Virus genome (UHGV): UHGV-0208736
Source of the DNA: a virus
Length of the DNA: 31,562 bases
Direction: 5' to 3' (one strand)
In this document: positions 1-31,562 of the stretch, piece by piece
How the letters are laid out: each line of letters opens with the position of its first letter
How positions within the stretch are numbered: the stretch's first letter is position 1
Translations under genes and position numbers: made by a program
The notes under the pieces: model-generated
The model's input: only the letters and a program-made list of their open reading frames with translations
What the model was told of the DNA's origin: nothing
The model's database searches: none

Positions 1-2238
1 ATGTCAAGCGGATGTGGTGACGTTTTAAGCCTGGCGGATTTACAAACCGCCAAGAAGCACCAGATTTTCGAAGCCGAGGTTATCACCGGTAAATCCGGGG
101 GGGTCGCAGGCGGGGCTAATATCGATTATGCGACTAATCAGGCTACTGGACAGACACAGAAGACACTCCCTGCGGTGTTGCGGGACGCCGGGTTTACCCC
201 ATCATCATGGGATTTTTCAACCGGCGGTACGTTGACAACCGACGACCGTAATAAAGTAGTATACGACTCGGTAAGTATGACATGGTATTCGTACGCCGGT
301 GGGCTTCCGGTTACCGTTCCGGCAGGATTTGATCCAACGGGTGATGCTAACTGGAAGCCCGAGGCGGGGGTTACCGTAAAAGACTGGGCTAATTCTGTAT
401 TCCGAAAAATCCAGCTGATAAAAGCTGGTGGAAGCTTTCAGACGGGGGGAACCGCCACCGCCGGGGTATCCGCGTTACTTAATACGGCGGATGGATACTA
501 CTATACGCCGAGGTCTGGCGCGGTAACCGTCCCTGCTGGTAGCTCCCCCGATGAAGGATGGGAATGCGTTGGGTTAATGGCTGGGTTTGAAATTGATGAT
601 TTACGGAATTGGGGTGAGGTTGTACCAGGCCAGGATATCATGCCTCTTCTGAAAACCGCATACGGATTAACCCCTAATAAAATAACCATTCCGCCGGGGG
701 AGCATAGAATTATCCTCACAGATACTCTGGACCCTGTCAGGAATGAAACATATCCTATGGGGCTGAGAATGACCCGTCAAAATATAGACATCGAATTTTC
801 TGCCGGTGCGTCTTTAAAAATGGATGCGGTAGATTCTGAGCGATACGTAATCATAGATGCGTATTACGCCCATAACTCAAAAATAAGTAAACCGGTTATT
901 ATAGGTGATGTTGAGACCCACCCCGGAAGCACTGGTGAGTGGGGCTGTGGCATCCGCAACTTCAACAGTAGCAATCTTGTGATTGATTCGCCAAACATCA
1001 GTTATTGTTGGGGTGACGGTATCCTTTGGTTCATTACCGACGACCAACAGTACGGGGGTGCAATCACAGGTACTGGGGTATACACCCGCTGCCGTAGGCA
1101 GGGTATAAGTGTTATCTCATGTCGTGGTTTATATATTGAGGATAGTGTAGGGGTTAATATTCAAGGGGCTTCGGCGGGTCCGTGGGCTACTATTGACGTG
1201 GAGCCCGACGTATCTTCTGAGTTTATCATTGACTTAGTAATAGGCTCTGTACGTGGTGTTAATAACGCGGGACCCGCACTCCTGTTTGCGGTACACCAGC
1301 TTACCGGTGCGTCACAGCCCGTGAACATTACCGTAGGGTCCGTATCATCTATTGGATGCCAACGCTGTATAGAAATCCGTGGCGACGGAGGCGTGTCCGG
1401 AACCATTACTGTTGACTCTGTATTCGGTCGCAATAGTAAAGCTCAGGAATTACAGACTGTTAAGTGGCGAGATGACTGTAAGTTCCATATTCGTAATATG
1501 ACTAGTTTGAACTGTAATCAGAATGGCGATACTTCATCTCCGTACGGTGTTGCTGTAGGTATTTACAATAACTATGCTGGTGGCACCGCCGGCGGTATTA
1601 CGATTGAGAACCTGAACATAATTAATCGCACGACGACGCTAACACACCCTATCGCCATTACCAACACTATAGCAGGTAATGTGGGTAGCTATACCTTCAA
1701 TAACATTACATATGACCGCAGCAAGTTTACCTATCCTGAGGTTCATAACCCAGCCGCCGCGGGTATCCGTACAAACTCAAAAATTTATCAGGAGTTCACT
1801 TCTTCCGGAACTGTTACTAACTCGCGCTGGTGTAATGAGGTGCGTAACACTAACGCTACATCGGCTATAGCAGTTACTATACAATCTGGGTATGGTACAG
1901 ATGAAATGCAATTTACCTGCTACAACACATCAGGTAATCAGATGAATTTCATCTTTGCGGATATGTTGGAGGCGCGCACTACCGAAGTTCGTAGCACTGC
2001 CGCCGGGAAGATGATTTGCAAGAAGCTATTAAATACTTGGAGTATCGATACCGTGCGAGGCGAGTTCTTTAGCGCAAACGGCACCGGACGCTTCAGTTAC
2101 GGGCTAAACGAAGGCGGCACTACTGCTAACCGGCCTAGCCAGCCTTACGCATGGCAGAAGTATTTCGATACTACTCTCGGCTATGAAGTTATCTACCGTG
2201 GTGATACCTTTGCTTGGGTTAAGGCTTCTGGCGCTTAA
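1..2238 (+). CDS. tailspike / tail fibre protein with predicted right-handed beta-helix (pectin-lyase-like) receptor-degrading domain; N-terminus may continue upstream of the window
   Basis: 745-aa ORF beginning at window position 1; Gly/Asn/Ser/Thr-rich repetitive rungs typical of beta-helix (NLVIDSPNISYCWGDGILWF, GISVISCRGLYIEDSVGVNIQGAS, ITIENLNIINRT); stop TAA 2236-2238 followed by hairpin terminator. Confidence 0.55.
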   Translation: MSSGCGDVLSLADLQTAKKHQIFEAEVITGKSGGVAGGANIDYATNQATGQTQKTLPAVLRDAGFTPSSWDFSTGGTLTTDDRNKVVYDSVSMTWYSYAGGLPVTVPAGFDPTGDANWKPEAGVTVKDWANSVFRKIQLIKAGGSFQTGGTATAGVSALLNTADGYYYTPRSGAVTVPAGSSPDEGWECVGLMAGFEIDDLRNWGEVVPGQDIMPLLKTAYGLTPNKITIPPGEHRIILTDTLDPVRNETYPMGLRMTRQNIDIEFSAGASLKMDAVDSERYVIIDAYYAHNSKISKPVIIGDVETHPGSTGEWGCGIRNFNSSNLVIDSPNISYCWGDGILWFITDDQQYGGAITGTGVYTRCRRQGISVISCRGLYIEDSVGVNIQGASAGPWATIDVEPDVSSEFIIDLVIGSVRGVNNAGPALLFAVHQLTGASQPVNITVGSVSSIGCQRCIEIRGDGGVSGTITVDSVFGRNSKAQELQTVKWRDDCKFHIRNMTSLNCNQNGDTSSPYGVAVGIYNNYAGGTAGGITIENLNIINRTTTLTHPIAITNTIAGNVGSYTFNNITYDRSKFTYPEVHNPAAAGIRTNSKIYQEFTSSGTVTNSRWCNEVRNTNATSAIAVTIQSGYGTDEMQFTCYNTSGNQMNFIFADMLEARTTEVRSTAAGKMICKKLLNTWSIDTVRGEFFSANGTGRFSYGLNEGGTTANRPSQPYAWQKYFDTTLGYEVIYRGDTFAWVKASGA

Positions 2239-2244
2239 AACTAA

Positions 2245-2268
2245 GGCCCCAAACGGGGCCCTTTCTCT
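2245..2268. terminator. bidirectional rho-independent terminator between convergent tailspike and minus-strand replication operon
   Basis: GGCCCC-AAAC-GGGGCC hairpin (2245-2260) followed by CTTTCTCT on plus strand; on the minus strand the same hairpin follows the TAG stop of the small ORF ending at 2267. Confidence 0.6.
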
Positions 2269-2404
2269 ACTCTTCTGATAACTTCTCCAGTACAAACGCC
2301 AGTTGCGCATTAGCCGCGTCTCTTCGCTGGCGTAGTCGTAGAACCTCTTCTTCGAGTTCCTTGATACGTTTTTGCAATGCCGGAATCGGGGCTATGATGT
2401 TCAT
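2267..2404 (-). CDS. unannotated 45-aa coiled-coil / leucine-zipper-like peptide (MNIIAPIPALQKRIKELEEEVLRLRQRRDAANAQLAFVLEKLSEE)
   Basis: ATG 2404-2402 overlaps the TGA stop of the upstream TOPRIM gene (ATGA); GAGGA-type SD about 10 nt upstream; heptad-like hydrophobic spacing; ends at TAG abutting the terminator; below the 60-aa cutoff of the ORF track. Confidence 0.35.
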   Translation of the reverse strand: MNIIAPIPALQKRIKELEEEVLRLRQRRDAANAQLAFVLEKLSEE

Positions 2405-2916
2405 CTGGTAAATTTCCTCGCAAGATACGTTATTTCTTCTTCACAAAGTTCATCAAGGTCGTTAGATACAAATCCTCTGGTGAATGTTTTGCTGAACTTT
2501 AATCCGGCTTTATCATTGTCACCAGCGCACACCCATTCATACGGCAAAAGTGACATTTGCTGCCGTAAATCGGCGGGTATATTCGACCCAAGTGCGCTTA
2601 CAGCATTGAACCCGCAATTCATCAAAGCAACAGCTTTAAATATGCTTTCGGTAACAAATACGGTCCCGCTTTCCGGAAGGTATTCCAACCCCCATAAACA
2701 AGGTCTTGTTGTTCTGGTGAAGTACCGCGCGTCTTTAGGGTTTTTACAGTTCTTTTCAGCATGTGGCTTGTAATGCTGGTATCCGCGTAGCCTACCGTCA
2801 AAGCCCCACAAGTAGAATGTAGCAACGCCAGGGGCTAAGACTACCCGGAGACGGTCGGCGTCAAACCCACGCGCCAGCAGATGAGCTTTAAGTAGAAACT
2901 CTTCGAAATCCATCAT
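2401..2916 (-). CDS. TOPRIM-domain protein (DnaG-like primase catalytic core fragment)
   Basis: 171 aa; conserved Glu in VFVTESIFKA and DxD in WVCAGDNDKAG match the TOPRIM signature; start ATGATG overlaps helicase stop (ATGA). Confidence 0.5.
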   Translation of the reverse strand: MMDFEEFLLKAHLLARGFDADRLRVVLAPGVATFYLWGFDGRLRGYQHYKPHAEKNCKNPKDARYFTRTTRPCLWGLEYLPESGTVFVTESIFKAVALMNCGFNAVSALGSNIPADLRQQMSLLPYEWVCAGDNDKAGLKFSKTFTRGFVSNDLDELCEEEITYLARKFTR

Positions 2917-4337
2917 TTCTTACCTCGTCTCTTCATGTAATTAAGCAATTCTTCCTGTACCGATTTCTTCTCGTCTGTACGCGCGGCAACAACCTCGTCC
3001 AGCGTGTCTTTAGCAACGATGTGATAGAGGAATACCGGGCGTTCGTGGCCTGCCTGCTTCTGGCGGACCGGGCCTATACGCTCGACAACCTGCAAATAGT
3101 GCTCAAGGTTCCAGCCTTGCGAAATAAACGCCAGATGGTGACCGCCGTCCTGTAAATTCAAACCATGCCCGGCTGACGCAGGATGCACGCATAAGATTTC
3201 GATTTCGCCTCGGTTCCACGCCTCCATCTGCTTATTACCCTTCGCACCTTTAGAAAATGCCTGTGCCTGAGGGAATCGCTTAAGGATGCGTTCCAGTTCG
3301 TGCTTAAACTGATAGGCCACCAGTAACGGCGCACCCTGTAACTCCTCGACAATGGATTCCAGCGCATCCAGTTTCGTGTCATGAACTTTCTCCCAGTCTT
3401 TTGTTGCTTCGCCGTCCGGCCCTGATATGTACACTGCGCCGGATGCAATCTGCAAGCACTTCGACGTCTTCGCCGCTGCGTTAGCTGCTTCAACTTCTCC
3501 GCTTTCCAGCTCCGCGAATAGCTTCTCTTCCATGTCGATGTACGCCTGACGTGCTTTTTTCGGCAGGTCAATTTCAACCGGCACGATAATCGGCGCTTCA
3601 CACCCAAACCACTCGGCGGCGTCAATCGTGAGGCTGATGTCTTTCATCTTCTGGTGAATTTCGTTATCGGCGCCCGGGCGTGCGTGATACTCGCGGGCCA
3701 TCGCCGACTTACCTTTCTGTACAGAGTTAAACCATCGGTCGGTGAATGCCGTGTACGAAGAGCCGAGGCGCTCGCCTGCATCGATAAACCAGTTCTGACC
3801 CCACAAGTCCTTGAGGCCGTTTGGTGATGGCGTACCCGTCAGGTTAATGAAGCGCTTAACCTTTCCGAACGCCACTTTGCTAAGCGCCTTTGCCCTCTTG
3901 CTACCACCAGAACGGCTACGGAACGATTTCAGCTTCGTGCTTTCATCGGCAACGATAACAGTAAAAGGCCAGTCGTCTTTGCCGTAGTAGTCAATCAGCC
4001 ACTCGATAACTTCGTAGTTTGTACACACCACGTTAGCGTCTGACTCCAGCGCCGCGATACGGCGCTTCTCTGAACCTGTCGCATCGACGACGCTCAGACA
4101 TGGGAATTGCCATTTCTCTTGTTCCGCGGGCCATGTACCCGATGCAACGCGCAACGGGGCGAGGATTAACACCCGGTCCTCTTCCGTAAGCTGCCCGTTG
4201 CGGAACAGGCGGTTTAGAACCCACATTGTCGACGAGGTCTTGCCGCCGCCCATACCGCACCATATATTGCAACGTGGGTGCTGTAACATAAACGACGTCA
4301 TTATTTTCTGATATTCCCTGCGCCTAAACTTACTCAT
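2913..4337 (-). CDS. ATP-dependent DNA helicase, superfamily 2 (SNF2/DEAD-like)
   Basis: 474 aa; Walker A GMGGGKTS, DExx-like box IVADESTKL; start ATG overlaps stop of upstream HNH gene (ATGA); SD GGGGAG upstream. Confidence 0.7.
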   Translation of the reverse strand: MSKFRRREYQKIMTSFMLQHPRCNIWCGMGGGKTSSTMWVLNRLFRNGQLTEEDRVLILAPLRVASGTWPAEQEKWQFPCLSVVDATGSEKRRIAALESDANVVCTNYEVIEWLIDYYGKDDWPFTVIVADESTKLKSFRSRSGGSKRAKALSKVAFGKVKRFINLTGTPSPNGLKDLWGQNWFIDAGERLGSSYTAFTDRWFNSVQKGKSAMAREYHARPGADNEIHQKMKDISLTIDAAEWFGCEAPIIVPVEIDLPKKARQAYIDMEEKLFAELESGEVEAANAAAKTSKCLQIASGAVYISGPDGEATKDWEKVHDTKLDALESIVEELQGAPLLVAYQFKHELERILKRFPQAQAFSKGAKGNKQMEAWNRGEIEILCVHPASAGHGLNLQDGGHHLAFISQGWNLEHYLQVVERIGPVRQKQAGHERPVFLYHIVAKDTLDEVVAARTDEKKSVQEELLNYMKRRGKK

Positions 4338-4831
4338 GCCTTGAACTCCCCGAAGTATATTTCCGCGGCTCTTTGGTATACGCGCGACGCTTCTTCTATA
4401 GTGTCAAAATAGCCAAGGTGGATGTATTTGTTATTGACGCCTATTCTGGCGCGCCACCTGCCAGAGGGTATTTGGTAGACCCCTATCGCACCGCTAGTGT
4501 TATGTGGTGAGCAGTCTCGGTTCTGAATCTGCTGGCTCCTGGTTGCTGGCCTTATATTATTTATGGCGTTATTAGCCCTGTTACGGTCTTTATGGTCAAG
4601 CTCACCATTATGATATTCTCCGTAGACGAAAGCCCATGCCAGATGGTGGGCTTTTATTCTTACACCGGAGACCGTAATAACTATGTATCCTTTGTCGTTT
4701 GGTCCCCCGGCTACCTCCCCCGCATTTCTACCTTTTATGCTTACTTTCCGTGTAAATATGCCTGTTTCGGGGTCATAGTTAAGAAGACGTTTCGCCTCCT
4801 CAATATCAGGCCTTCTAGTTAATTTACTCAT
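4334..4831 (-). CDS. HNH homing endonuclease with AP2-type DNA-binding domain
   Basis: 165 aa; HNH core HHLAWAFVYGEYHNGELDHKDRNRANNAINNIRPAT; AP2-like GVYQIPSGRWRARIGVNNKYIHLGYFDTIEEASRVY; ATGA overlaps on both sides. Confidence 0.8.
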   Translation of the reverse strand: MSKLTRRPDIEEAKRLLNYDPETGIFTRKVSIKGRNAGEVAGGPNDKGYIVITVSGVRIKAHHLAWAFVYGEYHNGELDHKDRNRANNAINNIRPATRSQQIQNRDCSPHNTSGAIGVYQIPSGRWRARIGVNNKYIHLGYFDTIEEASRVYQRAAEIYFGEFKA

Positions 4832-5019
4832 TTCAACACCAGTACCAGCTCTTTACGTCCAAACGCCGTAACGTTACCTGTTACATCTTCGATAACCAGT
4901 TTACCGTTCGACTCTACGAACACCGTATCAACAGCAACAGGCTGGCGGGTTTTAACATTGAAAATCATGTCGCCAGGTACGATGTCACGTGCTGGTTTGC
5001 GGTCATATTCATGTTTCAT
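4828..5019 (-). CDS. hypothetical protein (63 aa), first gene downstream of promoter P1
   Basis: ORF with AAGGAA SD 7 nt upstream of ATG at 5019; stop overlaps HNH start. Confidence 0.5.
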   Translation of the reverse strand: MKHEYDRKPARDIVPGDMIFNVKTRQPVAVDTVFVESNGKLVIEDVTGNVTAFGRKELVLVLK

Positions 5020-5049
5020 TTCTCAATTCCTTATATTGTTGGTGTAGGA

Positions 5050-5334
5050 TTAACTATAATAGTTAGCTATTAGGTCGTCAACCTGTTTAAACGAACCAAC
5101 GACAAAAACATTTGCGCCACGTTTACGCATACGCTCGTGTTCTCGTAACTGGTGCGGGTCAGGTTTCGTGTTTTCGTCTTTCTTCACCTCTACGAACCAG
5201 ACGGTGCCGCCGGGGAGAATTACCAGCAGGTCGGGGGCGCCGGAACGCCCCTCGTACGAAAGTTTACGAACGAGGCCGCCCAGGGCCTCGAATCGCTCTT
5301 TTGCGTATTTCTGTACGCGTCCCTCTTTAGTCAT
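5050..5334 (-). CDS. VRR-NUC domain nuclease (PD-(D/E)xK superfamily)
   Basis: 94 aa; PDLLVI...VWFVEVKK...PHQLREHERMRKRGANVFVV matches VRR-NUC D...E-x-K pattern. Confidence 0.7.
   Translation of the reverse strand: MTKEGRVQKYAKERFEALGGLVRKLSYEGRSGAPDLLVILPGGTVWFVEVKKDENTKPDPHQLREHERMRKRGANVFVVGSFKQVDDLIANYYS
5053..5081 (-). promoter_or_regulatory. sigma70-type promoter P1 (minus strand): -35 TTGACG, 17-nt spacer, -10 TATAGT; contains 20-bp conserved core AACTATAATAGTTAGCTATT (plus 5052-5071)
   Basis: Reverse complement reads TTGACG-N17-TATAGT; the 20-bp core is identical to 11861-11880 and near-identical to 9362-9381; lies at the 3' end of the VRR-NUC gene immediately upstream of gene 4828..5019. 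Confidence 0.5.
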
Positions 5335-5483
5335 GGCCGCAGAATCCAGGTAATGAAAGCCCCGCCCAGAAGGGCAACACCGACAAACTTAAAGAACAGG
5401 CTATAACAGAACACCGCGGCTATTCCTGCACCGAGTAGCAGTGCCAGCATGGTTACTGTCGTCCAAAATACAAACATTGTCAT
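5331..5483 (-). CDS. unannotated 50-aa hydrophobic (membrane) peptide
   Basis: MTMFVFWTTVTMLALLLGAGIAAVFCYSLFFKFVGVALLGGAFITWILRP; ATGA overlap with upstream ORF stop and with VRR-NUC start; GGAG 10 nt upstream; below track cutoff. Confidence 0.4.
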   Translation of the reverse strand: MTMFVFWTTVTMLALLLGAGIAAVFCYSLFFKFVGVALLGGAFITWILRP

Positions 5484-5674
5484 AATAAAGGCTCCGCGTC
5501 CGGGTTACGCAGGAAGTACGCTTGGTAGATGTCGTGCTCCGTGTAGTAAACACCTTTGTGCGTACACCCGGCGCACGCATCGCTAAAGAACCCATCACCC
5601 ATTACCATGATAAATTCCCATTCCGGCATATCCACCAACGCAGCCAGTTTCTTACTAAATTGTTTGTTACTCAT
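5480..5674 (-). CDS. hypothetical protein (64 aa from ATG 5674; the track start at 5683 is GTG)
   Basis: MSNKQFSKKLAALVDMPEWEF...; GAGGGG SD upstream; ATGA overlaps at both ends. Confidence 0.45.
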   Translation of the reverse strand: MSNKQFSKKLAALVDMPEWEFIMVMGDGFFSDACAGCTHKGVYYTEHDIYQAYFLRNPDAEPLL

Positions 5675-5760
5675 AATACGCACCCCTCGCGTTTCGTATG
5701 TTCAATCCCGCAGCGCGGACAGATTCGGCAGTCTTCTTCATAGAACCAGTAAATTTTCAT
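5671..5760 (-). CDS. unannotated 29-aa Cys-rich peptide, possible zinc ribbon (MKIYWFYEEDCRICPRCGIEHTKREGCVL)
   Basis: CxxCxxC...C spacing; ATG overlaps upstream stop (ATGA) and its TGA overlaps the next ATG; weak SD so translation would rely on coupling. Confidence 0.3.
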   Translation of the reverse strand: MKIYWFYEEDCRICPRCGIEHTKREGCVL

Positions 5761-5888
5761 TCCAGCACCCACAGATAAATTGCGATAAACATGCCAAATA
5801 CGGCAACCATCATGCCGTATTGACCCTCGTGACAGTAGACACCGGCGGCGAATCCAGCCAGTACTGCGATAATCAGTTTACTTAGCAT
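5757..5888 (-). CDS. unannotated 43-aa hydrophobic (membrane) peptide
   Basis: MLSKLIIAVLAGFAAGVYCHEGQYGMMVAVFGMFIAIYLWVLE; ATG at 5888 lies 8 nt inside the 3' end of the DNA polymerase gene with AGAGGT SD 7 nt upstream. Confidence 0.35.
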   Translation of the reverse strand: MLSKLIIAVLAGFAAGVYCHEGQYGMMVAVFGMFIAIYLWVLE

Positions 5889-8148
5889 AACGGTACACCT
5901 CTTCCCCGGCCCATGTTAGTGGGAACCCTTTGGCCCATTCAGGTAATGAGCATAACAGGTCGCCCATCTCTTTAACCGTGTACTCCGGTGTGTCTGGTGT
6001 TTCGGCGACACACTCATCGTGTACGTGAAGTACAATTGGGTAGCCCGCTGCCTCGACCGTCAGGAGTCCGTTGACCAGTAAATCACGGCACAACGCTTGA
6101 ATGATGTTTTCACACAATTTTCCGCCGTGTGTGTACAAAGTCGTCCACTGGCGGGTGGTCTGATTTTCGCCCTGGTATTTAATGCGAACGTTAGTTGTTA
6201 CGCGCCCATCCTCGTCGGTCTCTTTAGTGACGCTTAAACCTATACCAGGGTAGGACATGATGCGCCCAGACGGCAGTTCCACACACAACCACCAACCCGG
6301 CACAAAGTTACCCTGTCTGTCTTTCTCTTTAGTACGCCAGATGCGAATAGCCCTGTCGCCGTTAAGGCGTACTCTGGCCCCCGCCCAAAACTCTCGTCCC
6401 GGATTTCTGATTGCAGCAATCACCGAATCCTTAAGGTCGTTCCAGAATCTCACTGTTTCCGGATGGGCCTCGCGCCACATGCGCTTGATAGCGTCGCAAG
6501 TGCGCCAGACTTCCTTAGGCAACACGTAAGAGGCCCGTTCGTCCTTTTTACCAGGTTTTGGCGGCCGCTTAGCCTCCTGAATCCGCGCCCATTCATAGCC
6601 TCGGGCAGTGGCGGCCCATATATGGTCAGGGAATGTCCCCCGCATTGTCTCCGTCATTTTAAAGAGGTCCAGCCCATAAGTTTTAGCCATAGTCATGAAG
6701 GCCCCTACACCTCCCTCGTAGCCGAGGCCCAGCTCGCAACATTTCCCGACCTGTCGTAGGTCTTTACGGGTGGCTTTCAGCTCTATAGGATCCATGCCAA
6801 ACATCTTGCCCGCAGTGGCGCAATAAATATCAATCCCCGCGCGGAACGTCTCAAGGGCAGATGTCTCCCCCGCCGTCCAGGCTAACCCACGGCCTTCCAC
6901 GTTCGAGTAGTCGGCAACGAGTAACTTATTACCTTTTTCCGGGATGATGCAGCTGCGGACAGTCGAGGCCGTTAGCTTAGATACATCAAAACGGCGATGC
7001 GCCCGGCCCTTTAAAAGCAAATTGATGCCGAAGGATAGCGGGTTAAGCCTGCGGTTCCAGTCTTCGTCGGACTCCCACGGCTGGCGTACGAGTTTCTTTT
7101 CCTCGTTAGTCGGGTCGTCGTGGTAGTACCCACGCGACAGGTTCTGCGGCTGGAACCCTTTGCCCGCAAATCGTAAAGTGCGCTTTGCCCCACCGTACTG
7201 GATGCAACCACGGCGTCGTCCGTCTTTGGACCGTCCTAGCAGGAGCGGTTTATATTTTGTTGACGCCGTGGAGGCCGCGCCGAGGCGCATCTCAATGATT
7301 GTGCGCGCATCGTTAGGTAAGTCGTCGTCCTCTAGCAAACCTTCGAGCGTTGCTTTCTGCGCATTATAAATATTGTAGGCCGGTGCCAGTTCCCGAAGGA
7401 TTGGCAGGAAGTCTTTGCCCGTTAGCTTCCCGCCAAATTTCGCGCGGGCCTCGTTTTTTAGCTCTTGCTTGTGACGTTCAACTGCCGCGACCGCCGCCTC
7501 AGCAAGAGCCGTATCGACAAAGAAGCCTCGGTCGTTGATTAGCTGGTCCAGTTCCAGTACACGGTCTTCGAACTCAGAGTTACCCCAACGCGGCAGCTTA
7601 TGGAAGACCTCACGCATTGCAGTGATGTCGCTTACGGCGTACTTGATGAACAGCGCCCACTCGTCCGGGTGTGTTTCCGCGGTGTAGCGACGGATTTTGT
7701 AGTTCTTCGGCGTCGGTTTAGAGAAACGCTGAATCAGCGCCTTGCCCCGCTTATCTTTCGCGTTGTCCGCAGATACTCCCAGCACTTCGCATAATGCATC
7801 GAGTGAACCCGGCAGCGCGTGGCGAAACGCCCAAATCATCGTATCAATGGTGTTGCTTACCGGAATATCAAAACCCCAGCAGTGCTTCATGATGAGCCTA
7901 TCGAACATTAAAAAGTTATGGCCCACGATTTTCATACGTCCGCGCATAACATTACGGAGCGCCATGCGTAGGCTTATTGGCATTACTGGTTCGGAAGTGC
8001 AATCCCATACTTCTACTGGACCATCATCAACGGCATACGTACAAATTATAACCTCTGTCGTTGGGTGCTCCGCATACGCATACGACCCGACTTTCTTTAA
8101 GTCTGCTTCGGAGAATGTCTCGGTATCCAGGTATAATAAACTAGTCAT
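5878..8148 (-). CDS. DNA polymerase, family A, with N-terminal 3'-5' exonuclease domain
   Basis: 756 aa; Exo I motif YLDTETFS; polymerase motif A LLVADYSNVEGR; motif C VLHVHDECV; AAGGAA SD upstream of ATG 8148. Confidence 0.85.
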   Translation of the reverse strand: MTSLLYLDTETFSEADLKKVGSYAYAEHPTTEVIICTYAVDDGPVEVWDCTSEPVMPISLRMALRNVMRGRMKIVGHNFLMFDRLIMKHCWGFDIPVSNTIDTMIWAFRHALPGSLDALCEVLGVSADNAKDKRGKALIQRFSKPTPKNYKIRRYTAETHPDEWALFIKYAVSDITAMREVFHKLPRWGNSEFEDRVLELDQLINDRGFFVDTALAEAAVAAVERHKQELKNEARAKFGGKLTGKDFLPILRELAPAYNIYNAQKATLEGLLEDDDLPNDARTIIEMRLGAASTASTKYKPLLLGRSKDGRRRGCIQYGGAKRTLRFAGKGFQPQNLSRGYYHDDPTNEEKKLVRQPWESDEDWNRRLNPLSFGINLLLKGRAHRRFDVSKLTASTVRSCIIPEKGNKLLVADYSNVEGRGLAWTAGETSALETFRAGIDIYCATAGKMFGMDPIELKATRKDLRQVGKCCELGLGYEGGVGAFMTMAKTYGLDLFKMTETMRGTFPDHIWAATARGYEWARIQEAKRPPKPGKKDERASYVLPKEVWRTCDAIKRMWREAHPETVRFWNDLKDSVIAAIRNPGREFWAGARVRLNGDRAIRIWRTKEKDRQGNFVPGWWLCVELPSGRIMSYPGIGLSVTKETDEDGRVTTNVRIKYQGENQTTRQWTTLYTHGGKLCENIIQALCRDLLVNGLLTVEAAGYPIVLHVHDECVAETPDTPEYTVKEMGDLLCSLPEWAKGFPLTWAGEEVYRYAK

Positions 8149-8614
8149 GGCAATAAAATTCCTTATGCAGTTTTTCTCTTAATTTCTTTACCGCGCTTTC
8201 TGCTTCTTCAAGAGTTCCGTAGCTACCAGCATTGTAACTTTTGTAGTTAAAGTGTACCCGCCCATAAAATCGGTTGCCGTTTTTAACTACTCCCTTAACT
8301 CCCGTTCTAGCTCCCTTATTTTTAGCGTTTCGCACATTATCTGCGGTGGTTGCTTTCCTTAGGTTAGAAATCCTATTGTCTAACCTGTCTCGGTTTATGT
8401 GGTCAAGAGGTCCCTCGGGCCATTCACCGTACTCGAAAAACCAAGCAAGCCTGTGGGCCATGTAATATCTGCCCATATAAGGTATTCGCCAGTATCCACT
8501 ACTATTGATGCATCCTGCGATGTCTCCAGGTTTTCCTCGTCTGTACGTAGGTTGTATCCATGTGAATATCCCGGTTTCTCGGTTATAGCTAAGAAAATCT
8601 TTTATATGTTCCAT
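8141..8614 (-). CDS. HNH homing endonuclease with AP2-type domain (start taken at ATG 8614; the track start at 8638 is TTG)
   Basis: HNH core MAHRLAWFFEYGEWPEGPLDHINRDRLDNRISNLR; AP2-like GVKGVVKNGNRFYGRVHFNYKSYNAGSYGTLEEAESA; AT-rich relative to neighbours; stop overlaps polymerase start by 8 nt. Confidence 0.75.
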   Translation of the reverse strand: MEHIKDFLSYNRETGIFTWIQPTYRRGKPGDIAGCINSSGYWRIPYMGRYYMAHRLAWFFEYGEWPEGPLDHINRDRLDNRISNLRKATTADNVRNAKNKGARTGVKGVVKNGNRFYGRVHFNYKSYNAGSYGTLEEAESAVKKLREKLHKEFYCHD

Positions 8615-8626
8615 TCTGACTCCGGT

Positions 8627-8649
8627 AAAAAGGCCCAATGAAGGGCCTT
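8627..8649 (-). terminator. rho-independent terminator on minus strand after the SSB-like gene
   Basis: Minus-strand RNA: AAGGCCC-UUCAUU-GGGCCUU followed by UUUACC; 20 nt downstream of the TAA at 8669-8671. Confidence 0.45.
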
Positions 8650-8668
8650 AGTTAAATTGATTCATATA

Positions 8669-9307
8669 TTAGCGGCGGCGACGTTCGCGACGCGGTGCAG
8701 GTTCATCATCCTCAAGGTCGTTAAGGTCTACGGTAGCTCCGGCACCGCCGAATGCTTCGCCATCATCCTTAAAGCGAACACCGAGGAGTTCTACGCCGAG
8801 GTTTTTATAAGTTGAGTACCAATACACATCAACTACGATATTAGCGTAACAACCAGAATAAACTTCCTTACCTTCTACATCGTCACCTGCTTCGGTAAGG
8901 CCCTTGACTACACGCCCGCCGCGTTGGCACTGCACCTCACCCTCAGAAGTCGCGATCATAGGTTGCTTACGGCTCTTAGCCATGAAATACAAACCTTCCT
9001 CAAGCCCTTCAATCGGTGAATCACGCTGTGCGAGGTCGCGGAACGCACATTTATCTGCATGGTTTCCGAAGCCGAAGTTTTTTGACATCCACTTTTCGGC
9101 GGCAGAAGCACTACCTAACGCTTCAGTCATAACTTCAGTTACAGCGTCTTCAATTTTCTCAATTTGCGGGTCGTCTTTATCCAGATACGCTGTAAGCTGG
9201 TATTGGCCTTCTACTTGTTGCCCCTGACTATTTACACGGTCCGCTGCTTTCTTATAAACGTCTACCCATCCGATACGCACGTTGCTCAGTTTAACTTTGA
9301 TACCCAT
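8669..9307 (-). CDS. possible ssDNA-binding protein (T7 gp2.5-like / DUF2815-like), acidic C-terminal region
   Basis: 212 aa; N-terminus MGIKVKLSNVRIGWVDVYKK...GQYQLTAYLDKDD resembles the gp2.5-like SSB family pattern (from memory); C-terminus DLNDLEDDEP; GAGGAA SD upstream; first gene after promoter P2. Confidence 0.4.
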   Translation of the reverse strand: MGIKVKLSNVRIGWVDVYKKAADRVNSQGQQVEGQYQLTAYLDKDDPQIEKIEDAVTEVMTEALGSASAAEKWMSKNFGFGNHADKCAFRDLAQRDSPIEGLEEGLYFMAKSRKQPMIATSEGEVQCQRGGRVVKGLTEAGDDVEGKEVYSGCYANIVVDVYWYSTYKNLGVELLGVRFKDDGEAFGGAGATVDLNDLEDDEPAPRRERRRR

Positions 9308-9362
9308 ATCTCGATTCCTCAGTTTTCAGTTTACTCCGGGAACTGCCCGGCCAGTGATTAGA

Positions 9363-9392
9363 ACTATAATAGCTAACTATTCGGGTTGTCAA
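9363..9392 (-). promoter_or_regulatory. sigma70-type promoter P2 (minus strand): -35 TTGACA, 18-nt spacer, -10 TATAGT; core AACTATAATAGCTAACTATT (plus 9362-9381)
   Basis: Reverse complement reads TTGACA-N18-TATAGT; the core differs from P1/P3 only by inversion of the central 4 bp; located in the 89-bp intergenic gap upstream of the SSB-like gene. Confidence 0.5.
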
Positions 9393-9396
9393 CACT

Positions 9397-9570
9397 TTAT
9401 TTAAGTTTCTTCGGAACTACCTTATAAATATAGGGCTGCACCGCCTCATGCTTTGAGTTCTTCTCTTCTGCAATTTTGTCGGCGTCGGCGCGTTTAGCGT
9501 GAACAGAGACAATATCAAGTTCTTGAATAGAGTATCGGCGGTGATATCGCGTGAGAATATAAACCATCAT
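9397..9570 (-). CDS. hypothetical protein (57 aa from ATG 9570)
   Basis: MMVYILTRYHRRYSIQELDIVSVH...; strong SD GAGGAGGA 6-7 nt upstream; ATG overlaps stop of the exonuclease gene (ATGA). Confidence 0.45.
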   Translation of the reverse strand: MMVYILTRYHRRYSIQELDIVSVHAKRADADKIAEEKNSKHEAVQPYIYKVVPKKLK

Positions 9571-10808
9571 TCTAAATCCTCCTCTGTTACCTGATTCCAC
9601 TCAGGCCGTTTGTCGTCTGTCGTTGCGACACATGGTGCGCCAGGCTTACGGGTAATGAAGTCTTTCAGTTCTTCTTCCGGTATGACTTTAACCGCTTCGG
9701 TCGGCGTCATGAGCACTTCTTTAGTCAGCTTGTAACCGTATTTCTCGTATACCGCCTCTGCATCTTTCCATGCACGATTACCTGGGCGACCCTCAACCAG
9801 TTTGTACCCAGGCACTTTCTTACCGGAATGCAACGCGGCGGCCATAGCTTTTTCAACCTTGTCGATGTGCTGGCGCAGGAACGGCAACTTCTCATACTCA
9901 GCGACGAGTTGCTCTGGTGTCAGTTCCAGCACAAAGTTGTCCCCCAGTTCTTCCGCCAGTACAGAATTAACCGTCTTTGTACGCGCGGCGCACTGTTCTG
10001 AGAACCGGCACCACTGGCAGCCATCGACAGACGGCTTGAAGTCCGACGCTTTCAGGTTCTTCTTGCCACGGAAATAGGCGTCAAGCGCTAACAGCGCCCG
10101 TTTCTGTGCGAACTTAGCAAACAGTTCCAGACCTTCAACCGAGATGTCCCACTCCGAAGCGCCACCAGCGTACGGCTGGAAGATGACCAGACGAACGATT
10201 GTTATGTTATAACGTCTCTTGAGTCGGCGATAAACACCGAGAGCGTAAAGCATAAGCTGCTTGTTTTCTTTCGCTTCGACACGATGCCGTCCTGTTTTAA
10301 GGTCTCCGATGATGAGCATATGCCCGTCGGTGTTCGCCAGTTCCTGTACGGCAACAAGGTCAGCGGTTCCGAACGTCTCAACGCCTTCGTAGCCCGGATG
10401 CAATACCTCAGTAAGATTGACCCGCATTTCCAGCTTGGCGTAAGTCGCTACGTCGATAATCAGTTTGCAGTAGTCGGTGTACTTGCGCACCTGCTCAATC
10501 ATGTCCGCCGTAATCAGTACCGCGCCTTTCATCGGACTGATTAGCGCCTCAATCGGCCCTTTACCTTCATCCAGAACATAAGCACCAACTTCACGCTCTA
10601 ACGGCAGCGCAGTTCCGCGGATATAGGCGTTGAGATGTACCTCAGCTATGGTGTGCATAGCTGTGCCTAATACCGCAGCTTTACCGGACGTGTTAGGGAT
10701 ATCTTTTTCACAGGCCAGTGATGCTGGGCAGGTTAACCACTTTTTAGCACCGGATGGCGACAGTAAGGCGTGCACATCATTATTGCCGCCGCGTTCTTTT
10801 AAAATCAT
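9567..10808 (-). CDS. Cas4/RecB-like PD-(D/E)xK exonuclease with putative Fe-S cysteine cluster and C-terminal extension (start at ATG 10808; the track start at 10823 is GTG)
   Basis: N-terminal Cys (WLTCPASLAC) plus C-terminal C-x2-C-x5-C (CQWCRFSEQC); nuclease-like core IIGDLKTGRH...QLMLYALGVY; GGAG SD upstream; ATG overlaps stop of upstream gene. Confidence 0.6.
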   Translation of the reverse strand: MILKERGGNNDVHALLSPSGAKKWLTCPASLACEKDIPNTSGKAAVLGTAMHTIAEVHLNAYIRGTALPLEREVGAYVLDEGKGPIEALISPMKGAVLITADMIEQVRKYTDYCKLIIDVATYAKLEMRVNLTEVLHPGYEGVETFGTADLVAVQELANTDGHMLIIGDLKTGRHRVEAKENKQLMLYALGVYRRLKRRYNITIVRLVIFQPYAGGASEWDISVEGLELFAKFAQKRALLALDAYFRGKKNLKASDFKPSVDGCQWCRFSEQCAARTKTVNSVLAEELGDNFVLELTPEQLVAEYEKLPFLRQHIDKVEKAMAAALHSGKKVPGYKLVEGRPGNRAWKDAEAVYEKYGYKLTKEVLMTPTEAVKVIPEEELKDFITRKPGAPCVATTDDKRPEWNQVTEEDLE

Positions 10809-11077
10809 GCCCTGTTCTCCCACTGGTCTATTAAATGTCGTGTCTTATGGTCGCAATGTAAGGCCCAGCCATACATCGACTCGAAGACATAAAGGTCAGG
10901 CCTGGCGAAAGTCGTGCGCTTAATCTGCGACACGTGACGGCCTATATCTTTAGGTCGCGGCGCTTTGCCTAAGTACGCCATCTCTTCCATCTGGTGCGCA
11001 CCGGACGGCGCACGCAACAGCCATAGCGCCTCTGTGTTATCCCGACTGTCAACGGCGCGGTAGAGTTGGTAAATCAT
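10805..11077 (-). CDS. hypothetical early protein (90 aa)
   Basis: ORF preceded by conserved initiation cassette ACTGAGGGTCGGAATT-ATG. Confidence 0.45.
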   Translation of the reverse strand: MIYQLYRAVDSRDNTEALWLLRAPSGAHQMEEMAYLGKAPRPKDIGRHVSQIKRTTFARPDLYVFESMYGWALHCDHKTRHLIDQWENRA

Positions 11078-11088
11078 AATTCCGACCC

Positions 11089-11304
11089 TCAGTAGTACGG
11101 TGCGAATTCACCCTTAACGGCGGTACGTACGGACATAAGATTATGTTTTCTGTCCGGGTAATTATCCGCCCACACCAGATTATTATCGTAATCTAGAACG
11201 CCGTACCAACATCCGTTTAATACGAAAAATCGTTGTTCACCCGTGGTTGCCGCGCTTATTTCCACAACGATTTGCTCATTTATCACTTTATATACGTTAC
11301 ACAT
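11089..11304 (-). CDS. hypothetical early protein (71 aa)
   Basis: ORF preceded by conserved initiation cassette ACTGAGGGCCGGAATT-ATG. Confidence 0.45.
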   Translation of the reverse strand: MCNVYKVINEQIVVEISAATTGEQRFFVLNGCWYGVLDYDNNLVWADNYPDRKHNLMSVRTAVKGEFAPYY

Positions 11305-11322
11305 AATTCCGGCCCTCAGTTT

Positions 11323-11346
11323 GTTGCCCTCACGTATGAGGGCAAC
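11323..11346 (-). other. stable intergenic RNA stem-loop (10-bp stem, 4-nt loop) without U-tract
   Basis: GTTGCCCTCA-CGTA-TGAGGGCAAC perfect inverted repeat between the acidic early gene and the next gene; followed by AAACUGAGGG rather than a U-run on the minus-strand RNA. Confidence 0.45.
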
Positions 11347-11359
11347 ATAAGTTAAGTAG

Positions 11360-11830
11360 TTATTCTTCTTCGAAATACTTGTTCTTGATTGCCGTCAGGC
11401 GTTCAAGATATTCTGCAAGGTCTTCATCTTTAATCGCGGCAATCTTCATCTTCTTACCGGTGAACTCTTCCAGCAGTTCATCAGAATCATCGCACGCAGC
11501 ATCGCTTGGGCCCTCGTTAATCGCATCGTCGATAGCCTGAATCTGGTCACGCAGAGACTGGTAATCGACTTCTTCCTTCTCTTCTTCCGGCTCTGGCGCT
11601 GGCTCCTCTACTTTAGCTTTACGAGGCTTGCGTTTCGGCTTCTCTTCTTCTGCGGGTTTAGTGTCGACGATGTCTTCACCTTCGACTGGGATTTCTTTTG
11701 TTGCTTCTTTTGCAACAGTAGGCTCGATTGTTGCAGTTTCCGCAACGACAACCTGTTTTGCACTGTTCGCCGCAATCAGTTCGTGGGCAACTACGAAACG
11801 TTCCAGTAATTTTAAGAATTGGTCTAACAT
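11360..11830 (-). CDS. highly acidic early protein (156 aa), first gene of the early operon; candidate DNA-mimic / anti-restriction or host-takeover factor
   Basis: Very Glu/Asp-rich (EEEKPKRKPRKAKVEEPAPEPEEEKEEVDYQ...DDSDELLEEF...KDEDLAEYLER); strong SD GAGGAGAG; directly downstream of promoter P3. Confidence 0.5.
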   Translation of the reverse strand: MLDQFLKLLERFVVAHELIAANSAKQVVVAETATIEPTVAKEATKEIPVEGEDIVDTKPAEEEKPKRKPRKAKVEEPAPEPEEEKEEVDYQSLRDQIQAIDDAINEGPSDAACDDSDELLEEFTGKKMKIAAIKDEDLAEYLERLTAIKNKYFEEE

Positions 11831-11861
11831 TTGTTTCTCTCCTCTCGTTTGGTATGGGCTA

Positions 11862-11890
11862 ACTATAATAGTTAGCTATTCACATGTCAA
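11862..11890 (-). promoter_or_regulatory. sigma70-type promoter P3 (minus strand): -35 TTGACA, 17-nt spacer, -10 TATAGT; core AACTATAATAGTTAGCTATT (plus 11861-11880)
   Basis: Reverse complement reads TTGACA-N17-TATAGT; 20-bp core identical to P1; about 30 nt upstream of the early operon start codon. Confidence 0.55.
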
Positions 11891-11934
11891 TGGGCTTTTC
11901 TAAAATAATTAATATGGTACTATTCACATATCAA
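11876..11934 (+). promoter_or_regulatory. candidate plus-strand promoter (TTCACA-N16-TAAAAT) with two 15-bp direct repeats CTATTCACAT(G/A)TCAA as putative operator sites
   Basis: Repeats at 11876-11890 and 11920-11934 (14/15 identical, 44 bp apart); repeat 1 overlaps the -35 of both divergent promoters; repeat 2 lies between the predicted TSS and the SD of the HTH gene. Confidence 0.35.
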
Positions 11935-11954
11935 CTGACTAAGGAGTAATTGAC

Positions 11955-12170
11955 ATGCAACCATCTGAACTAGGCATCCGTGTAGAACAACGCCGTAAAG
12001 AACTCGGCCTCTCCCAGCGCCGTCTGGCTGTCCTGGCTGGCGTTTCCCAGGGCGCGATTAACCAGCTGGCACTCGGTGTAACCCAGGACGTCCGCCCGGC
12101 AACGCTGTTTAAACTGGCGGAAGTGCTGGAAGTAGATGCCAAGTGGCTGGCGTTCGGTGAAGGGGCTTAA
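11955..12170 (+). CDS. Cro/C1-type (XRE family) helix-turn-helix transcriptional regulator
   Basis: 71 aa; RKELGLSQRRLAVLAGVSQGAINQLALG is a canonical XRE HTH; SD AAGGAG 8 nt upstream; only plus-strand gene inside the minus-strand module. Confidence 0.75.
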   Translation: MQPSELGIRVEQRRKELGLSQRRLAVLAGVSQGAINQLALGVTQDVRPATLFKLAEVLEVDAKWLAFGEGA

Positions 12171-12186
12171 CGCCCCCTTTCTTTTT
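12162..12186 (+). terminator. rho-independent terminator after the HTH regulator gene
   Basis: GGGGC-TTAAC-GCCCC hairpin (stop codon within loop) followed by CTTTCTTTTT. Confidence 0.5.
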
Positions 12187-12188
12187 AC

Positions 12189-14450
12189 CTATTCCAAATC
12201 TTCCTCGGTTACTATCAGCATCTCATTCGGTTCGTATATTGTCTTCGGAATCTTGTTATCGTTTATGCCCCACGGCAACCGGTATTGCTTAGGTATAGGC
12301 CTGTTGTTGTTATCCAGACCTGAGACGATAATCCCGGCCTCGTGCATCTCCTCCAGTTTCTTTCGAAGGTCGTTATTAGCATTAATTGGTACGCCGTAAC
12401 TATCTTCTTTCGCCGCTTTGACGATAGCTGACATAGAGAACCCTCGTTTATCGTCACCCTGCTCCTGCAATTTACCCAATGCGTAAATAACCGTAGCCTC
12501 TTTGGTGTCCAGTTTCTCGAACTGGCCTACCTTTTCTTTAACGGCTTCCTTCTGTTCGTCGGTCAGACCTTCTACTTTCTTCACGAAGACAGAGAATGCG
12601 TTGAAGTTAACAAAGACATCAATATGCGGATTTCCTGCGTCAAAATCGCGTACATCATCACTACTATACCCTTCCGGAAGACCCATGAAGTTGTGAGTTG
12701 GTTCTTTCTTTTCTGGCGGCTCCGCTATCTGAATCTTCTGTATTACGAACCCTCTGGCTTTTTGCCGTTCTCCGTTTCGGTTCTTTATGTGGTACAGGTT
12801 TATCTCTAAGTTATTGTCGTTGTCCGGCTTATGCAGGAACATCCCGTTGTCGATGGAGTTGTGGAAATCACTACCACCCTTCGGCATCATGCCGTTCTCG
12901 GATGGTACTGTTTCGTCGATGTTTTTAGTCGGGTGCACCATAGCGCCTACCGCGGCGTTAAGCGTCGACGCTATTTCGTTAAGCGCCTGCGCCGCCTCTT
13001 TCATCGACCTGTTGTCGTTCTCGTCAAAACCAGGTATGCAAGTTTGCAGGGTATCAAACGTAACCTTTACAATTTTCTCTTCACCGGCAACACGACGCAT
13101 CATTCTCACCGCCTGGCGGCGCCACACCTCATCGAGTAAGTTACACCCTTCCGCGACACAATCGATGATGTGCAAGCGGTCAAGGCTATCGCCGAGGGCA
13201 ATCTGTAAAGATTTTTTATGCCTCTCGAACGACTGCGCACCTTCTCCAGCGAAAATGAACGCATGCCCTTCAGCAACCTCTGCCCCGCCGAACGCATATC
13301 TTTTTTCGGCAGCAATAGCGGCGTCAATCGCCATACTAAATGTTGACTTACCAGTGTGGGACTTTGCACAAATGTAGAATGATTCGTTAGTCTGCATAAG
13401 ACCGTCCACTACGGAGTAAGCAGGTTCTTTTTCTACTTCCGGCTCGTCTTCAAGGTCTTCAAGCGTGCAAGTTACAGGCTCCTCGTTCTCTGTGCGGTGC
13501 AGTTCTTCAATATCTTCATCCGGTAAATCAGGCAGAGCCGCACGGATGCTATTAATACTGATAGGTTGCTTGTCTACGTTAAGCTCGTCCGGAAGACCGC
13601 ACATACGCAGGGCCAAATGCTGCCGACGGTTTAGCTCAGTGCAAGCGCCATTGTTTGTATGCTGGCAGACAAAGCGCACTTCTTTACCGTCAAGCATGAT
13701 GCTTGTGGAGCCTTTGCCGGTATGCAGATGTTCGTTAGGGCATGGAACTTCGTACCCGCGCCCGGAAGATAAAGCGTCAAGGCCAAGCTCCGCTTCGCAG
13801 AAATGCGCTATATCAGCGTTAAGCCCATGCTCATCGGCAGCAAGTGTCTTAGCTTCACGTTTACGCAGCCCCATCTCTTCGGCTTTCTTGATGTACCGCT
13901 CCGCACGGATAACGCGCCCTTCAGTAACAGTTATCTTTGACTCTTTATGAGGCAGGTAGATAAGGCGGTTGCCGTCTTCGGTGCAGTGGTCGCGCAACGC
14001 TTCGTCTATTTCTAACTCCGCACAAATAGCACGTTGCACCATCCATGCATCGTTAGAGTTAAATGGAGTGCGGGCAGGTACGAGAACGCGGAAAGCGTAG
14101 TCACCGTTTTTACACGCGTGCTGGTGCGACGCCGTTGTGTGCAGAATATTGAAGAACGTCGCGTTCTTGAATTTGCGGGTAAGGTCGCGGTACTGAGTAC
14201 GGTTGAGATGGTCAAAGTCGAACTTAACCACACTATCTTCCAGAATCGCGTTCTTACGGCGACCCCCAACAGGTGCAATTGCTTTCTGCTTAATCTTGGC
14301 AGCGTCGTACTCTTCCTTAGACCACGACGGATCCACGGATAAACGCTTGGATGTATCGCAGACATACTCTACGAACTGCTCCAGCGGCATTTCACGAGCT
14401 ACAGGGTTTTTATCGAATGTGTTGCGCAGTGTCGCAAAAACAATATTCAT
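12189..14450 (-). CDS. DNA primase-helicase-like replication protein: archaeo-eukaryotic primase (AEP)-type N-terminal domain plus P-loop NTPase domain
   Basis: 753 aa; AEP-like motifs KFDFDH (DxD) and TTASHQH (sxH); Walker A AKSHTGKST; Walker-B-like LHIID. Confidence 0.6.
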   Translation of the reverse strand: MNIVFATLRNTFDKNPVAREMPLEQFVEYVCDTSKRLSVDPSWSKEEYDAAKIKQKAIAPVGGRRKNAILEDSVVKFDFDHLNRTQYRDLTRKFKNATFFNILHTTASHQHACKNGDYAFRVLVPARTPFNSNDAWMVQRAICAELEIDEALRDHCTEDGNRLIYLPHKESKITVTEGRVIRAERYIKKAEEMGLRKREAKTLAADEHGLNADIAHFCEAELGLDALSSGRGYEVPCPNEHLHTGKGSTSIMLDGKEVRFVCQHTNNGACTELNRRQHLALRMCGLPDELNVDKQPISINSIRAALPDLPDEDIEELHRTENEEPVTCTLEDLEDEPEVEKEPAYSVVDGLMQTNESFYICAKSHTGKSTFSMAIDAAIAAEKRYAFGGAEVAEGHAFIFAGEGAQSFERHKKSLQIALGDSLDRLHIIDCVAEGCNLLDEVWRRQAVRMMRRVAGEEKIVKVTFDTLQTCIPGFDENDNRSMKEAAQALNEIASTLNAAVGAMVHPTKNIDETVPSENGMMPKGGSDFHNSIDNGMFLHKPDNDNNLEINLYHIKNRNGERQKARGFVIQKIQIAEPPEKKEPTHNFMGLPEGYSSDDVRDFDAGNPHIDVFVNFNAFSVFVKKVEGLTDEQKEAVKEKVGQFEKLDTKEATVIYALGKLQEQGDDKRGFSMSAIVKAAKEDSYGVPINANNDLRKKLEEMHEAGIIVSGLDNNNRPIPKQYRLPWGINDNKIPKTIYEPNEMLIVTEEDLE

Positions 14451-14575
14451 TTCTTTTTCTCCGCACGTTCTAAGGCTTCCTGCATACGACGCATTGCGCG
14501 GTTCATCTTTACCGGTGCGAAGAAATCAGCGCCGTGTTTCTGGCGGCGTAGCTGTGGAACTATTAACTTCGTCAT
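14447..14575 (-). CDS. unannotated 42-aa basic peptide (MTKLIVPQLRRQKHGADFFAPVKMNRAMRRMQEALERAEKKK)
   Basis: AAGGA SD upstream of ATG 14575; TGA overlaps primase ATG (ATGA); below track cutoff. Confidence 0.35.
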   Translation of the reverse strand: MTKLIVPQLRRQKHGADFFAPVKMNRAMRRMQEALERAEKKK

Positions 14576-14625
14576 TGTATAATCCTTGTGCTTACTTTGA
14601 TGATTTGTACTTTAACCCCGACGTT

Positions 14626-14859
14626 CTAGCGTTGGGGTTTCTTTTGCCTACGTGCAGCATTAATCCACTCTCCTTCGCTCTGGTAGAAACTGCAATCAAG
14701 AATATCCTCTATAGAAAATTTAACTATTTTAGTGGGTCCACAAAAGTTATAAGGGAAAAGTTCTACATAACACCCATCGTCAGTTATATTTGACGCAATC
14801 TTGAAATAATATTTAACGCTGCCGTCTTCACGGAAGCTACAACCCATACGCCCAATCAT
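14626..14859 (-). CDS. hypothetical protein (77 aa), AT-rich gene
   Basis: ORF with ATG overlapping stop of the upstream HTH gene; markedly lower GC than flanking genes. Confidence 0.45.
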   Translation of the reverse strand: MIGRMGCSFREDGSVKYYFKIASNITDDGCYVELFPYNFCGPTKIVKFSIEDILDCSFYQSEGEWINAARRQKKPQR

Positions 14860-15026
14860 TTCACGTTCTCCTTAATCCACGCTTCAACTTTATTACGGTC
14901 AAATGTTCCCGGCATCCGGCGGCCCATTACTTTAACGCTGCAATCAGGAAACTTTCCACTCTTAATCCAGTTATTAATTGTCTGACGCGTCACCCCGATA
15001 CGTTCTGCAACTTCATTGATAGTCAT
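14856..15026 (-). CDS. unannotated AlpA/excisionase-type helix-turn-helix regulator (56 aa), first gene of the primase operon
   Basis: MTINEVAERIGVTRQTINNWIKSGKFPDCSVKVMGRRMPGTFDRNKVEAWIKENVK; HTH plus conserved W matching the AlpA/Xis-like HTH_17 pattern; SD AGGAGA 5 nt upstream; below track cutoff. Confidence 0.6.
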   Translation of the reverse strand: MTINEVAERIGVTRQTINNWIKSGKFPDCSVKVMGRRMPGTFDRNKVEAWIKENVK

Positions 15027-15131
15027 TTAACGTTCTCCTATGTAAGATGTACCGAAGTATAAGGCGGTAACTTTGTAAAAGCAACCAAAACACCACACAA
15101 AGTTACTAAGATACAAAAGATGCTACTGGTA

Positions 15132-15160
15132 TTGACTTTTACTAAGAAATATGGTAAGCT
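15132..15160 (+). promoter_or_regulatory. candidate late promoter: -35 TTGACT, 17-nt spacer, extended -10 TGgTAAGCT
   Basis: Seen directly in sequence; lies in the 360-bp gap between the divergent early and late modules. Confidence 0.45.
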
Positions 15161-15340
15161 CAGCCTGAGCTTGTGAAGTATGAACAAGCGACCGCGGCGC
15201 GGGCAGGTAACGGAGCGGGACGTAAGTCCTGAGTGTAGTTACGCTGACGCGTTCGGAAGGGCCATACTCTATTGCTTGTGTAAAAAGTAACTGGTTTACT
15301 GAGATTACGCCGTTTCTATGTTTAAATGATAAGGACTAGC

Positions 15341-15368
15341 GCCCCGCTTTAAGGCGGGGCTTTACTTA
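15341..15368 (+). terminator. intrinsic terminator at the end of a ~200-nt leader, 18 nt upstream of the first late gene
   Basis: GCCCCGC-TTTAAG-GCGGGGC hairpin followed by TTTACTTATC; located between the promoter at 15132-15160 and the SD of the i-spanin gene. Confidence 0.55.
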
Positions 15369-15385
15369 TCGAGAAAGGGGGAAAC

Positions 15386-15772
15386 ATGAATCTTAAAGCA
15401 ACTGTCGTAGCAGGAGCATGTTTCATCATCCTGGCTTACGCACACGGCATCTACCAGTATCGCAGCGGCTGGAACGAAGGCCGGGCGAATCTCGTTTCGC
15501 AGCAACAGCAGAAAGCACAGGCCGAGTTAGCGAAGAAAACACAACGGCAGCAGCAGAACGAATCGAAGGCTGCAGCCGCTGACATCGAAGGCAAGACGAA
15601 ATCAGAGGTGATTACCCGTGAAGTCGTTAAGTACATTAAAACGCCTGGTCGCAGCGTGTGCACTTTCGATGATGCTCGCGTCCTGCTCAAGTCCCGCGCC
15701 GTCGCAAACGCCAATTCCATCCCCGGATACGACGATGATGCAGCCGCCGTGCAAACTGGCCGCGCCAAGTAG
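15386..15772 (+). CDS. i-spanin (Rz-like inner-membrane spanin subunit)
   Basis: 128 aa; N-terminal TM segment ATVVAGACFIILAYAHGIY followed by Gln/Lys/Ala-rich coiled-coil periplasmic domain; strong SD GAGAAAGGGGG; contains embedded o-spanin gene in another frame. Confidence 0.6.
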   Translation: MNLKATVVAGACFIILAYAHGIYQYRSGWNEGRANLVSQQQQKAQAELAKKTQRQQQNESKAAAADIEGKTKSEVITREVVKYIKTPGRSVCTFDDARVLLKSRAVANANSIPGYDDDAAAVQTGRAK

Positions 15773-15881
15773 CGACGCGGACGAGGATTTGGCTATCGAC
15801 GTTCAGAATGCCGAATGTGTACGGCAGCTAAGACTGAAAGTGTTCATGTTGCAGGATTACGTGCGGAATATTCTGGAATAG
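15618..15881 (+). CDS. o-spanin (Rz1-like outer-membrane lipoprotein), overlapping the i-spanin gene in the +1 frame and extending 109 nt beyond it
   Basis: GTG start with SD AGAGGTG; lipoprotein signal MKSLSTLKRLVAACALSMMLAS|C with lipobox LASC; Pro-rich mature region SSPAPSQTPIPSPDTT. Confidence 0.6.
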   Translation: MKSLSTLKRLVAACALSMMLASCSSPAPSQTPIPSPDTTMMQPPCKLAAPSSDADEDLAIDVQNAECVRQLRLKVFMLQDYVRNILE

Positions 15882-15963
15882 TTGCCTTGCATGTTGGAAT
15901 AATTTATTCTTGACATGTAAATCCGGGTGGCCCGGATTCCAACGTCCAGGGGACATACTGACT

Positions 15964-16665
15964 ATGAATCGTTTTTTACGTTATCCGTTCCAGGAAGAAG
16001 CTGGGGCAGAAGATAAATCTGGTGGCGGTGATGCGCCGAAAATGTTCACCGCTGAAGAAGTTCAGGCGCTGATTGAGAAAGAAGTCGCCGGGCTTAAGGC
16101 TAATCAGGAAGCATTGCTGGCGGAGAAGAAAGAAGCCGCTCGTAAAGCAAAAGAGGCCGAAGAAGAACGGCAGCGCGCACACCAGGAGGCGTTAAAAGCC
16201 GCTGGTAAGATGGACGAGTTCGAAAAGACGATTCGTAGCCAGTATGACCCGGTGTTAGCCGAGAAAGATGGTCGCATCTCCAGAATGGCAGAGCGCATCC
16301 TCGGCAGCGAACGTAAAGCGGTGTTAGGCTCTTTCGCGGGTGACTTTATTACCCCGGAAGCAGTAGACATTCTTGCACCGTTCGTTAAGACTGAGTTTGA
16401 AGGTGATGATGTGGTTACTAAGTTTGTCGGTGCAGATGGCAACGTAATCACGACTGACCCGGAACAGTTCCGCAAATACCTGCGCGAACATAAAGCGTTT
16501 TCGCATTTGATTAAAGCAAATGCAGCTTCCGGCGGCGGGGCTTCCGGCAGCAAAGGCGGCGGGGCCGCACCAGCGTTTAAAGACATGAGTGAAGCAGAGC
16601 GTTTAGCTCTGTATAAATCGAACCCTGCCGAATTTGAACGGCAACTTAAAGCCCTGAGGAAATAA
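15964..16665 (+). CDS. capsid scaffolding protein (233 aa from ATG 15964; the track start at 15910 is TTG)
   Basis: Charged coiled-coil-rich protein (EEVQALIEKEVAGLKANQEALLAEKKEAARKAKEAEEERQ) immediately upstream of the major capsid gene. Confidence 0.55.
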   Translation: MNRFLRYPFQEEAGAEDKSGGGDAPKMFTAEEVQALIEKEVAGLKANQEALLAEKKEAARKAKEAEEERQRAHQEALKAAGKMDEFEKTIRSQYDPVLAEKDGRISRMAERILGSERKAVLGSFAGDFITPEAVDILAPFVKTEFEGDDVVTKFVGADGNVITTDPEQFRKYLREHKAFSHLIKANAASGGGASGSKGGGAAPAFKDMSEAERLALYKSNPAEFERQLKALRK

Positions 16666-16667
16666 TA

Positions 16668-17717
16668 ATGGCAATTACCACTATCGGCGATATCGTAACT
16701 GGCAACATCCCGGTCCTTGCGTCTTATATGACAGAGGACCCGGTAGAAAAAACCGCGTTCTTCCAGTCCGGTATTCTCACCCCTACCCCGTACGCTGCCG
16801 AGATTGCTCGCGGTCCGTCCAACATCGCTAATATCCCTTTCTGGAAAGCGATTGATACATCTATCGAACCGAACTACTCGAACGACGTATACCAGGACAT
16901 CGCAACCCCGCGTAATGTCCAGACCGGTGAGATGATGGCTCGCGTAGCGTACCTGAACGAAGGTTTCGGTCAGGCGGACCTGACGGTAGAACTGACCAGT
17001 CAGAACCCGCTGCAATCCGTAGCGTCCCGTCTGGATAACTTCTGGCAGCGCCAGGCACAACGTCGTCTGATTGCTACCGCGCTCGGCCTGTACAACGACA
17101 ACGTAGCTGCGACCGATGCGTACCACGAGCAGAATGACATGGTTATCGACGTGTCTGCTACTATGGGCTTCGACTCTGGCGCGTTCATCGACGCTACTCA
17201 GACTATGGGTGATGCGCTGATGGGTAACGGTGGTGAAGTGCTGGGTGCTATCGCGATGCACAGCTTCGTTTATGCGCAGGCCCGTAAGCAGCAGCTTATC
17301 GACTTCATCCGCGATGCGGACAACAACACCATGTTCGCCACCTACCAGGGCTATCGTGTGATTGTTGATGACAGCATGACCGTAGTCGGTACTGGCGGCA
17401 GCCGTAAGTTCATCTCCATTATCTTCGGCAACGGCGCTATCGGTTACGGCGAAGGTAACCCGGTCAAACCGCTGCACTACGAGTACGAAGCGTCCCGTGG
17501 TAACGGTGGTGGTGTCGAAACCCTGTGGACCCGTAAGACCTGGTTACTGCATCCGTTCGGCTACAGCTTCACCAGCGCAGTAATCACCGGCAACGGCACC
17601 GAGACCGTCGCACGCTCCGCTTCCTGGCAGGACCTGGCGAACGCCTCCAACTGGAACCGTGTGGTTGAGCGTAAGCACGTGCCGATTGCCTTCCTGGTAA
17701 CTGGTGTAGGCGCTTAA
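16668..17717 (+). CDS. major capsid protein
   Basis: 349 aa; follows scaffold with SD GAGGAA; strongly biased codon usage; followed by strong UUCG-loop terminator. Confidence 0.65.
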   Translation: MAITTIGDIVTGNIPVLASYMTEDPVEKTAFFQSGILTPTPYAAEIARGPSNIANIPFWKAIDTSIEPNYSNDVYQDIATPRNVQTGEMMARVAYLNEGFGQADLTVELTSQNPLQSVASRLDNFWQRQAQRRLIATALGLYNDNVAATDAYHEQNDMVIDVSATMGFDSGAFIDATQTMGDALMGNGGEVLGAIAMHSFVYAQARKQQLIDFIRDADNNTMFATYQGYRVIVDDSMTVVGTGGSRKFISIIFGNGAIGYGEGNPVKPLHYEYEASRGNGGGVETLWTRKTWLLHPFGYSFTSAVITGNGTETVARSASWQDLANASNWNRVVERKHVPIAFLVTGVGA

Positions 17718-17732
17718 GGTTAAGCTATAATC

Positions 17733-17760
17733 GAGAGGGACTTCGGTCCCTCTTTTCATT
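17733..17760 (+). terminator. rho-independent terminator after major capsid gene
   Basis: AGAGGGAC-TTCG-GTCCCTCT hairpin followed by TTTCATTT. Confidence 0.6.
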
Positions 17761-17776
17761 TACTAAGAGGTAAAGT

Positions 17777-18076
17777 ATGGCTAAGACCGGAAAAGGCTTA
17801 CCGCGCAGCCTTCAGAACGTTGACTTCGGCGACTTTGATATCCCCGTCGCACCGGCTACTACCAGCGCAGTTGGTGGGGTTAAAAAGTCAGCTACTGTAG
17901 CTGCGCCAGCAGCCATTACCGCTGCCGCCGGGGTGCAGTCCGCTGCGGACCCGACTAAGGCAGAGTTCGATGCGCTTGTAGCGGAGTACAACAAACTCCG
18001 AACCGATGTTACTGCGCTACGCACTACCGTAGCAAATTTGTTGACTGCGCTTAAAAACGCAGGAACTGTAAGCTAA
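17777..18076 (+). CDS. hypothetical virion protein (99 aa), possible head decoration protein
   Basis: Ala/Thr-rich ORF with SD AAGAGG; position between capsid and Ig-like protein genes. Confidence 0.4.
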   Translation: MAKTGKGLPRSLQNVDFGDFDIPVAPATTSAVGGVKKSATVAAPAAITAAAGVQSAADPTKAEFDALVAEYNKLRTDVTALRTTVANLLTALKNAGTVS

Positions 18077-18088
18077 AGGAGCTTAAAA

Positions 18089-18436
18089 ATGGTTGATGTA
18101 ATCAAACGTCGCATTGTTGGCGTCTCTGATGAAGACTCCGACGGTCAGGTTGAAATTGACATGGAGAATATTTCTCCTGCATCTTTCTCTACCGCACTCG
18201 CGGCTACCACCGAAGTTACAGCGGGGCAGACAATGACCCTCACCGTAGCAGTAACCGGCGGGTCTGAACCGTATTCGTACCAGTGGTTCAAGGATAACAA
18301 CGCTATCCCAGGCGCTACCGCGGCTACCTATGTTAAAGCGTCAACCACTACAGCCGATTCTGGCACGTATAAAGTGGTTGCGCAGGATGATTATGGTAAT
18401 ATTATCTCCAGTAGCACTGTAGCAACTGTGTCTTAA
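18089..18436 (+). CDS. Ig-like domain protein (probable capsid/virion decoration)
   Basis: 115 aa; SYQWFKDNNAIPGATAATYVKASTTTADSGTYKVVAQDDYGN resembles I-set/Big-type Ig repeat; SD AAGGAG; followed by UUCG-loop hairpin 18442-18457. Confidence 0.5.
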   Translation: MVDVIKRRIVGVSDEDSDGQVEIDMENISPASFSTALAATTEVTAGQTMTLTVAVTGGSEPYSYQWFKDNNAIPGATAATYVKASTTTADSGTYKVVAQDDYGNIISSSTVATVS

Positions 18437-18472
18437 TACAACGGCCCTTCGGGGCCGTAATAAGGAAAGGTC

Positions 18473-18652
18473 ATGGCAGATAATTATGTAATCCGCGAAA
18501 AGTACACCCACGTTGATGTTGTTAACGGTCAGGTGATGCCTGTTCGCGGGGTTGTAGGAGCGGATGAACTGGTTGCTACCCAACCGGACAACGAAGAAGC
18601 GCACAACAACGGCGGTGGTACTAAGCGTCGTCGCCGTAAATCAGAGGAATAA
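18473..18652 (+). CDS. unannotated 59-aa protein with basic C-terminus (…GGGTKRRRRKSEE)
   Basis: ATG with SD AAGGAAAGG; fills the gap between Ig-like gene and connector gene; one residue below track cutoff. Confidence 0.4.
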   Translation: MADNYVIREKYTHVDVVNGQVMPVRGVVGADELVATQPDNEEAHNNGGGTKRRRRKSEE

Positions 18653-18655
18653 TTC

Positions 18656-19168
18656 ATGCCGCTAATCGTGGAAGATGGGTCCATAGTACCTGGCGCTGAC
18701 AGTTACATTAGTCTGGCTGACGCCCGCGCGTTAGCGGCTAACTATGGTCTGGAGTTACCCGCCGACGATACCGCGGCGGAAGTAGCTCTGCGAAATGGGA
18801 CAACTTACGTAGGCCTGTCTGAGCCGCAGATGTGCGGTCGCTGCGTGTCGGCGGAGCAGTCACTGGCATATCCTCGCACTGGTGTTACGCTAAACGGGTT
18901 CCCAGTAGCTAACAACACCATTCCAAAACAGGTGATTCTTGCGCAGGTAATCGCTGCGGCTACATATGGCGCAGGTACTGAGGTACGGGCTAACTCAGAC
19001 GGTCGTTCCGTGCAGACTGAGCGTGTCGAGGGTGCGGTAACGGTGACATACTTCAACAACGGCAACAGTGGCGCTACAACCGCGATTACCGCTGCGGACG
19101 ATGCCTTACGCCCGTTACTGTGTGGCGGTCTTAACAATGGCTTCTCATTTAACGTGTATCGGGGATAA
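18656..19168 (+). CDS. head-tail connector/adaptor protein (gp6-like, DnaT-like domain pattern)
   Basis: 170 aa; N-terminus MPLIVEDGSIVPGADSYISLADARALAANYGL resembles adaptor-protein N-termini (from memory). Confidence 0.45.
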   Translation: MPLIVEDGSIVPGADSYISLADARALAANYGLELPADDTAAEVALRNGTTYVGLSEPQMCGRCVSAEQSLAYPRTGVTLNGFPVANNTIPKQVILAQVIAAATYGAGTEVRANSDGRSVQTERVEGAVTVTYFNNGNSGATTAITAADDALRPLLCGGLNNGFSFNVYRG

Positions 19169-19170
19169 AA

Positions 19171-19785
19171 ATGGCGAAGACCAAAACAGAGATGTTTACC
19201 CTTATCGGTGCGAACCTACCCGATAACATCACCGGACTTATTACCCCGGCAGCATTGCGCGAGGTAATGACGCAGATGGCCGACTCGCCTATTTACGCCA
19301 CTCCGGGGGTTAAAGAGGTTGAAGTTCTCCGTGCTGCATCGACCGTAACACAAGCGCCGACCGCAGTAGATACGGCATTGCAGTTAACTTTCGGCTCCGC
19401 TCAGGGTGGCGCATCTGACCCCGTGATGATTAACGCGGCAGGTCTGGTTACATTCAACACCGCGGGTAACTACGCCGTTCGCATCAAGTTACAGGCAGGA
19501 CGCACGGGGGCTAGTGGTACATCTATCCTGCTATCGCGCCTCCTTGTCAATGGCACTCAGTACGGCTCGCCCGCCGCCACGAAACTGGTTAGCGCCGACG
19601 TAACGATTCCGATTGAATCTCGCGTCGTTATTAACCCAACCGCAGGCCAGACGTTTGCCGTTCAGATTATGCGAGATAGCGCCGGTAGTAACTTCGGCGG
19701 CGTATACCCGCAAGCGGCTACCGTAACCGCATGGGGTACAGCACCGTCCGCGCTACTGGTTATCTCGAGACTGGAGGCCGCGTAA
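19171..19785 (+). CDS. hypothetical virion structural protein (204 aa)
   Basis: ORF within head-tail joining gene block; function not assignable from sequence. Confidence 0.4.
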   Translation: MAKTKTEMFTLIGANLPDNITGLITPAALREVMTQMADSPIYATPGVKEVEVLRAASTVTQAPTAVDTALQLTFGSAQGGASDPVMINAAGLVTFNTAGNYAVRIKLQAGRTGASGTSILLSRLLVNGTQYGSPAATKLVSADVTIPIESRVVINPTAGQTFAVQIMRDSAGSNFGGVYPQAATVTAWGTAPSALLVISRLEAA

Positions 19786-19916
19786 TGCGTAAAATAATTA
19801 ATATGTGGATTAACTCTGATTTTTTGTGGAAGTACGAATTTTTGGTATCAGTGTTTGCGCTGGTATCAACAACAGCTCTAATTATATTTTTAGCGGTTTG
19901 CGGGGAGTCAATATGA
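19785..19916 (+). CDS. unannotated 43-aa membrane peptide in an AT-rich insert (MRKIINMWINSDFLWKYEFLVSVFALVSTTALIIFLAVCGESI)
   Basis: TAATG overlap with upstream stop and ATGA overlap with downstream start; local GC far below neighbours. Confidence 0.35.
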   Translation: MRKIINMWINSDFLWKYEFLVSVFALVSTTALIIFLAVCGESI

Positions 19917-20272
19917 GCACCGCTTTCAGTAAACGTATGCAAGGCGTTGGTACACGACTACTAACCAAATTCGGTAGCACGGTATCGCTGGTTCGCGCTG
20001 GCTTGAAAGTGTGGGATGAAGCCCTCGGCGAGTACGTATGGTCTGCGGATGAAGTGCTGCCGTTGAGGGCCGTTCCGGTTCCGGTAAACGCGGGACTGGT
20101 AAACGGTACGACGATTCAGGCTGGCGACATGATTGTCAAAGCGGATTGCAGTGTCGTTCCGAAGATGGAAGACAAGGTGCAATTCGGCGGAGAGCAATGG
20201 TCTGTCGTAGCTATCGAGAAGAAGATGGTTAATGATGATGTCGTGGCGTATTTTATTCAGGTGAGAAAATGA
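19913..20272 (+). CDS. hypothetical head-tail joining protein (119 aa from ATG 19913)
   Basis: SD GGGGAG 8 nt upstream; the longer track ORF starting 19826 runs through the AT-rich insert in another frame and lacks an SD. Confidence 0.45.
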   Translation: MSTAFSKRMQGVGTRLLTKFGSTVSLVRAGLKVWDEALGEYVWSADEVLPLRAVPVPVNAGLVNGTTIQAGDMIVKADCSVVPKMEDKVQFGGEQWSVVAIEKKMVNDDVVAYFIQVRK

Positions 20273-20664
20273 GTTTCGCGCTTGATGTCTCTAAGTTCGT
20301 GGAAAAGGCGAAGAAGAACCCCGAGAAGGTGATGCGTCAGGTGTCTATCAAGCTGTTTTCCGCTATCATAAAGGCGAGTCCGGTAGATACGGGCCGCTTT
20401 CGTATGAACTGGATGGCATCTGGCGGTATTCCTGCTTCCGGGATTACGGACGCTACGGATAAATCAGGAAACATAGCTATCGGAAACGCTACGAGTTTCG
20501 TTCTGAAAGCTACAGACTGGCACGAGTTCACGCTGACAAATAATCTGCCGTATGCACAACGTCTGGAGTATGGTTGGTCGCAACAGGCCCCTGCCGGGAT
20601 GGTCCGGACTAACGTGTCCCGCTTCCAGCAACTCATTAACGAAGAAGCCAACAAGGTGAAATGA
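20269..20664 (+). CDS. HK97 gp10-like tail-component / head-tail joining protein
   Basis: 131 aa; ASPVDTGRFRMNW matches the PVDTGxLRxSW signature of the HK97 gp10 family (from memory). Confidence 0.5.
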   Translation: MSFALDVSKFVEKAKKNPEKVMRQVSIKLFSAIIKASPVDTGRFRMNWMASGGIPASGITDATDKSGNIAIGNATSFVLKATDWHEFTLTNNLPYAQRLEYGWSQQAPAGMVRTNVSRFQQLINEEANKVK

Positions 20665-21077
20665 TGGGATACTTTGAGGACTTAACAAAAGCGTTTGATG
20701 TGCCGCTGGTAGCCTTCGGAACCACCAACGGCATCAGGGTTGCGCTTGAAAACATCGACGCGCCGACGTCGACCGATACCCCGTATCTGGCAAGTTACAT
20801 GCTACTTGCGGATACGGAACAGGCTGACTTGTTCTTCACGGAACAACGTGCAGGTGTCTATCAGGTCGACATTAACTACGCATCGGTGAAAGGTAGCGCG
20901 CCGATCAATAAAATGGCAGACTTACTTAACACGGCGTTTAAAGCGGGTAAGTCATTTTCACGTAATGACATCTGTGCCGAGGTTCAATCGGTTAGCCTGG
21001 GGCCGCTGATTGTAGAAAACGGATGGGCCAAAAGACCATTGTCAATTAACTTTATTGCATTCACCAAGAGGCTGTGA
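20661..21077 (+). CDS. probable tail terminator / tail completion protein
   Basis: 138 aa; position immediately upstream of major tail gene; overlapping start/stop. Confidence 0.35.
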   Translation: MMGYFEDLTKAFDVPLVAFGTTNGIRVALENIDAPTSTDTPYLASYMLLADTEQADLFFTEQRAGVYQVDINYASVKGSAPINKMADLLNTAFKAGKSFSRNDICAEVQSVSLGPLIVENGWAKRPLSINFIAFTKRL

Positions 21078-21079
21078 AT

Positions 21080-22246
21080 ATGGCTACAACTCCTTTTAAG
21101 GGCGCGAATACCGCGCAATTCTATGTGGCGGAAACTACCCCGGGCGTAGCACCGGCTAACCCGGTATGGTCGCCGTTGCGTAACACTGGCGGTGTTCCTG
21201 CGGTAACCCGCGATGCGCTAACTTCCAACGAACTGGACGGCAGCCGTGAAACTACATCCATCCGAACCGGTAACAAGCAGGTTAGCGGGGAGTATGCCAT
21301 CGAGCTTAGCTCACGTAGCCAGGATGATTTCCTCGCGGGCGCGATGACTTCTACGTGGCAGGCTGGGGTAGAGATTACGGGTGCTGAAATTACGGTTGCC
21401 CCAGCAGGTAAAACATTTACCCGCGCTGCCGGTAGCTTCATTACTGACGGTGTAGAAGTTGGCGACCTGATTGCGTTCACCGACTTAACTGGCGACAACG
21501 CAAAACCGTTTATCGTGACCGAGGTTTCTGCTCTTGTAGTTACGGGTGCTGGCATTCAGCACACGCTGACAGCAGAGACTGTAACCACCGACGCTAAAAC
21601 CGGTGACAAACTGGAAACCGGTAACGCATGTAAGACGTTCTCCATCCTGACGTGGTTCAAAGGTCAGTGCGGCAACCCGGACGCGTACATGCTGACCAAA
21701 GGTGTCGAAATCTCTGGCTTCACCATAGAGCAAGCGGTCAACGCGATGGTTACGGGTAGCTTCCCGTTCATCGGCTTGAGCCAGGAGATTCTTTCTGCAC
21801 CGCCAGCGGGTTCTGACTTCTCGCAAGTAACCTTCACCGATGAGCCGTTCTCGTCTGTAGATGTGTCTGTGTTCGACGGTTCTACGCCGTTACGTTGCGA
21901 CACGCTTACCATCACCAACGACAACGGCGCATCCGCGCAGTTTGAACTCGGCAACAGTAGCGTGGCGTTCGTGGAACGTGGTCGCGCGGCTAACACCTTC
22001 TCCATCTCAGGCAAGCTGTACGACATGGCGATGATTCAGAAGTTTATCAACGAGCAGCAGGTAGAGATTAACTCTATTCTGGCGGGGGTAAACGGTGCTA
22101 TGTCTTTCAGTTTGAAACGTGCGGAGCTCACGGCGGTTACGCCAGAGATTGGCGGACCGGAGTCAATCACTCAAAGCATAGAAGGACAGTCCACAGGTAA
22201 CCAGTACCAGTCGTCTATTGTTATTCAGCGCATCACCTACGCATAA
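21080..22246 (+). CDS. major tail (tube) protein
   Basis: 388 aa from ATG 21080 (SD AAGAGG 8 nt upstream); followed by strong terminator; precedes chaperone and tape-measure genes. Confidence 0.5.
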   Translation: MATTPFKGANTAQFYVAETTPGVAPANPVWSPLRNTGGVPAVTRDALTSNELDGSRETTSIRTGNKQVSGEYAIELSSRSQDDFLAGAMTSTWQAGVEITGAEITVAPAGKTFTRAAGSFITDGVEVGDLIAFTDLTGDNAKPFIVTEVSALVVTGAGIQHTLTAETVTTDAKTGDKLETGNACKTFSILTWFKGQCGNPDAYMLTKGVEISGFTIEQAVNAMVTGSFPFIGLSQEILSAPPAGSDFSQVTFTDEPFSSVDVSVFDGSTPLRCDTLTITNDNGASAQFELGNSSVAFVERGRAANTFSISGKLYDMAMIQKFINEQQVEINSILAGVNGAMSFSLKRAELTAVTPEIGGPESITQSIEGQSTGNQYQSSIVIQRITYA

Positions 22247-22252
22247 AACTAA

Positions 22253-22276
22253 GGCCCCTTTCGGGGCCTTTTTCTT
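22253..22276. terminator. bidirectional rho-independent terminator between major tail gene and the minus-strand accessory island
   Basis: GGCCCC-TTTC-GGGGCC followed by TTTTTCTT (plus); on minus strand the same hairpin is followed by UUAGUUUUAU. Confidence 0.6.
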
Positions 22277-22505
22277 ACTCATCAATATTACTCCTGTACT
22301 CCCGTAACTTCTCCAGACTTTCAATTGCTTCTGCTAAGTCGGTTCCGGTGTCCTTGTGTCCCCGCAAGCCCATGCACAATAGCTTCTTTAATGCGTGCTG
22401 TAATGCTGGGTCTCGGATATCGAAGGCACGGAGCACATCATAAACGTCTACAGTCATGGTGCTGCCGTGAGTATTTGTCATTGTGCGGTTGTATTTTGAA
22501 GTCAT
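22275..22505 (-). CDS. hypothetical protein (76 aa), last gene of accessory island
   Basis: ORF; start codon choice uncertain (Met1, Met9 or Met17), none with a strong SD. Confidence 0.4.
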   Translation of the reverse strand: MTSKYNRTMTNTHGSTMTVDVYDVLRAFDIRDPALQHALKKLLCMGLRGHKDTGTDLAEAIESLEKLREYRSNIDE

Positions 22506-22514
22506 CTCTAAGCC

Positions 22515-23015
22515 CTATTTATAACCGTTGTTGAATGTTGTCAGCCCGTGGTTTATGTGGAATTTATTGGCTACGGACATGTAAATTCTTTCCGCAAAAG
22601 CGTCCTCTATTCTGTCAAATGTTTTACTAATCTGCTTGCCATTGACAACGGCATACGCTCTCCACTTAGTTTTTCCTTTCCGCGCCACGCCAGTAACTCC
22701 AGAGGTATTATCTTTGCGCCTTTTCACGTTAACCATGTTGTCCCTTCTTGATTTGCAGGACAGGTTTTCAATTCTGTCATCACATGTATCATGGTTAGTG
22801 TGGTCTATGACAAATCCTTTCGGAATCTTACCTGAGAACATCTCATACACCACCCTCGACCTTTTAAACTTACGGTTGCCAAACATGACGTACCAATAGC
22901 CGTTTTTACACAAACTCCCAGCCACATCACCTACATTCACATCGTTACGGCGACACGATTTTACTTTCCAGTATAGGACGCCGTTTTTGTAGCTAAAAAC
23001 TTCGCTCCAGTCCAT
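22515..23015 (-). CDS. HNH homing endonuclease with AP2-type domain (third copy)
   Basis: HNH core GFVIDHTNHDTCDDRIENLSCKSRRDN; AP2-like GVTGVARKGKTKWRAYAVVNGKQISKTFDRIEDAFAERIY. Confidence 0.75.
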   Translation of the reverse strand: MDWSEVFSYKNGVLYWKVKSCRRNDVNVGDVAGSLCKNGYWYVMFGNRKFKRSRVVYEMFSGKIPKGFVIDHTNHDTCDDRIENLSCKSRRDNMVNVKRRKDNTSGVTGVARKGKTKWRAYAVVNGKQISKTFDRIEDAFAERIYMSVANKFHINHGLTTFNNGYK

Positions 23016-23030
23016 CCTTTCACCTGTATT

Positions 23031-24185
23031 TTAGTATGTTGATTTGGGGTTCATATCTCGCAGCATTTCAACAGGTATACTTATACGGGACACCTCGCCG
23101 TATCGTTTATGGTATGTAATCACATTTGCGCTCCTGCCGGAATAATAGCCGCCTTTACTAGAATACTCATCTTTAGCCGCTAATGTCTGGTGTTGCTCAA
23201 CAATTAGAAGATTAGTCTCTTTAACCGCCCTGTGATGAAGGTGGCCCGTATGGACATATGTGAACTTACACTGCCCGTACATCTCACGATACTTACCAAT
23301 TATAGACTGCTCTACCCTAGTAAAGTTAGAGCAATGCCCGTGGTGCGCCGAAATCATACAATCCCCGAACTTGTACGCATAATACGGCGATACCTCCCGG
23401 TTAACCTCAACACGAGGCTCGTTTGTGTACACCTCATAGAACATCTCTCTGAGCCACAGAGAAGAACTAAGGTCGTGGTTTCCCTCGCAAATAAGAAGTT
23501 TAACCTTCTTGTGTTTTCGCAGGCACAGCGAGACCGCCAGCTTGATAACCTTAACGGCTGTACGTATCATTTTAAACAGGCGACTATCCGCTGAAAGAAT
23601 ATGGCCGCTCATAGGGGTCATTGCCTTCATGCCATCGTAGTGCATCTGGTCCCCTAAGAAGTTAATGATACACTCCCCGCTCTGCGGACTCATACAAACC
23701 GCACTGTTGAACCAGTCAACTGCGAGAGATTCCGCAATTGTGGTGTCGTAATCATCTCCGCCTTCTTCTTGACACGCCAGCATACCGATGTGATGGTCCG
23801 TTATTGTGTAAAGATTTAATAAGTCGTCATCTGTGTCATTTTTAAGCAAAGTGGCCGGTTTATACTTAGGTAAATCTTTTTTCATCTCGTCCACAACGGC
23901 TTTCATCAATTCGACCTGACGTTCAGCGTCGGTGTCAGTCTTAACCCATTGCAGCTTAGTGTTGCCGAACTCGTCCACAAGTGACGACGTCCCTTTAATC
24001 TTGTATCCATCTGGCACAAGGTGACTAACGTCTCGCCCGTGACCTACGCCTTTCTTTGCCAGCTTCGCCTTACGGATACGAATAACGCGGTCTGAGATGC
24101 CGTATTTACGGGCTATATCGATATTCTTCATCCCGGCATTCAATTCTTCCTGTAACTGCTCATCGGTTATTTTCTTCTGGGCCAT
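23031..24185 (-). CDS. HTH-fused calcineurin-like metallophosphoesterase (Mre11/SbcD- or class III phosphodiesterase-like motif set)
   Basis: 384 aa; N-terminal HTH IDIARKYGISDRVIRIRKAKL; complete phosphoesterase motif series TDHH (DxH), FLGDQMHYDG (GD), ICEGNHD (GNHD), SAHHGH, HTGHLHH (GHxH); SD GAGGA. Confidence 0.65.
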   Translation of the reverse strand: MAQKKITDEQLQEELNAGMKNIDIARKYGISDRVIRIRKAKLAKKGVGHGRDVSHLVPDGYKIKGTSSLVDEFGNTKLQWVKTDTDAERQVELMKAVVDEMKKDLPKYKPATLLKNDTDDDLLNLYTITDHHIGMLACQEEGGDDYDTTIAESLAVDWFNSAVCMSPQSGECIINFLGDQMHYDGMKAMTPMSGHILSADSRLFKMIRTAVKVIKLAVSLCLRKHKKVKLLICEGNHDLSSSLWLREMFYEVYTNEPRVEVNREVSPYYAYKFGDCMISAHHGHCSNFTRVEQSIIGKYREMYGQCKFTYVHTGHLHHRAVKETNLLIVEQHQTLAAKDEYSSKGGYYSGRSANVITYHKRYGEVSRISIPVEMLRDMNPKSTY

Positions 24186-24223
24186 GCTTGCGTCCTCGTG
24201 TTTAGGATTTGTCCTATACTAGC

Positions 24224-24415
24224 TCACTTCTCTTTAACGTTCGAGTTGCAAGCCCAGATTAAAATAAATACCCACGGCAGCAGAACCCAGCCAAGAAACA
24301 GATTAGCAGTGAATATCGCTAATTTCGCTTTATGGTCACGGAAGTATGCAACCAGGAAAGGCGCGAAATAAGCGAGCAGTGCAAACAGAATTAAGGAAAC
24401 TGGTAAACTGGACAT
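24224..24415 (-). CDS. superinfection-immunity-like small membrane protein (63 aa from ATG 24415)
   Basis: MSSLPVSLILFALLAYFAPFLVAYFRDHKAKLAIFTANLFLGWVLLPWVFILIWAC; two TM segments around a basic loop and an NLFLGW motif resembling the Imm/superinfection-immunity family (from memory); SD AAGGGG upstream of Met29 of the track ORF. Confidence 0.55.
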   Translation of the reverse strand: MSSLPVSLILFALLAYFAPFLVAYFRDHKAKLAIFTANLFLGWVLLPWVFILIWACNSNVKEK

Positions 24416-24432
24416 TTTAAACCCCTTCATTG

Positions 24433-24489
24433 TTGGTGTAAGTGAATAGTACCCTATTATATTGGGGTGCGCAAGTAATGTGATAGAAT
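24433..24489. promoter_or_regulatory. divergent promoter region: plus-strand TTGGTG-N16-TATTAT and TTGGGG-N16-TAGAAT; minus-strand TATAAT (plus 24456-24461) for the accessory island
   Basis: Seen directly; located in the 167-bp gap between the island and the tail chaperone gene; the minus -35 (ATCACA) is weak. Confidence 0.35.
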
Positions 24490-24582
24490 AATTTTGCACC
24501 TAGTGTCGCACACGAAAAGCGGGTGGTTCCCGTCTGGTGCATTTACCGTTAACCTGTAACCTCTTAACCAAAGGATTAAAGA

Positions 24583-24999
24583 ATGAAACTTTCAGATTTT
24601 TATTTCGAAGAGAAAGCACTGGTAGGCAAGAAGATGCCGATTCTGCTTCCAAACGGCGAAGACTCAGGGGAGTGGCTTAACGTTGTAAACCCTGATGCGG
24701 ATGTCGCCGTTAAAGCGGGGCGCGCTTTCATTATTGCGTACCGTCGCGGACTGGCGCGTTTCGAAGAACTGGAAAAAGCCGCCAAAGATTCCGGCGACTA
24801 TACTGAATATAACCTGGCGGTCAACGAACTGGCGGAAGACCTCAACCGGCAACTTGCAGCAGAAGTCGTAAACGGCTGGAGCTTTGATGAGCCTTTCTCT
24901 AAGGAAGCGTTTAACAAATTGCTGGACCAGTTCAAGGCCTTAGGCACACAGGTAGCAGCGTTCCATAACGCCGAGCGCAAAGCATTACAGGAAAAGTAG
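24583..24999 (+). CDS. tail assembly chaperone (gpG-like)
   Basis: 138 aa acidic protein directly upstream of tape measure gene; SD AAGGA; ends at slippery GGAAAAG-TAG. Confidence 0.55.
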   Translation: MKLSDFYFEEKALVGKKMPILLPNGEDSGEWLNVVNPDADVAVKAGRAFIIAYRRGLARFEELEKAAKDSGDYTEYNLAVNELAEDLNRQLAAEVVNGWSFDEPFSKEAFNKLLDQFKALGTQVAAFHNAERKALQEK

Positions 25000-25364
25000 A
25001 CGCGCTGTACAGGTTCGCCACCTACGAGTTTGTGGATAAGCATAAAATCAGAGAGTTTGATTCTATAGCTGACGGGCACGAACAGGCGCTTATCGCGATG
25101 GGTGTAATCGATAAGAAAAAACGTGCAGCGCGACGGGGTGGGCCAGAATGCCCGCCCCTTTTTATATCCACCTTTGAAACGTACTGTGACATTAAGTTTA
25201 CGCGACACGTGCGCGAGGACGCTGTAGTATTGTTTGCAAGAGAATCCGTTACGTGGCAAGACCTGAAAGCCTATCTCGATGTTACGCAAAAACAGCTTAG
25301 CCTGTTCGAGATAGACATTATCATGGGCTTAGAAGCAATCTTTGAAGGTAGAAATCATGGCTGA
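24969..25364 (+). CDS. tail assembly chaperone frameshift extension (gpT-like portion of a G-T fusion), -1 frame
   Basis: The -1 frame is open from 24969 to 25364, overlapping the last 10 codons of the G gene; no good in-frame ATG/SD of its own (the track start is GTG at 25032). Confidence 0.45.
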   Translation, partial: RRAQSITGKVDALYRFATYEFVDKHKIREFDSIADGHEQALIAMGVIDKKKRAARRGGPECPPLFISTFETYCDIKFTRHVREDAVVLFARESVTWQDLKAYLDVTQKQLSLFEIDIIMGLEAIFEGRNHG

Positions 25365-27630
25365 TACCGCTAGCTTGATAGTACGAGTATCATCGACCGG
25401 CGTCGATAAAACCACATCACAACTGAACGGGCTTACCAAAGCCGCTGGCGCTGCCGCTGCTGCCGTTGTCAGTCTGGAAACCGCTAAGCAGGTGTTCAGC
25501 GCGCTGGTGGACTCCCAGCGCAACTTCGATAAGCTGAACTCCGGCCTCATCACGATGACCGGGAGCGCAGAGAACGCGGCTAAAGCTTTCAGCGTCCTGC
25601 AACAGTTCGCAAAAGAAACACCATACGGACTTAATCAGGCGGTGGAAGGCTTTACTAAGCTGGTGGCTCTTGGTCTGAACCCCAGCAAAGAGGCATTAAT
25701 CTCCTACGGCAACACCGCGGCCGCCATGGGTAAAGACCTTAATCAGATGATTGAGGCAGTTGCCGACGCCAGTACCTTTGAGTTTGAGCGACTAAAAGAG
25801 TTTGGCATCAAGTCGTCGCAACAGGCGGATACAGTGTCGTTCACGTTCCGCGGCGTTACCACCACGGTTAAAAAGAACTCCGAAGAGATTCAGAAATACC
25901 TCCTGAACATCGGTAACACTGATTTCGCCGGGGCGATGGAGACGCGCTCGAAGACATTAGACGGTCAGTTATCCAGCCTCGCCGACTCCTTCGATGGCCT
26001 TGTTCTCGCCGTAGCGCAGTCTGGTTTTGGTGACGCCGTAGGTGAGCAAGCGGCCACAGCGGAAGACGCTATCACGGCGCTTACCGACGCCATCGCGTCT
26101 AATGAGATAGCCGCCACGCTCCAGGATTGGGTAACGTTGTTCAATGAGTCATTCAAGTTTATTTCCGACGCCTTGAATGACCTGGCATTCGATACCGAGG
26201 ACAAATCCGTTGATATGTCTGACTCGCTGGGGACTATACCGGATGCCATCCGTGAGTGGCTGCCGGACATCCAGCAGACATTTCACGAGGTTATTGCGTG
26301 GTTCCAGCGCATTGACGATTACGCCGTAGCGCTTGGCCAGACCCTCGCCGATGTGTTTGACCCGAGCAAAACGGCAGCGCTCACATTTAAAAAACTGACT
26401 GCAGAGGCTGATGCCGCATACGACGCCAGCATAAAACGCGCAGAGGCAGAATCACAGGCCATTACCAACAGGTCTAAGCAGCGTAAGAAAGAAATTGAGG
26501 AACAGCGCAAGCAGTATGACGAGCGCAAGAAGCAAGAAATTGACTTAGCCAGCCTTGTTAATAAAAAGGGCGGAACTGGTGGGGCGGGGACAACCGACGA
26601 TAAAGCAGCAAAAGCCGCCGCCAAGAAAGCAGAGCAATTGCGTAATCAGGCGCAAGACTACCTCGACACTTTGGCCCGTCAGAACAACGACGAGTTAAAG
26701 GCTATTGACGCGCAGGAACAGCAGAAACTGGCTAAAGCAAAAGAGTTCTACAGCCAGGGCGCGCTGTCGCTGAAAGAATACGAGCAAGCAAAAACGGCTA
26801 TCGTCCTTGAAGCTGGACAAAAACGACAAGATGAACTGGATAAACGCCAGAAAGAAGCTCAGGAAAAGCAGCAGAAAGGCGACGACTTCATGGCTCAGAT
26901 TATGGGCCAGAACGCCACTGAGCTTGAGCTTCTCGACATCCAGGAACAGCAGAAACTGGCGGTCGCCGATAAATACCGCGAACAGGGGCTGATTAACGAG
27001 GAACAGTATCAGGCGGCACTTAACGCTATCAACGAGCAATACGCAACCAAGCGTGCCGACGCAACGGCAACCGCCTTTGGTAATATGGCCTCAAACATCG
27101 GGTCCGCGTTGGGTGAGGCTTCTGGTGCGTATAAGGCATTCGCTATTGTGCAAGCCACTATCGCCACGTACACCGCAGCTATTGAAGCATATAAGTCAAC
27201 GGCCGCTATCCCTGTAGTTGGCCCGTTCCTGGCCCCCGTAGCCGCTGCCGCTGCCGTTGGGGCTGGGATGGCGCAGATTTCCGCTATCAGGTCTGCGCGT
27301 GAACAGGGCGGCCAGCTATCAGCGGGGCAGGCTTCCACCATCGCTGAACGTGGTAAACCAGAAGTTATCATGCCCGCTAGCGCATCACGTGTACGCACAG
27401 CACAGCAAATGAAAGAAATTATGGGGCAAAACGGGTCTTCTTCCGGACCGTCTAATGTTACCATCGTAAACAACACGAGTTCTCAAATCGGCAACGTATC
27501 CACTGAGCAAGACGATGAGGGGCGTCTTCGTATCATCATCGAAGAGCAAGTTGCCGCATCTTTGCAGAACAGCAACAGTAAGATTAGCAAGGCCCGCAAG
27601 GCCACAAGAAACGCGCCGGGGTTCAAGTAA
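25357..27630 (+). CDS. tail tape measure protein
   Basis: 757 aa from ATG 25357; long Ala/Gln/Lys/Glu-rich coiled-coil; hydrophobic Gly/Ala-rich segment (AIPVVGPFLAPVAAAAAVGAGMAQ); internal in-frame repeats; follows G/GT. Confidence 0.8.
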   Translation: MADTASLIVRVSSTGVDKTTSQLNGLTKAAGAAAAAVVSLETAKQVFSALVDSQRNFDKLNSGLITMTGSAENAAKAFSVLQQFAKETPYGLNQAVEGFTKLVALGLNPSKEALISYGNTAAAMGKDLNQMIEAVADASTFEFERLKEFGIKSSQQADTVSFTFRGVTTTVKKNSEEIQKYLLNIGNTDFAGAMETRSKTLDGQLSSLADSFDGLVLAVAQSGFGDAVGEQAATAEDAITALTDAIASNEIAATLQDWVTLFNESFKFISDALNDLAFDTEDKSVDMSDSLGTIPDAIREWLPDIQQTFHEVIAWFQRIDDYAVALGQTLADVFDPSKTAALTFKKLTAEADAAYDASIKRAEAESQAITNRSKQRKKEIEEQRKQYDERKKQEIDLASLVNKKGGTGGAGTTDDKAAKAAAKKAEQLRNQAQDYLDTLARQNNDELKAIDAQEQQKLAKAKEFYSQGALSLKEYEQAKTAIVLEAGQKRQDELDKRQKEAQEKQQKGDDFMAQIMGQNATELELLDIQEQQKLAVADKYREQGLINEEQYQAALNAINEQYATKRADATATAFGNMASNIGSALGEASGAYKAFAIVQATIATYTAAIEAYKSTAAIPVVGPFLAPVAAAAAVGAGMAQISAIRSAREQGGQLSAGQASTIAERGKPEVIMPASASRVRTAQQMKEIMGQNGSSSGPSNVTIVNNTSSQIGNVSTEQDDEGRLRIIIEEQVAASLQNSNSKISKARKATRNAPGFK

Positions 27631-28130
27631 TGAGCGACTTATTTTTTCCACGTAGCCTTAAGCCTATCGTATCGAAAGGCTACTCGATGACCAGACGTAA
27701 CAACGTCTGGAGTGTCGATTTAGCCGGTGGCGGTGTGCGTCAGGGTCGTGACACGTATTACGACGTGTTCCCGATAAGCGTAACTCTGGTTACATCAGCG
27801 TTAGGGCGGCAGGCGTTTCTGTCGTTCCTTGAGAAAGTAGACGGCGGTGCGTCAAGTTTCTGGATGGCGCACGACTTCGGCATGGGTATCGAAGATTACC
27901 AGGTAACAATCACGTCCACCATCGCGGAATCCACCGAAGACGGCATTAATTGGACGATTTCTTTCACAGCAACCGCGGAGAAATCACCGTTTCAGGATGA
28001 AGATAACCATTGCCTTGTTAACAATCTGCCGGATTTGTATGGTTGCTATGGTGACGGGCTGGGATGCTTCCTTAAAGCCTACGGAACCGCGCAATCAACG
28101 TTTCCACGAATTTGGGACCCGATGCAATGA
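27630..28130 (+). CDS. minor tail protein, gpM-like
   Basis: 166 aa; ISVTLVTSALGRQAFLSFLEKVDGGASSFWM parallels the lambda gpM pattern (SVTLSV...FLEEHGGWKSFLW, from memory); first gene after tape measure. Confidence 0.5.
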   Translation: MSDLFFPRSLKPIVSKGYSMTRRNNVWSVDLAGGGVRQGRDTYYDVFPISVTLVTSALGRQAFLSFLEKVDGGASSFWMAHDFGMGIEDYQVTITSTIAESTEDGINWTISFTATAEKSPFQDEDNHCLVNNLPDLYGCYGDGLGCFLKAYGTAQSTFPRIWDPMQ

Positions 28131-28642
28131 GCCAGGAATCAGTAGAAGCAGCCTATCGCCGTAAGCTGGCCTCGAACCCCGACGGCGAGATGGACTACAT
28201 CACGTTGCAAATCAGCCACCCGTTACTATCGAAGACGTACTATCTTGTGCGCGGGTTGCAAGAACTTACGGCAACGCTAGAGACGGGCGAAACCATCACA
28301 TTCGAACCTACCCCGATGGAAGCGTCGGGGGCCGCTAACAACAGTGATATGGACCAGACGACGACGTTTACTTTACCGGATATCCTCAATCAACTTGATG
28401 ATGAGATGGGCAAAATCCCGATGAGTAATACTGAGCTGCCGAAGTTCGTCTTCCGCCGTTATGTCAGCACCGACCTGTCTTATCCCGCTGACGGTCCTGT
28501 CGTGTACGAGTTGCAGGCCATCAACCAGGAGAAGGGAGAGTTCTCCGCGGATGTTGGTACACCTATGCTGAACCAACGAAGCACTGGTATACTGATGACA
28601 CCTAAAGAGATACCGTTATTACGCGGCCTGTTGACCACATGA
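28127..28642 (+). CDS. minor tail protein, gpL-like
   Basis: 171 aa from ATG 28127 (ATGA overlap with upstream stop); position between gpM-like and gpK-like genes. Confidence 0.45.
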   Translation: MSQESVEAAYRRKLASNPDGEMDYITLQISHPLLSKTYYLVRGLQELTATLETGETITFEPTPMEASGAANNSDMDQTTTFTLPDILNQLDDEMGKIPMSNTELPKFVFRRYVSTDLSYPADGPVVYELQAINQEKGEFSADVGTPMLNQRSTGILMTPKEIPLLRGLLTT

Positions 28643-29004
28643 ATATTAACGACTACACGGGCATACCTTACGACTTTCGCAAACGCAATTGCTGGCATCA
28701 CGTGCGCATTGTTCGCGCAGATGCAGGATTAGAAACCCCGGCGTTCGACGTTACAAGCCCAACGGCGATTAACGAAGCGTTTGATGAAGGGCATCGCAAC
28801 ACGAAGGGGCTTACAAAGATTGATAATCCTGAAAACTTATGTGCGGTGCTTATGGGGTATCGCCGCGGTGGTCGTATCGTGTGGCATGCAGGAGTTTACT
28901 TCGACGGGATGGTGAGTCATTGTGAGCTTGCCTCCCGTCAGGTACGGCTTGACAGGCTGGCGGACCTAAGAGACACGTACACGGAGATTGAATTTTGGCG
29001 ATAA
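28639..29004 (+). CDS. tail assembly protein with NlpC/P60-type peptidase motifs (gpK-like)
   Basis: 121 aa; candidate Cys/His catalytic residues in NCWHHV, WHAGVYF and SHCE. Confidence 0.5.
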   Translation: MNINDYTGIPYDFRKRNCWHHVRIVRADAGLETPAFDVTSPTAINEAFDEGHRNTKGLTKIDNPENLCAVLMGYRRGGRIVWHAGVYFDGMVSHCELASRQVRLDRLADLRDTYTEIEFWR

Positions 29005-31550
29005 TCCTGCACTACACGCGAAACGCTGATGGCGCTTTCGACCGTACAAAACACGTCGGGATGCCGATGGAATTTGTCGTTAACCGTATCCCGGACGGCG
29101 TGCCTGTGCGCGTCTACCTCGGCGAAATTGGTGACGATACAGATGTAACTGACGATTTCTACGCGCTTAAAGATGAAGACGCCGTGTACCACGTTATTGA
29201 GGGCGCAGGTAGCGGGGCGCTTGGTGCCGTTAGTAAGGTGTTCGGTTTTATCCTTAAACCAATTGCTAAGTTGTTTGGGCTTAGCCAGACGTCTAACGCC
29301 AACTACACGGCGACAAATAATCAGACAACATCGCCTAATAACAGTCTCACAGACCGCTCAAACAAGCCGCGTCCTTACGAGCGCTCTTATGACATTTGCG
29401 GAACTGTGCAGACAATCCCCAACGACCTGATGCAGACGTATAAGGCGTTCAACTCCACGGGTGCTTTGCTGGAGTATTCGTACTACGACGCGGGGCGCGG
29501 GCATCTGCATATTGAGGCTGACGGCGTCACGGAAGGCGACACCCTGATAAGCGACATCACAGGTTCCTCTGTTGCCGTGTATGCCCCGTACACGTCACCT
29601 AACAATACCACATCCCCGCAACTACAAATCGGCGACGTCATTGACCAGAAACTCTATGTAACATACTCCAACGACGACGTTGACGGTATTGTGTTGAAAG
29701 CGCCAAACGATATCGGAGCTAATCCAAGCGCCGGCGGCACCGCCAAACGTATTTCAACCACCGGCTACCTATACGACCCGTCTGGTGACTCTGCTTTTTC
29801 TGAGTTTCTTAGTGTTGGTGATGTCGCAGTGCTGAGCAATTTTGACGTTAAGGACGTCACTAACCTGAACGGCTCATTTGAGGTTTTATATGTCGACGAC
29901 TTCGAGGTTCGGTTGTACGTCGGGAATATAGGAAATTGGGGAAACCTTAATAGCGGAGAGACTTACGCGCTTACAGAGCGTTCAGATGCGTTCATTGGCC
30001 CGAGCAACACCTATGACGTATCCCTTACTGACTGGTATTACATGGTTCGCGGAGAGGTCGACCGTGTGCTTGCTAACGTTGCGGGGCAAAACGGCCTCTA
30101 CAAATACGACGGCGGCTATAACCGCACCAGCGTAACCGTAGAACTCCAGTACCAGATGATTGACTCCCAACGCAACCCTTTGAGCGACATTTACACGGTA
30201 CGGGCTACAATTACGGGCAATAATACCGATTACGTCGGTACGTCTATCTACGGGCAGTTGCCTACGGCATCGCGTTTCCGCGCCCGTATGCGCCGTATAA
30301 CGAATTTCGATAAAGACTACGACGGAACGGTAAGCGACGAGATAACGTTCATCAACCTGTACGGGCAGTCTCTGGACACAACCCCGCATTACGGCAACCG
30401 AACTACCGTACATTGCGCCCGTAAACAGACGCCACGTGCCGCAAGTATCGACAACCCGGAACTGCGCATGATTGCAACCGAGATGTGCTTCAAATACTTA
30501 GGCAATGGGGTATTCGATACAGTAATGACCCCGAACACGCAGGCCGTGCAGTCCCTAATTCGACTGGCGCGCGACCCCGCGGTGGGTAATCTGGAACTGA
30601 CAACGGCAAACATGGATAAGTTGCTTGCCGTGCAGGAAGAGATTGAGTCCTATTTCGGAAGTGAGTTAGCTGGTCAGTTCTGCTACACGTTCGACGACTA
30701 CGACACAACCATGCAAGACATCGTTCAGACCGTAGCGGAAGCTGTGTTCTGTACTGCGTACCGTAAAGGTGCGGATATTATGCTGCGATTCGACCGTCCG
30801 GTTGCTGGGCCAGAGATGGTGTTCACCCACCGCAGTAAGACGACCGGAACGGAGAAATGGACACGCACGTTCAATGATTCTACTACCTACGATAGTCTGT
30901 CTTTCTCGTACATCGACCCGGATACGAACGTACAGGAAACTATTTATATCCCGGAAGAACTCGGTACCAACACCGAGGAATACGAATCAAAGGGTGTACG
31001 TAACTATCAGCAGGCATATTGGCTGGCGTGGCGTCGCTACCAGCGCAATACATTAAGTAAAGTTGTTGTAGAGTTCGAAGCTACGGAAGAAGGCGCTCTT
31101 GCCACCCCCGGAGGGGTAATCAGCGTGGTTAAAGGTTCACGTATTGCACCCCAAGACGGCTATGTTGTTGCCGTTAATGGGCTTACACTTACGCTATCCC
31201 AACCTGTTACGTTTACCCCCGGAGACGACCACTCCATCATTCTTAAGAAGCGCGACGGCTCAGTACAGAGTATCTCCGTTATCAAAGGAAGTCACGACCG
31301 CGAAGTGATTATGCTCTCCGCGCCGGAGGAGGCAATCTACACGGGGAATAGCGCGCTAAAAACTGAGTTTTCATTCGGCAACGAAGCAAGGCATAATGCT
31401 CAGAAGATAGTTGTTTCTTCAATCGACCCGGGCGACGACCGCACGGTCAAGATTACAGGCTACAACTATGACGACGGATTCTATAAATACGACGGCGTCG
31501 CGCCATACGGCAGCGGTTTCTCCGACGGATTCAGCAATGGCTTTAATTAA
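28995..31550 (+). CDS. central tail fibre / host-specificity protein (gpJ-like) with gpI-like N-terminal segment; start codon uncertain (TTG 28995 with GGAG SD, or ATG 29061)
   Basis: 851 aa; N-terminal DEDAVYHVIEGAGSGALGAVSKVFGFIL parallels the lambda gpI motif (DGAVIHIVPRVAGAKSGGVFQIVLG, from memory); remaining ~700 aa large tip protein; ends at TAA 31548-31550. Confidence 0.6.
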   Translation: MAIILHYTRNADGAFDRTKHVGMPMEFVVNRIPDGVPVRVYLGEIGDDTDVTDDFYALKDEDAVYHVIEGAGSGALGAVSKVFGFILKPIAKLFGLSQTSNANYTATNNQTTSPNNSLTDRSNKPRPYERSYDICGTVQTIPNDLMQTYKAFNSTGALLEYSYYDAGRGHLHIEADGVTEGDTLISDITGSSVAVYAPYTSPNNTTSPQLQIGDVIDQKLYVTYSNDDVDGIVLKAPNDIGANPSAGGTAKRISTTGYLYDPSGDSAFSEFLSVGDVAVLSNFDVKDVTNLNGSFEVLYVDDFEVRLYVGNIGNWGNLNSGETYALTERSDAFIGPSNTYDVSLTDWYYMVRGEVDRVLANVAGQNGLYKYDGGYNRTSVTVELQYQMIDSQRNPLSDIYTVRATITGNNTDYVGTSIYGQLPTASRFRARMRRITNFDKDYDGTVSDEITFINLYGQSLDTTPHYGNRTTVHCARKQTPRAASIDNPELRMIATEMCFKYLGNGVFDTVMTPNTQAVQSLIRLARDPAVGNLELTTANMDKLLAVQEEIESYFGSELAGQFCYTFDDYDTTMQDIVQTVAEAVFCTAYRKGADIMLRFDRPVAGPEMVFTHRSKTTGTEKWTRTFNDSTTYDSLSFSYIDPDTNVQETIYIPEELGTNTEEYESKGVRNYQQAYWLAWRRYQRNTLSKVVVEFEATEEGALATPGGVISVVKGSRIAPQDGYVVAVNGLTLTLSQPVTFTPGDDHSIILKKRDGSVQSISVIKGSHDREVIMLSAPEEAIYTGNSALKTEFSFGNEARHNAQKIVVSSIDPGDDRTVKITGYNYDDGFYKYDGVAPYGSGFSDGFSNGFN

Positions 31551-31562
31551 AGAGGACTCTAT

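Follow-up and report, generated by a model that had tools for sequence, protein, structure and literature searches.

Does a small helix-turn-helix (HTH) protein, encoded at the head of a phage primase operon and divergent to a late promoter, control the passage from early to late transcription, or is it an excisionase? The question is raised by a 56-codon open reading frame (ORF) in the virus genome UHGV-0208736, a closed 31.5-kb circle, the whole of which (31,562 nucleotides) is called the window here. A sequence-only reading of the locus had favoured a transcriptional regulator of the early-late transition.

The HTH gene and the leftward operon

The gene, its operon and the neighbouring regulator are located as follows.

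14856..15026, minus strand: 56-aa HTH_17 / excisionase-family winged-helix gene (ORF list, Pfam, TIGR01764, AF2)
15035..15039, minus strand: Shine-Dalgarno sequence AGGAG, 8 nt 5' of the ATG (reverse complement read directly)
14626..14859, minus strand: 77-aa ORF, function unknown (PHROG 27179, E=5.6e-42)
14447..14575, minus strand: 42-aa conserved ORF whose stop overlaps the helicase-primase start (PHROG 23061, E=6.8e-34)
12189..14450, minus strand: replicative helicase-primase, 753 aa (PHROG 3228, E=7e-296; Pfam AAA_25, E=9e-17)
15056..15084, minus strand: predicted promoter PL, with -35 TTGCTT (15084..15079), a 17-nt spacer and -10 TATACT (15061..15056) (conservation)
11955..12170, plus strand: Cro/DicA-like HTH_3 gene, a second regulator, convergent with the helicase-primase (Pfam HTH_3, E=1.3e-12)

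The ORF starts with ATG and encodes a protein of 56 aa, MTINEVAERIGVTRQTINNWIKSGKFPDCSVKVMGRRMPGTFDRNKVEAWIKENVK, as read from the window; an in-frame TAA lies directly 5' of it. The earlier description of a 56-codon ORF with a good Shine-Dalgarno sequence was exact. A tblastn search with the protein matches 443 phage records (69-100% identity), which come entirely or almost entirely from the virulent Guernseyvirinae, and the 56 codons are kept intact in each of 44 distinct orthologous nucleotide sequences, with dN/dS of 0.03-0.16. Conservation in related phages, which had been proposed as a check on the ORF, is thus borne out, and judged from these comparisons the ORF is a real, strongly conserved gene rather than a chance ORF. 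Its orthologues form a core, probably early gene in this virulent siphovirus subfamily (Kagunavirus, Jerseyvirus). One orthologue, 100% identical in protein sequence, is already annotated, and GenBank/RefSeq labels on orthologues read 'helix-turn-helix domain protein', 'excisionase and transcriptional regulator' or 'DNA-binding transcriptional activator'. The gene is ordinary, being present, and mostly annotated, in >440 sequenced Guernseyvirinae phages.

The stop codon of the HTH gene overlaps the start of the 77-aa ORF within the sequence ATGA (14856-14859), an arrangement consistent with translational coupling. In the relatives examined the order of the operon is constant (HTH, small ORFs, helicase-primase), and the HTH gene opens the helicase-primase operon in Golestan, Shashou, KMB36, SE2, K1ind1, SETP3, Ro145c2, EcoPhCCP1 and fEg-Eco19. 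The orthologue is gp53 in Golestan and gp41 in K1ind1. The hexamers of PL are invariant or nearly so in 11 diverged relatives, although the surrounding DNA has diverged, and TTG[CA]TT-17-TATACT is positioned 29-43 nt 5' of the HTH ATG in 41 of 43 IMG/VR loci. With its stop overlapping the 77-aa ORF, the 42-aa ORF overlapping the helicase-primase and a conserved promoter upstream, the ORF is indeed the first gene of the minus-strand primase operon, as had been claimed. At the far end of the operon, the HTH_3 gene has a DicA subfamily match of 44.9 bits, under the cutoff for that subfamily. (The genome as a whole has two recognisable HTH regulators and three leftward promoters that bear palindromes.)

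Family and predicted fold

The sequence-only reading had called the protein a textbook AlpA/excisionase-like HTH. The HTH part of this description stands, since both Pfam HTH_17 (PF12728; 38.6 bits, E=1.3e-9, threshold 27) and TIGR01764, the excisionase-family DNA-binding domain (32.7 bits, E=7e-8, cutoff 28.8), match above threshold. The AlpA part does not: membership in Pfam Phage_AlpA (PF05930) was rejected, with 14.2 bits against a threshold of 21 (E=0.04) and residues 4-32 alone aligned. 'AlpA' is over-specific, and the right label is excisionase/MerR-type winged HTH. Other profiles give less: NCBIfam BldC scores 16.9 bits against a cutoff of 77, and Pfam Phage_Cox matches at E=0.043 only. 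The protein also matches PHROG 66, 'excisionase and transcriptional regulator'.

An AF2 model of the protein (mean pLDDT 84; H3-10, H14-23, E30-33, E36-42, H44-54) has the helix-helix-beta hairpin-helix topology of a winged helix, that is, an HTH with its recognition helix, a wing and a C-terminal helix. The top Foldseek matches to this model are RacA, BldC, Pukovnik Xis, MerR-family N-domains and RdfS, at probabilities of 0.9-0.99, and no Q proteins are found among the fold matches; the closest PDB sequence match is Pukovnik Xis (E=0.17). As modelled, the protein would be a winged HTH in its entirety, with no effector or oligomerisation domain except the C-terminal helix. A HMMER profile search of 1.8 billion representatives returned a narrow Guernseyvirinae clade together with generic or multi-HTH proteins, and no informative function. 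The most distant clear homologue, P0017, has a 1.5-kb contig as its context.

Why the gene faces the late promoter

On the rightward side of the divergent region the window has the following features.

15132..15160, plus strand: strong sigma-70 promoter of the rightward operon, TTGACT, 17 nt, TGgTAAGCT (extended -10) (sequence)
15161..15274, plus strand: structured 5' element of the late leader RNA (RNAalifold, covariance model)
15166..15199, no strand: interval of the inferred crossover joining the HTH-side promoter-leader repeat to the spanin-side one (alignments)
15341..15368, plus strand: intrinsic terminator at the leader end, ~20 nt before the spanin start codon (15386) (sequence, folding)

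In the window the spanin-scaffold-capsid operon, with its promoter and leader, runs divergently from the HTH gene, an arrangement that is unique to this sequence. In its relatives the HTH gene faces an operon of small genes instead, and the late promoter is located ~13 kb away, past the lysis genes, terminase and portal. In Golestan the control region on the HTH side is at 37501-37973. The segment 15132-15275 of the window matches both of these genome locations in relatives, and the promoter at 15132..15160 is the same promoter at both paralogous sites. To the left of the crossover interval the sequence is of the HTH-side type and to its right of the spanin-side type; the ~13 kb that would be expected between the two paralogous promoter-leader repeats, containing small early genes, lysis genes, terminase and portal, are absent. 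By these alignments, two control regions appear to have been fused across the repeat, through either a deletion or a collapse of the assembly. The HTH gene faces the late promoter here because these ~13 kb have been lost, and the geometry is a secondary consequence of the loss rather than a designed regulatory arrangement. The statement that the gene faces the late promoter is thus correct for the window; it fails in the relatives.

The rightward promoter has a near-consensus -35 element and an extended -10, and just downstream of it the -10 hexamer is repeated (TAAGCT..TGAGCT in the window; TACGCT-ACC-TACGCT in SE2). The leader between this promoter and the terminator is ~200 nt long. For its 5' element (15161..15274), RNAalifold predicts a long helix with compensatory C-G to U-A changes, together with an apical hairpin that also covaries. 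The covariance model built on this element scores 128 bits in the window and also matches Golestan twice, K1ind1 and SE2, but it misses the leaders on the HTH side in K1ind1- and SE2-type phages. The notion that this RNA is present in all leaders adjoining the HTH gene was dropped on that account; the HTH-side copy of the element is a lineage-specific duplication. A search of Rfam gave no match at gathering thresholds across the whole window, and just noise at E<=5 over 15100-15400. The terminator stem has 8 bp, of which 7 are G-C, and a T-rich run comes after it; the structure forms in both the MFE and centroid folds.

From its elements, the late promoter would seem to need no obvious activator. 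Because a near-consensus promoter is followed by a structured leader and a terminator, early-late control at this site is more likely to proceed by antitermination than by promoter activation. Among 20 small proteins from the right cluster of Golestan, a Pfam scan revealed no Q-family antiterminator. (No recognisable Q or N homologue is present in the genome.)

Candidate operator motifs

In the divergent region, motif enrichment singled out one hexamer, two copies of which are placed among the promoter elements.

15067..15072, no strand: AGTTAC/GTAACT motif copy 1, within the PL spacer
15101..15106, no strand: AGTTAC motif copy 2, between the two divergent -35 hexamers

AGTTAC/GTAACT is the top hexamer in an unbiased enrichment test of four diverged control regions, which contain 3-5 copies compared with 0.3-0.5 expected. 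Across 43 loci it occurs 7.4 times per kb within the 450 nt preceding the HTH gene, compared with 0.78 per kb elsewhere, and in 4 of 4 genomes the HTH upstream region is the densest 400-nt window for the motif, alone or tied. The context of copy 2, CAAAGTTACTAAG, is conserved in window-type relatives. This roughly 10-fold enrichment upstream of the gene is suggestive of AGTTAC as a candidate binding motif of the HTH protein; it could also reflect another binder (the Cro-like HTH_3 protein or a host factor) or shared descent of the regions.

Other candidate operators were rejected. The perfect 10-bp inverted repeat GTAACTTTGT/ACAAAGTTAC (15067-15076 and 15097-15106), which flanks the -35 element of PL, is not conserved, being present in the window and EcoPhCCP1 only and absent in relatives with an 89% identical protein. 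TTACTRAGA occurs in 4 copies versus 0.33 expected, but it was derived post hoc, and its copy 4 is located just upstream of a ribosome-binding site. The palindrome AAGCTCAG-C-CTGAGCTT, which covers the -10 element and start site, is conserved in part only.

A proposed role in early transcription

In RNA-seq of the kagunavirus vB_Eco_K1B4, sampled at coarse time points, an HTH-domain gene, _008, is among just four early genes (PMC12645636). Going by gene order only, _008 is likely to be the orthologue of the 56-codon ORF. In the literature on Kagunavirus, Jerseyvirus, MB78 and Jerseyvirinae, no functional study of the HTH gene was found.

We propose, at about even odds, that the protein is an early winged-HTH regulator that binds the divergent control region and modulates early transcription. 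Host RNA polymerase would transcribe the leftward operon (HTH, 77 aa, 42 aa, helicase-primase) from PL, a moderately strong sigma-70 promoter set back to back with the strong rightward promoter, and the HTH protein would be made immediately after infection. It would then bind the divergent control region, where the clustered (A/T)AGTTAC(T) motifs are the best candidate sites. From there the protein might auto-activate its own replication operon, as AlpA of Gram-negative PICIs does, or it might serve as a Cro-like shut-off of the divergent promoter. The rightward promoter differs between lineages and the protein is conserved, which argues against tight co-evolution of the two. The original proposal of a regulator of the early-late transition consequently holds in part: a regulator is plausible and its likely orthologue is early, but the late-promoter geometry is absent in relatives and that promoter has no obvious need of an activator.

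Comparison with known systems

BldC of Streptomyces binds short direct repeats cooperatively. It is a minimal MerR/Xis-like regulator, of a size similar to that of the 56-aa protein and a top structural match to it (PDB 6ama, 6amk; TM about 0.63, probability 0.99), and it shows that this fold can make a true transcription regulator with no further domain attached; however, the score of the 56-aa protein against NCBIfam BldC is far below the cutoff, and BldC belongs to an unrelated organism with an unrelated regulon. Pukovnik Xis (PDB 4j2n) and RdfS (8dgl), also among the best structural matches, have the same HTH, beta-hairpin wing and C-terminal helix. A directionality role like theirs cannot apply in a non-temperate phage that lacks a partner integrase.

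Some excisionase-like proteins, P2 Cox and 186 Apl among them, also repress or activate transcription. Like lambda Cro, these two are small early DNA-binding proteins encoded beside back-to-back promoters, a setting shared with the 56-aa protein. In contrast to those systems, there is no lysogeny switch to control here, and a separate Cro/DicA-like gene is present in the HTH_3 gene at 11955..12170.

In gene position and likely logic, the closest analogue would be AlpA of the PICIs, a small HTH activator that heads and auto-activates an operon with pri-rep (PMC6092414). Like the 56-aa protein, AlpA of Gram-negative PICIs (EcCICFT073) and the CP4-57 / P4 Vis proteins are small, stand-alone HTH proteins encoded by the first gene of a primase/replicase operon. 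The differences are that the 56-aa protein falls below the Pfam threshold for PF05930, that no P4-type integrase is adjacent, and that its phage is virulent rather than an integrated island.

Alternative explanations

An excisionase, acting with an integrase as a recombination directionality factor, is what the TIGR01764 'excise' domain, the PHROG 66 match and the proximity to Pukovnik Xis among PDB sequences would suggest. However, the annotations of three complete relatives (Golestan, K1ind1 and SE2) list neither an integrase nor a recombinase, the window contains no candidate integrase neighbour of the HTH gene, and the subfamily is virulent, with no lysogeny genes reported in the Golestan paper (PMC7203180). 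An adjacent integrase, which would have made the protein a plain excisionase according to the sequence-only reading, is thus found neither in the neighbourhood nor in these three relatives, and the preference of that reading for a regulator over an excisionase is upheld. Since none of these annotated genomes has an integrase, it is very unlikely that the protein is a plain excisionase, with scarcely any chance left to that reading, and a regulatory DNA-binding role becomes the default. A host-directed protein with no phage target is another candidate. The protein is small and probably early, like many host take-over genes, its fold is also that of chromosome-anchoring RacA and of nucleoid-associated regulators, and it might bind host DNA or a host factor for take-over. 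The strict place of the gene at the head of the replication operon and the strong purifying selection on it in E. coli and Salmonella phages point rather to a core phage function, and the variable small genes of the right cluster are more plausible take-over genes; we consider a host-directed protein distinctly unlikely. A replication accessory, which would mark the phage origin or help to load the helicase-primase with no control of transcription, is unlikely as well, if less so. The HTH gene is always upstream of, and co-transcribed with, the replicative helicase-primase, there is weak similarity to plasmid replication and partition proteins (NF038291 at 13 bits, SopA, Par/RacA folds), and the clustered short AGTTAC repeats could be iteron-like. 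Yet the matches to the plasmid families fall far short of threshold. The AGTTAC copies, unlike typical iterons, point either way, are irregularly spaced and extend over ~450 nt that include transcribed leaders, and the helicase-primase has its own long C-terminal region that might recognise DNA.

The strongest form of the early-late switch envisaged by the sequence-only reading is an antitermination factor, which would act at the promoter-leader-terminator modules and allow readthrough into the late genes, like lambda Q or P. aeruginosa AlpA. In layout the cis elements resemble the modules of those systems (a strong promoter, a -10-like repeat, a ~200-nt leader, and a terminator directly before the first late gene), no Pfam Q-family protein is found among the 20 small Golestan proteins, and orthologues bear the label 'PrtN pyocin activator' in some databases. 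(A structured leader RNA precedes the late operon and, in the lineage of the window, the rightward early operon too.) The likeness is confined to these neighbouring elements, however. P. aeruginosa AlpA is an eight-helix, Q21-like protein in which an N-terminal segment forms a ring in the RNA exit channel and the C-terminal part is an HTH (PMC9371919), and it was rejected as a homologue or mechanistic template. The 56-aa protein has no match to Q in sequence or fold and, being all winged HTH in the model, would have no segment from which to form an exit-channel nozzle. In addition, the -10-like hexamer of Kagunavirus, TGAGCT, has a G in place of the critical A of position 2, and the covariation in the leader would be explained equally well by a put-like RNA that acts in cis and needs no protein. 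In K1ind1- and SE2-type phages the promoter that adjoins the HTH gene has no leader element. We therefore give an antitermination factor only a slim chance. It is similarly a long shot that the winged HTH is the missing trans-acting switch of the Guernseyvirinae, binding the AGTTAC clusters and controlling leader-terminator readthrough; it might act by itself, as a minimal antitermination or anti-pausing factor, or in concert with the structured leader RNA. If true, the early-to-late switch would be Q-like but run by a protein that has no relation to the known antiterminators and is much smaller than all of them.

Significance

The ORF itself matters little, since it is a known orthologue in >440 Guernseyvirinae phages. 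Many of these are phage-therapy candidates, and the recurrent label 'excisionase' wrongly suggests a potential for lysogeny in phages considered for therapy. Given that no integrase is annotated and that the gene is in a probably early operon, its product is better called a DNA-binding or regulatory protein. The surroundings of the gene provide the more useful leads. The transcription programme of the Guernseyvirinae is known experimentally from one coarse RNA-seq time course, and two HTH regulators, three palindromic leftward promoters and a covarying leader-terminator module, with no Q or N homologue, make these phages a compact system for the early-late switch.

The HTH gene and its product

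The start of the HTH gene is unambiguous, since an AGGAG sequence lies 8 nt 5' of the ATG and an in-frame stop directly precedes it. Thus, the 56-codon ORF with a good SD that had been picked out by the sequence-only reading is borne out.

14856..15026, minus strand: HTH gene, ATG start, 56 codons

Its product scores above threshold against Pfam HTH_17 (38.6 bits; threshold 27) and NCBIfam TIGR01764, 'excisionase family DNA-binding protein' (32.7 bits; cutoff 28.8), with a further match to PHROG 66, 'excisionase and transcriptional regulator' (E=3.5e-11). AlphaFold2, given nine orthologues, returns a model (mean pLDDT 84) with helices at residues 3-10 and 14-23, a beta hairpin at 30-42, and a helix at 44-54. 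In a Foldseek search of the PDB, this model matches RacA, BldC, Pukovnik Xis, MerR-family N-terminal domains, RdfS, and lambda gpNu1 (probability 0.9-0.99, TM ~0.55-0.65); the sole PDB sequence match is Pukovnik Xis (E=0.17). Profile scores, model, and PDB matches together identify the predicted fold as a stand-alone MerR/excisionase-type winged helix. The description 'AlpA-type' consequently holds at the superfamily level only; the score against Pfam Phage_AlpA is 14.2 bits, under the threshold of 21.

The window belongs to the genus Kagunavirus (subfamily Guernseyvirinae, whose members are virulent siphoviruses infecting E. coli and Salmonella), with a nucleotide identity of ~88-97%, depending on the region, to Golestan, KMB36, K1ind1, and others. 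By tblastn, the HTH protein is present in 443 phage records at 69-100% identity, and the EcoPhCCP1 orthologue, annotated 'excisionase and transcriptional regulator', is 100% identical in protein sequence. All 44 distinct nucleotide versions, from 44 IMG/VR loci, retain 56 intact codons, with dN/dS values of 0.03-0.16 when the window is the reference. When 1.8 billion representative proteins are searched with a profile, the matches form a narrow clade, with only generic HTH_17 relatives outside it. Conservation of the ORF, on which the sequence-only reading hinged, is therefore evident: this is a real, conserved gene, and one already known as a member of an annotated, uncharacterised family.

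The helicase-primase operon

At its stop codon the HTH gene overlaps the ATG of a 77-aa ORF (ATGA); a 42-aa ORF follows, whose own stop overlaps the start of a 753-aa helicase-primase (PHROG 3228, E=7e-296). In all relatives inspected, the HTH gene is the first cistron ahead of the helicase-primase, with variable small ORFs between them. A leftward promoter, PL, is predicted from the sequence.

15084..15079 (-35 TTGCTT) and 15061..15056 (-10 TATACT), 17-nt spacer, minus strand: predicted promoter PL

In 11 aligned relatives with diverged flanks, the PL hexamers show little or no variation, and TTG[CA]TT-17-TATACT lies 29-43 nt upstream of the HTH ATG in 41 of 43 IMG/VR loci. Because of these overlaps, the conserved first-cistron position, and the conserved predicted PL, the assignment of the HTH gene to the head of the primase operon is well supported. 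The 77-aa and 42-aa ORFs are separated by 50 nt, and in this gap the plus strand, which is antisense to the operon, carries a hairpin with an 11-bp stem and a T-rich run after it (14614-14639). The T-run is missing when the hairpin is read on the minus strand; its role may be that of an antisense terminator, or of an element for mRNA processing or stability.

Excisionase or regulator

Annotation of three complete genomes, those of Golestan (78 CDS), K1ind1, and SE2, lists no integrase or site-specific recombinase, in line with the sequence-only reading of a phage lacking an evident integrase, and no lysogeny genes are reported for Golestan (PMC7203180). RNA-seq of the Kagunavirus vB_Eco_K1B4 assigns only four genes to the early class, one of them the 'helix-turn-helix domain' gene _008; _004 (DNA binding) and _005 (AAA domain) belong to the middle class (PMC12645636). 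Since the order in the window (cro-like, helicase-primase, two small ORFs, HTH) matches that of vB_Eco_K1B4, we infer that _008 is the orthologue of the HTH gene. The closest functional analogue is the AlpA of PICIs, a small auto-activating HTH protein heading a pri-rep operon (PMC6092414), as the protein here heads a helicase-primase operon. The sequence-only interpretation is partly supported, in that a regulator is more likely than an excisionase.

A candidate DNA target comes from an unbiased k-mer test of the control regions next to the HTH gene in the window, Golestan, K1ind1, and SE2, some of which BLAST cannot align to one another. The top k-mer by a wide margin is AGTTAC/GTAACT, with 4, 3, 4, and 5 copies, respectively, versus 0.3-0.5 expected, in the extended context (A/T)AGTTAC(T/C).

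15067, 15101, 15237, 15287: AGTTAC/GTAACT copies in the window

Because copies occur in both orientations, this is a DNA-level rather than an RNA motif. Across 43 IMG/VR loci, the 450 nt ahead of the HTH gene contain 7.4 copies per kb, versus 0.78 per kb elsewhere, an enrichment of ~10-fold that spans Kagunavirus and Jerseyvirus, and the HTH-adjacent region is, alone or tied, the densest 400-nt window for AGTTAC in all four genomes. AGTTAC is therefore a candidate target of the HTH_17 protein. A second regulator encoded in the window has a more obvious candidate target.

11955..12170: Cro/DicA-like HTH_3 protein
5051-5081, 9361-9392, 11860-11890, minus strand: three near-consensus leftward promoters, TTGAC(A/G)-17/18-TATAGT

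These three promoters share a palindrome, GCTAACTAT-T-ATAGTTAGC, over the spacer and -10 element, perfect in the third copy only, and the third promoter is back to back with the HTH_3 gene; the palindromes are likely the operator set of this protein. A separate motif, TTACTRAGA, occurs four times versus 0.33 expected, at 15103-15111 (upstream of a -35 element), 15139-15147 (in a promoter spacer), 15296-15304 (in the leader), and 17760-17768 (just upstream of the RBS after the capsid terminator), but it was defined post hoc and its significance is uncertain.

A fused repeat and ~13 kb missing

The sequence-only reading had the HTH gene facing a late promoter. This is so in the window, but the arrangement is specific to this sequence. 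Window positions 12000-15275 match relatives at ~34-37 kb of their genomes, while 15132-16700 match at ~5 kb, and no record spans the junction, none of 486 matching ones covering at least 80% of the query. In KMB36 and Golestan, the HTH gene instead faces a rightward cluster of ~12-15 small genes, past which lie holin and endolysin, more small genes, the small terminase, and the genome end; then come the large terminase, portal, head morphogenesis, and decoration protein, followed by a second promoter-leader copy that precedes spanin, scaffold, and major capsid. When the three regions are aligned, the window agrees with the HTH-side repeat through the promoter and roughly 35-40 nt into the transcript, then with the spanin-side repeat, which puts the apparent crossover near 15166-15199. 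In Golestan the leader core occurs exactly twice, and the window leader is matched at 232 sites, spread over 189 records. Relatives carry the window's last 400 bases directly next to its first 400 (tail protein, then tailspike), with coverage of this end/start junction reaching 80% or more in 58 records (best ~87% identity).

Because the internal junction is split in relatives and the window ends are contiguous there, we read the window as a closed 31,562-bp circle without ~13 kb. The absent segment, carried by every relative between the two promoter-leader repeats, contains small early genes, holin, endolysin, both terminase subunits, portal, and head morphogenesis; its absence would reflect either a real deletion, leaving the genome defective, or a collapse of the assembly over the repeat. 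Of the proposed role in the early-late transition, the preference for a regulator stands, while the link to the late promoter rests on an artefactual juxtaposition specific to this sequence.

The rightward promoter and late leader

The rightward promoter is near ideal for σ70 and should not need an activator.

15132-15137 (-35 TTGACT) and 15152-15160 (extended -10 TGgTAAGCT), 17-nt spacer, plus strand: rightward promoter
15341-15368, plus strand: strong intrinsic terminator at the leader end, ~200 nt downstream and ~20 nt before the spanin ATG

A perfect palindrome, AAGCTCAG-C-CTGAGCTT, lies at 15156-15172 over the -10 hexamer and predicted start site, creating a -10-like repeat (TAAGCT..TGAGCT in the window; TACGCT-ACC-TACGCT in SE2).

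Structured leader and terminator copies
Window, 15161-15368, plus strand
Golestan, 5009-5123 and 37631-37745
K1ind1, 4438-4550
SE2, 23101-23200

RNAalifold of seven copies gives a 5' element with a long helix, CCGCGGYGCG/CGCRUUCGG, showing C-G to U-A covariation, and an apical hairpin that pairs despite differing sequences (GGGAC/GUCCU, CACGU/ACGUG, GGGCGC/GCGCCC). By covariance model, this element precedes the late operon in Kagunavirus and in the Jerseyvirus SE2; on the HTH side it is confined to window-type phages, in which a duplicate precedes the rightward small-gene operon, and is absent from K1ind1- and SE2-type leaders. The leader RNA has no match in Rfam.

The layout of promoter, leader, and terminator suggests control by antitermination, run via a put-like cis RNA or some trans factor, rather than by promoter activation. 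None of 20 small proteins of Golestan is a Pfam Q-family protein. The AlpA of P. aeruginosa is a Q-like antiterminator of eight helices, whose N-terminal segment forms a ring in the RNA exit channel (PMC9371919); because the 56-aa protein here is, unlike it, modeled as entirely winged HTH, a role for the HTH protein as antitermination factor at the leader is improbable. At the head of the structural operon are an i-spanin gene (15386-15772, plus strand) and an o-spanin lipoprotein ORF (15618-15881, plus strand) that overlaps its 3' end. In relatives, ~8-9 kb that include the genome end separate the i-spanin from holin and endolysin, which would leave a portion of the lysis cassette under late-leader control.

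The fused-repeat structure and the leader-terminator module are more interesting by-products of this analysis than the HTH gene itself. The latter module is a candidate for put-like or Q-type antitermination in a phage group without a recognisable Q or N.

Follow-up and report, generated by a model that had tools for sequence, protein, structure and literature searches.

How does transcription reach the structural genes of a phage when a terminator-like hairpin stands between their promoter and the first of them? The question is raised by positions 15132–15368 of UHGV virus genome UHGV-0208736 (the window: the whole stretch of 31,562 nt that was analysed), which an earlier note, made from the sequence alone, had likened to the PR'/tR' region of lambda. 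By megablast, the window is a Kagunavirus (Guernseyvirinae) phage. Kagunaviruses are virulent E. coli siphoviruses, kin of the Salmonella jerseyviruses, and both genera are among the most commonly isolated phages of E. coli and Salmonella and find use in therapy and biocontrol. The means by which they time late gene expression, with no polymerase of their own and no recognisable activator or antiterminator, appear to be uncharacterised. The region is best read as the main promoter–leader module of the head and structural operon of a Kagunavirus-type virulent siphovirus, and its main feature, overlooked in the earlier note, is an undescribed 96-nt RNA domain at the start of the predicted transcript.

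The module opens with a -35 hexamer, TTGACT (15132–15137), and an extended -10 element, TGgTAAGCT (15152–15160; TG at 15152–15153, TAAGCT at 15155–15160), both read from the sequence on the plus strand and 17 nt apart. The spacing places the predicted transcription start at G15167 or A15168, 7–8 nt past the -10. A generic promoter scan of the window did not list 15132–15160, because TAAGCT matches TATAAT at three of six positions, and the call therefore rests on a comparison of copies. The spacer is 17 nt in all 92 promoter copies collected, and the TG of the extended -10 is invariant while the base after it varies (C, A, G or T). The -35 element is TTGACT in 78 copies, TAGACT in 10, TAGATT in three and TCGACT in one, and the -10 hexamer is TAAGCT or TACGCT. 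Similarity to most phage relatives opens exactly at the -35 element, at 15132 (megablast). A sigma70 promoter of the extended -10 class has a -35 near TTGACA, a 17-nt spacer and a TGn abutting a -10 with A2 and T6, and in this sequence test both TTGACT-N17-TGgTAAGCT and the 92-copy pattern have these features. The pattern is that expected for a functional promoter of this class, which bears out the sigma70-type promoter proposed earlier at the same positions. Given the near-consensus -35 and the extended -10, we infer that host sigma70 RNA polymerase should recognise the promoter, and that it should fire, without an activator. A second conserved promoter type, TTGCAC-N17-TACTAT(TCAC), lies ahead of early and reverse-strand genes (window 24474–24442, minus strand; -6070, -16015, +38355 and +39821 in the reference phage RP180). 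By eye, the tail genes also appear to have an extended -10 promoter of their own at 24480–24488.

About 200 nt from the transcript start lies an interrupted U-tract, TTTACTTAT, that belongs to an intrinsic-terminator-like element (15341–15369, plus strand; hairpin at 15341–15360). The stem, GCCCCGCT-TTAA-GGCGGGGC, has eight pairs, seven of them G-C, and is followed by the tail TTTACTTATC. It is the top terminator-like site in a local scan and folds at -17.2 kcal/mol (z = -2.8), and in relatives the stem carries compensatory changes (GCCCCGC/GCGGGGC, GCCCTGC/GCAGGGC, GCCCGGC/GCCGGGC and GCCCGAC/GTCGGGC). An intrinsic terminator is a stable GC-rich hairpin directly followed by a U-rich tract; the window has both, with a tail, UUUACUUAU, that is interrupted. 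The leader of about 200 nt and the GC-rich hairpin with a U-tract are thus present as the earlier note had stated. A Shine–Dalgarno sequence, GGGGG (15377–15381, plus strand), begins about 16–17 nt after the stem, close to the 18 nt reported before, and the hairpin lies 25 nt before the ATG (15386–15388) of a 128-aa ORF (15386–15772, plus strand), the first of the structural operon. Relatives annotate this ORF as an Rz-like spanin or i-spanin, and the genes next in line encode the o-spanin, the scaffold and the major capsid protein. A look-up of the exact i-spanin protein returned nothing on record.

In RP180, an intact relative, a bidirectional terminator (5745–5765) and a reverse-strand gene separate the upstream terminase, portal and head genes from the promoter, and no promoter was seen between the leader hairpin and the spanin gene. 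With the upstream side presumably blocked and no promoter in between, expression of the spanin, scaffold and capsid genes should need passage of the leader hairpin, and the read-through that had been claimed to be necessary for the structural operon appears to be so.

The first 96 nt of the predicted transcript (15167–15262) form a 5'-terminal hairpin followed by a long irregular one. The 5'-terminal hairpin, P0 (GCUUGU-GAAGUAUGA-ACAAGC, 15169–15189, plus strand), begins at +3. The long hairpin (15192–15256, plus strand) is built from P1 (CCG(C)GGCGC/GCGUUCGG, 15192–15200 and 15249–15256, with a bulged C and tandem G.U pairs), P2 (GGCAG/CUGAC, 15202–15206 and 15244–15248), P3 (GUAAC/GUUAC, 15207–15211 and 15238–15242), an internal loop (GGAG/AGUGUA, 15212–15215 and 15232–15237) and P4 (GGGAC-GUAA-GUCCU, 15217–15230). 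The minimum free energy (MFE) structure of the window copy, P0 included, is identical to the comparative model (-38.3 kcal/mol, z = -3.0, 42% of the ensemble).

The comparative structure was derived manually as P0 plus P1–P4 from 12 Kagunavirus variants and made into a covariance model, R1, which was run on fetched loci; its match in the window starts at 15167, the predicted transcription start. Covariation was scored in alignment A3, made from R1 with 35 distinct sequences and, being fitted to the model, biased toward the structure, in which 93.5% of cells are paired against a mean of 81.3% for shuffled alignments and 28–39% for slid partners. Changes on both sides are seen in 19 of the 30 pairs, and none of 500 shuffles attained the observed percentage paired, number of double-change pairs or cells, or covariation score. 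From a plain MAFFT alignment, RNAalifold recovered the basal helix CCG(C)GGYGC/GCRUUCGG and the apical hairpin, and in this unfitted alignment one P1 pair is C-G, U-A or A-U. Compensatory pairs above controls are what is expected of structured non-coding RNAs in general, and the size of the effect, the covariation in the unfitted alignment and the agreement of the window's MFE structure with the model make the secondary structure of the 96-nt domain secure.

Over the first ~100 nt, the differences among variants are compensatory. P0 has double changes in four of its six pairs and is UACGCU-UUC-AGCGUA in the Jerseyvirus type and GCUUGUG/CGCAAGC in variant KA4. The apical loop of P4 varies freely (GUAA, GUUA, GUCA, GUUAA, AUUA, CACA or UCACAA), and the conserved core consists of P1, its 3' flank UUCGGAAGGGCC and the internal loop. 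Conserved G.U pairs are frequent, which identifies the plus strand as the functional one. Rfam gave no match in the whole window at gathering thresholds and only chance-level matches (E >= 0.7) in a permissive search of 15132's surroundings (14900–15600), a full-text literature search that included sequence strings found no description of the 96-nt element, and neither tRNA nor tmRNA genes occur in the window.

Between the domain and the hairpin lies an A/U-rich, poorly structured spacer (15257–15340, plus strand; z = +1.3 on folding 15263–15340), and RNAalifold on full leaders of the structural-operon type found no conserved structure in their 3' half besides the terminator. By eye, three spacer motifs (CTATTG at 15269–15274, AAGTAACT at 15285–15292 and CGCCGT at 15308–15313) are common to the leaders at both loci described below, in Kagunavirus and Jerseyvirus. 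AAGTWACT, considered as a DNA operator, shows no significant genome-wide enrichment. The leader also contains a 36-codon ORF (15180–15290, plus strand), listed earlier as weakly supported, which exists and which we rejected as a gene because neither its frame nor its start codon is conserved: 1-nt frame-shifting indels among the variants leave an equivalent of 9, 22 or 36 codons, and the ATG is GTG in variant L081 and absent in KA4 and the Jerseyvirus type.

RP180 has two copies of a segment that comprises the promoter and, from its 5' end, ~70 nt of the leader. Copy A (RP180 38057) follows divergent AlpA-like HTH and primase-helicase genes and precedes small early genes, and copy B (RP180 6137) precedes the spanin, scaffold and capsid genes. 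Model R1 finds exactly two domain copies in RP180 (6172 and 38092) and one in the window. Each RP180 domain lies directly after the same kind of promoter and has a GC hairpin next, and both copies are present in at least 10 other contigs. The 3' part and hairpin of copy A are unlike those of copy B, and at copy A a promoter of the TTGCAC type sits downstream of the leader hairpin, just ahead of the first early gene. The hairpin tails differ as well: copy-A hairpins are followed by CGTTCGTTTCG instead of a U run and may not terminate, and the Jerseyvirus hairpin has a poor U-tract (TTAGCGTAT; UUAGCGUAU) at which termination may be inefficient. Given the interrupted or poor tails in the window, Jerseyvirus and copy A, the efficiency of the terminator is uncertain.

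The single copy in the window is a chimera of the two. A 76-nt repeat common to copies A and B (15132–15207) marks a recombination or assembly junction at which two alignments overlap, window 11693–15207 with RP180 34607–38133 and window 15132–17770 with RP180 6137–8774. The sequence is of A type through the -10 region ('CAGCC' after the -10) and of B type, GGGCAGGTAACGG, downstream from about 15200, as would be left by a crossover between 15166 and about 15200 that joined an A promoter to a B leader. With its end joined to its start, the window is colinear with RP180 22943–23229 across the join, and hence it is a closed circle of 31,562 bp. This circle is without about 12.9 kb that carry early genes, holin and endolysin, terminase, portal and head morphogenesis genes. 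All six of the other contigs that encode an identical AlpA-like protein have the normal order, with early genes after copy A. Going by the repeat alignments and the normal order in these six contigs, the window's arrangement arose either by deletion or by collapse of the assembly at the repeat. A direct repeat of 76 nt can do either, as it did in the window. In the native order the AlpA-like gene and the late operon are not neighbours: the AlpA-like HTH (14856–15026), put forward earlier as a candidate regulator, adjoins that operon only because ~12.9 kb between the two copies are missing.

A search with the leader by itself matched 181 phage records, with at least 90% identity in 180 and at least 95% in 160 (about 94–98%). 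In SETP7, the sole Jerseyvirus genome scanned whole, R1 finds one domain, at the B position (37 bits), and none in the early region; none was found in Pantoea phage AH01 either, and by BLAST neither the AH01 leader nor that of SETP7 has a paralogue in its own genome. The Jerseyvirus copy-A leader has only the 3' motifs in common with Kagunavirus copy A and carries a different hairpin pair at its 5' end, and the A and B promoters of Jerseyvirus are dissimilar. One variant of the 5' domain occupies the A position in one contig and the B position in a second (L023 versus L011), and Jerseyvirus S100 carries a Kagunavirus-type module that is 97–100% identical while the neighbouring genes are 64–90%. 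The locus swap and the S100 cassette make the domain and its promoter a portable unit, and these sequence comparisons show modular exchange of the element between loci and genera. Since the cassette is exchanged, part of the high conservation of the leader reflects horizontal exchange and not constraint alone. Looking for host mimicry, blastn against 5,426 complete E. coli genomes found no similar sequence. A loose gapped pattern in viral contigs and a scan of metagenomes picked up, for the most part, GC-rich sequences that match by chance and no further class of variant, and a motif scan of GTDB genome contigs gave 64 matches against ~170 expected by chance (our own estimate), none of which scored with the model (best E = 0.058).

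What, then, would let polymerase pass the leader hairpin? The good sigma70 match favours a control step that comes after initiation, like that of lambda PR'. Under the reading that we prefer, host sigma70 polymerase would start at the promoter without an activator and the transcript would open with the 96-nt domain, a hairpin at +3 and then the long irregular hairpin. About 80 poorly structured nucleotides would lead to the GC-rich hairpin, the putative control point for the spanin, scaffold and capsid genes. The 5' domain would decide in cis on read-through past this hairpin, either by binding a factor (nut-like) or by acting directly on RNA polymerase (put-like), and polymerases that stopped would leave an RNA of about 200 nt. 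Timing or dosing of the spanin, scaffold and capsid genes would be achieved most simply after initiation, and the domain is the obvious candidate for exerting such control: it lies at +3, is conserved and portable, and has a duplicate at a second promoter, likewise followed by a hairpin. As a whole, control at the leader hairpin with the domain as a cis-acting read-through RNA remains a tentative proposal, to which we would give somewhat less than an even chance. Several observations stand against the cis read-through model: the Jerseyvirus and copy-A hairpins have poor U-tracts; copy A is followed by a separate early promoter, which fits an independent small-RNA gene equally well; SETP7 has the domain only at B, so that two sites per genome are not universal; and a search for alternative pairing of the domain with the terminator found none. 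In addition, the tail genes appear to have their own promoter, so that long-range processive antitermination is not required, although strong terminators follow the capsid gene (17733–17754) and the tail tube gene (22251–22270). In the one published RNA-seq study of a Kagunavirus that was found (phage vB_Eco_K1B4), intergenic RNA was outside the analysis (PMC12645636).

A protein partner for the domain was sought among 17 RP180 early proteins and the tested window proteins, and neither PHROGs nor Pfam revealed a Q-like, N-like or other antiterminator protein, although a novel antiterminator that these searches do not recognise may exist. Nor did 15132–15400 contain boxA (CGCUCUUA-like) or boxB, even under generous mismatch limits, and no ops sequence was found. 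The domain resembles lambda N/nut in that candidate cis RNA sites lie early in two transcription units, upstream of terminators. It differs in having no boxA or boxB and no recognisable N-like protein, and in its P4 apical loop, which is not conserved, whereas the boxB loop is recognised by N.

The put RNAs of phage HK022 modify RNA polymerase independently of any factor, via the beta' zinc-binding domain. Like putL and putR, the domain is promoter-proximal, consists of two adjacent bulged stem-loops and lies upstream of terminators, and it shares the +3 start of putL (PMC9378689). As in HK022, two related, non-identical copies are found per genome in Kagunavirus, and only one in the Jerseyvirus SETP7. 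In contrast to put, the domain is 96 nt long rather than about 70 nt, has no sequence or model likeness to it, and belongs to a virulent siphovirus and not to a lambdoid phage. With the put sites located in HK022 and numbered after PMC9378689, R1 found no match at them with filters off, and the GC-rich likeness seen by eye is superficial. The domain may also be compared with the Bacillus EAR element and with conAn of pLS20-type conjugative elements (PMC8191782), both RNA-based processive antitermination leaders, of which conAn needs a protein partner. Here too, a long structured leader RNA lies just past an operon promoter and is a candidate for a role in read-through; neither the hosts nor the sequences are related, Rfam gave no match, and for the phage domain no protein partner was identified. 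The element is not a demonstrated member of any known family, and the most fitting description is that of a structured leader RNA, not described before, in a control module of a known kind, that of promoter, leader and terminator.

A bolder form of the preferred reading is that the domain represents a new class of cis antiterminator RNA of virulent enterobacterial siphoviruses, one that acts on host polymerase directly or via a host factor; we consider this doubtful. In that case the P0/P1 junction and the UUCGGAAGGGCC flank would be the polymerase-binding surface. Action on polymerase without a phage protein or via a host factor could explain why the element is portable, with its promoter, between loci and genera. 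If the domain acts on RNA polymerase, RNA-mediated antitermination would extend beyond the lambdoid put elements of the HK022 type, and the domain would be a compact, portable regulatory part. As it heads the structural operon, with a second Kagunavirus copy before the early region, it is a concrete candidate for late-gene control.

The alternative that survives best is that the two copies are stand-alone small-RNA genes, whose abundant RNAs of ~190–200 nt act in trans on targets of the host or the phage, or bind a protein, while the structural genes are served by leaky termination. In layout they resemble bacterial trans-acting small RNAs, with a 5' domain that is structured, a spacer that is not (z = +1.3) and a terminator at the end; the early genes after copy A have their own downstream promoter, and the A and B spacers share the short motifs CUAUUG, AAGUWACUG and GCCGU. 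However, Hfq-dependent small RNAs do not have U-tails as short or as interrupted as these, no target was identified and no similar sequence is found in E. coli genomes. Moreover, no promoter except that of copy B is visible for the spanin, scaffold and capsid genes, which makes a substantial degree of read-through indispensable. We regard independent small RNAs as unlikely.

Roles in mRNA stability or processing are less probable. The +3 hairpin could block RNase E decay that depends on the 5' end, the long hairpin could be an RNase III signal and the hairpin before the Shine–Dalgarno sequence could serve as a stabiliser. P0 begins 2 nt from the predicted 5' end, as in stabilisers of the ompA type, and the long hairpin has ~24 bp broken by an asymmetric internal loop, which resembles T7 sites of the R1.1 type. 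The T7 early-mRNA sites and the lambda N leader are the models for such RNase III signals. The leaders of Jerseyvirus copy A and Pantoea phage AH01, unrelated in sequence, are likewise GC-rich and structured. Against this, P1 with its 3' flank and the internal loop are conserved beyond the need of a generic stabiliser or double-stranded RNA site, and it is this conservation of basal helix and flank that sets the domain apart from the T7 and ompA-type hairpins. Cleavage near the 5' end would, in addition, generate a monophosphate end that favours decay.

The comparison with lambda from which the earlier note started holds for the anatomy, and no Q-like regulator was recognised. As in the lambda PR'–6S RNA–tR' arrangement, a promoter that probably needs no activator and matches sigma70 is followed by a ~200-nt leader and an intrinsic terminator before late genes, and a short terminated RNA is expected in both. 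A Q-type mechanism, in which a DNA-binding Q-like protein loads onto a promoter-proximal paused polymerase at a qut-like site, could also draw on the promoter and the first transcribed stretch that Kagunavirus copies A and B have in common, and on the Jerseyvirus type, which alone has an exact -10 repeat downstream of the promoter (TACGCT, 3 nt past the -10) that might act as a sigma-dependent pause signal. Kagunavirus has TGAGCT at this site, without the critical A at position 2, and the AAGTAT in its P0 loop is not kept in variant KA4, so that the pause element is ambiguous and, for the Kagunavirus type, unconvincing. No Q-family protein or homologue was detected (Pfam and PHROGs), and the A and B promoters of Jerseyvirus are not alike. 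The conserved feature is here an RNA fold and not a DNA site, with compensatory changes that indicate selection on RNA pairing and not on DNA sites alone, and unlike PR' the Kagunavirus element is present twice, once before early genes. Control by Q is hence very improbable.

A metabolite- or ion-sensing riboswitch, or another attenuator acting on the terminator, would account for a conserved structured domain that precedes a terminator and for its covarying stems and conserved internal-loop nucleotides. It would do so poorly for a single hairpin with no junction or pseudoknot that matches no Rfam family and lies about 80 nt from the terminator, with no competing antiterminator pairing seen, and that at copy A is joined to a different 3' part and hairpin; we give it very little credence. 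A DNA-level element (an origin, a primer promoter or a packaging signal) or a small protein-coding gene might be suspected because copy A adjoins the replication module, T7-like origins use promoter-driven primers and an ATG-initiated 36-codon ORF exists, but conserved G.U pairs tie the pairing to one strand, copy B lies at a distance from the replication genes, and in relatives indels disrupt the ORF and its ATG is lost, all of which renders such readings highly improbable.

The window is a closed circle of 31.56 kb (1-31562, with position 31562 joined to position 1). Compared with RP180, the intact Kagunavirus reference genome, it lacks approximately 12.9 kb that holds the early genes, holin/endolysin, terminase, portal and head morphogenesis. 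This segment is gone from between two 76-nt direct repeats, which consist of the promoter and the start of the leader, and the repeat marks the junction at 15132-15207. A genome without the segment cannot package itself and, hence, the window represents either a defective deletion or an assembly collapse, the latter being perhaps more likely.

The promoter-leader cassette also occurs outside the genus. Positions 1501-1900 of Salmonella phage S100 (Jerseyvirus) hold a Kagunavirus-type cassette with 97-100% identity to window 15132-15530, whereas the genes flanking it share only 64-90% identity with the window. The difference indicates that Kagunavirus and Jerseyvirus recently exchanged the cassette horizontally. 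At equivalent positions, Pantoea phage AH01 (12040-12480) and the Jerseyvirus SETP7 (36470-36800) have leaders that are unrelated in sequence, yet likewise long and GC-rich with a hairpin at the end; structured leaders may be a general trait across the subfamily.

Just upstream of the -35 element of the rightward promoter lies a perfect 10-bp inverted repeat, GTAACTTTGT ... ACAAAGTTAC (15067-15076 and 15097-15106, arms 20 nt apart), which is kept in six related contigs (L323-L328), is not conserved in RP180 and could be an operator or a hairpin of a leftward leader. On the minus strand, a promoter-like site, TTCACA-18-CATATT (15177-15148), overlaps the rightward promoter and its initial transcribed region back-to-back. 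Its sequence is also found in copy B, ahead of the spanin, scaffold and capsid genes, and it is a candidate leftward promoter of the AlpA-like/primase operon.

A second promoter, TTGCrCACCCCAAyATAATAGGrTACTATTCAC, is conserved in the phage, at 24474-24442 on the minus strand of the window and at -6070, -16015, +38355 and +39821 in RP180 (sign denotes strand). This predicted promoter drives expression of the early genes as well as of the islands of reverse-strand genes within the late region. Given that its spacer is conserved too, the motif suggests a regulator-binding site.

At 24480-24582, a putative promoter of the extended -10 type, TGaTAGAAT, and a structured 5' UTR in which UGCACC...GGUGCA encloses GCGGG/CCCGU lie upstream of the genes for the tail assembly chaperone, and the tail genes may therefore be independent of the promoter at 15132. 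Strong terminator-like hairpins on the plus strand follow the major capsid gene (17733-17754) and the tail tube gene (22251-22270, bidirectional), and another lies within the tail chaperone region (25135-25158), where it may be related to the chaperone frameshift.

In relatives, the leader of copy A, before the early genes, contains variable tetranucleotide repeats directly before its hairpin (L002, ~3240-3262; L008; L323-L328). They read (CTCA)3-6 in leaders of one type and (GTGA)2-3 in those of another, and the C-rich form looks similar to a Rho-loading tract.

Follow-up and report, generated by a model that had tools for sequence, protein, structure and literature searches.

Lambda-type spanins are presumed to act as a complex that spans the periplasm and disrupts the outer membrane. 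Phages with scattered lysis genes include T4 (e, t and pseT.3/pseT.2) and T7, in which gene 3.5 lies apart from 17.5 and 18.5/18.7. Among spanins whose genes overlap, the largest family is the Jersey i-/o-spanin family, which has 27 members, including those of phages Jersey, SETP3, SE2, K1G, K1H, K1ind1-3 and others (Kongari et al., 2018; PMC6139136). In this family the two genes overlap by 155 bp, and residues Cys45 and Cys67 of the o-spanin are constant (PMC6139136). The same study gives reasons why the o-spanins of overlapped pairs tend to be overlooked or annotated with a wrong start (PMC6139136). In the paper describing phage Golestan, the holins are ORF66/67, the endolysin is ORF68 and the spanins are ORF7/8.

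The locus examined here, 15386-15881, lies in a viral DNA stretch of 31,562 nt, which is referred to as the window. A megablast search with 14800-17800 retrieved 489 phage records. The best matches were E. coli Kagunavirus genomes at about 94% identity, including ST20, K1ind2, Bas73 and Golestan, followed by several hundred records of Salmonella phages from the same subfamily. Identity to those Kagunavirus genomes is about 88% over the left half of the window. Look-ups of exact matches to the i-spanin, capsid protein and tailspike of the window yielded no recorded protein. By sequence comparison the window is a new strain or species of Kagunavirus (Guernseyvirinae). The relatives at about 94% identity annotate both ORFs of the locus as spanins, in line with a first-pass annotation that had read the pair as a two-component spanin of the Rz/Rz1 type. 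The positions of the features are collected in Table 1.

Table 1. Positions of the genes, signals and joint in the window.
Feature	Position	Strand	Description
Tailspike gene	1-2238	+	phrog_29731; ATG is window base 1
HTH/excisionase-like regulator gene	14856-15026	-	PF12728, E 1e-9; first gene of the leftward replication operon
Sigma-70-like promoter, extended -10	15132-15160	+	TTGACT, 17 nt ending TGG, TAAGCT; 'early-operon' variant
Crossover interval	15163-15200	.	38 nt shared without mismatch by both leader copies of relatives; from alignments
Structured leader RNA	15164-15269	+	SL1 and long three-helix SL2; covariance model
Intrinsic-terminator-like hairpin	15341-15368	+	8 bp, 7 of them G-C, T-rich tail; hairpin 15341-15360
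i-spanin gene	15386-15772	+	ATG start, 128 aa; ORF list
o-spanin gene	15618-15881	+	GTG start, 87 aa; ORF list
Scaffold gene	15964-16665	+	phrog_206, E 3e-55; 98.7% identical to Golestan gp09
Major capsid gene	16668-17717	+	phrog_247, E 3e-118

The spanin pair and the Jersey family

The pair belongs to the published Jersey overlapped family and is already known. It has in common with the family an o-spanin in the +1 frame, a 155-bp overlap, products of 128 and 87 aa, the cysteines Cys45 and Cys67, and a place between the Hoc-like gene and the scaffold gene. The i-spanin is 95% identical to Golestan gp07 and 63-66% identical to the i-spanins of Jerseyviruses. In the Jersey RefSeq record the spanins are at 7501-7887 and 7733-7996, and the 87-aa o-spanin has an offset identical to that in the window. 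The signal peptide differs slightly, since it ends in L-A-S-C here, in L-S-A-C in other Kagunaviruses and in L-[SN]-G-C in Jerseyviruses. Otherwise nothing substantial sets the pair apart from the family, and only the upstream context differs in the window.

The o-spanin ORF starts 232 nt into the i-spanin ORF, which places it in the +1 frame, shares 155 nt with it (15618-15772) and extends 109 nt past the i-spanin stop. A Shine-Dalgarno sequence, AGAGGTG, is found at 15604-15610, 9 nt before the GTG at 15618. The first-pass annotation had the ORF coordinates, the GTG start, the LASC lipobox, the frame and the extension beyond the i-spanin stop exactly right. In tblastn searches 48 loci matched with identities of 63-97%. 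Of 53 related loci, 51 kept the two-frame geometry, with a start at +232 and an end 109 nt after the i-spanin stop. Kagunaviruses start the o-spanin with GTG, and several Jerseyvirus loci have ATG at the identical codon position; the lipobox cysteine is kept in all related loci. In the part of the gene that encodes only the o-spanin, variable sites numbered 13/35, 6/35 and 28/36 at the first, second and third codon positions of the o-frame, which is a coding signature.

The i-spanin matched phrog_2536 ('Rz-like spanin') over its full length with an E value of 3e-55. Its hydrophobic N-terminus, residues 5-23 (ATVVAGACFIILAYAHGIY), has a mean Kyte-Doolittle value of 1.72 and is predicted to form a single transmembrane helix, as in a type II membrane protein. 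The protein carries Cys92, and a single-sequence AlphaFold2 model has helices at residues 3-84 and 94-107, with pLDDT values of 76-89 only at residues 1-60 and below 50 in the C-terminal third. The o-spanin, which matched phrog_1267 (E 2e-18), has an N-terminus with the basic residues K2, K8 and R9, a hydrophobic core and a signal peptidase II lipobox, L-A-S-C23. The +2 residue is Ser rather than Asp, which fits sorting to the outer membrane. The mature part of 65 aa contains 8 Pro, and the cysteines at positions 45 and 67 of the 87-aa product are periplasmic.

These profile matches and the features of the Jersey family uphold the reading as a two-component spanin. At E<=0.01, neither protein matched the Pfam families PF03245 (Rz) or PF06085 (Rz1), which suggests that the pair is either a distant relative or a functional analogue of lambda Rz/Rz1 outside those families. 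From homology and sequence features, we infer that the two genes at 15386-15881 specify the two-component spanin of a siphophage of the genus Kagunavirus (Guernseyvirinae). The i-spanin would be anchored in the inner membrane by its N-terminal helix, and the o-spanin, translated from the GTG in the +1 frame, would be a small proline-rich outer-membrane lipoprotein. Because of the homology with the Jersey family and the analogy with lambda Rz/Rz1, the two proteins are expected to join in a complex across the periplasm, which would destroy the outer membrane and so complete lysis. As in lambda, the system would have two components, a type II inner-membrane protein and an outer-membrane lipoprotein encoded in the +1 frame. 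Whereas lambda Rz1 is fully embedded in Rz, the o-spanin of the window overlaps the i-spanin gene and then runs beyond it.

Gene order in relatives and gene content of the window

The scaffold and capsid genes directly follow the spanins, as the first-pass annotation had read, and the pair is in the normal position for the family, directly before these two genes. In Bas73, Golestan and Jersey the gene order is TerS, TerL, portal, Mu-F head morphogenesis gene, Hoc-like gene, usually one or two small leftward genes, and the spanins. After the spanins come scaffold, capsid, head-tail and tail genes and the tailspike. The tailspike is followed by a leftward replication operon with the HTH gene at its end, and past the HTH gene a rightward early operon and the series holin-holin-endolysin lead back to TerS. 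The genomes of the relatives are 41-45 kb long.

In every relative examined, the holin-holin-endolysin genes are located about 8.5-9 kb upstream of the spanins. The first-pass annotation had described a split lysis cassette and had considered this a departure from the usual order. The spanins are indeed apart from holin and endolysin, but this separation is a conserved and published arrangement of the Guernseyvirinae and not a new departure. It differs from that in lambda, where Rz/Rz1 end an S-R-Rz/Rz1 cassette. The arrangement resembles that of T4 and T7 in that the spanin genes are not contiguous with endolysin and/or holin, but those phages have other protein families and another genome architecture. 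With both the pair and its separation already catalogued in phages of the Jersey and K1 type, the spanin finding as originally stated matters little.

The region upstream of the spanins is equally constant in relatives. The head-morphogenesis and Hoc genes were present there in all 46 IMG/VR loci that had enough upstream DNA and in 10 of 10 further contigs, which encode an identical scaffold protein; TerS, TerL and portal are found beyond Hoc in these loci and contigs wherever the fetched DNA extends that far. The packaging genes, which had been supposed to sit elsewhere, are thus immediately upstream of the spanins in all of these loci and contigs, as they are in the GenBank genomes examined, and this order is the ordinary one. 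On the other side of the gap, the HTH gene in all relatives faces the rightward early operon and not the spanins. All 10 contigs with an identical HTH protein have the early, holin, endolysin, TerS and TerL genes on its other side.

In the window, about 12 kb that every relative has between the HTH gene and the spanins is absent. This block holds the early genes, the holins, the endolysin, terminase, portal and the head morphogenesis gene, and probably the pac site as well. When Golestan proteins were used as tblastn queries, no homologue of TerS, TerL, portal, the head-morphogenesis protein, the two holins or the endolysin was found in the window, and PHROG and Pfam scans of the remaining window ORFs gave no packaging, holin or endolysin candidate. 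Those ORFs encode replication proteins, three HNH endonucleases, structural proteins and a superinfection-immunity protein, and the replication module is intact. A small protein with two transmembrane domains at 24224-24415 (- strand), the only such protein in the window, was considered as a hidden holin and rejected, as it belongs to the Imm_superinfect family (PF14373). The first-pass annotation was therefore right that holin, endolysin, portal and terminase genes are missing around the spanins, but they are missing because the block of about 12 kb is absent and not because the gene order is unusual.

The two ends of the window belong together. In relatives, the tailspike gene directly follows a tail gene, which in the window ends 12 nt before the last base, and window bases 31562 and 1 correspond to adjacent bases in Bas73 (22355/22356) and Golestan (22239/22240). 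The window is therefore a closed unit of 31,562 bp. Its first base is exactly the start of a start codon, which indicates that the sequence was rotated or cut, and it may have been excised from a larger, differently arranged record. It had been proposed that endolysin, holin, portal and terminase be located in the rest of the genome; the closed 31.5-kb unit contains none of them. Lacking the seven genes named above and falling short of 41-45 kb, the unit is not a complete Kagunavirus genome.

The joint within a repeated leader

The place where the block is absent coincides with a repeat. In Golestan, 37602-37745 and 4980-5123 form a direct repeat whose copies are 79% identical over 147 nt. The early operon is headed by one of them, and the second is upstream of the spanins. 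The window follows the early copy through the promoter to 15162 and follows the spanin copy after 15200, with the crossover interval in between. The longest stretch in which the two leader copies agree base for base measures 38 nt in Golestan and 46 nt in the IMG/VR contig L085. Our preferred reading, in which we have high confidence, is that the spanins are a known Jersey-type pair in their normal position, and that the window is a closed unit without the block of about 12 kb, joined within the leader repeat.

As for how the unit came to be closed, we consider an assembly artefact the most likely cause, and a probable one. A contig bounded by the two leader copies would have been closed falsely into a circle. 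Contigs that carry one repeat at both ends have identical ends, which is what circularity detectors seek. A Logan contig of a relative, assembled independently at k=31 (ERR7363238_1989; 31,059 nt), is 93% identical to the window, and one of its ends stops inside the shared run, at the equivalent of window position 15193. The IMG/VR contig behind locus L082 stops at the equivalent spot and continues into a Nextera adapter. Many assemblies, Logan included, cross the repeat and give contigs of 42-45 kb, so breakage at this point is not universal. The circle could not propagate as a phage, because the block holding terminase, portal and probably pac is missing.

An unlikely explanation is that the 31.5-kb circle is real, a deletion derivative (a defective or helper-dependent mini-genome) formed by homologous recombination between the leader copies. 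It would retain replication, head-shell, tail and spanin genes and lose the early, holin, endolysin, terminase, portal and head-morphogenesis genes, and the replication module of the window is intact as this explanation would have it. The joint also fits, as it is a clean, in-register hybrid leader that scores as full-length (134 bits), and identical runs of 38-46 nt are available for recombination between the copies. Leader copies do exchange sequence in nature. In L085 the early copy belongs to the type that L013 carries before its spanins, and in L081 the promoter at the early position is of the spanin type, so that, as judged from these sequences, the two leader positions have clearly swapped types during evolution.

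On the other hand, a circle that lacks terminase, portal and probably pac could not by itself be packaged, and it would have to be abundant to be assembled. Strict and relaxed patterns for the hybrid junction had no match in IMG/VR or the JGI metagenomes, and the strict pattern had none in GTDB genomes. There is thus no second example of the junction in these collections; the left-anchor control recovered 13 IMG/VR contigs with a normal early copy. No GenBank phage record crosses the joint, as 0 of 446 covered >=80% of 14600-15450. Furthermore, the output of an independent assembler stops at this spot for reasons that are purely technical. These points weigh against a real deletion and leave a falsely closed contig as the reading we prefer.

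Very improbable is a natural order in which the spanins come first in the late operon, and holin, endolysin, portal and terminase are elsewhere in a larger genome, as the first-pass annotation had supposed. The spanins have a promoter-like site of their own and are unlinked from holin and endolysin across the whole subfamily. However, the window is a closed unit, which leaves no visible 'elsewhere', the joint falls inside a repeat, and in all of the more than 65 related loci and genomes checked the packaging genes are immediately upstream. What had been read as an unusual order reflects a closed unit of 31.5 kb that lacks about 12 kb and is joined inside a repeat.

For practical use, the window is best handled as an incomplete or mis-closed genome, from which inferences about missing genes or unusual gene order are unsafe. 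The identical leader core of 38-46 nt is a predictable point of breakage or mis-joining in short-k assemblies of Kagunaviruses.

The leader RNA and small reading frames

The spanins head a transcription unit of their own, with a promoter-like site and a leader, and to this extent they do open an operon as the first-pass annotation had stated. That this operon is a late one is unproven, since its promoter and the early one are alike in kind. All leader copies keep the two hexamers, the TGn motif and the 17-nt spacing; a promoter scan did not call the candidate at 15132-15160. The leader in the window is a hybrid that contains the junction interval, with an early-type 5' flank and a spanin-type body.

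The leader structure was derived from single-sequence folds and a covariance-model alignment. These replaced RNAalifold on a plain MAFFT alignment, which returned the outer stem only because the interior was misaligned. In single-sequence folds all leader types take one shape. SL1 is closed by GCTTGT/ACAAGC in Kagunavirus and by ACGCT/AGCGT in Jerseyvirus. SL2 begins with an outer stem CCG.CGGNGCG/CGCNUU.CGG, followed by a middle stem and an apical hairpin. The covariance models gave scores of 134 and 120 bits for the window leader. They detected one copy in the window, two in Golestan and one each in Bas73 and Jersey, and with filters off no early-side copy, even a diverged one, was detected in Bas73 or Jersey.

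Covariation was assessed over 30 distinct sequences. Of the cells in the alignment, 94.6% were paired, a value that is to be read with the tendency of a covariance-model alignment towards the modelled structure, and 18 of 29 pairs had double compensatory changes. In slid controls, with partners shifted by 1-3 columns, pairing was 29-43%. The hairpins were also checked by eye in the raw sequences, where compensatory hairpins are evident, for example GGGAC/GUCC, GGUGC/GCAC, GUGCC/GGCAC and GGGCG/CGCCC, and GUAAC/GUUAC as opposed to GGAAC/GUUCC and GAAAC/GUUUC. A search of the whole window against Rfam gave no match at gathering thresholds, and 15100-15400 gave only chance-level hits at E<=10. 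We conclude that 15164-15269 is a well-supported conserved structured RNA that is absent from Rfam. A hammerhead-like reading of 'CUGAGUG...GAAAC' was rejected, as these motifs are not conserved between leader types.

An intrinsic-terminator-like hairpin is located about 70 nt downstream of the leader, immediately before the ribosome-binding site of the i-spanin. It is kept, with compensatory changes, in Kagunavirus and Jerseyvirus loci. Further terminator-like sites on the + strand are at 17733-17754, after the capsid gene, and at 25135-25158, in the tail module. The leader RNA, which heads up to two operons and has a terminator after it, is the sole item of the locus that deserves follow-up.

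The closest known parallel is the put RNA. RNAs of this type make RNA polymerase resistant to terminators in cis, via the beta' zinc-binding domain. In phage HK022, putL and putR are two promoter-proximal RNAs of about 70 nt with two stems each, which confer terminator resistance on RNA polymerase (PMC9378689). As with the put RNAs, a genome has at most two paralogous leaders, and each of them heads a long operon. The RNA begins within a few nt of a sigma-70 promoter and consists of two stem-loops in about 80-105 nt, with one or more intrinsic terminators downstream. In the window the structured part begins at roughly +5 to +10, counted from the presumed transcription start. No N- or Q-like phage antiterminator is annotated in Bas73, Golestan or Jersey. 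By analogy, the leader may act like a put antiterminator RNA.

The leaders and the put RNAs have no detectable homology in sequence or structure. With filters off, covariance model R2 gave a best E value of 4.6 against HK022, at a site other than PL or PR. SL2 is a long three-helix arm and not a put stem II, and some genomes, such as Bas73 and Jersey, carry the spanin-side copy only. A wider proposal, which we put forward tentatively and do not favour, is that the leaders form a new Guernseyvirinae family of cis-regulatory RNAs, non-homologous to put, that would allow put-like read-through of 15341-15360 and later terminators by host RNA polymerase; the repeats may in addition be a natural hotspot of recombination, so that the circle could be a genuine deletion product. 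Were the leader to prove an antiterminator, phages would offer a second and independent case of processive antitermination by RNA alone.

Two small reading frames at this locus affect database annotation. A 36-aa ORF (15180-15290) overlies the leader and is listed for Bas73 as a hypothetical protein; it was not accepted as coding. Several copies have lost its ATG, the indels are not multiples of three, and the changes are compensatory for RNA pairing. The other is a 47-aa product starting with MMQPPCK, which is the only o-spanin annotation in many GenBank and RefSeq records, those of Golestan and Bas73 among them, and on which phrog_5672 was built. That this short form is the true o-spanin, with a +1-frame ORF open by chance and only the i-spanin real, is hardly credible: it has neither signal peptide nor lipobox, whereas the 40 codons upstream of it are open in all loci, have a conserved GTG/ATG start and encode the basic n-region, the hydrophobic core and the lipobox cysteine, and both the Jersey RefSeq record and Kongari et al. 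(2018; PMC6139136), who documented systematic mis-annotation of overlapped o-spanins, use the 87-aa form. The GTG start and 87-aa product called by the first-pass annotation are thus better than the entry in many GenBank records. The o-spanin is cut to 47 aa in many database records, which also place a spurious small ORF over the leader.

The leader RNA and its paralogous copies

Close to the promoter, the leader RNA folds into SL1 and then a long SL2; an intrinsic terminator comes next, immediately upstream of the i-spanin gene. Covariation is strong, with 94.6% of cells paired and compensatory changes in 18 of the 29 pairs among 30 distinct sequences. No Rfam entry was found for this RNA. 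It may act as an antiterminator in the manner of the HK022 put RNAs, by analogy, although the two share no homology.

Many Kagunavirus genomes carry two leader copies, one in the early operon and one in the spanin operon; Bas73 and Jersey possess the spanin-side copy only. Because leader types found at the early position of one genome recur at the spanin position of another, sequence comparison indicates that the paralogous leaders recombine or undergo gene conversion in nature. One related locus, L082 (IMGVR_UViG_3300045988_013548), ends after locus position ~9610 in a Nextera adapter, CTGTCTCTTATACACATCTCCGAGCCCACGAGAC, placed directly after the leader's opening bases. The contig stops at the repeat, and the adapter there looks like contamination.

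Coordinates of the features in the window and in related loci
Feature	Window	Strand	Related loci	Remark
Promoter-leader-terminator region	15132-15368			RNA core 15164-15269
Leader paralogue			Golestan L002:37634-37740	
Leader			Jersey L061:7295-7396	
Leader-type comparison			L085 (IMGVR_UViG_3300045988_014597) 1607-1713 vs L013 6779-6885; also L081 4337-4441	
Small 'hypothetical protein' ORFs on leader RNA	15180-15290		Bas73 L001:5304-5414; Jersey gp08, L061:7265-7456	GenBank/RefSeq
47-aa o-spanin annotation	15738-15881 (equivalent)		Golestan L002:5586-5729; Bas73 L001:5861-6004	
Second repeat	24443-24476	-	Golestan L002:4873-4913, 14108-14149, 37910-37946	~35-40 nt
Strong terminator-like hairpins in structural gene block	17733-17754, 22251-22270, 25135-25158	+		
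Paralogous HNH homing-endonuclease genes (three)	4334-4831, 8141-8638, 22515-23015	-		phrog_99, E 1e-50 to 1e-61
Superinfection-immunity family protein	24224-24415	-		63 aa, two-TMD; PF14373, E 3e-12

Annotated reading frames in the leader and spanin region

The small ORFs that GenBank and RefSeq place over the leader are probably spurious, judging from the Kagunavirus 36-aa ORF: its ATG is missing from several copies, its indels have lengths that are not multiples of three, and substitutions keep the RNA pairing. In many records the only annotated o-spanin is a truncated 47-aa form without signal peptide or lipobox, which is also the form represented by PHROG phrog_5672. The real o-spanin gene encodes the conserved product of 87 aa, whose start codon is GTG or ATG.

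Other putative transcription signals

A second repeated element, with TTGCGC or TTGCAC separated by 17 nt from TACTAT, looks from these motifs like a sigma-70 promoter. Full-length relatives have three copies, located 5' of small leftward genes and of the first early gene. The window retains a single one, since the other two fall in the missing 12 kb. Within the structural block, terminator-like hairpins lie 3' of the capsid gene, at the close of the first tail block (this one bidirectional) and in the tail-chaperone region, respectively; genes downstream of them would require read-through.

Other genes of the window

The window has just one small membrane protein that might be confused with a holin, the product of 24224-24415, and its PF14373 membership rules that reading out. 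The HNH genes sit as insertions in the replication and tail-adjacent modules, and at several of these sites Bas73 or Golestan has no insertion. At 27630-28130 lies a gene for a 166-aa protein, equivalent to the N-terminal third of a 466-472-aa protein in Bas73 and Golestan, relative to which ~900 nt are missing. Since Jersey gp29, at the same position, is likewise 166 aa long, the short form may be natural variation.

Follow-up and report, generated by a model that had tools for sequence, protein, structure and literature searches.

A conserved antisense cassette between the tail-tube and tail-chaperone genes of a Kagunavirus-type phage, with a Jerseyvirus-type patch

Every Kagunavirus-level or Jerseyvirus locus that we examined carries a minus-strand cassette in the slot between the genes for the tail tube and the tail assembly chaperones (TAC). 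In Jerseyvirus vB_SenS-Ent1 (NC_019539) the slot holds Rha/Ant, p76, an HNH endonuclease, a metallophosphoesterase (MPE) and the superinfection-immunity protein Sii, with bidirectional terminators annotated. Kagunavirus K1ind1 has a dNMP kinase, PNK, MPE and Sii there, and Bas74 has p76, MPE and Sii. The role of the Sii-type gene in lytic Jerseyviruses is given as unknown (PMC8425127). A homologue of the MPE, named 'DNA repair exonuclease', is persistent in Drexlerviridae (508/522), where PNK and dNMP kinase are its most frequent downstream neighbours and an HNH gene lies alongside sporadically (PMC13164509). The T1/TLS gene behind host-DNA degradation is stated as not identified (PMC11447400).

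The window analysed here, the whole 31,562-nucleotide stretch of UHGV virus genome UHGV-0208736, is that of a Kagunavirus-type phage. An initial annotation had described a four-gene minus-strand island interrupting the plus-strand late operon. The ORF list bears this out, as do profile matches of the plus-strand neighbours to tail tube (PF18906, 3.9e-38) and TAC (PF08748, PF23812), and we confirm that the four minus-strand genes between them form a real, self-contained cassette in an E. coli phage. The island has a GC content of 45.2% versus 50.4% for the window, within the lowest 1% of same-size sliding windows. The features of the region are:

22251-22270, both strands: bidirectional intrinsic-terminator hairpin (perfect 8 bp, 6 G-C pairs, TTCG loop)
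22275-22505, minus strand: p76, 76 aa (ORF list), the final gene of the cassette
22506-23950, no strand assigned: Jerseyvirus-derived patch of ~1.4 kb (HNH and the 3' three-quarters of MPE) in a Kagunavirus backbone
22515-23015, minus strand: HNH endonuclease, 166 aa (ORF list)
23031-24185, minus strand: HTH-metallophosphoesterase (MPE), 384 aa (ORF list)
24224-24415, minus strand: Sii, superinfection-immunity protein, 63 aa, the gene nearest the promoter
24456-24484, minus strand: putative sigma-70-like cassette promoter (ATCACA-17-TATAAT, 10/12 consensus matches)
24481-24489, plus strand: extended -10 promoter-like element TGATAGAAT, read from sequence, facing the TAC genes
24495-24541, plus strand: conserved int-alpA-like three-stem RNA junction, part of the leader (5') of the TAC/tape-measure operon and marking where the slot ends on the right

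Genes gp21-gp24 of Ent1 are the same four genes (76/166/384/~60 aa) in the same order, strand and position, next to the same kind of bidirectional terminator, so the island is not an insertion peculiar to this phage. Protein identities to the window are 91% (p76), 98% (HNH), 93% (MPE) and 73% (Sii) for Ent1 and 100%, 98%, 98% and 73%, respectively, for Kagunavirus BUCT823; SETP3/SE2-like Salmonella phages have equivalent genes and belong with these two to the nearest known counterparts of the cassette. In Ent1 a further gene, Rha/Ant (gp20), and a terminator belonging to it separate the tube gene from p76; the window has no such gene. Kagunavirus-type sequence makes up Sii, MPE codons 1-97, p76 and the flanks in the window. 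We consider it probable, at roughly three in four, that the four genes represent the local form of an antisense cassette that is conserved and sits in a hypervariable tube/TAC slot of Jersey/Kaguna-type siphophages (Guernseyvirinae), with the layout, gene roles and patch origin proposed below.

Transcription of the cassette would start from the promoter near 24456-24484, proceed through sii, HTH-MPE, HNH and p76, and end at the hairpin at 22251-22270. This hairpin has a T-run on the plus strand and a weaker one on the minus strand. The surrounding sequence (22244-22277) is 100% identical to the copy in vB_SenS-Ent1, and annotations place a rho-independent terminator on each strand both at the homologous hairpin of Ent1 and at the equivalent site of Eta. 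We infer that it terminates the tail-tube transcript (plus) and the cassette transcript (minus) alike, in agreement with the bidirectional terminator first placed at 22253-22276. The putative minus-strand promoter would set the transcription start near 24449. Consensus match alone is weak promoter evidence here, because the region holds five promoter-like sites versus a shuffled mean of 4.0, a count not above chance. However, the site is supported by its conservation across Kagunavirus loci, most of which retain the TATAAT element (TATTATA on the plus strand), some with single-base variants. Back-to-back with it lies TGATAGAAT (the pair spans 24456-24489), conserved among Kagunavirus loci as TGnTAGAAT with a variable n position and missed by the promoter scan because its -35 hexamer is weak. 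This element may serve as a plus-strand promoter from which rightward transcription resumes, first through a structured RNA leader and then through the TAC/tape-measure genes. The divergent promoter region proposed earlier agrees with these conserved back-to-back promoter-like sites and with the predicted start point.

The promoter-proximal protein Sii passes the cut-off of PF14373 (Imm_superinfect; 45.5 bits versus 27.9, E=7.1e-12), matches phrog_1039 'immunity to superinfection' (3.4e-23) and has two hydrophobic TM segments (about residues 3-25 and 32-58 of 63, Kyte-Doolittle), as expected for the superinfection-immunity-like membrane protein first proposed. Its start is most likely the ATG at 24415 (63 aa) and not the GTG of the 24224-24499 ORF (91 aa), because a ribosome-binding site, GAAGGGG, lies 5-6 nt upstream of this ATG and the K1ind1 orthologue is annotated at an identical length of 192 nt. 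Given this start, the coding part of the island stops at 24415 instead of reaching 24499. By family membership it would be a T4 Imm-type protein with two helices in the inner membrane, and it most likely stops DNA entry by superinfecting phages.

The MPE combines a LuxR/resolvase-like HTH at its N-terminus (about aa 8-45) with a binuclear metallophosphoesterase domain C-terminal to it. All five metal-binding motifs (DxH, GD, GNH[D/E], H, GHxH) are present; D130, H132, D179, N236-H237, H282-H284 and H315/H317 are invariant across 15 homologues (59-93% identity), and the predicted structure is a beta-sandwich MPE fold plus HTH. The protein falls below the Pfam threshold for PF00149 / PF12850 (13 bits versus a cut-off of 27), as does its K1ind1 orthologue (21.5 and 18.9 bits), and sequence searches against the PDB gave no match. 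The probable MPE assignment, and with it the HTH-fused metallophosphoesterase of the initial annotation, holds on the invariant catalytic motifs and the predicted fold, not on the sub-threshold Pfam score. Full-length homologues occur in 2,009 phage records; among 185,579 bacterial species genomes only 5 loci were found, several of which resemble phage contigs. Among virulent phages of the Jersey-, Kaguna- and T1-like lineages the gene persists and behaves as a core gene, not as a moron.

A partner ATPase of the Rad50/SbcC type, the mark of an Mre11/SbcD system, is absent from the cassette at all surveyed loci, and the PHROGs/GenBank label 'DNA repair exonuclease' is not supported by any test. 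We suggest that the HTH-MPE is a DNA-binding binuclear metallophosphoesterase, most likely a nuclease or phosphodiesterase acting on DNA ends or host DNA; this is the weakest step of the proposal. A PNK-type 3'-phosphatase and a dNMP kinase directly follow the gene in sister phages, which argues for a role in nucleotide salvage or end-processing. Both partners are missing from the window, where a salvage role would need to operate without them. One could also imagine an RNA-repair module, with the MPE as a 2',3'-cyclic phosphodiesterase that acts with a PNK-type phosphatase and kinase to heal tRNAs cut by host anticodon nucleases. MPE-type enzymes, namely the phosphoesterase domain of Clostridium thermocellum Pnkp and lambda phosphatase, do possess this activity (PMC2190708), and in K1ind1 and about 17 surveyed loci the gene immediately after the MPE encodes a phosphatase of the PNK family (PF25109, phrog_415). 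However, profile scoring makes the P-loop partner a dNMP kinase (phrog_139, 5.8e-46) and not a polynucleotide 5'-kinase, the cassette has no RNA ligase, neither partner is in the window, and the N-terminal HTH suggests DNA; we regard RNA repair as improbable.

The HNH protein passes the PF13392 cut-off (HNH_3; 58.2 bits versus 24.8, 6.1e-16), matches phrog_99 (3.5e-50) and has an intact ...VIDHTNHD...IENL...RRDN... motif. Of the four protein identities given at the outset, Sii, HNH and the HTH-fused MPE stand, but the AP2 part of 'HNH-AP2' is not borne out: Pfam detects no AP2 domain even at E<=10, and residues ~100-150 resemble one by eye only. The gene comes and goes at the MPE/p76 junction. 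Bas74 lacks it, and its MPE stop codon overlaps the p76 start codon; in FSL SP-101 it has decayed to a 78-nt scar (the last 78 nt of the gene) bounded by GAAAG microhomology; other HNH genes occupy the same junction in loci L022, L030 and L075, and three different HNH genes were found at or beside it in the 65-locus IMG/VR survey. At >=95% aa identity the HNH occurs in 117 phage records, versus 162 with the matching MPE allele. It is a putative selfish homing endonuclease at this junction and the mobile element of the cassette.

The p76 sequence is of the Kagunavirus type: Bas73 and BUCT823 encode the same protein (100% identity), and identity to the Jerseyvirus type is 90.8%. It matches phrog_2452 over only part of the profile (2.4e-36), finds matches in 768 phage records and belongs to no Pfam family; its AF2 model (pLDDT 88), a beta-hairpin and three helices, has no fold match in the PDB. 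Homology to the dNMP kinase found at the same position in K1ind1 was considered and rejected. In the 65-locus survey the kinase/phosphatase pair and p76 exclude each other, and p76 would be a small alpha/beta protein alternating with that pair at one position.

The patch at 22506-23950 is 88-95% identical to Ent1 per 100-nt window, versus 50-67% for its flanks. Kagunavirus matches the flanks at 84-95% identity but nothing in the patch at the DNA level, and the MPE gene is chimeric, with codons 1-97 of the Kagunavirus type and the remainder of the Jerseyvirus type. For the HNH+MPE segment, 168 phage records match at ~93% identity, nearly all of them from Salmonella phages, and the same patch is present in BUCT823 (L003) and IMG/VR locus L019. 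Evidently, a Jerseyvirus-type segment comprising the HNH and the MPE catalytic domain replaced Kagunavirus sequence in the window. Since identity to known Jerseyviruses is only ~93%, the donor is unsampled or the event old. Donor-type MPE sequence accompanies the HNH for ~900 bp, with almost none on the p76 side, which fits homing or ordinary recombination in conserved stretches. The patch has the form expected if a break induced by an endonuclease had been repaired and one flank co-converted, and the HNH of the window may have made that break. Ordinary homologous recombination could also have produced it with no HNH cleavage, because both junctions fall in stretches conserved between the genera, namely MPE codons ~41-97, nearly the same in the two types, and the beginning of p76. 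A wider scheme, speculative and in our view unlikely, is that the HTH-MPE is the host-DNA-degrading nuclease of T1-like and Jersey/Kaguna-like virulent siphophages, feeding the PNK-type 3'-phosphatase and dNMP kinase for nucleotide salvage, and that the tube/TAC slot is a recombination hotspot where HNHs shuttle its alleles between genera with different hosts (Salmonella to E. coli).

Among the 65 IMG/VR loci surveyed, all those with both anchor genes and a tube protein >=87% identical carry the MPE. The slot, the HNH and the choice between p76 and the kinase pair vary among relatives, whereas the MPE is always present within Kagunavirus/Jerseyvirus. The adjacency of tube and chaperone genes that was to be looked for elsewhere is found at depth: in L052 and L060-L062 (tube protein 66-70% identical) the two genes are 93-174 bp apart. 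Other distant relatives have one small gene or unrelated cargo in the slot, the island is missing from outgroups whose tube gene is homologous, and Eta shares the tail module and has no MPE in the 37.4 kb examined. The tube/TAC slot is an accessory hotspot, because it is empty (93-174 bp) or differently filled in distant relatives. The gene nearest the promoter usually encodes a small envelope protein, of which three unrelated kinds occur.

Position within the tail gene block is the sole support for reading the four genes as unrecognised tail-assembly or virion components on the opposite strand. The genes are absent from phages with the same tail module (Eta and the four empty-slot loci), the MPE homologue of Drexlerviridae and Dhillonvirus adjoins lysis/DNA-metabolism genes and not tail genes (PMC13164509), and the domain content is enzymatic or membrane-associated, making a virion role very improbable. 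Relatives do carry the same genes at this position, but under non-structural annotations and not the structural ones that would have told against the initial annotation.

The initial annotation had also seen here a classic moron or defence/anti-defence cargo and the likeliest site of an undescribed function. On such a view the cargo might be, for example, an MPE hydrolysing cyclic-nucleotide immune signals, or p76 as a small anti-defence protein. The island is self-contained and low in GC, its slot differs between lineages and is empty in some relatives, and conserved consensus-level sites would provide for a promoter and terminator of its own; the functions of MPE and p76 are putative, the latter with no fold match. 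However, PADLOC defence models find nothing for Sii, MPE or p76 at E<=1 and match the HNH only as 'homing endonuclease'; of the profile searches on each protein, Pfam is passed by Sii and HNH, with MPE sub-threshold and p76 unmatched. Moreover, the MPE is persistent and not sporadic, both in all examined Kagunavirus/Jerseyvirus-level loci and in Drexlerviridae (PMC13164509), it bears a DNA-binding HTH, and enzymes acting on nucleotides and nucleic acids are usually encoded next to it. More than 100 deposited genomes already contain the identical four-gene cassette, and the same cassette occupies the same position in hundreds of related phages. We therefore consider cargo of undescribed function unlikely and retain the conserved-cassette reading.

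The right-hand boundary of the slot is an RNA element. RF02996 (int-alpA) of Rfam scores 29.3 bits over 24493-24557 (E=0.0023) and 28.5 bits in locus L046, both short of the gathering score of 35.8; other relatives tested gave no match at E<=0.1. RNAalifold on a plain MAFFT alignment returns the same three stems, with compensatory changes in 10/14 pairs. A search by covariance model gave a single copy at each of 52 loci; wherever a TAC match could be placed, the copy lay immediately upstream of that gene. The three-stem junction is backed by covariation: 96.8% of cells are paired versus 82.2% in shuffles, and the covariation score is 0.362 versus 0.118 (0/500 shuffles reach 0.362; slid controls <=0.093).

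Overall, the cassette is ordinary, its arrangement being already deposited in hundreds of Guernseyvirinae genomes, and is not a candidate new system. What is particular to the window is the Jerseyvirus-type patch, HNH and MPE catalytic part, in a Kagunavirus backbone, a documented case of a homing endonuclease and the catalytic domain of an enzyme passing together between Salmonella-phage and E. coli-phage genera. The locus is a clean example of a tail-operon cargo slot, with contents from nothing to about 3 kb; that a small envelope protein is usually encoded first is of use in annotating superinfection-exclusion genes and choosing insertion sites in a Kagunavirus chassis. Placing a divergent relative of the orphan int-alpA motif in the TAC/tape-measure leader makes the function of the motif testable by reporter fusions, and the HTH-MPE, a very widespread phage gene, merits biochemical work.

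Compared with K1G/K1ind1 ORF17-20 (dNMP kinase, PNK phosphatase, MPE, Sii), the window shares the slot, strand, promoter region, Sii and N-terminal part of the MPE. It differs in the MPE catalytic allele (~60% aa identity overall, no DNA-level match across the catalytic part) and in having p76 and HNH in place of the kinase and phosphatase genes. Sii resembles T4 Imm and PF14373 as a small two-helix membrane protein scoring above the family cut-off; it is replaced by an unrelated signal-peptide protein (phrog_14165) in ~1/4 of surveyed Kagunavirus-level loci. The 'DNA repair exonuclease' of T1-like phages and Dhillonvirus is a full-length HTH-MPE homologue (35-48% identity), in Drexlerviridae with the same downstream partners, PNK/dNMP kinase or a sporadic HNH (PMC13164509), but it is forward-encoded beside holin/endolysin or DNA-metabolism genes, whereas the MPE of the window is antisense in the tail block. 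Free-standing HNH_3 homing endonucleases of T-odd and T1-like phages share with the window HNH the HNH_3 domain, intergenic insertion, presence/absence polymorphism, decay scars and apparent flank co-transfer; the AP2-type DNA-binding domain of the initial annotation is not detected in the window HNH, for which homing is a prediction from gene comparison. Finally, the leader RNA shares with int-alpA (RF02996) the three-stem junction and the conserved junction nucleotides CUAG, CGAAAAGCGGG...CCCG and CUGG, but it scores below threshold, is missing the U-rich 3' tail of the model and lies in the tail-chaperone leader of virulent phages instead of the integrase/alpA neighbourhood that gave the motif its name.

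The island lies within the tail block, where its four minus-strand genes are flanked on the left by the plus-strand tail tube gene (PF18906, 3.9e-38) and on the right by two plus-strand tail assembly chaperone (TAC) genes and then the tape-measure gene.

Features of the island and its right-hand boundary
22275-22505, minus strand: 76-aa protein, p76 (ORF table)
22515-23015, minus strand: HNH endonuclease, HNH (ORF table)
23031-24185, minus strand: HTH-metallophosphoesterase, MPE (ORF table)
24224-24499, minus strand: superinfection-immunity protein, Sii, as called (ORF table)
24484-24456, minus strand: promoter-like site ATCACA-17-TATAAT (consensus scan)
24481-24489, plus strand: putative extended -10 element TGATAGAAT facing the TAC genes (read by eye)
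24495-24541, plus strand: core stems of a three-stem RNA junction in the TAC gene leader

A perfect 8-bp G+C-rich hairpin at 22251-22270 was called as a terminator on both strands; sub-threshold Rfam matches to Atu_C8 and Histone3 at 22196-22292 fall on this hairpin and were dismissed. The G+C content of the island is 45.2% versus 50.4% for the window, which places it within the lowest 1% of windows of the same size. The most plausible start codon of Sii is the ATG at 24415, since a GAAGGGG ribosome-binding site stands 5-6 nt upstream and the resulting 63-aa product matches the orthologue of the Kagunavirus K1ind1. With this slight correction of its right-hand end, the four-gene island described in the initial annotation is real and correctly delimited. 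Promoter-like sites are no more frequent in the region than in shuffled sequence, and hence the minus-strand promoter call relies on conservation rather than statistics. The TGATAGAAT element overlaps the -35 of this promoter, so that the two stand back-to-back. TGnTAGAAT is kept across Kagunavirus loci with a variable n position, and a rightward transcript from it would begin at the foot of stem P1 of the RNA. The chaperone ORFs (24583-25364, plus strand) have frames that fit a -1 programmed frameshift (G/GT), and their K1ind1 orthologues are annotated as a joined CDS. Elsewhere in the window, GC skew is negative throughout 1500-15000, which suggests a long minus-strand (early or replication) gene block upstream of the plus-strand late operon.

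We fetched 65 IMG/VR loci via the tube protein and classified the tube-to-TAC interval, hereafter the slot. Where the tube is at least 87% identical, every locus with both anchor genes found carries an MPE-containing cassette, and the genes after MPE are either p76 (about 20 loci) or a phosphatase and a dNMP kinase (about 17), never both. Where the tube is 66-81% identical, the slot is empty in four loci (93, 94, 140 and 174 bp), holds one small membrane or secreted protein in others (343-492 bp), and in the remainder contains 0.8-2 kb of unrelated small genes without known function. In Serratia phage Eta, the slot has annotated divergent promoters and bidirectional terminators, between which a single secreted protein of 111 aa is encoded, and no MPE was found in the 37 kb of this phage examined. 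In two outgroups with a homologous tube gene, the tube is directly followed by chaperone-like genes. Given these empty or differently filled intervals in relatives and outgroups, the proposal of an inserted accessory island holds for the slot; it does not hold for MPE, which is fixed in the Jersey/Kaguna lineage.

Features at the slot in surveyed relatives (L numbers designate their loci)
L014 6853-7179; L025 10434-10763; L046 2341-2709; L040 8267-8467; L009 5695-6030: promoter-proximal envelope genes
L022 8428-8901; L030; L075; L017; L021: other HNH genes, sited at the junction of MPE and p76 or just past p76
L046 ~3135-3155; L048; L049; L065; L009 6079-6095: repeat TTGCAACTAATTTGTTT

MPE (384 aa) matches phrog_704, 'DNA repair exonuclease', at 5e-150, and has no significant match in Pfam, NCBIfam, PADLOC or PDB; NCBIfam likewise gave nothing meaningful for Sii, HNH or p76. 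Searches of solved structures by sequence, with a single sequence or a profile, found no MPE chain; they gave just one match, to the FixJ HTH, and it was weak. In an alignment with 14 homologues, none of the five metallophosphoesterase metal-binding motifs varies, and the name 'HTH-fused metallophosphoesterase' given in the initial annotation is therefore right. Phage records with full-length homologues number 2,009, spanning Guernseyvirinae, Drexlerviridae, Dhillonvirus, T1-like Klebsiella phages and Vibrio phages. Bacterial data (one genome per species) hold homologues at only 5 loci, several of which look like phage contigs; hence MPE has no bacterial defence-island context. In Dhillonvirus and Drexlerviridae the gene lies outside the tail block and adjoins lysis or DNA-metabolism genes. 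PNK and dNMP kinase genes are reported as the commonest directly after the exonuclease gene, with HNH genes sporadic (PMC13164509), and the same set of partners accompanies MPE in Guernseyvirinae. Roles in RNA repair or in anti-signalling are alternatives; the 3'-phosphatase and dNMP kinase partners, together with the DNA-binding HTH, lead us to favour an action on DNA, either in end processing or in breakdown of host DNA for salvage. In T1/TLS the gene for host-DNA breakdown has not been identified (PMC11447400). Neither the BASEL paper (PMC11990801) nor the Jerseyvirus genomics paper (PMC8425127) contains functional data on the cassette genes, and phage seszw of the genome-reduction study is a Skatevirus not related to the window phage (PMC9825161).

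With 45.5 bits against a threshold of 27.9, Sii qualifies as a member of the Pfam superinfection-immunity family, and it has two hydrophobic helices. In about ten loci with a tube at least 87% identical it is swapped for a 108-122-aa signal-peptide/lipoprotein-like protein (phrog_14165). Depending on lineage, the promoter-proximal position of the slot is held by Sii, phrog_14165, phrog_5031 (a single-helix membrane protein of 62-90 aa) or Eta_0060, which are unrelated small envelope proteins. We regard these promoter-proximal proteins as candidates for superinfection-exclusion genes.

The p76 family is full-length, conserved and stand-alone, with 768 phage records. Its AF2 model, a beta-hairpin with three helices, is of good confidence (pLDDT 88); Foldseek against PDB returned nothing below E=1, a profile search of PDB sequences gave no match, and no Pfam family was found at E<=10. 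A supposed likeness to DUF3310/SaV-like proteins was dropped in view of this Pfam result. PHROG matches span only the C-terminal third of longer profiles, which had raised the idea that p76 is a truncated remnant of the K1ind1 ATPase/dNMP kinase. We rejected it: BLASTP shows no similarity to K1ind1 gp19, and the existence of a stand-alone full-length family also contradicts it. Some members bear the labels 'ATPase' and 'phosphodiesterase', apparently through annotation carry-over. The p76 domain stands at the N-terminus of a 405-aa 'DNA ligase domain protein' in Aeromonas phage AVP3 (L077, 2477-3694) and makes up a 111-aa stand-alone protein labelled 'ATPase' in Shigella phage Sd1 (L076, 3998-4333). 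Overall, the p76 domain seems to be small and mobile, and its annotations unreliable.

HNH (166 aa) exceeds the HNH_3 threshold (58.2 bits versus 24.8) and is matched by PHROG and PADLOC homing-endonuclease profiles; the AP2 domain formerly assigned to it was not detected by Pfam (E<=10). The relative Bas74 is without HNH at this junction, and HNH is present in 117 records versus 162 for the matching MPE allele. Salmonella phage FSL SP-101 (L078) retains an HNH scar between p76 and MPE at about 1982-2077: the gene was deleted between two GAAAG repeats, and its last 78 nt remain, unannotated. Judged by these sequence comparisons, HNH shows the usual life cycle of such elements, with absence, presence and decay. 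Three unrelated HNH genes lie at or beside the MPE/p76 junction in loci with a tube at least 87% identical, and this site seems to have been invaded repeatedly. The two that differ from the window's HNH (39% and 28-31% identical to it) occur on other Kagunavirus contigs.

The window is Kagunavirus-type: across its first 21 kb, known members match 60-77% of the sequence at about 89-90% identity. In 100-nt steps, the window is 88-95% identical to the Jerseyvirus vB_SenS-Ent1 (Ent1) between about 22500 and about 23900, versus 50-67% outside. Kagunavirus genomes show an 84-95% match to the flanks and no DNA-level match to the middle. The left junction of this patch is the p76 start codon, and p76 itself is 100% Kagunavirus type. 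On the right, MPE matches the Kagunavirus type exactly over residues 1-97 and resembles the Jerseyvirus type over residues 98-384. Because the middle is Ent1-like, the flanks and p76 are Kagunavirus-like and MPE is split at 97/98, a 1.4-kb segment comprising HNH and the MPE catalytic domain has evidently moved from a Jerseyvirus-type into a Kagunavirus-type genome. The patch is also carried by BUCT823 and one IMG/VR contig. Homing with one-sided co-conversion would be a good account of these data; ordinary recombination in two conserved junction stretches would also explain them. Between Jerseyvirus and Kagunavirus, the protein encoded at 23895-24065 (MPE codons ~41-97) is nearly identical versus ~60% for the rest, and these codons coincide with the right-hand recombination junction.

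Sii and the first TAC gene are separated by a 167-nt spacer, conserved in Kagunavirus loci. It gives a full-length match to Rfam int-alpA (RF02996) at 24493-24557 on the plus strand (29.3 bits, below the gathering score of 35.8). Across relatives the outer stem changes fully in sequence and retains pairing (TGCGCC/GGCGCA, CCTCGG/CCGAGG, GTCGTGA/TCACGAC, CGTCGGC/GCCGACG). A covariance model detects exactly one copy per locus across 52 loci; at every locus where a TAC match was placed, the copy immediately precedes that gene. In the alignment fitted to this model, whose figures therefore lean towards structure, 96.8% of cells pair versus 82.2% in shuffles, and the covariation score is 0.362 versus 0.118 (reached in 0/500 shuffles; at most 0.093 in slid controls). 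As a safeguard, RNAalifold on a plain MAFFT alignment independently recovers the same three stems, with compensatory changes in 10/14 pairs. G-U pairs in P3 support the plus strand as the one that folds. The element also occurs at loci with an empty slot (L052, L061, L062), beginning in L061 about 10 nt past the tube stop codon. The RNA is therefore the ancestral occupant of the tube-TAC intergenic region, with the cassette lying between it and the tube terminator. The hairpin loop UGGUU is invariant, as are downstream AACC repeats near the ribosome-binding site, with which the loop could pair. The natural guess is that the element acts in cis on expression of the chaperone and tape-measure genes. 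Eta-like contigs carry TTGCAACTAATTTGTTT immediately ahead of the RNA element. The annotation of phage Eta lists it as a repeat with further copies elsewhere in the genome, and it may be a phage-specific promoter or operator.

The tube-to-TAC region of the window matches 391 phage records, and relatives carry minus-strand cassettes at the same position.

Minus-strand cassette genes at the same position in relatives
K1ind1: dNMP kinase, PNK-type phosphatase, MPE, Sii
Bas74: p76, MPE, Sii
vB_EcoS_GZMU_E2010: three small ORFs (one being p76), MPE, Sii
Jerseyvirus vB_SenS-Ent1: Rha/Ant gene, p76, HNH, MPE, Sii

The island is thus no private insertion. The HNH and MPE DNA has ~93% identity with 168 phage records, nearly all from Salmonella phages. 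Overall, the island is a known cassette of known families whose gene content was mostly read correctly from the start; it is of modest interest, raised a little by the HNH/MPE patch that crosses genera, the int-alpA-like RNA and the clear view of a cargo slot. In the Ent1 cassette, p76, HNH, MPE and Sii agree exactly with the window's genes in length and order, and terminators are annotated on both strands; the Rha/Ant gene is additional.

Follow-up and report, generated by a model that had tools for sequence, protein, structure and literature searches.

What does a helix-turn-helix (HTH) protein with a metallophosphoesterase domain do for a siphophage that encodes none of the usual partners of such enzymes? 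The question is raised by a 384-aa open reading frame in a 31,562-nt stretch of viral DNA (UHGV-0208736; hereafter the window), which belongs to a Guernseyvirinae siphophage. The original prediction had described the complete metallophosphoesterase motif series behind an N-terminal HTH, had placed the gene as a lone copy in an accessory island, and had held a nuclease, a phosphodiesterase degrading host immune messengers and a protein phosphatase to be indistinguishable.

The open reading frame begins with ATG behind a Shine-Dalgarno sequence (GAGGA at 24193-24197), and all five elements of the calcineurin-like superfamily signature (DxH / GD / GNH[DE] / H / GHxH) were located in its product. 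Motif I is D130-H-H132 (TDHHIG), motif II G178-D179 (LGDQMH, with H182), motif III G235-N236-H237-D238, motif IV H282 (HHGH) and motif V G314-H315-L-H317. Across 50 aligned homologues, which reach down to 31% identity and have a mean column identity of 30%, residues D130, H132, G178, D179, H182, N236, H237, H282, G283, G314 and H317 are invariant, the metal ligands among them, and conservation is 90% or higher at H315, D238 and H284. The enzyme domain is evidently under selection because its catalytic residues do not vary, and at the sequence level the five-motif set far exceeds a chance match. An AlphaFold2 model of the protein (mean pLDDT 91.5) shows the metallophosphoesterase fold when compared with known structures. 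General domain libraries respond weakly: Pfam Metallophos_2 scores 13 bits against a gathering cut-off of 27 (E 0.1) and is thus below threshold for the window protein, while at E < 0.01 Metallophos matches 12 and Metallophos_2 matches 11 of the 50 homologues, the family being too divergent for these models. NCBIfam and PADLOC gave no informative match to the protein, and a sequence search of solved structures yielded nothing significant, whether run with the protein alone or with the 50-sequence profile. The coordinates of the gene, its domains and the surrounding features are collected in Table 1.

Table 1. Features of the phosphoesterase gene and its surroundings, in window coordinates
Feature	Position	Strand	Evidence
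CDS, 384-aa HTH-metallophosphoesterase (T1 gp16 / phrog_704 family)	23031..24185	-	ATG start; open reading frame list, phrog_704 match
N-terminal three-helix HTH, residues 8-44	24054..24164	-	AlphaFold2 helices 8-16, 21-28 and 32-44; weak GerE and FixJ-type matches
Beta-hairpin and helix between HTH and catalytic domain, residues 57-103	23877..24017	-	AlphaFold2 strands 61-70 and 76-85, helix 87-103
Metallophosphoesterase catalytic domain, residues 119-384	23034..23831	-	Motifs I-V and gp47-like TLAAxD...GG segment after motif V
Palindrome TAGGA-TTTG-TCCTA, TAGGATTTGTCCTA	24203-24216		Lies in the 38 nt that separate imm from the phosphoesterase gene
Superinfection-immunity (Imm-like) gene, first in island	24224..24415	-	Pfam Imm_superinfect E 7e-12; phrog_1039; XY1 annotation
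Sigma-70-like promoter candidate, ATCACA-17-TATAAT, 10/12	24456..24484	-	Consensus scan
HNH homing-endonuclease gene, next gene downstream after the phosphoesterase	22515..23015	-	phrog_99 E 3.5e-50; Pfam HNH_3; PADLOC HEase
76-aa open reading frame, last gene of the island	22275..22505	-	Matches the longer families phrog_2452 and phrog_17613 in their C-terminal part only
Bidirectional intrinsic-terminator-like hairpin between major tail gene and island	22251..22270		8-bp stem, 6 GC pairs, both strands

The N-terminal HTH has support from several sides. Its three helices are modelled with pLDDT values of 74-93, and although the profile matches of the window protein are sub-threshold (GerE, E 0.046; FixJ, E 0.0049), the N-termini of other family members match several different Pfam HTH families. 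The fusion is seen across the family except in the Campylobacter phage version, which lacks the HTH and retains the hairpin region, where G74 and W80 reach 90% conservation or more family-wide. The window copy itself is recombinant, with residues 1-90 identical to the Kagunavirus type and the remainder of Jerseyvirus type. Sequence and model together indicate a real gene, whose predicted product joins a DNA-binding domain to a metal-dependent phosphoesterase with an intact active site.

The protein belongs to a large family that has already been catalogued. It matches phrog_704 at E 5.3e-150, with residues 3-375 covering positions 1-389 of the 390 in the profile, and coliphage T1 gp16 matches the same profile at 7e-155. 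The name of phrog_704, 'DNA repair exonuclease', is an annotation. Identity is 93% to a Jerseyvirus protein and 97.7% to the homologue in Escherichia phage BUCT823. Compared with the phrog_704 members T1 gp16 (ST16), RTP gp61, Rogue1 gp57, SECphi18 gp18, Bas84_0067 and the Jerseyvirus SEP1_gp23 type, the window protein has full-length homology, the same HTH/hairpin/metallophosphoesterase architecture and the same invariant residues, with no difference in kind. A tblastn search found the family in 2009 of 50,697 phage records (~4%), T1 gp16 included, and in metagenomes it forms 4218 clusters at 50% identity. Homologues are also present in proteobacterial genomes, where they probably lie within prophages. 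At the DNA level, the phosphoesterase gene was found in 505 Guernseyvirinae-like records and the neighbouring major tail gene in 495, counts that suggest a core-like gene and do not agree with the accessory placement proposed at first. For this window the gene is therefore an ordinary find, well conserved and previously catalogued. The literature searched held no biochemical or genetic experiments on any family member, and the text of a CRISPRi-ART gene-fitness paper (PMC11879866) nowhere mentions Kagunavirus, Guernseyvirinae, phosphoesterase or metallophosph*.

By profile and predicted fold, the closest relatives appear to be the Mre11/SbcD/gp47 and PolD-DP1 nucleases, minus their capping and Rad50-binding parts. 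When the family profile was aligned with T4 gp47 using hhalign, the probability was 58.6% (E 9.5e-5) over 186 columns that span motifs I-V and the TLAAxD/RGG segment; with a gp47 alignment it was 61.4%, the gp47 profile being shallow since the homologue search with T4 gp47 gave almost exclusively near-identical T-even proteins. The motif forms agree with this relationship, as motif I of Mre11 is DxH[IL]G and its motif II is GDxxH, and the window family has the same forms. Identity to Mre11, SbcD and T4 gp47 is only 12-18%, E. coli SbcD aligns with a probability of 2.3%, and the window protein has no match to phrog_100, which represents the Mre11/SbcD/gp47 side. The capping domain and the C-terminal Rad50/SbcC-binding region of those proteins are absent, as the modelled chain ends about 45 residues past the TLAAxD segment, and in place of the Rad50-binding parts the window protein carries the N-terminal HTH that they lack. 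The expectation of a lone copy was correct: neither the window nor the complete genomes of T1, SECphi18 and the related Jerseyvirus ZCSE9 contain an SbcC/Rad50-like gene, none was found in Rogue1 or XY1, and in none of the retrieved loci does a Rad50/SbcC/gp46 partner adjoin the family gene. Such an arrangement has a parallel in Pseudomonas putida MPE (PDB 6nvo), an Mn-dependent ssDNA endonuclease that likewise stands alone without a Rad50 partner and whose gene belongs to a cluster for nucleic-acid repair. One homologue from metagenomes bears the name of MPE as its label.

Structure searches with Foldseek returned archaeal DP1 (E 1.5e-7), Rv0805 (E 1.8e-7) and Mre11 (E 6.8e-7). DP1, the 3'-5' proofreading exonuclease subunit of PolD, works with DP2, and no DP2 partner is found here. 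T1 has no annotated DNA polymerase and the Guernseyvirinae have a family A polymerase, so a shared role as a DP1-like polymerase subunit is unlikely. The class III cyclic-nucleotide phosphodiesterases CpdA/Icc and Rv0805, and also GpdQ, differ from the window protein in having no HTH and an unrelated genomic context. The profile comparison proposed with the original prediction has yielded a link on the nuclease side, but nuclease and phosphodiesterase are not fully separable by sequence and fold.

In relatives, the recurrent neighbours of the gene are junction nucleases, ligase, polynucleotide kinase (PNK)-type phosphatase, dNMP-kinase-like proteins and dNTP hydrolases. Weberviruses and Kagunaviruses have the order phosphoesterase, PNK-type phosphatase, dNMP-kinase-like gene; uncultured podoviruses have a T7 gp6-like exonuclease, EndoVII, phosphoesterase, PNK-type phosphatase, a kinase or dGTP_diPhyd, and ligase; and a Campylobacter phage has resolvase, ligase and phosphoesterase. 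In environmental siphophages a NinG/Rap-like gene lies upstream and a Q-like gene downstream. Among the bacterial-genome loci, 9 of 39 include a DNMK-like kinase, and YfbR-like, dGTP_diPhyd and VRR-NUC genes also occur. Of 80 viral loci, 14 have a PNK-type phosphatase as the next gene downstream, in every case on the same strand and after a median gap of 3 nt, and the pairing is found in at least three unrelated lineages in addition to Webervirus. The window and the Jerseyviruses keep the phosphoesterase gene and have neither the phosphatase nor the kinase gene, and its function must therefore be independent of them.

In the window, an antisense unit of four genes lies between the tail tube and tail chaperone genes, and the phosphoesterase gene comes second in it, after imm and before HNH and the 76-aa frame. 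The listed GTG frame of imm reaches 24499, and the ATG at 24415 yields the 63-aa product annotated in phage XY1. Sigma-70-like sites in the region do not exceed the number expected from shuffled sequence, and the candidate in Table 1 is assigned to the island by its position. HNH genes likewise follow the phosphoesterase homologue in T1 and in a Vibrio phage. The 76-aa frame had no Pfam match; its derivation from a kinase-like gene of XY1 was considered and rejected, as no similarity was found.

The reading that we favour, at a probability of about 0.5, is a DNA-tethered, Mn-dependent nuclease or phosphodiesterase of phage DNA or nucleotide metabolism, of the T1 gp16 / phrog_704 type. The protein would be a binuclear-metal (probably Mn2+) phosphodiesterase of the calcineurin-like superfamily whose HTH keeps it on DNA, replacing the SbcC/Rad50 clamp. 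The catalytic domain would then cut or trim DNA, either that of the host or the replication and recombination intermediates and ends of the phage, and the products, ends or 5'-mononucleotides, would pass to other phage enzymes of the kinds encoded next to it in relatives, namely junction resolvases, ligase, PNK-type 3'-phosphatase, dNMP-kinase-like proteins and dNTP pyrophosphohydrolases. The architecture, the active-site conservation, the fold, the wide distribution, the neighbourhoods and the lack of a partner are direct findings. We infer DNA as the substrate, and with it the part played by the HTH and the physiological role, and we favour the nuclease option because of the gp47 profile link, the fusion to a putative DNA-binding HTH and the DNA-processing neighbours. 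Several points pull the other way. In the model-based search Rv0805 is level with DP1 and ahead of Mre11; the gp47 link reaches just ~60%, with E. coli SbcD unmatched in the profile comparison; many of the recurrent neighbours use free nucleotides, which fits a nucleotide substrate equally well as DNA; and the HTH could serve regulation or protein contacts instead of substrate binding.

These neighbours also lend some appeal to an end-healing or nucleotide-pool phosphoesterase that acts on small phosphoester substrates and has no nuclease role, an alternative we hold to be possible but unlikely. Its substrates would be broken DNA or RNA whose ends bear a 2',3'-cyclic phosphate or a 3'-phosphate, or else free (d)NDP/(d)NTP and dinucleoside polyphosphates. 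It would work alongside the PNK-type HAD phosphatase, P-loop kinase and dNTP pyrophosphohydrolase encoded next to it, and with a ligase as well in some phages. The phosphatase immediately downstream in the 14 viral loci speaks for this alternative, as do the repeated dNMP-kinase-like, YfbR-like and dGTP_diPhyd neighbours. As an analogy only, the bacterial defence system PUA-Cal-HAD, in which a calcineurin-type phosphoesterase and a HAD phosphatase are described as hydrolysing dNTPs stepwise (bioRxiv 10.64898/2026.01.15.699771), shows that such a pairing can act on nucleotides. A DNA-binding HTH would however be unexpected on an enzyme for free nucleotides, and the gene persists in the window and the Jerseyviruses where the proposed phosphatase and kinase partners are missing.

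A role in counter-defence in general seems doubtful. The enzyme might clean DNA ends in a phage 'heal and seal' pathway against host-nuclease damage, in which its partners would be the recurrent PNK-type 3'-phosphatase and P-loop kinase, joined in some phages by the ligase, or it might destroy a nucleotide-based immune signal. The latter in its specific form, a phosphodiesterase degrading the cyclic mono-, di- or oligonucleotide messengers of CBASS, Pycsar or type III CRISPR, is one to which we give little credence. The sequence does have the class III phosphodiesterase signature, including GNHD, and the superinfection-immunity gene adjoins the phosphoesterase gene in the window. Against this, E. 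coli CpdA aligns with a probability of only 2.9%, an HTH fusion has no obvious use in messenger degradation, and the gene is core-like, very widespread and located in DNA-metabolism or late-early blocks instead of variable counter-defence loci. Phage enzymes known to degrade messengers also have other folds: Acb1 is a 2H phosphoesterase, Apyc1 a metallo-beta-lactamase (MBL) and the ring nucleases are CARF-type, whereas the window protein is calcineurin-like and has no PADLOC match. The 2026 Viral Compendium preprint, whose searches for viral cGAMP phosphodiesterases concern DHH-DHHA and HD-GYP enzymes, treats metallophosphatases only in the context of Mre11-Rad50 (fusion) and does not cover the T1 gp16-type family. 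A separate lead came from the Ksap1 / KpAvs2 paper (PMC11564622); the 'phosphatase' adjacent to Ksap1 in the Dhillonvirus SECphi18 is gp50, a HAD acid phosphatase, and is distinct from gp18, the metallophosphoesterase. The anti-defence framing of the original prediction has thus gained nothing specific in its favour, and a partner-less Mre11-like DNA nuclease is more likely than an anti-defence enzyme because the family is widespread, catalogued and found among genes of DNA and nucleotide metabolism.

Very unlikely, in our view, is a protein that is primarily a transcription regulator, in which the HTH would bind the TAGGA-N4-TCCTA palindrome (also written TAGGACAAATCCTA) for autoregulation and the enzyme domain would be secondary. 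The predicted palindrome exists, and together with the 32 nt before the start codon it is retained in 13 of 16 distinct Kagunavirus-type upstream regions, four of which have unrelated sequence farther upstream; Jerseyvirus-type genes, which differ in HTH sequence, are also without it. The autoregulatory role proposed for it did not hold up. The two genes that flank the site run in the same direction, the sole promoter-like sequence lies ~240 nt upstream of it, and in the other 3 of the 16 regions TAAGA breaks the repeat with no compensating change. The conservation covers the whole ribosome-binding region, not the palindrome specifically, and the palindrome is absent in other lineages. It is statistically unremarkable: the window has 37 perfect 5+4+5 inverted repeats, repeats with 5-bp arms and a 0-8 nt loop occur in 19.5% of its 40-nt windows, and as an RNA hairpin the site is no more stable than shuffled sequence (z-score -0.25). 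Outside the Kagunavirus group, 14 of 60 upstream regions have any 5-bp inverted repeat, which is near the chance level. The palindrome shows no sign of an operator role, and the invariant catalytic residues speak for selection on the enzyme domain.

Least probable of all is a protein Ser/Thr/Tyr phosphatase like lambda NinI (lambda-PP), a member of the same superfamily with lower structural similarity. The gene between NinG/Rap-like and Q-like genes in environmental siphophages does occupy the position of ninI in lambda, and some Jerseyvirus records annotate the protein in this way; in Salmonella phage Ent3 it is a putative serine/threonine protein phosphatase. This activity is disfavoured because TDxHxG, GDxxHxD and GNHD stand where PPP-type enzymes have GDxHG, GDxVDRG and GNHE, and because the hhalign probability against NinI is 1.1%.

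The family is among the most widespread phage enzymes for which we found no experimental characterization, and both the classical phage T1 and many phages of Salmonella, E. coli and Klebsiella that are candidates for therapy carry a member. If the protein does act in counter-defence, a widespread partner-less relative of Mre11 would serve that purpose and not be a housekeeping recombination nuclease. If the HTH does stand in place of the Rad50/SbcC clamp, the protein would represent a minimal way to direct an Mre11-type active site to DNA, and if it is a nuclease, it might account for how these phages break down host DNA or process ends.

The original prediction described a 384-aa protein that carries the full calcineurin-like motif series behind an N-terminal helix-turn-helix (HTH). 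The open reading frame lies exactly as predicted, on the minus strand with an ATG start, and all five motifs can be read in it: TD130-H-H132-IG (I), LG178-D179-QMH182 (II), EG235-N236-H237-D238 (III), H281-H282-G-H284 (IV) and TG314-H315-L-H317-H (V). In an alignment of 50 homologues that range from 93% down to 31% identity (mean column identity 30%), D130, H132, G178, D179, H182, N236, H237, H282, G283, G314 and H317 are invariant and D238, H284 and H315 are conserved in at least 90%, indicating strong selection on the active site. The AlphaFold2 model built from this alignment (mean pLDDT 91.5, pTM 0.78) has short helices at residues 8-16, 21-28 and 32-44 that form a classical HTH, a conserved beta-hairpin and helix at 61-103, and an alpha/beta domain from residue 119 through the C-terminus. 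The window protein itself gives only sub-threshold HTH matches (GerE, E 0.046; FixJ C-terminal, E 0.0049); the N-termini of other members match LysR-type HTH_1, HTH_23, Sigma70_r4_2, HTH_8, GerE and other HTH Pfam families. The hairpin and helix joining the HTH to the catalytic domain (residues 57-103, consensus KGTSTLYDxDGxxxxQWVKT) are strongly conserved and present even in HTH-less homologues; they may serve in dimerisation, contact DNA or act in a capping-like way.

Features of the phosphoesterase region and HNH genes in the window
Feature	Position	Strand	Remark
HNH gene beside helicase gene	4334-4831	-	phrog_99
HNH gene beside DNA polymerase gene	8141-8638	-	phrog_99
Tail tube gene	21074-22246		
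Jerseyvirus-like DNA	22243-24062		Kagunavirus-like from 24062 upward
Terminator-like hairpin, bidirectional	22251-22270	both	AAGGCCCC-TTTC-GGGGCCTT
76-aa ORF	22275-22505	-	antisense island
HNH homing endonuclease gene	22515-23015	-	antisense island; phrog_99
Phosphoesterase gene	23031-24185	-	antisense island
Hairpin and helix, residues 57-103	23877-24017	-	
Palindrome	24203-24216		TAGGATTTGTCCTA
Imm-like superinfection-immunity gene	24224-24415	-	antisense island; ORF as listed 24224-24499
Promoter-like site	24484-24456	-	
Tail chaperone genes	24583 onward	+	ORFs 24583-24999 and 25032-25364

A full-length match (E 5.3e-150) assigns the protein to phrog_704, which is annotated as 'DNA repair exonuclease'. 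This family was found by tblastn in 2009 of 50,697 phage records (Escherichia 560, Klebsiella 468, Salmonella 373, Vibrio 254, Campylobacter 59, and others), and an exhaustive HMMER search yielded 4218 clusters at 50% identity. Its members include coliphage T1 gp16, RTP gp61, Rogue1 gp57, Webervirus proteins and, in Dhillonvirus, SECphi18 gp18 and Bas84_0067, while Campylobacter Fletchervirus carries a 317-aa form without the HTH; the copies at 39 loci of proteobacterial genomes probably sit in prophages. In DNA, the region shares 91% identity with Escherichia phage BUCT823 and about 90% with Kagunavirus and Jerseyvirus phages (Guernseyvirinae), and the window also encodes a tail spike, head and tail proteins, and a replication module of primase, helicase, family A DNA polymerase, Gp2.5-like annealase, exonuclease and helicase-primase. 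The gene had been placed in an accessory island, yet it occurs in about as many DNA-level records as the neighbouring major tail gene (505 versus 495), and thus behaves as a core gene within the subfamily. The gene is thus conserved and ordinary, one of a catalogued family whose functional label comes from annotation. Literature searches, which listed mainly phage genome and characterisation papers for Guernseyvirinae and Drexlerviridae and otherwise papers on unrelated systems, turned up no functional study of a member, whether by biochemistry or genetics.

Beyond this family, sequence methods detect almost nothing: Pfam Metallophos_2 scores 13 bits, below threshold, and neither the window protein nor the family profile matches a solved structure by sequence. 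Structure comparison confirms the metallophosphoesterase fold, with YfcE, GpdQ and Rv0805 scoring 12.6-12.9 and lower scores for P. putida MPE (9.5), PP5 (9.3) and the C. thermocellum Pnkp phosphatase (8.6). Foldseek leaves the known classes unseparated (DP1 1.5e-7, Rv0805 1.8e-7, Mre11 6.8e-7). The family profile, run against reference proteins taken from annotated genomes, matches T4 gp47 with 58.6% probability (E 9.5e-5) and a small gp47 alignment with 61.4%, as against 2.3% for E. coli SbcD, 2.9% for E. coli CpdA and 1.1% for lambda NinI. The gp47 match covers 186 columns, from motif I to a common segment after motif V (TLAAxDAYASRGGW in the family, TLTAGDENDPRGFW in gp47), and motifs I (DxH[IL]G) and II (GDxxH) have the Mre11 form. 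Unlike Mre11, the protein has no capping region, Rad50-binding region or partner gene, and it belongs to a different PHROG from gp47 and SbcD (phrog_100), which sets it apart from Mre11 orthologues. The predicted lack of an SbcC partner was confirmed: neither the window nor any of three complete genomes (Jerseyvirus ZCSE9, T1 and SECphi18) encodes an SbcC/Rad50-like ATPase, and none adjoins the gene in any fetched locus.

The best-supported reading, to which we assign a probability of about 0.5, places the protein in the Mre11/DP1 clade as a Mn-dependent nuclease or phosphodiesterase directed at DNA. The HTH would replace the Rad50-type clamp, the substrate would be host DNA or phage replication and recombination intermediates, and the products would feed the end-processing and nucleotide-salvage enzymes encoded beside the gene in relatives.

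Across other phages the position of the gene varies, and the kinds of neighbouring genes stay consistent. Kagunavirus XY1 and Webervirus IMGroot share the order phosphoesterase, PNK-type HAD phosphatase (phrog_415, Pfam HAD_PNKP), dNMP-kinase-like P-loop protein (phrog_139). In uncultured podoviruses, a T7 gp6-like exonuclease and EndoVII precede the phosphoesterase and the PNK-type phosphatase, followed by a kinase or dATP/dGTP diphosphohydrolase and an ATP-dependent ligase. Where detectable (14 of 80 IMG/VR loci), the PNK-type phosphatase is always immediately downstream on the same strand, at a median of 3 nt. Campylobacter phage F348 has a Holliday-junction resolvase, a ligase and then the phosphoesterase; Drexlerviridae have helicase, VRR-NUC, Dam methylase, several small genes, phosphoesterase and lysis genes; and in Dhillonvirus the gene lies between lysis genes and terminase. 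Environmental siphophages carry NinG/Rap, sometimes dGTP_diPhyd, then phosphoesterase, Q-like antiterminator, HNH and terminase small subunit; the NinG/Rap-like gene is often shortly upstream (L055, L057-L059, L062, L075, L089 and related loci), and the antiterminator gene immediately downstream in several loci. In lambda (L136 2430-4510), the NinG-to-Q slot instead belongs to ninI, which shares the superfamily but is otherwise unrelated. Among the 39 bacterial-genome loci, nine have a DNMK-like kinase, and YfbR-like HD phosphohydrolase, dGTP_diPhyd, VRR-NUC and lysozymes also recur. These are neighbourhoods of DNA processing and nucleotide metabolism, not variable counter-defence loci.

The nucleotide-enzyme neighbours fit equally well with small phosphoester substrates in end-healing or nucleotide-pool chemistry, the main rival, which we consider distinctly less probable than action on DNA. 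The original interpretation is thus supported in part. An anti-defence role by degradation of an immune messenger is compatible with the fold but has no specific support, PADLOC gave no match for the protein, and we regard this role as improbable. A protein phosphatase is very unlikely, and the phosphoprotein-phosphatase motifs GDxHG, GDxVDRG and GNHE are absent from the window protein.

Within the window, an antisense unit of four co-directional genes fills the space between the tail tube gene and the tail chaperone genes, and the phosphoesterase gene comes second in it. A GC-rich hairpin, terminator-like on either strand, separates this island from the convergent major tail gene. The Imm-like ORF as listed (GTG start, 91 aa) is probably too long; an ATG at 24415 gives a 63-aa product, as annotated in XY1, and frees space for the promoter-like site. 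Matches of the 76-aa ORF are confined to the C-terminal ~70 positions of phrog_2452 (235 positions) and phrog_17613 'ATPase' (246 positions); the ORF does not resemble the kinase-like gene found at the corresponding XY1 position, and may be a stand-alone domain or remnant. Beyond the island, the two consecutive chaperone ORFs match positions 1-138 and 152-259 of the 259 in phrog_15027, a single tail-assembly-chaperone family; a split of this kind ahead of the tape measure gene usually points to a programmed translational frameshift.

The palindrome upstream of the phosphoesterase gene, proposed as an autoregulatory site, is kept in XY1 and 13 distinct Kagunavirus-type upstream regions, in four of which (L020, L022, L023, L025) the sequence farther upstream is unrelated. 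In three other Kagunavirus-type regions an uncompensated TAAGA disrupts the repeat, and Jerseyvirus-type genes lack the palindrome; in non-Kagunavirus upstream regions any 5-bp inverted repeat occurs in 14 of 60, about the chance level. The palindrome sits in the gap between two genes of the same direction, some 240 nt away from the sole promoter-like site; it is broken in some relatives, and as RNA its stability does not exceed that of shuffled sequence (z -0.25). An operator role is therefore unsupported.

The gene itself is recombinant. Residues 1-90 match the Kagunavirus type exactly, and residues ~60-384 share at least 97% identity with Jerseyvirus ZCSE9. The two stretches overlap in a block that does not differ between the types, which accounts for the crossover there; the Jerseyvirus-like DNA comprises most of the gene, the HNH gene and the 76-aa ORF. 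XY1 (L001 5298-7031) has the same chimeric gene, followed by a 187-aa fossil ORF that joins HNH residues 1-61 (98% identical) to the C-terminal 158 residues of a phosphoesterase of Kagunavirus type (85% identical). This fusion of the HNH start to the 3' end of a displaced phosphoesterase gene suggests that the catalytic half moved together with the HNH gene in an intergenus exchange driven by a homing endonuclease. An HNH gene also lies 3' of the homologue in T1, a Vibrio phage and several environmental lineages. All three HNH genes of the window (165-166 aa) adjoin conserved genes, as is typical of homing endonucleases. The DNA polymerase ORF has 756 aa, compared with a 3099-nt gene in ZCSE9, which may reflect splitting or rearrangement of the polymerase gene around an HNH insertion. 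The phosphoesterase would be of moderate interest for the size of its family and for what appears to be a partner-less, HTH-tethered Mre11-like design.

What the first reader, a model, noticed from the sequence alone, without database searches (positions are those of the whole stretch)
24969..25364. Putative programmed -1 frameshift producing a G-T tail chaperone fusion at GGAAAAG-TAG
The -1 frame is open from 24969 and runs 122 codons beyond the chaperone stop into the tape measure start. The overlap window contains G-GAA-AAG immediately before the TAG stop, where tRNA-Lys can re-pair AAG to AAA. This matches the conserved G/GT strategy of tailed phages, but the heptamer is not a canonical X-XXY-YYZ site, so the mechanism may be stop-codon-stimulated slippage.
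Basis: partly seen in the sequence, partly recalled or inferred. Interest (0 to 1): 0.4.

Follow-up and report, generated by a model that had tools for sequence, protein, structure and literature searches.

The report
Tail chaperone G-T frameshift site
This is the expected ribosomal -1 frameshift that fuses two tail-assembly chaperone reading frames of a K1G-like E. coli phage; close relatives already annotate it, but comparison shows a fixed A-AAG-stop slip site followed by a conserved long-range RNA helix.

Summary
The chaperone ORF (24583-24999) ends ...CAG GAA AAG TAG, and the -1 frame is open from 24969 to 25361, 122 codons past the slip point. It overlaps the tape measure ATG at 25357.

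The window is a Kagunavirus (about 96% identical to phage K1G). RefSeq K1G, fFiEco02, Shelanagig and Shemara already annotate the joined frameshift product, so the frameshift is a known, though untested, feature.

Comparison across the subfamily adds detail:
- A_AAG followed directly by TAG or TAA is invariant down to 43% protein identity. The preceding codon encodes five different amino acids but always ends in A.
- In some relatives the -1 frame opens only 7 nt before the stop, which pins the shift to the last two codons.
- The T frame has no conserved start codon.
- A 10-bp helix (25001-25010 with 25123-25132) begins 4-5 nt after the slip site. It shows compensatory changes, and another clade uses a different 3' arm near +200.

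Best reading: tRNA-Lys slips from AAG to AAA, helped by the helix and possibly by the adjacent stop. Nothing has been tested experimentally.

The parts
24583..24999 (+). G-like tail assembly chaperone ORF (138 aa, stop TAG 24997-24999)
   Evidence: ORF list and translation. Pfam Phage_TAC_4 at 8e-6; phrog_15027 positions 1-138 at 2e-71.
24990..24996 (+). Slip site G_GAA_AAG; the conserved core is the tetramer A_AAG at 24993-24996
   Evidence: A_AAG is invariant in all relatives with 43-99% G identity. The preceding codon is GAA, GGA, GCA, GTA or TCA and always ends in A. AAG is never AAA.
24997..24999 (+). 0-frame stop TAG directly 3' of the slip site, followed by A at 25000
   Evidence: The stop sits at this exact position in every relative. 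Among 24 lineages it is TAG 17, TAA 7 and TGA 0. The next base is always A or C.
25001..25010 (+). 5' arm of the long-range helix (CGCGCUGUAC); the conserved core starts at 25002
   Evidence: RNAduplex -20 kcal/mol. Helix probability 0.99. Present in the MFE and centroid folds, z = -2.49. Covariation with the 3' arm.
25123..25132 (+). 3' arm of the long-range helix (GUGCAGCGCG), lying in the variable linker of T
   Evidence: CAGCGC is invariant in the window-type lineages, although the encoded residues differ (RAAR, RTAQ, RTAP, RPAQ, EAAQ). It changes to CAACGC exactly where the 5' arm is GCGUUG.
24996..25364 (+). T segment read in the -1 frame after the shift (122 codons plus TGA)
   Evidence: Pfam Phage_TAC_18 at 1e-18; phrog_15027 positions 134-259. 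tblastn matches in 494 phage records start at residue 1. Synonymous variation with conserved residues from codon 143 onward.
25357..27630 (+). Tape measure protein gene; its ATG overlaps the T stop
   Evidence: ORF list; phrog_1538 at 1e-194.

Best explanation
A minority of ribosomes translating the chaperone gene slip back one base on A_AAG (24993-24996) at the last sense codon. The single E. coli tRNA-Lys re-pairs from AAG to AAA. tRNA-Glu on GAA can re-pair to GGA with one G-U in the middle position. These ribosomes then read GTA GAC GCG... and make a 260-aa G-T fusion ending at 25364. Unshifted ribosomes stop at TAG 24997 and make the 138-aa G protein.

Two elements probably raise the slip rate. 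The first is a 10-bp helix that starts 4-5 nt after the slip site and closes a 112-nt domain (25001-25010 with 25123-25132). This is the same layout as the IS3 A_AAG-plus-structure signal. The second is the adjacent stop in a weak context (TAG-A).

Shown: the sequence anatomy, its conservation and the covariation. Inferred: that shifting occurs, its rate, and the roles of the helix and the stop.
For: - Homology: both halves are tail assembly chaperone families, and one PHROG profile spans the junction.
- Slip site: the invariant pattern is NNA_AAG_TAR in every relative of 43-99% G identity. These were retrieved with peptide patterns far from the site, and held-out GenBank phages agree.
- Codon use: among 40 invariant amino-acid columns in 24 lineages, only K138 AAG, V139 GTA, A141 GCG and L142 CTG use a single codon. 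This is the synonymous-conservation peak of the whole gene.
- Position: L024, L025, L058 and L059 open the -1 frame only 7 nt before the stop.
- No independent start: four lineages have no ATG, GTG or TTG in the first 50 T codons. GTG 25032 is not conserved.
- Helix: 86-94% of cells paired against 5-57% when the partner is slid. C-G changes to U-A (11 versus 8 sequences, no mismatch), and U-A/U-G changes to C-G. None of 500 shuffles reach the observed values. The arm just after the stop has the strongest downstream partner of 121 arms scanned.
- Literature: A_AAG is the most shift-prone tetramer in E. coli, reaching 5.6% with the IS3 pseudoknot 5 nt downstream (PMC4066793).
- Annotation: several records already annotate the joined product.
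Against: - There is no experimental evidence for the fusion in this phage group in anything I could read.
- The heptamer is not canonical, and one genome announcement for a related phage states that there is no canonical slippery sequence (PMC6776780).
- Without a stimulator, A_AAG is barely above background in E. coli.
- No in-frame G-T fusion exists among 1.84 billion representative proteins, so there is no independent proof that the fused form is the functional one.
- The helix is nearly invariant among close relatives of the window, so its support comes from other clades.
- A YTG codon 8 nt after the first base of the stop (5 nt past its last base) is always present and could serve as a weak start.
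Confidence: 0.8

Rival explanations
1. T is made as a separate 119-aa protein. Initiation, or reinitiation after termination at TAG, would use CTG 25005, 8 nt after the first base of the stop. AGGA at 24989-24992 would act as a weak Shine-Dalgarno sequence.
For: A YTG codon at this position is present in every relative: CTG in most, TTG in Jerseyvirus proper. Several GenBank records annotate T from exactly this codon, and Snoke marks AGGA as its RBS.
Against: - CTG is a very poor start codon (my own knowledge). If start function were selected, the better start TTG should dominate, yet most lineages keep CTG.
- The SD-like AGGA is absent in lineages with CGCAAAG, AGCAAAG or GTCAAAG.
- The codon lies inside the 5' arm of the helix, and the CTG/TTG change is matched by a compensatory change in the 3' arm. 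The helix therefore explains its conservation.
- This model does not explain why AAG is never AAA, or why the preceding codon always ends in A.
Confidence: 0.08
2. T is an ordinary independent gene starting at GTG 25032 or ATG 25099.
For: the ORF listing reports a 110-aa ORF from GTG 25032. Gene callers in public data often start T homologues at the internal Met; hits of 82-94 aa begin at query residue 35.
Against: - GTG 25032 is GTC or GTT in close relatives.
- Four lineages have no canonical start in the first 50 codons, and there is no SD.
- The 12 codons upstream of 25032 evolve as coding sequence and are conserved at 40-55% identity.
Confidence: 0.03
3. The frameshift happens, but the long-range helix is not its stimulator. 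Slippage would be driven by the slow stop alone, and the helix would serve something else, such as mRNA stability, blocking internal initiation, or coupling to tape measure translation.
For: - The stop is fixed directly next to A_AAG in all relatives. It is enriched for TAG and always followed by A or C.
- The lambda G-T shift, from my own knowledge, needs no strong structure.
- With the stop in the A site, the first helix pairs would already be inside the ribosome.
Against: - The helix starts 4-5 nt after the slip site in both clade types, even though the 3' arm sits at different places. That is the spacing used by the IS3 A_AAG signal.
- A_AAG alone is near background in E. coli.
Confidence: 0.3
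4. The fusion arises from transcriptional slippage by RNA polymerase on the A run rather than from ribosomal slippage.
For: GGAAAAG contains four consecutive A residues.
Against: Many relatives have only three A residues (GCAAAG, GTAAAG, TCAAAG). From my own knowledge, productive slippage needs runs of about seven or more.
Confidence: 0.02

Closest known systems
Phage lambda gpG/gpGT and the conserved tail assembly chaperone frameshift of long-tailed phages (Levin 1993 and Xu 2004, as summarised in PMC5009743)
   Same: Two overlapping ORFs lie just upstream of the tape measure gene. A -1 shift occurs near the end of G on a site ending in A_AAG; lambda uses G_GGA_AAG. T has no start of its own, and a low-level fusion is expected.
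   Different: The heptamer here is G_GAA_AAG, not X_XXY_YYZ. The stop codon directly abuts the slip site. A conserved long-range helix follows. The tube gene is separated from G by 2.3 kb of leftward genes.
IS3 / IS1222-type A_AAG tetramer (NNA_AAG hexamer) frameshift signals (PMC4066793; PMC5009743)
   Same: The slip motif is A_AAG rather than a full heptamer. The 5' codon varies. A structure starts about 5 nt downstream. Both depend on the single E. coli tRNA-Lys.
   Different: IS3 uses a compact pseudoknot. Here one helix closes a 112-nt domain (about 178 nt in the other clade), and the 0-frame stop is part of the spacer.
Annotated frameshift products in the same subfamily: K1G ORF22A/22B, fFiEco02, Shelanagig and Shemara
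   Same: These are orthologous genes. The slip region of K1G is identical to the window.
   Different: They are annotations only. Other records of the same subfamily annotate two separate genes, or state that no slippery sequence exists.

Membership tests
Tail assembly chaperone G/GT programmed -1 frameshift | Two overlapping ORFs between the tail tube gene and the tape measure gene, directly upstream of the latter | tested here: met
   Tube gene 21074-22246 (Phage_tube_2), G 24583-24999, T to 25364, tape measure from 25357. A 2.3-kb leftward block lies between the tube gene and G.
Tail assembly chaperone G/GT programmed -1 frameshift | The downstream ORF is in the -1 frame and lacks its own conserved start and Shine-Dalgarno sequence | tested here: met
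   Frame arithmetic. No conserved ATG, GTG or TTG; four lineages have none in 50 codons. Only a YTG at +8 is constant.
Tail assembly chaperone G/GT programmed -1 frameshift | Sequence membership in chaperone families | tested here: met
   Phage_TAC_4 (G), Phage_TAC_18 (T), and phrog_15027 spanning both.
Tail assembly chaperone G/GT programmed -1 frameshift | Both G and G-T proteins are produced at a fixed ratio and are needed for tail assembly | not testable with these tools
   Needs protein detection and genetics.
Canonical X_XXY_YYZ slippery heptamer | Positions 1-3 identical and positions 4-6 identical in the 0-frame register | tested here: not met
   G_GAA_AAG has G,G,A in positions 1-3. 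One relative, an IMG/VR contig of the same length as Raoultella phage RP180, has the canonical G_GGA_AAG.
A_AAG tetramer / NNA_AAG hexamer -1 signals (IS3, IS1222) | In-frame A_AAG with a variable 5' codon that ends in A | tested here: met
   GAA, GGA, GCA, GTA or TCA followed by AAG in all relatives.
A_AAG tetramer / NNA_AAG hexamer -1 signals (IS3, IS1222) | Downstream RNA structure about 5-6 nt from the motif | tested here: met
   The helix starts at +4/+5. It has covariation and slid-partner controls, high predicted probability, and z = -2.49. Its stimulatory effect is not tested.
A_AAG tetramer / NNA_AAG hexamer -1 signals (IS3, IS1222) | Measured frameshifting that depends on the motif | not testable with these tools
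   Needs a reporter assay.

The most novel reading that the evidence does not exclude
Guernseyvirinae chaperone genes may use a distinct composite -1 signal. It would consist of the minimal A_AAG tetramer, an obligatory adjacent RF1-readable stop in a weak context, and a helix closing a domain of more than 100 nt. The 3' arm of that helix has moved between two positions (about +125 and about +200) during evolution, while the 5' arm stayed fixed. This would be a natural example of a relocatable long-range frameshift stimulator in bacteria. A 2015 paper that I could not read (Anany et al., PMID 25663216) reportedly mentions a predicted secondary structure here, so part of this may already be published.
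Probability: 0.45. Interest if true: 0.5.

Novelty: new member of a known kind. Interest (0 to 1): 0.33.

Why it matters
It settles an annotation conflict. Records of this phage subfamily variously show a joined frameshift product, two separate genes starting at CTG or TTG, or a note that no slippery sequence exists. The comparative data give a simple rule: NNA_AAG, then TAR, then a helix 5 nt downstream. That rule lets annotators place the join.

It also has a practical consequence for experiments. Any reporter test must include the 3' arm at 25123-25132, or it may underestimate the shift.

For recoding research, it offers a natural, testable case of the weak A_AAG tetramer combined with a long-range helix and an adjacent stop.

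Tried and rejected
- Local hairpin or pseudoknot search just after the slip site. Folds of 24990-25110 and 25000-25060 had positive z-scores. RNAalifold on -70..+20 and -10..+120 found nothing. These segments ended before the 3' arm, so the negative result was an artefact of truncation.
- Rfam: no family in the window or in 24900-25400.
- The search for homologous proteins with the fusion returned only 4 short hits and was uninformative.
- Search for natural in-frame G-T fusions among 1.84 billion representatives found none; T homologues are 52-124 aa stand-alone calls.
- Anany et al. 2015 could not be read by PubMed id or DOI.
- My first python set was selected with a regular expression that required GCGCTGT, which hid variants. 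Sequences fetched afterwards showed GCGTTG with compensatory 3' changes, and I corrected the claim.
- Within the window alone, the inverted repeat is one of six of similar size in 500 nt, so it is not significant without the comparisons.

Full report
**What is in the window.** The chaperone ORF runs 24583-24999 (138 aa). It ends ...CAG GAA AAG followed by TAG at 24997-24999. In the -1 frame a TAA lies at 24966-24968. That frame is then open from 24969 to 25361, with TGA at 25362-25364. From GTA at 24996 this gives 122 codons. The tape measure ATG at 25357 overlaps the T stop.

**Identity of the genes.** The first ORF matches Pfam Phage_TAC_4, and the -1 ORF matches Phage_TAC_18. A single PHROG profile of 259 positions (phrog_15027, tail assembly chaperone) matches the first ORF at positions 1-138 and the -1 ORF at positions 134-259. 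Upstream lies a tail tube gene (21074-22246). Downstream lie the tape measure gene and distal tail genes. Region 24400-25500 is about 96% identical to Escherichia phage K1G and other Kagunavirus genomes.

**State of knowledge.**
- RefSeq K1G annotates ORF22A (G) and ORF22B as a two-piece joined CDS. Its sequence at the site is identical to the window.
- Joined "frameshift product" features also exist in fFiEco02, Shelanagig and Shemara.
- Other records annotate T as a separate gene starting 8 nt after the first base of the stop.
- The announcement of phage Shashou says there is no canonical slippery sequence (PMC6776780).
- The GenBank note of phage Snoke cites Anany et al. 2015 for a "predicted secondary structure here". 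I could not read that paper.

The frameshift is therefore already predicted for this group, but the records disagree. I found no experimental test in what I could search.

**Comparative test of the slip site.** I collected relatives from IMG/VR using peptide patterns that lie far from the site.
- Every locus with 43-99% identity in G has NNA_AAG directly followed by TAG or TAA, and a -1 extension of 119-122 codons.
- The codon before AAG is GAA, GGA, GCA, GTA or TCA. That is five different amino acids, always ending in A.
- One contig, of the same length as Raoultella phage RP180, carries the canonical lambda-type G_GGA_AAG.
- In L024, L025, L058 and L059 the -1 frame has a TAA ending 8 nt before the stop. 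The shift can then only occur on C_GCA_AAG.
- Among 24 lineages below 88% nucleotide identity, 40 alignment columns have an invariant amino acid. Thirty-six of them use 2-6 codons. The only four with a single codon are K138 AAG, V139 GTA, A141 GCG and L142 CTG.
- This is the strongest peak of synonymous conservation in the whole G-T alignment. The next peak is at the tape measure start.

One caveat applies to the last two points. That python set was selected with a pattern requiring GCGCTGT. Later GenBank sequences show that L142 can be TTG. A_AAG, GTA and GCG stayed invariant in all of them.

More distant relatives (28-35% identity) instead carry canonical T_TTT_TTC or A_AAT_TTT heptamers 25-58 nt before the stop.

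**No independent start for T.**
- GTG 25032 becomes GTC or GTT in close relatives.
- Four lineages have no ATG, GTG or TTG in the first 50 T codons, and two more have none before +140.
- tblastn matches in 494 phage records begin at the first residue after the junction, even at 40% identity.
- From codon 143 onward, the residues upstream of GTG 25032 are conserved while their codons vary. This stretch therefore behaves as coding sequence.
- Only a YTG codon 8 nt after the first base of the stop is constant. The SD-like pairing upstream of it ranges from -0.4 to -4.8 kcal/mol.

**The long-range helix.** Short folds downstream found nothing, but they ended before +120. Searching for a complement of the conserved GCGCUGU gave a partner in nearly every lineage. 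It lies at about +125..+136 or at about +195..+209 relative to the stop.

In the window, CGCGCUGUAC (25001-25010) pairs with GUGCAGCGCG (25123-25132):
- The helix has 10 bp and a duplex energy of -20 kcal/mol.
- Its predicted probability is 0.99 when the RNA is folded from +3.
- It appears in both the MFE and centroid folds of 25000-25135, with z = -2.49.

For the +200 clades (38 sequences), 93.7% of cells pair, against 16-54% when the 3' arm is slid. Three pairs show changes on both sides, and none of 500 shuffles reach the observed values. For example, L054 has UUGAAAU opposite AUUUCAA, and L093 has UAC opposite GUA.

Close relatives of the window are almost invariant in the helix, so they are uninformative.

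GenBank phages fetched afterwards gave a held-out test of the window-type helix.
- Jerseyvirus proper has GCGUUGUUUC opposite GAAACAACGC.
- Snoke-like phages have GCGUUGC opposite GCAACGC.
- Using the structure defined beforehand from the window, 86.3% of cells pair, against 20-56% when slid.
- Four pairs (18 cells) change on both sides. One pair is C-G in 11 sequences and U-A in 8, with no mismatch.
- The covariation score is 0.268, against at most 0.123 for the slid controls, and none of 500 shuffles reach it.

The 3' arm lies in a linker whose amino acids differ widely (RAAR, RTAQ, RPAQ, EAAQ, ETTQ). The constraint is therefore on the RNA.

In a scan of 121 arms across the region, the arm just after the stop has the strongest downstream partner. 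Its mean is -18.7 kcal/mol, against -11.2 +/- 1.8 for all arms, and it ranks first in the window.

**Mechanism.**
- Established knowledge (PMC5009743): E. coli has one tRNA-Lys, and this makes AAG-to-AAA slippage easy.
- Established knowledge (PMC4066793): A_AAG is the most shift-prone tetramer in E. coli. It is near background alone and reaches 5.6% with the IS3 pseudoknot placed 5 nt downstream.
- Established knowledge: efficiency on NNA_AAG depends on the 5' codon.
- The element here has the same layout: A_AAG, a 4-5 nt spacer that contains the stop, then a helix.
- The stop is always adjacent. It is TAG in 17 and TAA in 7 of 24 lineages, never TGA, and is always followed by A or C. The window's own genes use TAA 12, TGA 10 and TAG 6, and most often have T next.
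- This suggests selection for slow termination, but the same bases also sit in a -1 codon and next to the helix. I treat the stop's role as inferred.

**Rivals.** Separate initiation or reinitiation at CTG 25005 cannot be excluded from sequence alone. However, it does not explain the A_AAG constraints. The codon also lies inside the helix arm, and its CTG/TTG change is compensated in the partner. Starts at GTG 25032 or ATG 25099 are contradicted by the comparative data. Transcriptional slippage is unlikely because many relatives have only three A residues. No natural in-frame G-T fusion was found, so that independent check is unavailable.

**Verdict.** The frameshift is an expected feature that is already annotated in this phage group. 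The fixed A_AAG-stop site and the covarying long-range helix with two alternative 3' arms are a modest addition. They need a reporter assay that includes 25123-25132, and a check against Anany et al. 2015.

Noticed in passing
window 22515-23015 (- strand): HNH endonuclease gene (Pfam HNH_3, phrog_99). Its best full-length matches, about 90%, are in Salmonella Jersey-like phages, whereas the neighbouring chaperone region is about 96% identical to K1G-like E. coli phages. This looks like a mobile homing endonuclease insertion.
   Followed up: partly
window 22275-24499 (- strand): A 2.3-kb block of leftward genes separates the tail tube gene from the chaperone gene: a small ORF, the HNH gene, a DNA repair exonuclease at 23031-24185, and an Imm-like superinfection immunity gene at 24224-24499. 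The simple promoter scan found sigma-70-like sites only on the - strand in 24414-24484.
   Followed up: partly
L016 / L048 (IMG/VR contig of 44,851 bp, the same length as Raoultella phage RP180), slip site: A single A-to-G change (E137G) turns G_GAA_AAG into the canonical lambda-type heptamer G_GGA_AAG. The stop and the helix arm are unchanged.
   Followed up: partly
L098-L101 (IMG/VR, 28-35% identity in G): Distant homologues lack A_AAG-stop. They carry canonical T_TTT_TTC or A_AAT_TTT heptamers 25-58 nt before the G stop, with -1 extensions of 99-107 codons.
   Followed up: partly
L023-L028 (alignment A4, columns 133-138 and 213-219): This clade carries complements of the 5' arm at both candidate positions: CAGCGC near +122 and ACAGCGC at +202. 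It may be an intermediate in the relocation of the 3' arm.
   Followed up: no
window 24997-25000 and the same site in relatives: The stop after the slip site is never TGA, and the next base is never T or G, in 64 unique sequences. This is consistent with a weak termination context but is confounded by the overlapping -1 codon.
   Followed up: partly
window 25266-25279 / 25306-25319 and 25079-25087 / 25300-25308: Further inverted repeats lie inside the T segment: one of 14 nt at 86% complementarity, and one perfect 9-nt repeat. I did not examine their conservation.
   Followed up: no
L108 (Salmonella phage PK1, PV360690.1), locus 718-1074: This record annotates a minus-strand hypothetical protein across the T segment instead of T. 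It is probably a mis-annotation.
   Followed up: no

Follow-up and report, generated by a model that had tools for sequence, protein, structure and literature searches.

A 20-nt in-frame repeat in a Kagunavirus-type tape measure gene as the probable trace of an old internal duplication

Gene context of the repeat

The window, i.e., the whole stretch of 31,562 nt of viral DNA analysed here, bears on its plus strand a gene of the Kagunavirus/K1G type for a tail tape measure protein of 757 aa (25357-27630, including the stop codon). Its product matches the profile PHROG 1538 ('tail length tape measure protein') with an E-value of 1e-194, residues 1-751 aligning with profile positions 1-811, while residues 51-218 match the Pfam family TMP_3 (PF20155) at E=1.1e-9 and 38.7 bits, a score slightly below the curated cutoff of 41 bits. 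The latter family is also precomputed for every close homologue among the matches listed. At the nucleotide level, 40 phage records among the matches listed cover at least 91% of the query with 86-93% identity, and those of them that are annotated all call the gene tape measure. Identity amounts to 88-93% across the entire 2289-nt query in 30 phage genomes among the matches listed, and the fetched records of full-length matches are classified as Guernseyvirinae, Kagunavirus. Moreover, a metagenome-assembled Caudoviricetes genome encodes a protein 100% identical to the tape measure of the window.

Upstream of the gene, Pfam matches to Phage_TAC_4 (E=8e-6) and Phage_TAC_18 (E=7e-19) mark a tail assembly chaperone pair on the plus strand (24583-25364), made up of the ORFs 24583-24999 and 25032-25364; in K1G and fTaEco01, the CDS annotated for the homologous chaperone is joined from two pieces. 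Downstream follow, also on the plus strand, distal-tail genes at 27630-28130, 28112-28642 (DUF1833, E=6e-16), 28639-29004 and 28995-31550 (gpJ-like, with a weak FNIII-A_GpJ match). This synteny, with chaperones on one side and minor-tail and gpJ-like genes on the other, together with the full-length PHROG match and the nucleotide identity to annotated Kagunavirus genes, bears out the earlier assignment of the repeat-bearing gene as tape measure. Judged by these sequence comparisons, it belongs to the tape measure genes of K1G-like (Kagunavirus) coliphages.

The repeat and the duplicated module

The window contains exactly two occurrences of the 20-mer CAGGAACAGCAGAAACTGGC, both on the plus strand, and no further one even when three mismatches are allowed. 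Copy 1 (26713-26732) covers codons Q453-A459 and copy 2 (26941-26960) codons Q529-A535, both encoding QEQQKLA; both start on a codon boundary of the ORF and are spaced by 228 nt, corresponding to 76 codons. With these exact matches located and a second copy of the 20-mer arising in none of 100 dinucleotide-preserving shuffles, the perfect in-frame repeat of the original prediction is confirmed. The 20 bases are identical because the QEQQKLA residues carry the same codons in both copies. Similarity at the DNA level reaches beyond the 20-mer, spanning 53 nt at 72% identity (26680-26732 versus 26908-26960), and Tandem Repeats Finder applied to positions 25000-28000 reported two short GCCGCT runs only and no tandem array.

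At the protein level, the surrounding segments form two modules, detected by pairwise alignment and profile search on the plus strand: module 1 with residues 441-491 (RQNNDELKAIDAQEQQKLAKAKEFYSQGALSLKEYEQAKTAIVLEAGQKRQ, 26677-26829) and module 2 with residues 517-567 (GQNATELELLDIQEQQKLAVADKYREQGLINEEQYQAALNAINEQYATKRA, 26905-27057). A gap-free alignment of 51 aa (residues 442-492 versus 518-568) has a BLOSUM62 score of 99, about 12 SD higher than the mean of 500 shuffles (32.5 ± 5.6, maximum 52), in agreement with the similarity noticed before between the correctly quoted peptides AQEQQKLAKAKEFYSQG and IQEQQKLAVADKYREQG. Outside of the QEQQKLA core, the module copies are down to about 40% amino-acid identity. 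Among 228 tape measure proteins, the profile search recovered two copies of the module in 63, one in 31 and none in 134, whereas three modules were found in none of them. Cluster representatives with two copies, at about 40-60% identity and with unrelated N-terminal halves, mostly keep a spacing of 74-76 aa, and in many divergent relatives both copies are matched at E-values of 1e-15 to 1e-31. Copy number differs (one versus two) between deep clades, the relatives with a single module being about 40 aa shorter across the interval (median 108 versus 148 aa). On the evidence of alignment and profile, the two segments are considered true internal homologues, and the 20-nt repeat is most probably what remains, at the nucleotide level, of a duplication within the gene, old and fixed, that affected the alpha-helical centre of a tape measure of the Guernseyvirinae type. 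That it merely reflects a chance coincidence in a low-complexity coding region, with segments lacking true homology, can hardly be maintained. Q, E and K do abound in the region, and several weak direct repeats are present, yet shuffled sequences, the 51-aa alignment and the profile matches at conserved spacing in divergent relatives all reject this explanation.

A single-sequence AlphaFold2 model of residues 402-601, which represents a fragment of the monomer as opposed to the trimer within the tube of the tail, has a mean pLDDT of 75.5, with values >85 over roughly residues 440-500. Helices are modelled at residues 412-466, 472-542 and 548-588, interrupted by QGALS (467-471) in module 1 and QGLIN (543-547) in module 2. 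Each module would accordingly comprise the end of a long helix with QEQQKLA.A...Y, a five-residue turn beginning with QG and the beginning of the helix that follows (..EY..A..AI). As modelled, this fragment of the central region is long and largely alpha-helical, as is usual for tape measures. A solved structure with detectable sequence similarity was not found.

The Kagunavirus/Guernseyvirinae tape measures assigned to PHROG 1538 (K1G ORF23, K1ind1-3, JSSK01 and fTaEco01) are, at 757 aa and 98-100% identity, materially the same as the protein of the window and share with it the gene order, the two modules and the pair of 20-mers 228 nt apart; the internal duplication is not annotated in these records. 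Like the tandem 11/18-aa repeats marked by aromatic residues in the tape measures of TP901-1, p2 and mycobacteriophages (PMC5099701), the duplication lies internally in the helical, length-determining part. Unlike these arrays, the 51-aa module of the window is present only twice, with a period of 76 aa and in fixed number, and a Trp/Phe periodicity of 11/18 is missing, as W/F pairs at a distance of 11 or 18 residues number just one, compared with the 2.2 that shuffles lead one to expect (p=0.9). On its own, the ancient and fixed duplication that gave the K1G-type tape measure its two modules is of little importance.

Length among relatives and a possible role in tail length

The 120 best protein matches are all 757 aa long and 98-100% identical to the protein of the window. 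When pooling both protein searches, each evaluated for its best 120 matches out of roughly 3,700 homologues, 141 close variants were obtained, 136 of which have 757 aa and the remaining five 760 aa; none has 681 or 833 aa. In the second of these searches, a synthetic 833-aa duplication product was employed as query, and its best 120 matches were again all of 757 or 760 aa. Since the wild type is credited by HMMER with the sum of two domains (1686 bits), a variant would have to exceed roughly 96% identity to stand out here, and a deletion variant is not reliably rankable by protein search, as the two-domain score of the wild type would outrank it. The sole site of length difference among close relatives is a Gly/Thr-rich linker (KKGGTGGAGTT, residues 403-413, 26563-26595 on the plus strand), about 50 residues upstream of the repeat, where three residues (GKG or NKG) are added; in a codon alignment of 26 genes the gap columns fall directly after residue 402. 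Such a unit is the kind of element stressed in a study on length tuning of tape measure proteins by homorepeats and short repeats (Moreno-Rodriguez et al., 2026, PMC13585406), albeit at a site (residues 402-413) other than the 20-nt repeat.

Nucleotide-level searches gave the same picture. The exact 20-mer was found in 23 IMG/VR contigs, all of the same tape measure family, with two copies in ten and one copy in 13; in all ten contigs with two copies the spacing is 228 nt, and neither a third copy nor an odd spacing is present in any of the 23. Recombinant junctions were searched with degenerate patterns, using the wild-type copy-1 junction both as positive control and as detector of duplications. 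For the deletion junction, no matches were obtained in any of three collections (viral, metagenome and genome), the last two containing only 12 carrier contigs, and for the duplication junction there were none in the viral one. The copy-1 junction of the wild type was detected in 11 metagenome contigs and one genome contig, once per contig. Owing to these small denominators, the negative results from the metagenome and genome collections are weak. Across Kagunavirus, both the two-module layout and the length of 757 aa are constant, and the length differences actually seen are the 3-aa steps in the linker and the exchange of divergent allele segments between phages. As 757 aa are kept despite about 8% nucleotide divergence, the length of the tail ruler in the Kagunavirus group is under tight stabilising selection.

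These data bear on the suggestion in the original prediction that the repeat permits recombinational changes in tape measure length and, hence, in tail length, which should become apparent as differences in multiples of 76 codons. By established tape measure biology, the protein would act as a ruler, with the two modules simply being part of its length and fold. Unequal crossing-over at the repeat could in principle give proteins of 681 or 833 aa and, at 0.15-0.16 nm per residue, tails whose length would change by about 11-12 nm (about 10%) in the one or the other direction. This scale fits the protein of the window, as the tail of JSSK01 measures 124 ± 6 nm (PMC11641727) and its tape measure, with 757 aa and 98% identity to that of the window, corresponds to 0.16 nm per residue. 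In favour of a repeat that really yields such variants by recombination, it is direct, in-frame and 228 nt from its partner, and the module copy number does differ between deep clades. Furthermore, tail length scales with tape measure length in TP901-1, where in-frame deletions and duplications in the tape measure gene give tails shortened or lengthened in proportion and often viable, and it has already been proposed that repeats in these genes could ease duplication or deletion of domains (Mahony et al., 2016, PMC5099701). The engineered TP901-1 variants are laboratory-made, and they predict the tail change of about 10% for a crossover at the 20-mer.

In spite of these arguments, it is very unlikely that the repeat serves as a recombination substrate actually giving rise to tape measure and tail-length variants. 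A protein longer or shorter by 76 aa was encountered in none of the 141 close proteins, the 30 genomes with full-length matches and the 23 IMG/VR contigs, recombinant junctions were not found in the collections searched, a three-copy protein does not occur among the 228 tape measures, and the single-copy relatives are shorter in the interval by 40 aa, not by 76 aa. For efficient RecA-dependent exchange in E. coli, about 23-27 bp of identity are usually needed, which exceeds the 20 nt available. The copies also do not co-vary: among the 26 genes, the core of copy 2 shows the variants GAG (twice), AAG (three times) and TTG (twice) with no matching change in copy 1, and a CAA variant of copy 2 is likewise without a copy-1 counterpart in the same genomes. 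The independent variation of their synonymous sites gives no indication that the copies still exchange sequence, and concerted evolution or gene conversion, which would have mirrored the copy-2 variants in copy 1, was rejected. In-frame deletions and duplications in the tape measure gpH of phage lambda have reportedly been engineered as well (Katsura and Hendrix, 1984). Products of unequal crossing-over, not seen in nature, are presumably rare and selected against. Hence, what stood of the original prediction is the identity of the gene and the homology of the segments, whereas natural length switching was not found and, as a source of natural polymorphism, is largely refuted: length differences in multiples of 76 codons do not occur among the close relatives examined. 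Since all of these relatives have kept both copies, the repeat is a fixed and ordinary property of the gene and does not function as a switch of tail length. As a matter of caution, a direct repeat that lies in frame within a tape measure gene is no proof of actual length variation there.

Synonymous conservation of the core and allele exchange

The account of an old, fixed duplication may be incomplete where it explains the 20 identical bases by the same residues carrying the same codons by descent or chance. When assuming independent choice according to the gene's own codon usage, the chance of identical codons in both QEQQKL stretches is about 0.012, and nowhere in the gene is synonymous conservation higher than in the copy-1 core. 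It forms the longest run of invariant codons (seven) among 26 distinct close tape measure genes, and codons 453-459 are the sole seven-codon window of 751 with zero synonymous diversity, at a mean heterozygosity of 0.23 for the whole gene. This conservation is unusual, albeit modest. Synonymous variation in copy 2 is ordinary (17th percentile). In the more distant allele L014 (62-64% amino-acid identity and 40% codon identity at conserved residues), the copy-1 core is kept as an exact match of 23 nt, and in L029 (57% identity) it differs by one base. Identical codons amount to 9 of 13 and 10 of 14, compared with a background of 0.40-0.44. A regulatory or RNA-based explanation was discarded, as the window has no Rfam matches and neither core bears a promoter- or terminator-like site.

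A second observation concerns the 3' edge of copy 1. Three contigs with tape measures of 807-808 aa (L015-L017) match the window at about 90% identity as far as CAGGAACAGCAGAAACT and at about 60% or lower from precisely there on, i.e., from this edge. The replacement cassette, as seen in L016, has no near match in isolated phages except for its last 190-200 nt or so, and no close protein among the 228 tape measures collected. Further breakpoints lie near nt 1490-1510, 1575 and 1690 of the gene, beside conserved islands such as DFMAQIMGQN..ELELL.

Taken together, this could indicate a constraint on the core at the nucleotide level, either as one among several short islands of conservation for recombination between divergent alleles of co-infecting Guernseyvirinae or as the remnant of a past short gene-conversion tract, with a relevance for length via allele exchange (757 versus 807 aa) and not via slippage within the gene. 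The absence of synonymous diversity at codons 453-459, the matches in L014 and L029, the position of the L015-L017 breakpoint, the lack of a near match in isolated phages for most of the cassette and the mosaic tape measure genes known from this group, as in vB_EcoS_HSE2 (PMC5967307), point in this direction. Nevertheless, such a constraint is unlikely. The exchange ending at the core is one event only, carried by the three contigs, while other breakpoints are found at other islands, so that the core is not unique; copy 2 varies ordinarily, the excess of identical codons is modest, with other short runs being similar in L029, signals of Rfam, promoter or terminator type are missing at the cores, and both repeat and statistic were chosen after inspection of the data. 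The more specific idea that the 18-23-nt QEQQKL(A) core is kept at the nucleotide level because co-infecting Guernseyvirinae preferentially cross over there when exchanging halves of their tape measure genes is likewise improbable. If true, the ruler would change its length by cassette exchange (757 aa becoming 807 aa in L015-L017), the duplicate within the gene would be a by-product, and the core would be a concrete case of a short conserved 'linker' guiding mosaicism within a structural gene. Compared with the fixed duplication itself, the synonymous conservation of copy 1 and its coincidence with one mosaic breakpoint are the part possibly worth more work.

Mosaicism of another position is found in vB_EcoS_HSE2, which belongs to the same phage group as the window and whose tape measure gene combines 1577 bp at the 5' end resembling Salmonella phages with 610 bp at the 3' end resembling E. 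coli phages (Peng and Yuan, 2018, PMC5967307). Its junction precedes copy 2 by about 85 nt and is thus not in the 20-mer, leaving that of L015-L017 as the only one coinciding with a core. In kind, the vB_EcoS_HSE2 junction matches the L019-type alleles, whose identity to the window is about 90-100% from nt 1500 or so of the gene onwards.

Gene setting and the internal repeat

The repeat lies within a plus-strand ORF of 757 aa (ATG at 25357, stop codon ending at 27630). Its full-length match to PHROG 1538 ("tail length tape measure protein") has E = 1e-194, and its TMP_3 domain at residues 51–218 scores 38.7 bits, slightly below the Pfam cutoff of 41 bits. Directly 5' are two ORFs for tail assembly chaperones (Phage_TAC_4 and Phage_TAC_18), while DUF1833 and gpJ-like minor tail genes are located 3'. 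Among the matches listed, at least 30 phage genomes (K1G, K1ind1-3, JSSK01, fTaEco01, and others) share 88–93% identity over the full 2289 nt, and every annotated one labels the gene as tape measure; 11 of the 12 phage records fetched give a Kagunavirus lineage and the remaining one gives no lineage. The protein is identical (100%) to a "MAG TPA ... Caudoviricetes sp." entry and shows 99% identity to K1G ORF23. From full-length PHROG match, synteny and Kagunavirus identity, the gene was correctly assigned in the original prediction and is a typical representative of the tape measure family in Kagunavirus. The other genes of the window, encoding tailspike, helicase, DNA polymerase, exonuclease, primase-helicase, major head protein and tail protein, fit a Kagunavirus genome. 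The chaperone ORFs (24583–25364) sit in different frames, and the homologous CDS in K1G and fTaEco01 is annotated as a two-piece join, an arrangement that would fit a programmed frameshift as in lambda G/GT. Between the tail protein gene (21074–22246) and the chaperones, the plus-strand tail module is interrupted by three minus-strand genes at 22515–24499, encoding an HNH endonuclease (22515–23015), a DNA repair exonuclease (23031–24185) and a small protein similar to those of superinfection immunity (24224–24499).

The 20-mer CAGGAACAGCAGAAACTGGC is found on the plus strand at 26713–26732 (copy 1) and 26941–26960 (copy 2) and at no other site in the window, even when allowing up to three mismatches, and a second match did not arise in any of 100 dinucleotide-preserving shuffles. 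Both copies start at a codon boundary (Q453 and Q529, respectively) and are 228 nt, that is 76 codons, apart. Ungapped extension results in 72% DNA identity across 53 nt, and the gap-free alignment of residues 442–492 with 518–568 (51 residues) reaches a BLOSUM62 score of 99, compared to 32.5 ± 5.6 (maximum 52) in 500 shuffles. Hence, the repeat is real and beyond chance, and position, spacing and frame as well as the similar peptides had been predicted correctly. In contrast to the aromatic tandem repeats of 11/18 aa in the TP901-1, p2 and mycobacteriophage proteins, it comprises only two copies with a period of 76 aa; an 11/18-aa aromatic periodicity was not found in the protein (1 pair observed versus 2.2 expected). 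Internal repeats are an already known kind of feature in tape measure proteins, and what is new is this unannotated instance.

Constancy of tape measure length

Efficient RecA-dependent exchange usually needs more than 20 nt of identity; therefore, length changes by exchange between the two 20-nt copies should be rare. Tail length in TP901-1 scales with that of the tape measure, and repeats were proposed to ease duplication or deletion (PMC5099701), a general principle that is still valid. From the 757-aa protein and the 124 ± 6 nm tail of JSSK01 (PMC11641727), 76 residues are estimated to correspond to about 11–12 nm, i.e., about 10% of the tail.

The length changes in steps of 76 codons postulated in the original prediction were not found among the relatives examined. 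The best 120 protein matches all have 757 aa at 98–100% identity, and when a synthetic 833-aa duplication product served as query, the matches listed were exclusively proteins of 757 or 760 aa. Pooling the close variants listed from both searches gives 136 proteins of 757 aa and five of 760 aa (n = 141). Likewise, at least 30 phage genomes among the matches listed align across the entire gene; of the 26 distinct close genes compiled, 24 measure 2274 nt and two 2283 nt. The 20-mer is present in 23 IMG/VR contigs, ten of which carry two copies, always 228 nt apart, and none three; the other 13 show a single one because the second copy has drifted by 1–3 bases or is part of another allele. With degenerate patterns, neither the deletion junction (the core between the 5' flank of copy 1 and the 3' flank of copy 2) nor the duplication junction was found in IMG/VR. 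Metagenome and species-genome collections also lacked the deletion junction; in these two, the wild-type copy-1 junction occurs once per contig in 12 carrier contigs. Moreover, the GAG (2), AAG (3) and TTG (2) variants of copy 2 among the 26 genes have no counterparts in copy 1, and none of three changes in copy 2 of locus L012 is mirrored there, so that evolution of the two copies is not concerted. Constant lengths, fixed spacing, absent junctions and independent copies therefore argue against length switching, and repeat-driven change would be a generic possibility that these comparative data do not support here. The feature is a fixed ancient duplication in a length-constrained ruler protein.

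The only length polymorphism among the 141 close variants listed, 760 versus 757 aa, stems from an extra GKG/NKG unit that follows residue 402 in the Gly-rich linker KKGGTGG, some 50 residues ahead of copy 1 (KKGGTGGAGTT, 26563–26595, residues 403–413; 3-aa variants in L102, L109, P0275, and P0280). It looks like the short-repeat or homorepeat tuning of tape measure length recently described (PMC13585406), with which it agrees.

Age and predicted structure of the duplicated module

A profile derived from both copies was run iteratively on 228 tape measure proteins, namely the window protein, 77 loci from IMG/VR and 150 representatives of clusters at 50% identity, detecting two modules in 63, one in 31 and none in 134, while a three-module protein was not among them. 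Spacing in two-copy proteins is mostly 74–76 residues and persists at only about 40–60% identity to the window protein or with an unrelated N-terminal half (e.g., representatives P0122, P0126, P0130-P0137, and P0142). Given this wide, evenly spaced occurrence in divergent proteins, the duplication is old, precedes the split of Kagunavirus-like and Jerseyvirus-like alleles and has been inherited stably. A more distant clade (L039, L041, L043, L044, and L047; 704–720 aa, about 41% identity) shows one detectable module, starting 108 aa from a conserved hydrophobic anchor versus 148 aa in two-copy proteins, a difference of 40 residues and not a clean 76.

Single-sequence AlphaFold2 modeling of residues 402–601 as a monomer fragment (mean pLDDT 75.5, above 85 over about 440–500) predicts three long helices (412–466, 472–542, and 548–588). 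Since the breaks, QGALS (467–471) and QGLIN (543–547), are at equivalent repeat positions, each module may form a corner of helix end, QG turn and helix start within the helical ruler region.

Mosaic alleles and conservation of the copy-1 core

Sequence comparison shows the tape measure gene to be mosaic. Three IMG/VR contigs (L015-L017) encode proteins of 807–808 aa which share about 90% identity with the window through ...CAGGAACAGCAGAAACT and then fall abruptly to about 60% or below, the switch coinciding exactly with the 3' border of the copy-1 core (L015:2263–2300, L016:2850–2890, and L017:1623–1660, equivalent to window 26707–26735). Replacement by a cassette of about 290 aa lengthens this segment by roughly 50 aa; high identity is regained only in L017, at the extreme 3' end (about 70–80% in L016, not in L015), and isolated phages gave no near match to the cassette except to its last 190–200 nt or so. 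In L019, L022, L031, and L034, the 5' part is foreign and is followed by 90–100% identity to the window from gene nt 1490–1510 or thereabouts, roughly 85 nt upstream of copy 2. Divergence begins at about nt 1575 in L045 and L012 and 1690 in L009, and the mosaic gene of vB_EcoS_HSE2 has a previously described junction near nt 1577 (PMC5967307). Thus, breakpoints cluster in the central helical region adjoining several conserved islands, of which the copy-1 core is one and not the sole one. A second nucleotide-conserved island across divergent alleles (L012, L019, L023, L031, and L045) is located at 26884–26934 (DDFMAQIMGQNATELELL), with several breakpoints directly before or after it.

Identical codons in two independent QEQQKL stretches have a chance of about 0.012 under the gene's own codon usage. 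By a statistic picked post hoc, codons 453–459 (26713–26733) are the longest invariant-codon run among the 26 distinct Kagunavirus sequences and, of 751 seven-codon windows, the sole one that lacks any synonymous diversity (gene mean 0.23); copy 2 is ordinary (17th percentile). The core is nearly unchanged in alleles with only 57–64% protein identity: L014 retains a 23-nt exact match despite sharing only 40% of codons at conserved residues, and L029 differs by one base, with other short runs in L029 reaching similar codon identity. No RNA family, promoter or terminator signal was found at either core. This modest anomaly would fit either a short conversion tract in the past or the use of the core as favoured crossover point, and a functional meaning is improbable.

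Besides, residues 467–562 of the 756-aa DNA polymerase (minus strand, 5878–8148) also match the endonuclease family phrog_93 (E = 1.7e-10) and could be an inserted nuclease-like segment. Near-identical tape measure genes are also recorded in MAGs attributed to unrelated bacteria (P0014, Cutibacterium avidum; L112, JAEWLW010000060.1, "Bacillota bacterium"), most likely due to binning errors in public records.
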